A DNA stretch of 24,000 nucleotides from Pseudomonas delhiensis (GTDB taxonomy: Bacteria > Pseudomonadota > Gammaproteobacteria > Pseudomonadales > Pseudomonadaceae), in contig NZ_FZPC01000008.1 of NCBI RefSeq assembly GCF_900187975.1, positions 27,930-51,929 on the forward strand, in the 5' to 3' direction. The first letter of the stretch is position 1; each line of letters begins with the position of its first letter. A model generated the notes under the pieces. It saw nothing but the letters and a program-made list of their open reading frames with translations. It had not been told where the DNA came from and made no database searches. A program made the translations under genes and the position numbers. Below are positions 1 through 24,000 of this stretch, piece after piece.

Positions 1-1604
1 TTGAGGGCGCGCTCGATGTGCCCCAGGTCGGTGACCGGCTCGTTGGCCAGCTGGCGGATGAAGTCCGCCTCGCTGACCAGCTGGAACAGGTCGCCGATGC
101 GCGCCGACAGGCGCCCCTGGTGCTCGGCCAGGCGCGCGCTGTAGGTGGCCAGGCGCGCCACCGCGGTGGCGGTCAGCGGCGCCATGCCCTCTTCCGAGGT
201 GCGCGTCTTGAGCAGCTGGGCGAACTGTTCGAGGCTGTCCTCGCCCAGCGGGATGTCCTCGTCGAAGTCGACCAGCACGCGGAACATCTCCTGGAAGTCC
301 GGGTCCAGGTCCTGCAGGGTGTAGTAGATCTGCCGCGAGCCGATGATGATGACCTTCAGCTGCAGCGGGATCACCTGCGGCGTCAGGCTCATGGCGGCCA
401 GGCGGCCGAGTTCGGCCAGCGGCGACTCCATTTTCAGCTGGCGCGTTTGCAGGGCGCGCTTGAGCGCGTCCCAGACGAAGGGCTCGCCCAGCAGCTTCTC
501 CGCCTCCAGCACCAGGAAGCCGCCATTGGCGCGGTGCAGCGCGCCCGGGCGCAGCTGCCGGTAGCTGGTGTAGAGGGCGCCCTGGTCGGAGGCGTACTCG
601 ATGCGGCCGAACAGGTTGTCGTAGGTCGGGTGCGACTCGAGCACCACCGGCGCGCCGCTGGTGGCGTGGTGGCCGATCACCTGGTTGGGCGCGTACAGCT
701 CCTGCAGCATCAGCTTGCGCTGGGCGTCGCTGCGCTCGGTATCCACCAGTTGGTCGACCACGGTCTTCAGCAGGTTCAGTTGCATGGCCTGCAGGTAGGT
801 GCAGACCCCGCTGTTGTTGTTGTACTTCTCCACCAGCGGCGCCAGCAGCGGCTGCAGCGCGAGGGTGATGGTCTCCTCGTTGAGCTGGCGCAGCTGGTTG
901 CTGGACTCGCGCTTCCACTGCGGCAGGCTGGCCAGCTCCTCGTTGAGCTGTTCCTCGAGCTCGGCGATGTCGGCGTGGAAACGCTCGCGCTCGGCCTCCG
1001 GCAGCTGGGCGAACTCGGCCTCGTCGAGGGCCTTGCCGTCCTTCATCGGGGTGAAGGCGATGTTCGCGCTGTCGCGGTACAGCGCCACGTCCTTCTCCAG
1101 GGCGAGGCGCTCGACGGTGTCCAGGGCCTTGTCGTAGCGCTGGTTGAAGGCGCGGTCGATGGCGCTCTTCTTCTGCTGGTAGGCCGGGTTCTCGAACACC
1201 GAGGGGAAGGTCGACAGCAGGTTGTCGATCAGCTGGTCGATGTCCGCGCCGAAGTCGGCGGCGCTGCCCGGCGGCAACTCGATGGCGCGCGGCTCGCGGC
1301 CCTCCTCGAAGTGGTTGACGTAGACCCAGTCGGCCGGCGTCGGCAGGCGCTTGGCCTCGGCCTTCAGGTAGCGCTGCACGAAGGAGAAGCGCCCGGTCCC
1401 CGGCTCGCCCATGACGAACACGTTGTAACCCGGCCGCGGCATGGCCACGCCGAACTGCAGGGCCTCCACCGCACGCTCCTGGCCGAGGACGCCGAGGAAG
1501 GGGTCCAGGTCGTCGGTGGTGGCGAAGGCAAACTGCTCGGGCGAGAAGGGACGGGTCAGTTCATCGGGCGCCAGGCGCAGGCCGGCGGCAACGGATTGGG
1601 GCAT
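1..1604 (-). CDS. Lon-related AAA+ ATP-dependent protease, N-terminal ~534 codons (C-terminus lies beyond the left edge)
   Basis: Absent from the ORF track because it has no stop inside the window. Manual minus-strand translation from the ATG (complement of 1602-1604) reads MPQSVAAGLRLAPDELTRPFSPEQFAFATTDDLDPFLGVLGQERAVEALQFGVAMPRPGYNVFVMGEPGTGRFSF... It stayed open in every segment I spot-checked down to position 3 (...IRQLANEPVTDLGHIERAL). P-loop-like GEPGTGR and high GC3. Resembles the Lon-like 'probable ATP-dependent protease' family as I remember it. The codon-aligned + ORF 18..2129 is its antisense shadow. Confidence 0.75.
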   Translation of the reverse strand, partial: MPQSVAAGLRLAPDELTRPFSPEQFAFATTDDLDPFLGVLGQERAVEALQFGVAMPRPGYNVFVMGEPGTGRFSFVQRYLKAEAKRLPTPADWVYVNHFEEGREPRAIELPPGSAADFGADIDQLIDNLLSTFPSVFENPAYQQKKSAIDRAFNQRYDKALDTVERLALEKDVALYRDSANIAFTPMKDGKALDEAEFAQLPEAERERFHADIAELEEQLNEELASLPQWKRESSNQLRQLNEETITLALQPLLAPLVEKYNNNSGVCTYLQAMQLNLLKTVVDQLVDTERSDAQRKLMLQELYAPNQVIGHHATSGAPVVLESHPTYDNLFGRIEYASDQGALYTSYRQLRPGALHRANGGFLVLEAEKLLGEPFVWDALKRALQTRQLKMESPLAELGRLAAMSLTPQVIPLQLKVIIIGSRQIYYTLQDLDPDFQEMFRVLVDFDEDIPLGEDSLEQFAQLLKTRTSEEGMAPLTATAVARLATYSARLAEHQGRLSARIGDLFQLVSEADFIRQLANEPVTDLGHIERAL

Positions 1605-1703
1605 CGGAAGTCCTTGCATCGGGCGGCGCAAGGCCGCGGAGAGTTGCCCGCATTCTCGCGCCGGCCGCGCGCCACTGGCAAGGCGCGCGCAAGGGCGGGT
1701 CGA

Positions 1704-2033
1704 TCAGTGCTGCAGGTCGGCGCAGCGCAGGCAGTATTCCGTGGCCGGCAGGGCGCGCAGGCGGCGGGGCTCGATGGCTTCGCCGCAGCGTACGCATTGT
1801 CCGTAGGTTCCGTCTGCCAGGCGCAGGCGGGCCAGGCCCACCAGGCGCATGCCGGCATCGGCTTCGGCCAGCAGGGCCCGCAGCACGTCATCGTTCTCCC
1901 GCTGCTGGGCCTGCTCGGCGAAGTCCGGCGAGTGGGCGCGCGCCAGGTCGCGGCGGATCGCGGCGGCACGCTGGGAATATTCGCTGGCCAGCGCATCCAG
2001 GGCAGAACGGGGGTCGAAATCATCTACGGCCAT
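1704..2033 (-). CDS. DksA/TraR-family C4 zinc-finger protein (~109 aa)
   Basis: The C-terminus has CVRCGEAIEPRRLRALPATEYCLRC (CxxC-N17-CxxC), typical of the TraR/DksA family. I prefer the internal start MAVDDFDPRS at 2033, which is preceded by GGAGAGG (reverse complement of 2036-2042), over the track start at 2174. Confidence 0.8.
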   Translation of the reverse strand: MAVDDFDPRSALDALASEYSQRAAAIRRDLARAHSPDFAEQAQQRENDDVLRALLAEADAGMRLVGLARLRLADGTYGQCVRCGEAIEPRRLRALPATEYCLRCADLQH

Positions 2034-2264
2034 GACGCCTCTCCGACGGGCAAGGAACTGTTTCAAGTGTGGCCGGTTCCAAGGGAATCGCCGCTGATAC
2101 CGATCAATAGCCTGTTGTGCGGAGCATGACGCAGTTCGCCCCGCCGTGGGTTGGGAGACATCGCGCCTTGACACCCCCAGGATATTCCTACAAAGCTCTG
2201 CCTGGCGCTGTTTGCTGTCAGCGGCTACGTACAGCCATGCATACGAACAAAGAGAGATACGCAG

Positions 2265-2753
2265 ATGAAAAGGATTCTACTCGGTACCCTCCTCGCCACC
2301 GTTTCCATCGGTGCCTTCGCCGACGCCCCCGGCAGCGATGGCTGCGGCTGGGGCCAGATGCTCTTCAAGGGCCAGCGCGGCACCGCCACCCACGTGCTGG
2401 CGGCCACCACCAACGGCTCCTCGGGCAACAACACCTTCGGCATGACCACCGGCACCAACGGTTGCCACACCAATGGCGCGCTGACCTACGGCGGCAAGCC
2501 GATGATCGTGCTGAGCAGCATGATGGACGAGCTGTCCGAAGACATGGCCAAGGGTGACGGCGAAGCCCTGACCACCTACGCCGTGGTCCTGGGCGTGAAG
2601 CCCGAAGACCGCGCGCACTTCGCCGAAGTGACCCACGAGCACTTCGCGCAGATCTTCAACAAGTCCGACGTCACCGCCGAGGACGTCTACGCCAACACCC
2701 AGGCCGTGCTGAAACAGGACACCCGCCTGGCCAAGTACGCGGAACAGGCCTGA
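2265..2753 (+). CDS. Secreted DUF3015-like protein
   Basis: 162 aa with signal peptide MKRILLGTLLATVSIGAFA. The motifs GCGWG..LF.GQ, TTNGSSGN.TFGMT.GTNGC and AEDMAKG.GEAL match my memory of DUF3015 family proteins found next to DUF4105 genes in pseudomonads. An AGAGAGA Shine-Dalgarno-like run lies upstream. Confidence 0.75.
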   Translation: MKRILLGTLLATVSIGAFADAPGSDGCGWGQMLFKGQRGTATHVLAATTNGSSGNNTFGMTTGTNGCHTNGALTYGGKPMIVLSSMMDELSEDMAKGDGEALTTYAVVLGVKPEDRAHFAEVTHEHFAQIFNKSDVTAEDVYANTQAVLKQDTRLAKYAEQA

Positions 2754-2761
2754 GCCTGACG

Positions 2762-2782
2762 GCCCGCCCCACCGGGGCGGGC
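2762..2782 (+). terminator. GC-rich stem-loop after the DUF3015 gene, with no U-tract
   Basis: GCCCGCCCC (2762-2770), loop ACC, GGGGCGGGC (2774-2782): a perfect 9-bp stem 9 nt after the stop. It is followed by TCCCCTACCCC rather than a T-run, so it may be an attenuator or stabiliser rather than a full terminator. Confidence 0.4.
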
Positions 2783-2810
2783 TCCCCTACCCCGACCCGC
2801 TAAGGTCCCC

Positions 2811-4676
2811 ATGCCCAAACGCCTGTTGCCATGGCTGGCGCTGTGCGCCTGCGCATCCCTGCACGCGAGCCCCCAATTCCCCGAATCCCGCCTCCAGGCC
2901 CTGGCCGCGCAGCCCTACTGGCTGGCCCTGGGGCACTACACGCCGAGCAAGCTGGGCGGCTGGCGCAGCTTCGTCGACGACGACCGGTTCTTCCTCGCCG
3001 ACGACGGCGAGCGCTCGCCCGAGCACGAGCTCAAGGCCACCCTGGACGCCCTCTACGCCGCCCCCGACCTGGGCGACAAGCATGCCCAGTGCGTCTACCC
3101 GGCGCGCACCCGCTGGCTGAAGCAGCAACTGCAGCTGACCGACCTGCCGCGCCCCGCGTGCCAGGAGTACGACACCTGGTACGGCGACATCAACCCGCAC
3201 AGCGCGGTGCTGGTGTTCCCCGCCGCCTACCTGAACAGCCCCTCGTCGATGTTCGGCCACACCCTGCTGCGCATCGACCAGGCCGACGTCGACAGCAACA
3301 ACACCGCCCTGCTCAGCTACGCGCTGAACTTCGGCGCCTTCATCGAGGGCATGGACAACAGCATCCTCTACGCCTGGAAGGGCCTGATGGGCGGCTACCC
3401 CGGCCTGTTCGCCCTGGTGCCCTACCGCGAGAAGCTCTCCGAATACAGCCGCCTGGAGAACCGCGACCTCTGGGAGTACCGCCTGAACCTCACGCCCGAA
3501 GAGACCGGGCGCATGGTCGAGCACGTCTGGGAGCTCAAGCAGGTCCGCTTCAAGTACTTCTTCTTCGACGAGAACTGCTCCTTCCGCCTGCTCGAACTGC
3601 TGGAGATCGCCCGCCCCGGGGTGAAGCTGACCGACGGATTCCCGCTCTACGCCATCCCCACCGACACCGTGCGCGCGGTGAAGCAGGCCGGGATGATCGA
3701 CAGGATCGACTACCGCCCCTCGCGGGAGAAGGAACTGCTGGCCCGCGCCGAGCCGCTGGACACCGGCGAGAAACAGCTGGCCCGGCGCCTGGCCGACGAC
3801 GACCGCCTGCTCGACAGCCCCGAATTCAAGGCCCTGCCCGCGCCGCGCCAGGCGCTGGTGCAGGACACCGCCTTCCGCCTGCTGCGCTACCGCGCCACCG
3901 GCAAGGCGCGCGACGAGGCCGATGCCGCGCGCAGCTACCAGTTGCTGCGGGCGATCAACCAGAACCCGCCGCCGCCGGCCCGGGTGGAGCGCCCCGGGCA
4001 ACCGGAGGAAGGCCACCAGTCGCTGACCTGGCAGCTCGGCGCCGGCAGCCGCGACGGCCAGGCCTTCGCCGACTACGGCCTGCGCATGGCCTACCACGAC
4101 CTGCTGGACAACAGCTACGGCTTCCCCCAGGGCGCGCAGCTGGAGCTGGGCGACCTGCGCCTGCGCCAGTACGAGGGCAACCGCTGGCAGCTGCAGCGCC
4201 TGGACCTGGTCAGCATCCGCTCCATGACCCCGCGCAACGCCCTGTTGCAACCGCTGTCCTGGCAGGTCACCGGCGGCTGGGAGCGGGTGCCGGGCAAGCA
4301 CAGCGACGACGGCCACGACACCCTGGCCGGCCACGTCAACGGCGGCGCCGGCGGCAGCTGGAAGCTCGCCGACGACCTGCAGGCCTACGCCCTGGGCACC
4401 GCACGGATCGAAAACAACCCCGACTTCGCCGCCACAGTGGCGCCGGCGCTGGGCTTCGACACCGGCGTGCTCTGGCGCAACCCGCTGGGCAACCTGGCCC
4501 TGGAGGCCAAGGGCGACTACTTCCACAACGGCGAAGTGCGCCGCAGCCTGAGCCTCGGCCAGCAGGTGGAACTGAGCCGCAACCTCGGCCTGCGCCTGTC
4601 CGCCGAACGCCAGTTCAGCCACCAGGCCGGGCCGGTCGGCGAGGTCATGCTGGAACTGCGCTGGTACCATTACTGA
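2811..4676 (+). CDS. DUF4105 (Lnb N-terminal-like) periplasmic/outer-membrane-associated protein
   Basis: 621 aa with signal peptide MPKRLLPWLALCACASLHA. The central SSMFGHTLLRID...YALNFGA...GGYPG...YRL block matches the DUF4105 family as I recall it. The C-terminal alternating, beta-rich segment ends in ...LELRWYHY, which looks like an OM beta-barrel terminus. Confidence 0.75.
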   Translation: MPKRLLPWLALCACASLHASPQFPESRLQALAAQPYWLALGHYTPSKLGGWRSFVDDDRFFLADDGERSPEHELKATLDALYAAPDLGDKHAQCVYPARTRWLKQQLQLTDLPRPACQEYDTWYGDINPHSAVLVFPAAYLNSPSSMFGHTLLRIDQADVDSNNTALLSYALNFGAFIEGMDNSILYAWKGLMGGYPGLFALVPYREKLSEYSRLENRDLWEYRLNLTPEETGRMVEHVWELKQVRFKYFFFDENCSFRLLELLEIARPGVKLTDGFPLYAIPTDTVRAVKQAGMIDRIDYRPSREKELLARAEPLDTGEKQLARRLADDDRLLDSPEFKALPAPRQALVQDTAFRLLRYRATGKARDEADAARSYQLLRAINQNPPPPARVERPGQPEEGHQSLTWQLGAGSRDGQAFADYGLRMAYHDLLDNSYGFPQGAQLELGDLRLRQYEGNRWQLQRLDLVSIRSMTPRNALLQPLSWQVTGGWERVPGKHSDDGHDTLAGHVNGGAGGSWKLADDLQAYALGTARIENNPDFAATVAPALGFDTGVLWRNPLGNLALEAKGDYFHNGEVRRSLSLGQQVELSRNLGLRLSAERQFSHQAGPVGEVMLELRWYHY

Positions 4677-4693
4677 GGCGTGCGGCGCCTCAG
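4673..4693. terminator. Hairpin shared by the convergent DUF4105 and rtcR genes, spanning both stop codons
   Basis: CTGAGGCG (4673-4680), loop TGCGG, CGCCTCAG (4686-4693): 8-bp perfect stem. The TGA of the + gene (4674-4676) and the TGA of rtcR (complement of 4690-4692) both lie inside the stem arms. Confidence 0.4.
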
Positions 4694-6294
4694 CCCTTCA
4701 CGGCCGCCCAATCCAGCCGGAAGCGCGCCAGGTACTTGCGCAGACGATCGGCGTCATTGGGGTTATGCTTCTCCTGGCGCGACACCGCGAACAATTGGCG
4801 GCCGGCGTCGGACAGGCTGCGCGCCTGCCGGCAGACGTCGATCACCGCCTCCAGTTGCAGGCGGTCGAACAGGTCCAGTGCCTCGGCGCCCTCCCCCAAC
4901 AGCTGCCGCACGGCACCTTCCGCTTGCGCGATACCCCAGGAGCGGCGCAGGCGGCCGATCTCTTCCTCCACCAACGCTTCGTCGATGCGCCCGCTGTCGG
5001 CCAAGGTCGCCATGCGCGTGATGGAGGCCGACAGCTCGCGGAAGTTGCCGCTCCATAGCGCCTGCGCCGAGTTGGCGAAAGCCAGGTAGCGCGTGCGCGC
5101 CTCGCGGTTGAAGCGCACCAGGCGGCCCTGCTCGCGGGCATGGCGCTCCAACTCGAAATCAATGTTCGGCTCGATGTCTTCACGACGCCCGGCCAGGCCC
5201 GGCAGGTCGAAGGTCCAGAGGTTGATACGGGCGAACAGGTCCTCGCGGAACAATCCTTCGGCCACACGCTCTCGCAAGTCGCGGTGAGTGCCGGCAATCA
5301 GTTGGAAGTCGCTGCTGACCTCGCGGTCCGAGCCAAGCGGGAAGAAGCGCTTTTCCTCGATGGCCTTGAGCAGCATGGCCTGCTCGTCCAGTCCCAGCTC
5401 GCCGATCTCGTCGAGGAACAGCATGCCGCCATTAGCCCCGCGTAACAGGCCTTCCCGGGAGTTCTGCGCGCCGGTGAAGGCGCCCTTGACGTGGCCAAAC
5501 AACGCGGACATGGCGCCATCACCACGCAGCGTCGCGCAGTTCACTTCGACGAAGCGGCCCTGGAACTGGTGCCGGGCGCGTTTGAGTTCGTACACGCGGC
5601 GGGCGAGGAACGACTTGCCGGCTCCGGTCGGACCGATCAGCAGCATCGGCGCACAGGAGCGCCCGGCGACCCGCTCGATCTGCTCGATGGAGCGGTTGAA
5701 CTCGGCATTGCGCGTGGCGATGCCAGACTTGAGAAAGGCCAGGCTCTCTTCCTGTTCGCGGCGGAACCGCGTGGCGATGCGGTCGTAACGCGACAGGTCG
5801 AGGTCGATCAGCGTCACCGTCCCTTCCGGGTGCCGAGCCTCGTCCTTGCGCCGCGACGGCGAGGCCTGCACCAGCCGCGCCGGCAGGTAGCGCGCCTCGG
5901 TCAGGAGGAACCAGCAGATCTGCGCGACGTGAGTCCCGGTGGTGATGTGTACCAGGTAGTCCTCGCTCTCGGTATCGAAGGTGTAGCCGCCGACGAAATC
6001 GTGCAGCGCGCCGTAGACCTCTTCGAAGTCCCAAGGGTTGCGCAAGGCCATGGGTTGCAGGCGCACCTCGGTCTCCGGCGAGACGTGCCGCACGTCGGCG
6101 GCGATGCGCTCGGCCAGGCTGACGTCCCGCGCATCCAGGCCGTGGATCAGCTCCAGGCGATCGATCAGCAGGTCCTGCTGCTGGCACAGGCCAACCGTGG
6201 GCCGCCACTTCTGCCAGCGCGCTGCGCCCTTGCCGACGCGGTCCAGAGTGGAGCCGAGGAAACCGATGGCGACGGTCTTGCGTCCTGCGGACAT
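4690..6294 (-). CDS. rtcR: Sigma54-dependent transcriptional activator RtcR
   Basis: The N-terminus MSAGRKTVAIGFLGSTLDRVGKGAARWQKWRPTVGLCQQQDLLIDRLELIH parallels E. coli RtcR (MRKTVAFGFVGT...RWSKWRPT...). The central AAA+ domain has Walker A GPTGAGKS and the sigma54-contact loop GAFTGA (KGAFTGAQ). It is divergent from an rsr-rtcB-rtcA operon. Start at 6294 chosen because AGAGGG lies 6 nt upstream; 6300 (ATG) and 6312 (TTG) are alternatives. Confidence 0.9.
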   Translation of the reverse strand: MSAGRKTVAIGFLGSTLDRVGKGAARWQKWRPTVGLCQQQDLLIDRLELIHGLDARDVSLAERIAADVRHVSPETEVRLQPMALRNPWDFEEVYGALHDFVGGYTFDTESEDYLVHITTGTHVAQICWFLLTEARYLPARLVQASPSRRKDEARHPEGTVTLIDLDLSRYDRIATRFRREQEESLAFLKSGIATRNAEFNRSIEQIERVAGRSCAPMLLIGPTGAGKSFLARRVYELKRARHQFQGRFVEVNCATLRGDGAMSALFGHVKGAFTGAQNSREGLLRGANGGMLFLDEIGELGLDEQAMLLKAIEEKRFFPLGSDREVSSDFQLIAGTHRDLRERVAEGLFREDLFARINLWTFDLPGLAGRREDIEPNIDFELERHAREQGRLVRFNREARTRYLAFANSAQALWSGNFRELSASITRMATLADSGRIDEALVEEEIGRLRRSWGIAQAEGAVRQLLGEGAEALDLFDRLQLEAVIDVCRQARSLSDAGRQLFAVSRQEKHNPNDADRLRKYLARFRLDWAAVKG

Positions 6295-6332
6295 GAACAT
6301 CCCTCTATCCAATTTGATAAAATCCTATCCCA

Positions 6333-6356
6333 ATAGATCTAAATATCGATAGATCT
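6333..6356. promoter_or_regulatory. Two copies of ATAGATCT, 16 bp apart: candidate RtcR upstream activating sites
   Basis: ATAGATCT occurs at 6333-6340 and 6349-6356, each with a palindromic AGATCT core, about 95-117 bp upstream of the -24 element. CTATCC also occurs twice (6304-6309, 6325-6330). The assignment to RtcR is inferred from position only. Confidence 0.35.
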
Positions 6357-6407
6357 CGATCACCGAAAAATCCACCCATGTCACTCGAAAATAAAATTAA
6401 TTTTAAA

Positions 6408-6420
6408 AATCAATAAGTTA
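6408..6420 (+). promoter_or_regulatory. IHF binding-site consensus match
   Basis: AATCAATAAGTTA fits WATCAANNNNTTR at every specified position. It lies in a 27% GC stretch (16 G+C counted in 6361-6420), between the candidate UAS and the -24/-12 element, which is the usual sigma54 promoter layout. Confidence 0.55.
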
Positions 6421-6449
6421 AAAATAATTCACGGCTCAAAAATCAAACC

Positions 6450-6465
6450 TGGCACGCTGCCTGCT
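6450..6465 (+). promoter_or_regulatory. Sigma54 (-24/-12) promoter of the rsr-Y RNA-rtcB-rlaP-rtcA operon
   Basis: TGGCACGctgcCTGCT compared with the consensus TGGCACG-N4-TTGCW. GG is at 6451-6452 and GC at 6463-6464, giving the exact 12-nt spacing. It is about 40 nt upstream of the rsr ATG and divergent from the sigma54 activator gene rtcR. Confidence 0.8.
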
Positions 6466-6506
6466 CTATCTCTGGCAACACCAACGAAACAGAGCGAGAC
6501 GGCAAG

Positions 6507-8057
6507 ATGGCCAACACCCGACTGTTCAATACTCTCGATGCCCGCCTGCCGGCCATCGACACCTGCAACCAGAACGGAGCGGGTGCCTATGCCTACGGCG
6601 CACGTCATCAACTGGCGCAGTTGGCAGTCACCGGTTGCCTGAACCAGACCTATTACGCCGATGCCCAGGACCAACTGGATCGCGTACTGGCCCTGGCCAG
6701 CGAGCTGGACGCCGCCTTCGTCACCCGCACGGCGATCTATGCCCGTCAGCAGGGCCACATGAAGGACATGCCTGCGCTGCTGGTAGCGGCTTTGGCGGCA
6801 CAGCGCTCGTCCCTGCTGCCGAGCGCGTTCGCCAAGGTGATCGACAACGGCAGGATGCTGCGCACCTTCGTGCAGATTCTGCGCAGCGGCGCGACTGGCC
6901 GTAAATCGCTGGGCTCGCAGCCCAAGCGACTGGTGCAGGACTGGCTCAACAACGCCAGCGAGCGTCAGTTGCTGCAGGCCGCGGTGGGACGCCAGCCTTC
7001 GCTGGCCGACTTGGTGAAGATGGTTCACCCGAAGCCGAATACGGCCTGGCGCGCAGCCTTCTTCGCCTGGCTGCTCGGCAAACCGGTGGCTGCCGACGCT
7101 TTGCCGCCGCTGACGCGGGACCTGCTGGCCTTCCGCAGCGGAGCCAGCGATGAGCTGCCGGATGTGCCGCACCTGCTGTTGGGCAACCGTCAGTTATCGG
7201 CACAGCAATGGGCCGAGTTGGGCCGGCGCATGGGCTGGCAGGCGTTGCGGATGAACCTGAATACCCTGGCCCGCCACGGCGCACTGGCGTTGCCGGGCGT
7301 GGCAGAAGAGCTGGCGGACCGGTTGGCCGATGCGCAGGCAGTGGCGAAGGCGCGGGTCTACCCGTACCAGTTGCTGACGGCCTATCGCATGGCCGGCGCA
7401 GATGTGCCGCAAGTCATCCGCAATGCCCTGCAGAGCGCGCTGGAACATTCGCTGCAGAACGTACCGGCGCTGAAAGGCTCGGTGGTGGTTTGCCCGGACG
7501 TGTCCGGCTCCATGGGCAGCCCGGTGACGGGTTACCGCCAGGGCGCGACGACAGCGGTGCGCTGCATCGATATCGCAGCGCTGGTCGCCGCGGCGATCCT
7601 GCGTCAGCAGCCACTGGCTCGGGTGATGCCGTTCGAGCGCGATGTGGTGAACGTGCAGCTCAACCCGCGTGACAGCGTGATGAGCAACGCCGGCAAACTG
7701 GCAGCCATCGGCGGCGGAGGCACCAACTGCTCCGCACCGCTGGCACGGCTGGCCGACGAGCGCGCCAGGGTGGATACGCTGATCCTGGTTTCGGACAACG
7801 AATCCTGGATTGATGGAAAACGCCACGGCGCAACGCAAACGCTGCACCAGTGGGAACGTATCAAGCGCGTCAACTCGCAGGCCCGGATGATCTGCATCGA
7901 CATCCAGCCCTACGGTACTACGCAGGCGAAGGATCGCCAGGACATCCTCAACGTCGGTGGTTTCGGCGATGCGGTGTTCGATGTGATGACGCAGTTCGCC
8001 GACGGTCGCTACGACGCACGGCACTGGGTACGGATGATCGAGTCGATGGAGATTTGA
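6507..8057 (+). CDS. rsr: Ro60-related protein Rsr (TROVE domain plus C-terminal vWA domain)
   Basis: 516 aa. The N-terminal two thirds resemble a TROVE domain (NQNGAGAYAY...LAQLAVTGCLNQTYYA...AIYARQQGHMKDMPALLVA). The C-terminus has the vWA/MIDAS motif VVCPDVSGSMGSP and later ILVSDNESW. Position between rtcR and rtcB is the same as Salmonella rsr. Confidence 0.88.
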   Translation: MANTRLFNTLDARLPAIDTCNQNGAGAYAYGARHQLAQLAVTGCLNQTYYADAQDQLDRVLALASELDAAFVTRTAIYARQQGHMKDMPALLVAALAAQRSSLLPSAFAKVIDNGRMLRTFVQILRSGATGRKSLGSQPKRLVQDWLNNASERQLLQAAVGRQPSLADLVKMVHPKPNTAWRAAFFAWLLGKPVAADALPPLTRDLLAFRSGASDELPDVPHLLLGNRQLSAQQWAELGRRMGWQALRMNLNTLARHGALALPGVAEELADRLADAQAVAKARVYPYQLLTAYRMAGADVPQVIRNALQSALEHSLQNVPALKGSVVVCPDVSGSMGSPVTGYRQGATTAVRCIDIAALVAAAILRQQPLARVMPFERDVVNVQLNPRDSVMSNAGKLAAIGGGGTNCSAPLARLADERARVDTLILVSDNESWIDGKRHGATQTLHQWERIKRVNSQARMICIDIQPYGTTQAKDRQDILNVGGFGDAVFDVMTQFADGRYDARHWVRMIESMEI

Positions 8058-8062
8058 AAAGC

Positions 8063-8090
8063 CGTGCTCCGCCAATGAGGGCGGAGCACG
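8063..8090 (+). other. 11-bp perfect hairpin immediately after the rsr stop
   Basis: CGTGCTCCGCC (8063-8073), loop AATGAG, GGCGGAGCACG (8080-8090). It starts 6 nt after the rsr TGA and has no downstream U-tract (CGACAGAATGAATTTCG follows). Confidence 0.5.
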
Positions 8091-8110
8091 CGACAGAATG
8101 AATTTCGCGG

Positions 8111-8229
8111 CGTCATGAATGCCGTCGGGACTACAGGTGAAGCCAGGCCGGCCCTGCCGGTACGAGCGAGCAGGTTCGAGCCCTGCGGCGCGCTTGCGCG
8201 ATAAAGTCCCGGCGAACCTGGTCATGACG
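8111..8229 (+). ncRNA. Y-RNA-like module 1 (T-arm present, no D-arm)
   Basis: Terminal helix CGTCATGA (8111-8118) with TCATGACG (8222-8229). GAATGC at 8117-8122. Second helix CGTCGGGAC (8123-8131) with GTCCCGGCG (8206-8214), including one G.U pair. TACA at 8132-8135. Hairpin CCGGC-CCT-GCCGG (8148-8160). T-arm GCAGG-TTCGAGC-CCTGC (8170-8186). CGCG-CUUG-CGCG capped helix (8189-8200). Confidence 0.6.
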
Positions 8230-8235
8230 AAGCGA

Positions 8236-8321
8236 GGCACGAATGCGCACGGGTGTACATGGTCCAGCCGGTTCGACTCCGGCCCGCAGCGATGCGGATC
8301 ACTCGCGCACCTTGTCGTGCC
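8236..8321 (+). ncRNA. Y-RNA-like module 2 (T-arm present, no D-arm)
   Basis: Terminal helix GGCACGA (8236-8242) with TCGTGCC (8315-8321). GAATGC at 8241-8246. Second helix 8244-8248/8305-8309 and 8251-8255/8300-8304, with an AC bulge. TACA at 8256-8259. T-arm GCCGG-TTCGACT-CCGGC (8267-8283). CCGCA-GCGA-TGCGG helix closed by a GNRA tetraloop (8284-8297). The 3' flank is CCTTGTCG. Confidence 0.6.
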
Positions 8322-8340
8322 ATCCTTGTTGCAACGTTAT

Positions 8341-8471
8341 GCGACGAATGCCGGTGGAACTACACCCTTCCACGGTCGAGATGCGGGTTCGAGTCCCGTC
8401 GGCTCCAATATCAGGGGGGCCGTAGTTCAATGGCAGAACACGAAAATACGTTTCACCCCCCTTGTCGTCGC
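8341..8471 (+). ncRNA. YrlA-like Y RNA module 3 with permuted tRNA-like core
   Basis: Terminal helix GCGACGA (8341-8347) with TCGTCGC (8465-8471). GAATGC at 8346-8351. Second helix GGTGGAAC (8353-8360) with GTTTCACC (8450-8457). TACA at 8361-8364. T-arm GCGGG-TTCGAGT-CCCGT (8383-8399). Loop-closed acceptor-like helix CGGCTCC (8400-8406) with GGGGCCG (8416-8422). TA (8423-8424), then D-arm GTTC-AATGGCA-GAAC (8425-8439). Confidence 0.7.
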
Positions 8472-8500
8472 ACCTTTTCACCCCGCCAGGCCGGCGGACA

Positions 8501-8608
8501 GGCAACGAATGCCTGGGGCAGTACATCGGGTCGCGGGTTCGACCCCCGCTCCGCTCAAACGGGTAGCTCAGTCGGTAGAGCAGATCTGTCCCTCATCTCG
8601 TCGCTGCC
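8501..8608 (+). ncRNA. YrlA-like Y RNA module 4 with permuted tRNA-like core
   Basis: Terminal helix GGCA+ACGA (8501-8508) with TCGT (8598-8601) and TGCC (8605-8608), plus a CGC bulge (8602-8604). GAATGC at 8507-8512. Second helix GGGGCAG (8515-8521) with CTGTCCC (8586-8592). TACA at 8522-8525. T-arm GCGGG-TTCGACC-CCCGC (8533-8549). Short closed helix TCCG-CTCAAA-CGGG (8550-8563). TA, then D-arm GCTC-AGTCGGTA-GAGC (8566-8581), which has the same sequence as a canonical tRNA D-arm. Confidence 0.7.
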
Positions 8609-8635
8609 CCGGCCACACACGAATCTTCGGCATTG

Positions 8636-8765
8636 CCTTGGCGAATGCCGGTGGAACTACATGGACGGAAAGGTTGTGGGTTCGAATCCCGCCGGCTCCT
8701 GGAGCCGTAGCTCAATCGGATAGAGCGCTCTGCACGTTTCACCAGAAACTTGTCGCCATGCAAGG
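8636..8765 (+). ncRNA. YrlA-like Y RNA module 5 with permuted tRNA-like core
   Basis: Terminal helix CCTT+GGCGA (8636-8644) with TCGCC (8753-8757) and AAGG (8762-8765), plus an ATGC bulge (8758-8761). GAATGC at 8643-8648. Second helix GGTGGAAC (8650-8657) with GTTTCACC (8736-8743). TACA at 8658-8661. T-arm GTGGG-TTCGAAT-CCCGC (8676-8692). Closed acceptor-like helix CGGCTC-CTG-GAGCCG (8693-8707). TA, then D-arm GCTC-AATCGGATA-GAGC (8710-8726). Confidence 0.7.
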
Positions 8766-8788
8766 CCAGTGACACAGGAACGAGAGAG

Positions 8789-10009
8789 ATGAACATGAAA
8801 ACCTTCCAGCTACTGGAGGTCGCCAACGGCAAACCGATCAAGCTCTGGACCCAGGGCGTACCGGTGGAAGAAGACGCCAGGCAACAGCTGATGAACACCG
8901 CGAAGATGCCCTTCATCTTCAAGCACCTGGCCGTGATGCCGGATGTGCACCTGGGCAAGGGTTCGACGATAGGCAGCGTGATCCCTACCAAGGGCGCCAT
9001 CATTCCGGCTGCCGTGGGCGTAGATATCGGCTGTGGGATGATCGCCGCGCGTACCTCGCTGGTAGCTTCGGACCTGCCGGACAACCTGCATCACCTGCGG
9101 ACAGCCATCGAGAAGGCCGTGCCCCACGGCAAGACCTTCGGCCGCCGCGACCAGGGCGCCTGGGAAGACGTGCCCGCACACGCCGACGACGCGTGGCGTG
9201 CATTGGCCGGACGCTTCAAGGCGATCACCGACAAGCACCCGAAGCTGGAGAAGACCAACAACCGCAAGCACCTGGGAACCCTCGGCACCGGCAACCACTT
9301 CATCGAAGTCTGCCTCGACGAGGCCGACCGCGTCTGGTTCATGCTGCACAGCGGATCGCGCGGCGTGGGTAACGCCATCGGCAACCTGTTCATCGAACTG
9401 GCCCAGGCCGACATGCGCCAGCACATCGCCAACCTGCCAGACCGTAACCTGGCCTACTTCGAAGAAGGCAGCCAGCACTTCGATGACTACGTGGAAGCCG
9501 TGGGCTGGGCCCAGGACTTTGCCCGGCAGAACCGCGAGCTGATGATGCGCGCGGTGATCGCCGCCGCGCGGCAGGTCATCCGCAAACCGTTCGAGGCCAG
9601 CCTGGAAGCGGTGAACTGCCACCACAACTACGTGCAGAGGGAACGCCACTTCGGCGAAGAGGTGTTGGTGACGCGCAAGGGCGCGGTATCCGCGCAGAAA
9701 GGCCAGCTCGGCATCATTCCCGGCTCGATGGGCGCCAAGAGCTTCATCGTCCGCGGCCTGGGCAACGAGGAAGCCTTCTGCTCCTGCAGCCACGGCGCCG
9801 GCCGCACCATGAGCCGGACCAAGGCCAAGAAGCTGTTCAGCGTGGAAGACCAGGTGCGCGCCACCGCCCATGTCGAATGCAGGAAGGACAAGGACGTAAT
9901 CGACGAGATCCCCATGGCCTACAAGGACATCGACGCAGTGATGGAGGCCCAGCGCGAGCTGGTGGAAGTGCTGCACACCCTGCGCCAAGTGGTGTGCGTG
10001 AAAGGATGA
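8789..10009 (+). CDS. rtcB: RNA-splicing ligase RtcB (3'-phosphate/5'-hydroxyl RNA ligase)
   Basis: ...KLWTQGVPVEEDARQQLMNTAKMPFIFKHLAVMPDVHLGKGSTIGSVIPTKGAIIPAAVGVDIGCGM is nearly colinear with E. coli RtcB as I remember it, and CSCSHGAGR lies near the C-terminus. Start is ATG 8789 (MNMKTF..) or ATG 8795 (MKTF..). The track start at 8750 would overlap Y-RNA module 5 and is rejected. Confidence 0.92.
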   Translation: MNMKTFQLLEVANGKPIKLWTQGVPVEEDARQQLMNTAKMPFIFKHLAVMPDVHLGKGSTIGSVIPTKGAIIPAAVGVDIGCGMIAARTSLVASDLPDNLHHLRTAIEKAVPHGKTFGRRDQGAWEDVPAHADDAWRALAGRFKAITDKHPKLEKTNNRKHLGTLGTGNHFIEVCLDEADRVWFMLHSGSRGVGNAIGNLFIELAQADMRQHIANLPDRNLAYFEEGSQHFDDYVEAVGWAQDFARQNRELMMRAVIAAARQVIRKPFEASLEAVNCHHNYVQRERHFGEEVLVTRKGAVSAQKGQLGIIPGSMGAKSFIVRGLGNEEAFCSCSHGAGRTMSRTKAKKLFSVEDQVRATAHVECRKDKDVIDEIPMAYKDIDAVMEAQRELVEVLHTLRQVVCVKG

Positions 10010-10021
10010 AAGGAATTACCC

Positions 10022-10822
10022 ATGAACAGGGAAGAACGTCATCCACTCCCCGCCGCCATGCGCGAGCGGGTACTGGAGGAACTGAAGAAACTGGAGCAGG
10101 AGCGCGACGTAAGCGTGCTCTATGCCTGCGAATCCGGCAGCCGTGCCTGGGGATTCGCCTCGCCGGACAGCGACTATGATGTGCGCTTCGTCTACGTGCA
10201 TCAGCCAGACTGGTATCTGCGCGTGGAAGAGCCGCGCGACGTGCTGGAGCGCCCACTGACCGACGAGCTGGATCTCAGCGGCTGGGAGCTGCGCAAGACA
10301 CTACGGCTGCTACGCAAATCCAACCCGACGCTGCTGGAGTGGCTGGATTCGCCATTGGTTTACCGCAGCGAAACCGAGGCGACCGACGGACTTCGCCAAC
10401 TGGCGCAAGCCTTCTACTCACCCGCTGCCGCCCGCGCCCACTATCTGTCGATGGCGCGGAAGAACTTCCGTGGCTACCTGCAGGGCGACGAGGTTCGCTA
10501 CAAGAAATACCTCTACGTGCTGCGTCCACTGCTGGCCGTCCGCTGGATAGACCTGGGCCTCGGCATGCCGCCAATGGTATTCGAGACGCTGATGGAAGCG
10601 ACGCTGAAGGACGCCGCCGAGCGCGCTGAAGTCGAAGAGCTGCTGGTACTCAAGCGTCAGGCCGTCGAGGCCGAATACGGTCCCGCGCGCCCAGCCCTGC
10701 ATCGGCTGATCGAGGCAGAACTGCAACGCGCGGAAACCCTTGGCGCACCCCGTGGTGGCTGCCACGGTACGGAGCGCCTGGATCGCTTTCTGCGCGAACA
10801 GGTAAGGAAGTACGCAAGATGA
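10022..10822 (+). CDS. Pol-beta-superfamily nucleotidyltransferase, RlaP-like (RNA-ligase-associated)
   Basis: 266 aa. The N-terminal motif ESGSRAWGFASPDSDYDVRFVYV is a G-S...D-x-D minimal nucleotidyltransferase signature. It matches my memory of the COG3541/PF10127 'RNA repair pathway DNA polymerase beta family'. The gene sits between rtcB (13-nt gap) and rtcA (4-nt ATGA overlap). Confidence 0.7.
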   Translation: MNREERHPLPAAMRERVLEELKKLEQERDVSVLYACESGSRAWGFASPDSDYDVRFVYVHQPDWYLRVEEPRDVLERPLTDELDLSGWELRKTLRLLRKSNPTLLEWLDSPLVYRSETEATDGLRQLAQAFYSPAAARAHYLSMARKNFRGYLQGDEVRYKKYLYVLRPLLAVRWIDLGLGMPPMVFETLMEATLKDAAERAEVEELLVLKRQAVEAEYGPARPALHRLIEAELQRAETLGAPRGGCHGTERLDRFLREQVRKYAR

Positions 10823-11844
10823 ACAAGAACATGATCGAACTCGACGGTGCCGAAGGCGGTGGACAGATACTGCGCAGCGCGCTGAGCCTGGCGATGATCA
10901 CCGGCAAGACGCTGCGCATCGTCAACATCCGTGGCCGGCGCTCGCGGCCGGGACTGTTGCGCCAGCACCTGACGGCGGTACGAGCGGCGGCGAAAATCTG
11001 TGGTGCGACGGTGGAGGGCGCGGAGCTGGGCTCCCTCAACCTGACCTTCCGACCGGGTGCGATTCGCGGCGGTGATTACCATTTTTCCATCGGCAGCGCG
11101 GGTAGCGCCGTGCTGGTTTTGCAGGCAGTGTTGCCTGCGCTGCTGTACGCCGACGGCCCAAGCAGCCTGTCGATCAGCGGCGGCACGCACAATCCGCTGG
11201 CGCCGCCGGCGGACTTCATCGAGCACAGCTGGTTGCCGCTGCTGCGACGCATGGGGGCAAAGGTCGACTTCGAACTGCTACGCCACGGCTTCATGCCCGC
11301 GGGCGGCGGCGAACTGGCAATGCGAGTGGAGCCGGGCGAGTTGCAGCCGTTGCATCTGCCGGAAGCCGGAACCGAACGTTCACGTTCGGCCCGCGCCTTG
11401 CTCGCGGCCATTCCCGGCCATGTGGCGGACCGCGAACTGGAGCGGGTGCGCCGCCATGCGGATTGGCACACAGCGGCCACGCAGGTCGTGCGCCTGCCGG
11501 ACGACCAGGGGCCAGGCAACGCACTGCTGCTGGAGATCGAATGCGAGCACCTGAATCTGGTGTTCTGCGCTTTCGGCCAGTCCGGCGTGAGCGCGGAGCG
11601 GGTCGCCAGTCAGGCGCTGCGCCAGGCCGCCGACTGGTGCGACAGCGGCACCAGCACCGAGGAACACCTGGCCGACCAATTGTTGCTGCCCATGGCGCTG
11701 GCCGGCGGCGGAAGCTTCACCACTCCGGCGCTGAGCGACCATCTGCTGAGCAACCGGGCGGTGATCGAAGCCTTCCTGCCGGCACGCATCGATTGCGAAG
11801 CGCGCGCGAAGGGCGGCCAGTACATCCACATCACGCCAGTTTGA
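10819..11844 (+). CDS. rtcA: RNA 3'-terminal phosphate cyclase RtcA
   Basis: IELDGAEGGGQILRSALSLAMITG...RPGLLRQHLTAVRAAAKICGATVEGAELGS...GGDYHFSIGSAGSAVLVLQAVLPAL...GGTHNPLAPPADF is colinear with E. coli RtcA. The EEHLADQLLLPMALAG block contains the expected nucleophilic His. The start overlaps the upstream stop (ATGA at 10819-10822). Confidence 0.92.
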   Translation: MNKNMIELDGAEGGGQILRSALSLAMITGKTLRIVNIRGRRSRPGLLRQHLTAVRAAAKICGATVEGAELGSLNLTFRPGAIRGGDYHFSIGSAGSAVLVLQAVLPALLYADGPSSLSISGGTHNPLAPPADFIEHSWLPLLRRMGAKVDFELLRHGFMPAGGGELAMRVEPGELQPLHLPEAGTERSRSARALLAAIPGHVADRELERVRRHADWHTAATQVVRLPDDQGPGNALLLEIECEHLNLVFCAFGQSGVSAERVASQALRQAADWCDSGTSTEEHLADQLLLPMALAGGGSFTTPALSDHLLSNRAVIEAFLPARIDCEARAKGGQYIHITPV

Positions 11845-11930
11845 CGCTTTCCTCACGAAACGCCGGCTAGAGTGCCGCCCAGTCACCCTATCCGGCACGT
11901 GAGCCCGCCCCTTGGCACACGGGAGTCTCC

Positions 11931-12295
11931 ATGGCGCTGCGCGCCGCCCTTGACCTGCTTTGCGCCATGCTGCTAGCGGGCTGCGAAACCACCCACGACT
12001 TACTTATCGCCCAGGGCTACCCCTGCCCGCCTATGCCGACGGCTACAACGCCGGCTGCGACAGCGGCCGCCAGGCCGCCGGCACCATCACAACCGGGGCT
12101 TTCCGCAAGGACGTGCTGCGCTACCTGAAGGAGGCGACCTACGCCCAGGGCTGGGGTGATGGCTACGAGCAATGCCGGCGCCCGGCCGAGAGCGAAGAGC
12201 GCCAGCGCTACGAGGACGCCCGCGGCAACCACCACGAGCATGACTGGCGGCAACAGAAGGACCGCGCCCTGGGCCAGGCGCTGCGCGGTGAATGA
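11931..12295 (+). pseudogene. Small lipoprotein gene interrupted by an apparent 1-nt frameshift near 12020-12023
   Basis: The frame starting at 11931 encodes MALRAALDLLCAMLLAGCETTHDLLIAQGYP: a lipobox LLAGC, GGGAG 5 nt upstream of the ATG, and high GC3. After TAC CCC (12018-12023) GC3 falls in this frame. It becomes high in the frame of ORF 11960..12295 (...PLPAYADGYNAGCDSGRQAAG...WGDGYEQC...). Before 12020 that second frame uses GC3-poor codons (CAT GCT GCT ... CGA CCA CGA CTT ACT TAT). One additional C in the CCCC run at 12020-12023 would join the two halves. Confidence 0.55.
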
Positions 12296-12335
12296 GCCTG
12301 CGGCAAAGCTCCGCACCCCACCGCATGCCGCGGGC

Positions 12336-12349
12336 TTGATCCCGGTCAA
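12336..12349 (+). promoter_or_regulatory. Anr/FNR box upstream of ccpR
   Basis: TTGATcccgGTCAA matches TTGAT-N4-ATCAA at 9 of 10 specified positions. Its centre is about 80 nt upstream of the ccpR ATG, which fits a class II site at -41.5 with a ~38-nt leader. Confidence 0.5.
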
Positions 12350-12421
12350 TTCCCGCCCTCGTCGCCTGGCCTCTCCTTGAATCAGGAAAAACCAATAGCC
12401 TGATAACGAGGAGATCACTCC

Positions 12422-13444
12422 ATGCAGCCCCTGAAACTGGCCCTGGGCGGCCTGTTGTTGGCCGCCAGCAGTACCGCCGCACACGCCGACGCCCTGCGCG
12501 ACCAGGCCAACGCCATCTTCAAGCCCATCCCCGAACAGGTGGCCGGGCTGGATGCGGCCCAGGTGGAGCTGGGCCGCCAGTTGTTCTTCGAGCCACGCCT
12601 GTCGGCCAGCCACGTGATCAGCTGCAACACCTGCCACAACATCGGCACCGGCGGCGCCGACAACGTGCCCGCCTCCAGCGGCCACGCCTGGCAGAAAGGG
12701 GCGCGCAACTCGCCGACGGTGTTCAACGCCGTGTTCAACATCGCGCAGTTCTGGGACGGCCGCGCCAAGGACCTGGAGGAACAGGCCAAGGGGCCGGTGC
12801 AGAACCCGGTGGAGATGCACAACACGCCGAACAACGTCGAGGCCACGCTCAAGAGCATGCCCGAGTACGTGGCGGCCTTCGGGAAGGCCTTCCCCGGCGA
12901 CAAGCAGGCGGTGAGCTTCGACAACATGGCCCGCGCGCTGCAGGCCTTCGAATCGACGCTGATCACCCCCGACTCGCGCTTCGACCAGTACCTCAAGGGC
13001 GACGACAAGGCCCTGGACGCCAAGGAGAAGAAAGGGCTGCAGGCCTTCATGAGCGCCGGCTGCATCAGCTGCCACAACGGCGTGAACCTCGGCGGCCAGG
13101 CCTACTTCCCGTTCGGCCTGGTGAAGAAACCCGATGCCAGCATCCTGCCCAGCGGCGACAAGGGCCGCTTCGCGGTGACCAAGACGCAGAACGACGAATA
13201 CGTGTTCCGCGCCGCGCCGCTGCGCAACGTGGCCCTCACCGCGCCCTACTTCCACAGCGGGCAGGTGTGGGACCTGGAGGAAGCGGTGACGATCATGGGC
13301 ACCGCGCAACTGGGCAAGCAGCTGGATGCCGGCGAAGTGGGCGACATAGTCGCCTTCCTCAAGACCGTCACCGGCAAGCAGCCCCAGGTGCAGTACCCGC
13401 TGCTGCCGCCGAGCACCGCCACCACGCCGCGTCCGGTGGATTGA
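12422..13444 (+). CDS. ccpR: Di-haem cytochrome c peroxidase (cytochrome c551 peroxidase)
   Basis: 340 aa with signal peptide MQPLKLALGGLLLAASSTAAHA. It has two CxxCH haem motifs (CNTCH, CISCH) and family blocks FFEPRLS, GARNSPTVFN, QFWDGRA, GPVQNPVEM, APLRNVALTAPYFHSG. GAGGAG Shine-Dalgarno upstream. Confidence 0.9.
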   Translation: MQPLKLALGGLLLAASSTAAHADALRDQANAIFKPIPEQVAGLDAAQVELGRQLFFEPRLSASHVISCNTCHNIGTGGADNVPASSGHAWQKGARNSPTVFNAVFNIAQFWDGRAKDLEEQAKGPVQNPVEMHNTPNNVEATLKSMPEYVAAFGKAFPGDKQAVSFDNMARALQAFESTLITPDSRFDQYLKGDDKALDAKEKKGLQAFMSAGCISCHNGVNLGGQAYFPFGLVKKPDASILPSGDKGRFAVTKTQNDEYVFRAAPLRNVALTAPYFHSGQVWDLEEAVTIMGTAQLGKQLDAGEVGDIVAFLKTVTGKQPQVQYPLLPPSTATTPRPVD

Positions 13445-13463
13445 CGACCCGCCCGGGCATTCA

Positions 13464-13490
13464 CCTGTAGGAGCGCGCCCTGCGCGCGAA
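13464..13490 (+). repeat. REP element, type A (GTAGGAGC-GCGCGC hairpin-GAA)
   Basis: CCTGTAGGAGCGCGCCCTGCGCGCGAA with an internal GCGCGC-CCT-GCGCGC hairpin. The identical 27-mer recurs at 21691-21717. Confidence 0.7.
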
Positions 13491-13530
13491 ATCGCGGACA
13501 GAGTCCTACGGGTGCGCTCGATACGCCGTC

Positions 13531-13562
13531 GTAGGATGGGTGGAGCGAAGCGATACCCATCG
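13531..13562 (+). repeat. REP element, type B (GTAGGATGGGT...ACCCATC)
   Basis: GTAGGATGGGTGGAGCGAAGCGATACCCATCG with a GATGGGT/ACCCATC 7-bp stem. It has the GTAGGA head typical of pseudomonad REPs. Confidence 0.55.
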
Positions 13563-13579
13563 CCATGGCTGACCGGTAC

Positions 13580-13742
13580 GTAGGGCGTATAACCGTTCGC
13601 GGTTATACGCCGCTACACCTATCTCATGCCCGGCTTATTGGCCGAGATCGAAGCCCCCGGGAACAGGTGCTCCGAGACCGAATCCGAGCGCGCCTGGGAC
13701 CAAGGCCAGGCGGCGTATAACGCGGAGCGTTATACGCCCTAC
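13580..13742. repeat. Inverted pair of type C REP elements (REPIN-like), arms about 100 bp apart
   Basis: Left arm: GTAG-GGCGTATAACCG-TTCG-CGGTTATACGCC (13580-13611), a 12-bp perfect hairpin. Right arm, inverted: GGCGTATAACGC-GGA-GCGTTATACGCC-CTAC (13712-13742). The arms differ as CCG/CGG versus CGC/GCG, so pairing is preserved in each. Confidence 0.65.
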
Positions 13743-13763
13743 GCCCCGCCGTGCTTCGGCCGG

Positions 13764-16993
<3,230 letters not shown>

Positions 16994-17240
16994 GGATACC
17001 TAGCTTCTGGGATGAAAGTGAATGGCCGTCATGGCTGTCGCGGCCGGCGGGCCGGTGTGCCCCGGTACGAGGGGCGCGACCATTGGCCGCGGGCGACGGG
17101 CGAGGCGGGCGACGGCAGGGCCGGACTCGCGGAAACAGGACGCAGCGATCAACGCGCGCGTGCGGCAAAGCTACCGGAATGGACCGTGAAGGGCAAACGA
17201 CGCTCGTCGGCGATACTGGCACTTGGCCCTGCTTCCGGGC

Positions 17241-20200
17241 ATGCTACTGCGCGCCGAACCCCGTCGCCCCGTTCCAGGTAGCCGCTCCTTGTCCAGACCT
17301 CCCCGCCCTCCGGCCAGCCTGGCCCGGCCTGAACGGCTGGCCATCAGGAGCGCCCTGCTGCTGGTGCCGCTGATGCTCGGCCTGCTGCTCTGGCAACTGG
17401 GCCAGGAGTATTTCAGCCAGGCGCGGTTCGAGCGCGAGCGCATCCTGCACCAGAGCCAGGAGCTGGCCCACCAGTTGTCCCTGGCCCTGGAGCTCAAGGC
17501 CCAGGCTGCGCGCACCCTGGCCCGGCAACGCCTGGGCCGCGGCGAGGAGCCGGCGCTGCTGCTCGACGACCTGCGCCAGCTCTATCCCGCCCTGCGCAGC
17601 CTGGCCTGGTACGCCCCCGACGGCGGCAGGCAACTGGACACCGCGCCGGCCAGCGGCGACGACGCCTTCGTCGCCGGCCTGCGGCAACGCGCCGCCGCCA
17701 GCCCCTTCCATTACGCCTACAACGACGCCGATGGCGGCCATTTCTACCTGCTGCTGCGCCCGCAGGACGCCAGCGGCCCCTTCGCCGTGCTCCGCCTGGA
17801 CGCAGCCGAGGCGCGCCGGCAATGGTCCGGGCGGGTCCTGGCCGGCGGCCGCGCCTGGGTGCTGGAAGACCAGGCCGGCCACCCGGTGCTGGCCGCGCCC
17901 GACGCGCCGGCGGACACGCCGGCGGCCATCGCGCCGGAAGCCGTCGAATCGCCGGCGCTGCAGGTCGCCAACAGCGACTGGCATATCCGCCCGCTGGTCG
18001 ACGCGCTCGCTACGCAGCCCAGGGTGCCGCCGCGCCTGCTCGGCGAGCTGGGCCTGCTGCTGTTGCTGGCCGGCATCAGCTGCGCCGCCCTGCTGCGCCT
18101 GCAACGCGAGCAGCAGAGCCTGCGCGCGCAGACCGCCGACTCGCAATCGCGCCTGCGCCAGGCCGCCCAGGCCCTGGCGGCGGTGGACGAGCGGGTGCTG
18201 GTGACGCGCGCCGACGGCCGCCTGGTCTACCTCAACCCGCCGGCGGAGCAGCTGCTGGGCATCCGCGCCGAAGACGCGCCCCTGCACCATCTCGCGCGCC
18301 TGCTGCCGGAGCTGGCGCAGCCGCCCAGCGAGGGCACGCCGCCGGGCAGGCAGTACGTCACCCTGGAGCGCAACGGCCGCCGCCGGCGCTACGCCGTCAG
18401 CCGCCACCCGCTGGAGGAATCCCCGCCCGGCGAGGCGCCCGACTGGGTGCTGCGCGGCCAGCAGGCGCCGGGCGGGCACGTCTGGGTGCTGCGCGACGTC
18501 ACCGAGGAGCAGCGCTCGCTGCAGGTGCTGGAAGAGACGCGGCGGCGCTACCAGGACATCTTCGACGGCGTCGGCGTGGCCCTCTGCGTGCTCGACCTCT
18601 CGGACCTGCAGCGCTTCTTCGCCGACAACGGCCTGCGCGAGGCCGGCCGCCTGCAGGCCTGGCTGGAGCGCCGCGAGGAACACTGGCCGCAGCTGCTGCG
18701 GCTGATCCGCATCAGCGAGGTCAACGAGGTGGCGCGGCGCCTGCTCGGCGTGGAGAGCGGCGAGCAGGCCTGGCGGCAGCTGATCGGCGACAGCCCGCGG
18801 CGCCCCGGCAGCGCCCGCGCGCGCATCATCGAGGCGATCCTCTGCGGCACCGGCCTCATCGAGCAGGAAGTCGCCATCCGCACCGGCCAGGGCGAGCTGC
18901 GCCACTTCTGGCTGCAGCTGCGCATCCCCGAGCACCTGCCGGACTACCGCGCGGTCACCCTGAGCCTGTCCGACATCAGCAGCCGCAAGCAGGTCGAGCT
19001 GTCGCTGATCGAACGCGAGAAGTTCTGGTCCGATGCCGTGCGCGCGGTGCCCGACACCCTGTACATCCACGACATCACCGCGCGCCGGGTGATCTTCAGC
19101 AACCATCACCTGGGCAGCCAGCTGGGCTACGGCAAGGAAGAGCTGGAGCAGATGGGCGAGCGCTTCTGGGAATGCCTGCTGCACCCGGACGACGTCGAGT
19201 ACTACTGGCGCATACGCAACCTGCAACAGGTGGTCGGCGACAACCTGCTGCTGGACAGCCAGTTGCGCTGGCGCCACCGCGACGGCAGCTGGCACTGGTT
19301 CGACATCCGCGAGCAGGCCTTCAGCCGCGCCCCCGACGGCCGCGTGGCGCGCCTGATCGGCGTGGCCAAGGACATCACCGACACGGTGGAGGCGAACAAC
19401 TCGCTGCGCGAGAGCAGCCGCCGCTACCAGATGCTGGCCGAGAGCATCAGCGACGTGATCCTCACCACCGACGCCCAACTGAACATCGACTACATCAGCC
19501 CGTCCATCGAGCAGACCTTCGGCTACAGCCCCGACTGGCTGCTGCACAACGACCTGCAGCAGATCGCCGCCAACCCGGCGCAGCTGGGGCGCCTGCACGA
19601 CCTGCTGGAGCGCGTGCGCGACGCCATAGGCGCGCCGCGCCGGCTGGCCGCCCTGCGCGAGTCCAGCGCGGTGCACCTGTTCACCTTCGACTGCCTGCGC
19701 GCCGACGGCCGCAAGGTCCCGGTGGAGCTGCGCATCGCCCTGATGTGGGACGACTCCGGGCGCTTCGTCGGCCTGCTCGGCGTGGCCCGCGACATCAGCC
19801 AGCAGCGCCGCGCCGAGCGCGAGATGCGCATGGCCGCGACCGTGTTCGAGCATTCCACGGCGGCCATCATGGTCACCGACCCGGCCGGCTACATCGTCCA
19901 GGTCAACGACTCCTTCTCGCGCCTGACCGGCTACGCCGCCGCCGAGGTGCTCGACCAGCAGCCGCGCCTGCTCACCGCCGACCAGCAGGAGGCCAACCAG
20001 CTCAAGCACGTGCTCGACAGCCTGCAGCGCAGCGGCAGCTGGGAAGGCGAGATCCTGCAGAAGCGCAAGAGCGGCGAGCTGTACCCGTCCTGGGTGGGCA
20101 TCACCGCGGTGCAGGACGAGGAAGGCGACCTGGTCAGCTTCGTCTGCTTCTTCAGCGACATCAGCGAGCGCAAGGCCAGCGAGCGGCGCATCCACCGCCT

Positions 20201-21512
20201 GGCCTACTACGACGCCCTCACCCACCTGCCCAACCGCACCCTGTTCCAGGACCGCCTGCACACCGCGCTGATGCAGGCCGAGCGGCACCGCCAGTGGGTG
20301 GTGCTGATGTTCCTCGACCTCGACCGCTTCAAGCCGATCAACGACTCCCTCGGCCACGCCGCGGGCGACCGCATGCTCAAGGAAGTGGCCGAGCGCCTGA
20401 ACCGCTGCGTCGGCGACAACGACACCGTGGCGCGCATGGGCGGCGACGAGTTCACCCTGCTGCTGCCCGCGCTGGAAGACCGCGAGCGCGCGCTCAAGCG
20501 CGCCATCCAGGTGGCCGAGCGCATCCTCGCCAGCCTGGCCCGGCCCTTCACCCTGGAAGGCCGCGAGTTCTTCGTCACCGCCAGCATCGGCGTGGCCCTG
20601 TCGCCCCAGGACGGCGCCGAGCTGAGCCAGTTGATGAAGAACGCCGACACCGCCATGTACCACGCCAAGGAAGTGGGCAAGAACAACTTCCAGTTCTACC
20701 AGGCCGAGATGAACGCCCGCGCCCTGGAGCGCCTGGAGCTGGAAAGCGACCTGCGCCGGGCCATCGAGCAGGGCGAGTTCGTCCTGCACTACCAGCCGCA
20801 GTTCACCGGCGACGGCCGCCGCCTCACCGGTGCCGAGGCGCTGCTGCGCTGGCAGCACCCGCGCCGCGGCCTGGTGCCGCCCACCGAGTTCATCCCGGTG
20901 CTGGAGGAACTGGGGCTGATCGCCCAGGTCGGCGACTGGCTGCTGGCCGAGGCCTGCCGGCAGATCCGCATCTGGCACCGCGACAAGGTGCGGGTGCCCA
21001 AGGTGGCGGTGAACCTGTCCGCGCGGCAGTTCGCCGACGGCCAGCTGGGCACGCGCATCGCCGGCATCCTCATGGAGACCGGCATCCCGCCGGCCTGCCT
21101 GGAGCTGGAGCTGACCGAAAGCATCCTGATGAGCGACGTGTCCGAGGCCATGCACATCCTCTCCGGGCTCAAGCGGCTGGGCCTGGCCATCGCGGTGGAC
21201 GACTTCGGCACCGGCTACTCGTCGCTGAACTACCTCAAGCAGTTCCCCATCGACGTGCTGAAGATCGACCGCAGCTTCGTCGACGGCCTGCCCCACGGCG
21301 AGCAGGACGCGCAGATCGCCCGCGCCATCATCGCCATGGCCCACAGCCTGAACCTGATGGTGATCGCCGAGGGCGTGGAGAGCCAGGCGCAGCTGGACTT
21401 CCTGCGCGAACACGGCTGCGACGAGGTGCAGGGCTTCCTGTTCGGCCGGCCGATGACGGCGGAGCAGTTTGCGGCGCTGTTCTCCAGCAATGCGTTGTTC
21501 CTGCTCGGCTAG
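17241..21512 (+). CDS. morA: Membrane-anchored multi-PAS GGDEF-EAL c-di-GMP signalling protein (MorA-like)
   Basis: About 1420 aa. N-terminal transmembrane segments (ALLLVPLMLGLLLW; LGLLLLLAGISCAALL), several PAS/PAC repeats, a GGDEF domain (RMGGDEFTLLL) and an EAL domain (EALLRW, ELELTES, DDFGTGYSSL, KIDRSF). Size, architecture and position upstream of glyA match P. aeruginosa MorA as I recall it. The start is uncertain: ATG 17241 or TTG 17223, with no clear Shine-Dalgarno. Confidence 0.85.
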   Translation: MLLRAEPRRPVPGSRSLSRPPRPPASLARPERLAIRSALLLVPLMLGLLLWQLGQEYFSQARFERERILHQSQELAHQLSLALELKAQAARTLARQRLGRGEEPALLLDDLRQLYPALRSLAWYAPDGGRQLDTAPASGDDAFVAGLRQRAAASPFHYAYNDADGGHFYLLLRPQDASGPFAVLRLDAAEARRQWSGRVLAGGRAWVLEDQAGHPVLAAPDAPADTPAAIAPEAVESPALQVANSDWHIRPLVDALATQPRVPPRLLGELGLLLLLAGISCAALLRLQREQQSLRAQTADSQSRLRQAAQALAAVDERVLVTRADGRLVYLNPPAEQLLGIRAEDAPLHHLARLLPELAQPPSEGTPPGRQYVTLERNGRRRRYAVSRHPLEESPPGEAPDWVLRGQQAPGGHVWVLRDVTEEQRSLQVLEETRRRYQDIFDGVGVALCVLDLSDLQRFFADNGLREAGRLQAWLERREEHWPQLLRLIRISEVNEVARRLLGVESGEQAWRQLIGDSPRRPGSARARIIEAILCGTGLIEQEVAIRTGQGELRHFWLQLRIPEHLPDYRAVTLSLSDISSRKQVELSLIEREKFWSDAVRAVPDTLYIHDITARRVIFSNHHLGSQLGYGKEELEQMGERFWECLLHPDDVEYYWRIRNLQQVVGDNLLLDSQLRWRHRDGSWHWFDIREQAFSRAPDGRVARLIGVAKDITDTVEANNSLRESSRRYQMLAESISDVILTTDAQLNIDYISPSIEQTFGYSPDWLLHNDLQQIAANPAQLGRLHDLLERVRDAIGAPRRLAALRESSAVHLFTFDCLRADGRKVPVELRIALMWDDSGRFVGLLGVARDISQQRRAEREMRMAATVFEHSTAAIMVTDPAGYIVQVNDSFSRLTGYAAAEVLDQQPRLLTADQQEANQLKHVLDSLQRSGSWEGEILQKRKSGELYPSWVGITAVQDEEGDLVSFVCFFSDISERKASERRIHRLAYYDALTHLPNRTLFQDRLHTALMQAERHRQWVVLMFLDLDRFKPINDSLGHAAGDRMLKEVAERLNRCVGDNDTVARMGGDEFTLLLPALEDRERALKRAIQVAERILASLARPFTLEGREFFVTASIGVALSPQDGAELSQLMKNADTAMYHAKEVGKNNFQFYQAEMNARALERLELESDLRRAIEQGEFVLHYQPQFTGDGRRLTGAEALLRWQHPRRGLVPPTEFIPVLEELGLIAQVGDWLLAEACRQIRIWHRDKVRVPKVAVNLSARQFADGQLGTRIAGILMETGIPPACLELELTESILMSDVSEAMHILSGLKRLGLAIAVDDFGTGYSSLNYLKQFPIDVLKIDRSFVDGLPHGEQDAQIARAIIAMAHSLNLMVIAEGVESQAQLDFLREHGCDEVQGFLFGRPMTAEQFAALFSSNALFLLG

Positions 21513-21560
21513 CGTCAGGATTCCCCTGTAGGAGCCTATCGTACGGGCAGGCACGGCTTC

Positions 21561-21633
21561 TCGTAGGAGCGAGCTTGCTCGCGAATGAGCCCCCCGCTGC
21601 GGAATCTGTTCGCGAGCAAGCTCGCTCCTACGA
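21561..21633. repeat. Perfect 25-bp inverted pair of GTAGGAGCGAGCTTGCTCGCGAA-type REPs (REPIN-like)
   Basis: TCGTAGGAGCGAGCTTGCTCGCGAA (21561-21585) and its exact reverse complement TTCGCGAGCAAGCTCGCTCCTACGA (21609-21633), separated by 23 nt. Confidence 0.75.
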
Positions 21634-21690
21634 AGAGCACTTCGGCGTAGTCGGCAAGACAGTTGCTCCTACGCCATGCCCCCGGCGGCG

Positions 21691-21717
21691 CCTGTAGGAG
21701 CGCGCCCTGCGCGCGAA
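21691..21717 (+). repeat. REP element, type A, second copy
   Basis: CCTGTAGGAGCGCGCCCTGCGCGCGAA is identical to 13464-13490. The downstream flank differs by a single A (GAAATCGCGG versus GAATCGCGGG). Confidence 0.7.
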
Positions 21718-21858
21718 TCGCGGGCAGGGCCCGCTCCAACAGCGCTCCCCCCGCGTGAACCCCGCTTATCCGCCACATGACCGCCTTTCATATGCCAGCG
21801 CGCGCGCCCTGGGTTAGAATGCGCCCCTTTCCCAGCACCGATCCTTATGAGGACCGCC

Positions 21859-23112
21859 ATGTTCAGCCGTGATTTGACCCTCGCCCGCTACGATGCCGAA
21901 CTCTTCGCCGCGATGGAGCAGGAAGCCCTGCGCCAGGAAGAGCACATCGAGCTCATCGCCTCCGAGAACTACACCAGCCCGGCGGTGATGGAAGCCCAGG
22001 GTAGCGTGCTGACCAACAAGTACGCCGAAGGCTACCCGGGCAAGCGCTACTACGGCGGTTGCGAGTACGTCGACGTGGTCGAGCAGCTGGCCATCGACCG
22101 CGCCAAGCAGCTGTTCGGCGCCGACTACGCCAACGTCCAGCCGCACTCCGGCTCCCAGGCCAACGCCGCGGTCTACATGGCCCTGCTGAACGCCGGCGAC
22201 ACCGTGCTGGGCATGAGCCTGGCCCACGGCGGCCACCTGACCCACGGCGCCAGCGTCAGCTTCTCCGGCAAGATCTACAACGCCGTGCAGTACGGCATCG
22301 ACGGCAACGGCCTGATCGACTACGACGAAGTCGAGCGCCTGGCCGTGGAACACAAGCCGAAGATGATCATCGCCGGCTTCTCCGCCTACTCGCAGATCCT
22401 CGACTTCCCGCGCTTCCGCGCCATCGCCGACAAGGTGGGCGCCTACCTGTTCGTCGACATGGCCCACGTGGCCGGCCTGGTCGCCGCCGGCATCTACCCG
22501 AACCCGGTGCCCTTCGCCGACGTCGTCACCACCACCACCCACAAGACCCTGCGCGGCCCGCGCGGCGGCCTGATCCTGGCGCGCAGGAACGAAGAGCTGG
22601 AGAAGAAGCTGAACTCCGCCGTCTTCCCGGGCGGCCAGGGCGGCCCGCTGGAGCACGTCATCGCCGCCAAGGCCGTGTGCTTCAAGGAAGCCCTGCAGCC
22701 CGAGTTCAAGGCCTATCAGGAACAAGTGGTGAAGAACGCCCAGACCATGGCCCAGGTGTTCATCGAGAACGGCTACGACGTGGTTTCCGGCGGCACCCGG
22801 AACCACCTGTTCCTGCTCAGCCTGATCAAGCAGGACATCACCGGCAAGGACGCGGACGCCGCCCTGGGCCGCGCCTTCATCACCGTGAACAAGAACAGCG
22901 TGCCGAACGATCCGCGCTCGCCCTTCGTCACCTCGGGCCTGCGCATCGGCACCCCGGCCGTGACCACCCGCGGCTTCAAGGAAGACGAGTGCCGCCAGCT
23001 GGCCGGCTGGATCTGCGAGATCCTCGCCAACCTGGGCGACGAGGCCGTGGAAGGCCGCGTGCGCGAGCAGGTCAAGGCCCTGTGCGCCAAGTTCCCGGTG
23101 TACGGCAAGTAA
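21859..23112 (+). CDS. glyA: Serine hydroxymethyltransferase
   Basis: [72 protein letters not shown]... with the PLP-lysine block [14 protein letters not shown]. Start at 21859 with GAGGA 5 nt upstream; the track start at 21847 overlaps that Shine-Dalgarno. Confidence 0.93.
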
Positions 23113-23130
23113 GCCTTACCCGCGAACGAC

Positions 23131-23162
23131 AAAAAGCCCGGCATTCACCGCCGGGCTTTTTC
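23131..23162. terminator. Bidirectional rho-independent terminator between glyA and the convergent membrane-protein gene
   Basis: AAAAAGCCCGGC-ATTCACC-GCCGGGCTTTTT. The 8-bp stem AGCCCGGC/GCCGGGCT (23135-23142 / 23150-23157) is flanked by an A-run and a T-run. Confidence 0.85.
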
Positions 23163-23175
23163 GTTTCCATGGGCC

Positions 23176-24000
23176 TCAATGGGCGCCGTGCGGACGCCAG
23201 CTCAGAATGCACGTCAGCTCACGGCGGTGCTCCGGATCCTGGCAGCGCTCCTGTCCGCTCCGTCCCTGGTAGTACTGGCTGCGGATCAGTTGTTGCTGCT
23301 GCAGGTAGACCTGAATGCCAATCACCGCCAGGACTATCGCTATGAACGAGAGCGGCAGCAACACTGCAAGGTGGCGACGCAAGGGCCCGAGGATAATCTC
23401 GGCAGCACGAGCCAGCACATGTGTACGTATTGCCAACTGCATCAGCAGCAACACGGCGACCGCCAGCGGGACGCTCGCCAACCACAACCCTCCCCCCTTC
23501 AGACCGGAAGCCAGCGCAATCAGCCAGGCGACTCCGAACGCCAGCGCGCCATGCCGTAGCGGCCGCATCCCCGCCCCCTGCCCATGCCACTGGACCGGCA
23601 GGATCTCACCGCCGAGCCAATAGTCGAAACGGTTCAGCCGGTCGTGCGTAAGCGCTCGGAAAACCCGCATCACCAATGCGCTCACGTAGTAGGGGATGGT
23701 GGAGAACGCCACCAGTACCAACAGATTGGGCAGCAGCTCCGGCAGGCTCCGTACCTTGCCGGGTAGCCAGAACACGCCAAGGACGACCACAACAGCCACC
23801 CAGAGGAGGAAATGCCTGGGATCGAACTTACCTTCATTGCGCGGCAAGTCCTGCCAGAACTCCAGGCTTCGGTTGCCCTCAGGCAAACGCTCGAGCAGAT
23901 TCGGATAGCGGTACTGCAAGGTGTCGGCGATACGCTGGCAACTGTTCCAGTCAGCGGCGCCGAAATCGGCGCTGAAACGACGCTGCTGGTAAATGTCGAA
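23176..24000 (-). CDS. Hypothetical multi-pass membrane protein (N-terminus probably beyond the right edge)
   Basis: The track ORF 23176..23919 starts at a TTG, but the same frame stays open to 24000 (FDIYQQRRFSADFGAADWNSCQRIADT-LQYRYPNLL...) with coding-like codons. Hydrophobic segments: LLWVAVVVVLGVFWL, LLVLVAFSTIPYYVSALVM, ALAFGVAWLIALA, LASVPLAVAVLLLMQLAI, VLLPLSFIAIVLAVIGIQVY. I do not recognise a family. Confidence 0.55.
   Translation of the reverse strand, partial: FDIYQQRRFSADFGAADWNSCQRIADTLQYRYPNLLERLPEGNRSLEFWQDLPRNEGKFDPRHFLLWVAVVVVLGVFWLPGKVRSLPELLPNLLVLVAFSTIPYYVSALVMRVFRALTHDRLNRFDYWLGGEILPVQWHGQGAGMRPLRHGALAFGVAWLIALASGLKGGGLWLASVPLAVAVLLLMQLAIRTHVLARAAEIILGPLRRHLAVLLPLSFIAIVLAVIGIQVYLQQQQLIRSQYYQGRSGQERCQDPEHRRELTCILSWRPHGAH

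Follow-up and report, generated by a model that had tools for sequence, protein, structure and literature searches.

A predicted five-gene Y RNA array in the rsr-rtcB spacer of a Pseudomonas RNA-repair operon

Known Y RNA systems and the operon around the spacer

Y RNAs are defined by function, as RNAs bound and stabilised by Ro60 or Rsr, and YrlA additionally carries tRNA-type modifications. Experimental work on the bacterial members covers three species, each of which has been reported to have "at least two". The closest described system is the rsr-yrlBA-rtcBA operon of Salmonella Typhimurium, whose biology is known in some detail (PMC4201824, PMC7790460). Salmonella YrlA (RF02553) is encoded in the rsr-rtcB gap, in the orientation of both genes and under RtcR/sigma-54 control, has a GNCGAAN0-1G region in its terminal stem and shows a permuted domain order of T arm, acceptor-like stem and D arm. 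The position and the control recur at the locus described here, as does the domain order in units 3-5, and the GNCGAAN0-1G region recurs in exact form in units 3 and 5. However, this locus has three predicted YrlA-type paralogues instead of a single one, two shorter units besides, and an RlaP nucleotidyltransferase gene stands between rtcB and rtcA, a gene order (rtcB-rlaP-rtcA) already described in Pseudomonas (PMC12776372). YrlB (Salmonella RF02565, Mycobacterium smegmatis) and Deinococcus radiodurans Yrn2 are smaller, Rsr-bound hairpin RNAs encoded beside YrlA; that of M. smegmatis has a possible T arm and no D arm (PMC4201824), an architecture common to units 1 and 2, although unit 1 in the lineage studied here differs in having a large insertion at its apex. 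D. radiodurans Yrn1 and the metazoan Y RNAs likewise share with the present units a length of about 100 nt, paired 5' and 3' ends that form the Ro60-binding stem, and a variable apical module tethering or gating Ro60, and the several paralogues per genome recall the two to four Y RNAs of vertebrates. [quoted passage not shown]

The window (the whole 24,000-nt stretch of DNA analysed) contains, by Pfam matches and promoter motif, what is an RtcR/sigma-54 RNA-repair operon composed of rsr, a predicted Y array (Y1-Y5), rtcB, rlaP and rtcA, with rtcR divergent and rsr, rtcB and rtcA on the same strand (Table 1). The rsr product matches D. radiodurans Rsr (2NVO) over its full length (E = 7e-22). 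The promoter reads TGGCAC-N5-CTGCT, one mismatch from TGGCAC-N5-TTGCW, and was missed by an exact search for the latter pattern, which returned no match, because C replaces the first T of TTGC. A scan placed an equivalent sigma-54 motif 49-119 nt (mostly 50-76 nt) 5' of rsr in 49 of the full-length related loci covered. A single sigma-70-like site is predicted, 5' of the sigma-54 promoter, and terminator prediction on the + strand from rsr to rtcB gave none, passing over a GC-rich hairpin that has no U tract and is conserved with compensatory changes in L001-L004, L006 and L030. The sigma-54 control of the transcript presumed in the preliminary description is thus matched by the presence of both the promoter and the divergent rtcR. 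Within this setting it is probable (roughly 85%), judging from the comparisons below, that the spacer encodes five distinct Y RNA genes within one RtcR/sigma-54-controlled RNA-repair operon. As predicted, the array is of a known class, that of Ro-binding, partly tRNA-like small RNAs, and is no new kind of system.

Table 1. Features of the rtcR-rsr-rtcB-rlaP-rtcA region, in window positions.
Feature	Position	Strand	Stem 1	Helix 2	Apical elements	Match or remark
rtcR, divergent sigma-54 enhancer-binding activator	4690..6312	-				Pfam RtcR 1.9e-85, Sigma54_activat 5.6e-49
Sigma-54-type promoter TGGCACgctgcCTGCT	6450..6465	+				42 nt 5' of rsr ATG
rsr, Ro60 orthologue	6507..8057	+				Pfam vWA_Ro60 and TROVE
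10-bp GC-rich hairpin GTGCTCCGCC-aatgag-GGCGGAGCAC	8064..8089	+				directly 3' of rsr stop
Unit 1, short-hairpin-type candidate Y RNA with expanded apex	8112..8231	+	8112-8118/8222-8228	8123-8132/8205-8214	hairpin 8148-8160; T arm 8170-8186; hairpin 8188-8200	YrlA 26.2 bits
Unit 2, candidate Y RNA with T arm, without D arm	8236..8324	+	8236-8242/8315-8321	8250-8255/8300-8305	T arm 8267-8283; hairpin 8284-8297	YrlA 24.9 bits, YrlB 26.0 bits
Unit 3, YrlA-type	8341..8474	+	8341-8347/8465-8471	8353-8359/8451-8457	T arm 8383-8399; acceptor-like stem 8400-8422; D arm 8425-8439	YrlA 54.6 bits, E = 1.7e-11, full-length
Unit 4, YrlA-type	8502..8610	+	8502-8508/8601-8607 (one A.C mismatch)	8514-8520/8587-8593	T arm 8533-8549; acceptor-like stem 8551-8562; D arm 8566-8581	YrlA 63.3 bits, E = 5e-14
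Unit 5, canonical YrlA	8638..8762	+	8639-8644/8753-8758	8650-8656/8737-8743	T arm 8676-8692; acceptor-like stem 8693-8707; D arm 8710-8726	YrlA 88.0 bits (gathering score 69)
rtcB, RNA 3'-phosphate ligase	8789..10009	+				Pfam RtcB 1.5e-131
RlaP-family nucleotidyltransferase	10022..10822	+				Pfam RlaP 5.8e-96
rtcA, RNA 3'-phosphate cyclase	10819..11844	+				Pfam RTC 1.4e-77

Detection of the units and their family membership

The rsr-rtcB spacer measures 731 nt and holds five tandem units, head to tail and 4-27 nt apart. The motif GAATGC-N9-TACA occurs five times in the 24 kb (8117, 8241, 8346, 8507 and 8643) against 0.02 in shuffles, none of which reached five, and GGTTCGANYCC also occurs five times against 0.06 expected; both are confined to the + strand between 8112 and 8762, with one copy per unit. 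A strict T-arm test, which demands five paired bases flanking TTCRANY, gave exactly five sites on both strands of the 24 kb (8170, 8267, 8383, 8533 and 8676), and each unit is closed by a terminal stem in which the 3' strand complements its own 5' strand. The coordinates, the T-loop pattern in five of five units and the self-complementary ends set out in the preliminary description therefore all agree with the sequence. Its further statement that the five units have the same layout holds for the terminal stem and the T arm, which each unit possesses, but not for the D arm, which is restricted to units 3-5; moreover, unit 1 carries its T arm within an apical insertion of about 65 nt that is absent from most orthologues, these being hairpins of about 59 nt, and that in L001, the closest relative, has no T arm.

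Single-sequence folding was of little help, as the minimum free energy folds of the units were unremarkable (z -0.4 to -2.7) and, for units 4 and 5, departed from the canonical fold, so reliance was placed on comparative evidence. A MAFFT alignment of units 3-5 with one another misaligned their 3' strands, for which reason unit 5 and its counterpart in L001, given a structure written by hand, served as the seed of a covariance model. A hand-written descriptor of the stem plus GAAUG/YYGTC proved too unspecific (192 wrong-strand matches in 81 sources) and was excluded from counts. Default Infernal filters lost the short units, so a filter-free search was repeated on 20 loci and the window. With filters off, a model built from unit 5 only recovered just the five units over the whole window (158, 63, 43, 26 and 25 bits), the next best match anywhere scoring 11.4 bits, with the caveat that E-values of the unit-5-based model are rough; in this search unit 1 scored 25.8 bits (R1, E = 7.5e-06).

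Full-length alignments to the Rfam YrlA model were obtained for each of the five units (Table 1), in keeping with the Y RNA-like identity that had been proposed for sequences downstream of rsr in an rtc operon. The 69-bit gathering score is reached by unit 5 only (model positions 1-114); units 1-4 fall below it, with E-values from 5e-14 to 7e-3 in a 761-nt search, and unit 4 orthologues exceed it in L002, L003, L004, L006, L007 and L030. The covariance-model check suggested at the outset thus succeeded in that every unit was aligned, and fell short in that 8638-8762 alone passed the curated cut-off. Similarity of the array to Salmonella YrlB is weak, the best match (8231-8326) scoring 26.0 bits against a gathering score of 97 bits. 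No tRNA gene was found in the window by ARAGORN, and RF00005 gave no match there at gathering score; the only match from the tRNA clan in the search of the units was to tRNA-Sec (14.3 bits, E = 9.5). Although the units share tRNA-like T-loop and D-loop sequences with tRNA genes and dimeric tRNA precursors, they have neither cloverleaf nor anticodon arm.

Chen et al. (2014) recognised YrlA by a location within 4 kb of a Ro60 orthologue on the same strand, by GNCGAAN0-1G and by a tRNA-like domain. All five units lie 55-705 nt 3' of the rsr stop on the + strand. In the 5' strand of the terminal stem, GNCGAAN0-1G is exact in units 3 (GACGAAUG) and 5 (GGCGAAUG), lacks its first G in units 2 (CACGAAUG) and 4 (AACGAAUG), and is replaced in unit 1 by AUGAAUG, with a U-A for the C-G pair, as in most unit 1 orthologues. 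The terminal stem and internal loop (5' (C/U)GAAUGC; 3' CUUGUC or a one-base variant, CUGGUC rather than CUUGUC in unit 1) match the Rsr-binding region of YrlA. The third feature, a tRNA-like domain running from T arm through acceptor-like stem to D arm, is complete in units 3, 4 and 5; no D arm was found in units 1 and 2, where the T arm alone is present. As predicted from these features, units 3-5 carry the permuted tRNA-like domain of YrlA, and units 1 and 2 are smaller, YrlB-like and equipped with a T arm only; the latter two would work like Y RNAs, yet are strictly not YrlA.

Conservation, covariation and array size in relatives

Across the window and 80 related rsr loci, the unit-5-based model gave 226 matches, all on the rsr strand and nearly all just 3' of rsr. 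When the 150 best matches were aligned by fitting to the model's own structure, 98.1% of cells paired, as against at most 56% in slid controls; 27 of 27 pairs had changed on both sides, and the T and D stems paired in at least 98% of cells. MAFFT alignments fitted to no model gave a similar picture for three units: unit 1 shows strong covariation of stem 1 across 20 species (score 0.73, slid controls at most 0.14); unit 2 pairs in 93.6% of cells in 18 species, with nine pairs changed on both sides, an invariant stem 1 and a covarying helix 2; and unit 4 pairs in 96.1% of cells in 17 sequences, the site of its A.C mismatch being A-U in L001 and G-C elsewhere. For unit 5, RNAalifold on 14 orthologues independently recovered the T and D arms together with stem 1, helix 2 and a third helix. 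The claim that the helices keep pairing while their sequences change is consequently supported by covariation in the orthologues of every unit.

Units 2-5 match rsr DNA in their degree of conservation (mean pairwise identity 0.80-0.86 versus 0.82), and identity between units (48-69%) is lower than that of units 2-5 to their positional orthologues (70-96%). Unit 3, for example, is 91-96% identical to its orthologues in L001, L002, L003, L006 and L030, and 79-83% in L004, L007, L011 and L019; an alternative GUGGAA/UUCCAC hairpin in its minimum free energy fold, considered as a conserved switch, was discarded, since neither L002 nor L004 retains it. An identical set and order of five units occurs in 10 of 23 pseudomonad loci, the window included, with positional orthology of all five in L001-L004, L006 and L030, plus L007, L011 and L019. 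Read from these alignments, the five predicted genes are ancient paralogues in fixed order across pseudomonad genera. Arrays of six to seven units occur in other Proteobacteria, among them the rsr loci of Labrys and Undibacterium with seven each, and the description of the present array as an unusually large repertoire has therefore to be abandoned. Three to seven Y RNAs of distinct structure, in an order fixed over long evolutionary distances, seem from this comparison to be common in rsr-rtcB operons. Standard annotation at the Rfam gathering threshold sees one or two per locus, and the Y RNA repertoire would therefore be undercounted. The literature covered here contains no description of tandem arrays of three to seven Y RNAs as the proteobacterial rsr-rtcB norm, and a search under further possible names (YrlC, YrlD, Yrn3, YrlA2) gave nothing relevant.

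Alternative readings and a proposed mechanism

Several other readings of the spacer have been weighed. The functional Y RNAs may be units 3-5 only (perhaps with unit 2), unit 1 and possibly unit 2 being decaying duplicates or structured spacer that aids processing. The two units score only about 25 bits and have no D arm, L001 (the closest relative) shows no T arm in unit 1, no other part of the array evolves as fast as the unit 1 apex (79% identity to L001, compared with 87-96% for the other units), and the unit 2 T-loop motif is degenerate in fluorescens-group orthologues. However, both families persist at the same position in 18-20 species with the stem conservation and covariation described above, unit 1 has the same stem 1 and helix 2 in the window and L001 (the 3' internal loop differs at two bases), and YrlB and Yrn2 are experimentally known examples of short hairpin Y RNAs that lack a tRNA-like domain (PMC4201824), so that such a restriction appears unlikely. 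It is highly improbable that the spacer acts in cis only, as a structured intercistronic region tuning rtcB translation or mRNA stability. The position of the units in a polycistronic operon without promoter or terminator of their own, and the conserved hairpin 3' of the rsr stop codon, would fit a cis role, but every unit is self-closing and bears the protein-binding signature of YrlA, the homologues in Salmonella and M. smegmatis are stable, processed RNAs to which Rsr binds (PMC4201824), the Y RNAs of Deinococcus and Mycobacterium lie upstream of rsr and not before rtcB, and unit number differs among loci (1 to 7) while rtcB stays in place.

The T-loop and D-arm sequences could also be those of a degenerate tRNA gene cluster, made up of pseudogenes or tRNA fragments, and the Rfam tRNA model does give marginal matches bridging adjacent units in L004, L006, L030 and L049 (29-33 bits), with genuine tRNA arrays upstream in several related rsr loci. 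Yet the tRNA searches of the window were negative, the domain order is permuted (T before D) with no anticodon arm, and the covariation points to selection on Y-specific stems, which makes this reading even more remote than a role in cis. Least credible of all is a protein encoded by ORF 8119..8772 (217 aa) or ORF 8253..8723 (156 aa); both are open in this GC-rich window, but neither has a Pfam match, the window and L001 spacers differ by single-base indels, and the longer frame is interrupted in L001, leaving pieces of 97 and 159 aa, and takes yet another form in L003, which bears out the earlier judgement that the spacer has no credible coding sequence.

With five Y RNA genes as the preferred reading, a mechanism may be proposed by analogy with work in Salmonella, M. 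smegmatis and Deinococcus. RtcR would sense tRNA fragments with a 2',3'-cyclic phosphate end and activate transcription from the promoter at 6450, and the Y RNAs would be excised from the polycistronic transcript. Rsr may then bind and stabilise each of them via the terminal stem, and the apical modules (a tRNA elbow in units 3-5) could gate Rsr or tether it to protein or RNA partners such as PNPase. We infer, in other words, that the array would be expressed, processed into five RNAs and bound by Rsr. More tentatively, the array may be a set of sub-functionalised Rsr adaptors and not of redundant copies. The paralogue classes each retain a distinctive stem sequence, size and apical module, and their order stays the same across pseudomonad genera, as expected if the classes serve different partners; each class might then tether Rsr to a different partner or show a different tRNA-elbow decoy. 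The conserved classes offer researchers on Rsr and RtcB a concrete set of RNAs with which to compare partners. Linked to this idea, and equally tentative, is a descent of the arrays from tRNA-gene arrays. Such a descent is suggested by a published origin model (bioRxiv 10.1101/312249, citing Sim and Wolin, 2018), in which YrlA combines a T arm with the D arm of the tRNA that follows, by the bridging of neighbouring units by the Rfam tRNA model in relatives, and by the retention at some rsr loci of upstream tRNA gene arrays, which comprise up to 15 genes.

YrlA-like units of the rsr-rtcB spacer

The spacer between rsr and rtcB holds five Y RNA-like modules, as the preliminary description had reported. 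The motif GAATGC-N9-TACA occurs exactly five times on the + strand (8117, 8241, 8346, 8507 and 8643), against 0.02 in shuffles, and nowhere in the window outside 8058-8788; GGTTCGANYCC is found five times against 0.06 expected; and a strict T-arm test (TTCRANY flanked by five paired bases), applied to both strands of the entire window, gives five sites, all of them on the + strand. Every unit is closed by a stem of 6-7 bp formed from its own ends, with a single A.C mismatch in unit 4, and ARAGORN finds no tRNA genes in the window. Rfam was run both at the gathering threshold, where YrlA over unit 5 is the sole match (cut-off 69 bits), and at an E-value threshold restricted to 8040-8800, where the YrlA model aligns four further segments end to end. 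The covariance-model search that had been proposed thus gave one YrlA match above the cut-off and four below it, and the Y RNA-like identification was right, as the model aligns to all five units. A model seeded with unit 5 and its orthologue in the closest relative's locus (L001) only, hereafter R1, recovers exactly units 1-5 when run on the window without filters (158, 63, 43, 26 and 25 bits), the next-ranked match in 48 kb scoring 11.4 bits. The layout said to be common to the units is shared in its stems and T arm, but the D arm, absent from units 1 and 2, is confined to units 3-5. These three show the complete YrlA architecture: a terminal stem, the conserved internal loop, a second helix, the T arm, an acceptor-like stem and the D arm.

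Coordinates of operon genes and Y RNA-like units in the window, and of tRNA arrays in related rsr loci (L numbers)
Feature	Coordinates	Strand	Remarks
rtcR	4690-6312	-	domains RtcR and Sigma54_activat
rsr	6507-8057		Ro60 orthologue; Pfam vWA_Ro60 and TROVE
Unit 1	8112-8231	+	YrlA 26.2 bits
Unit 2	8236-8324	+	YrlA 24.9 bits; YrlB 26.0 bits, same stretch
Unit 3	8341-8474	+	YrlA 54.6 bits
Unit 4	8502-8610	+	YrlA 63.3 bits
Unit 5	8638-8762	+	YrlA 88 bits
rtcB	8789-10009		
RlaP nucleotidyltransferase gene	10022-10822		between rtcB and rtcA; overlaps rtcA start by 4 nt
rtcA	10819-11844		
tRNA array, L039	293-1501		
tRNA array, L041	5-1488		
tRNA array, L066	4-1560		
tRNA array, L073	818-1501		
tRNA array, L077	24-368		
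tRNA array, L079	773-3745		

The ORFs that cross the spacer had been dismissed as coding sequences, a judgement that stands: they have no Pfam match and are broken by single-base indels between the window and its closest relative, where the 217-aa ORF is split. Elsewhere in the window, the regions 17223-21697 and 2787-5089 each contain very long, overlapping ORFs on the two strands, flanked by ordinary chromosomal genes (cytochrome c peroxidase, glutamate dehydrogenase, ABC-F ATPase); Pfam gives no match at E <= 1e-3 for ORFs 2831..5089 (+) and 2787..4670 (-), and none at E <= 1e-5 for ORF 17244..21554 (-), which the + strand ORFs 17223..21512 and 17822..21697 overlap.

Structural conservation and array size in related loci

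Selection on structure, which the preliminary description had argued from the window, is borne out in orthologues, where pairing and two-sided changes exceed those of slid controls. In a model-fitted alignment of the 150 best R1 matches, 98.1% of cells are paired and double-sided changes occur in 27 of 27 pairs (590 cells), against at most 56% paired and at most 116 double-change cells in slid controls. Because this alignment leans towards the model, orthologues aligned with plain MAFFT were tested in the same way. Unit 2 is 93.6% paired across 18 species, with stem 1 (the terminal stem) invariant and double-sided changes at nine pairs versus at most four in slid controls; unit 4 is 96.1% paired in 17 sequences, the A.C site of its stem 1 being A-U in L001 and G-C elsewhere; and stem 1 of unit 1 is 95% paired in 20 species, with a covariation of 0.73 versus at most 0.14 in slid controls. 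For 14 orthologues of unit 5, RNAalifold predicts stem 1, helix 2, a third helix, T arm and D arm unaided.

The comparison set comprised 80 fetched rsr loci and the window; the closest Rsr (95% identity) is from an uncultured Pseudomonas genome, and those of the next relatives (Ecto-, Meta- and Pseudomonas) are ~70-76% identical. R1 gives 226 matches at E <= 0.01 in this set, all in the orientation of rsr and, with few exceptions, directly downstream of it. Counts per source, each a lower bound, are one unit in 12 sources, two in 20, three in 31, four in 11, five in five and six in two. With filters off, R1 finds five units each in L002, L003, L004, L006, L007, L011 and L030 and, without wrong-strand matches at E <= 0.05, six in L023 and L071 and seven in Labrys (L064) and Undibacterium (L031); the Rfam gathering score annotates just 1-2 units per locus. 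Direct spacer alignment places five units in identical order, a short hairpin, a T-only unit and three T+D units, in the window, L001, Metapseudomonas otitidis and four Ectopseudomonas species. The repertoire had been called unusually large, a view that the relatives do not support, as five-unit arrays occur in 10 of 23 pseudomonad loci (window, L001 and L019 included) and six or seven units elsewhere; fluorescens-group loci have three.

The window units are 48-69% identical among themselves, and to their positional orthologues 70-87% (unit 2), 79-96% (unit 3), 79-94% (unit 4) and 70-88% (unit 5). Over ten five-unit loci, mean pairwise identity is 0.80-0.86 for units 2-5 and 0.82 for rsr DNA. 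The units are old paralogues under purifying selection and not a recent amplification, because orthologue identity exceeds that within the window and matches the level of rsr DNA. Orthologues of unit 1 are ~59-nt hairpins, and an apical insertion of ~50-65 nt is present in unit 1 of the window and L001 only. In the window it forms a hairpin, T arm and hairpin (8136-8204); the T arm is deleted in L001. Stem 1 and helix 2 are the same in both, two bases differ in the 3' internal loop and the insertion is divergent, for an overall identity of 79%; unit 1 of the window has CUGGUC in place of the CUUGUC of most units. Undibacterium arrays start with a run of three to five short hairpins, AT-rich and each ~60 nt long (L031 and L055, 5633-6106; L034, 5644-5919), followed by T-only and T+D units, at least seven units in all in L031. 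Two Ectopseudomonas species carry insertions between units 4 and 5, ~240 nt in L003 (~6021-6261) and ~165 nt in L004 (~6017-6181), that are lacking in their relatives.

Operon setting and a possible mechanism

The operon has the organisation published for Salmonella rsr-yrlBA-rtcBA, which is RtcR/sigma-54 dependent and induced by tRNA fragments with 2',3'-cyclic phosphate ends (PMC7790460). The rsr product matches D. radiodurans Rsr (2NVO) over its full length (E = 7e-22). A sigma-54 promoter with one mismatch, TGGCACgctgcCTGCT, lies at 6450-6465, and 49 of the full-length related loci scanned have its equivalent 49-119 nt (mostly 50-76) 5' of rsr; the lone sigma-70-like site in 6200-9000 (6294-6323) is upstream of the sigma-54 promoter, and the interval from rsr to rtcB has no predicted + strand terminator. 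The gene order rtcB-rlaP-rtcA is known from Pseudomonas (PMC12776372), in which RlaP reportedly extends damaged RNA 3' ends by one or two nucleotides (2025 preprint). Two copies of ATAGATCT, 16 nt apart (6333-6356), lie in the AT-rich stretch between rtcR and rsr, ~100 nt 5' of the sigma-54 promoter, and are a candidate binding site for RtcR or IHF. A GC-rich hairpin of 10 bp without a U tract starts 7 nt past the rsr stop (8064-8089); it is kept in L001-L004, L006 and L030, where all stem changes are compensatory and the CAAUNG-like loop is conserved, many other loci have unrelated GC-rich hairpins at the equivalent position, and it could be a protective (3') or processing element of the rsr message.

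Beside the observed homology to YrlA, structural selection, synteny and operon signals, a mechanism may be drawn from Salmonella, M. smegmatis and D. radiodurans (PMC4201824, PMC7790460, bioRxiv 10.1101/312249). The units would be co-transcribed from the sigma-54 promoter and the Y RNAs excised from the polycistronic RNA, whereupon Rsr may bind and stabilise each through its terminal stem, the apical modules possibly tethering or gating Rsr and the T-loop/D-loop elbow of units 3-5 presumably mimicking tRNA.

Earlier surveys and links with tRNA

The survey of Chen et al. (2014) reports 355 YrlA-like RNAs located beside rsr, from 254 bacteria and 22 phages, Pseudomonas fulva among the species covered, with every copy at most 4 kb from rsr and additional Y RNAs evading bioinformatic detection; given this survey, several Y RNAs per locus are already known in principle. 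Neither tandem arrays of 3-7 units as the norm nor five positionally orthologous pseudomonad classes were found in the literature searched, to which the Chen 2014 supplement and a 2018 review did not belong.

Some rsr loci of Burkholderiales and other environmental genomes contain tRNA gene arrays, 3-15 genes long and on the same strand as rsr, at distances of ~100 nt (L079) to ~4 kb upstream of rsr; the window has no such array. This suggests a possible linkage of tRNA arrays with rsr/Y RNA/rtcB loci. In four relatives, the Rfam tRNA model scores just above gathering (L004 5846-5963, L006 5845-5968, L030 5846-5984, L049 5710-5831), each match bridging two neighbouring Y units, from the D arm of the first to the T arm of the second. 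These matches are the mirror image of a proposal in the literature, whereby YrlA originated from a dimeric tRNA, and hint that Y arrays descended from tRNA arrays.
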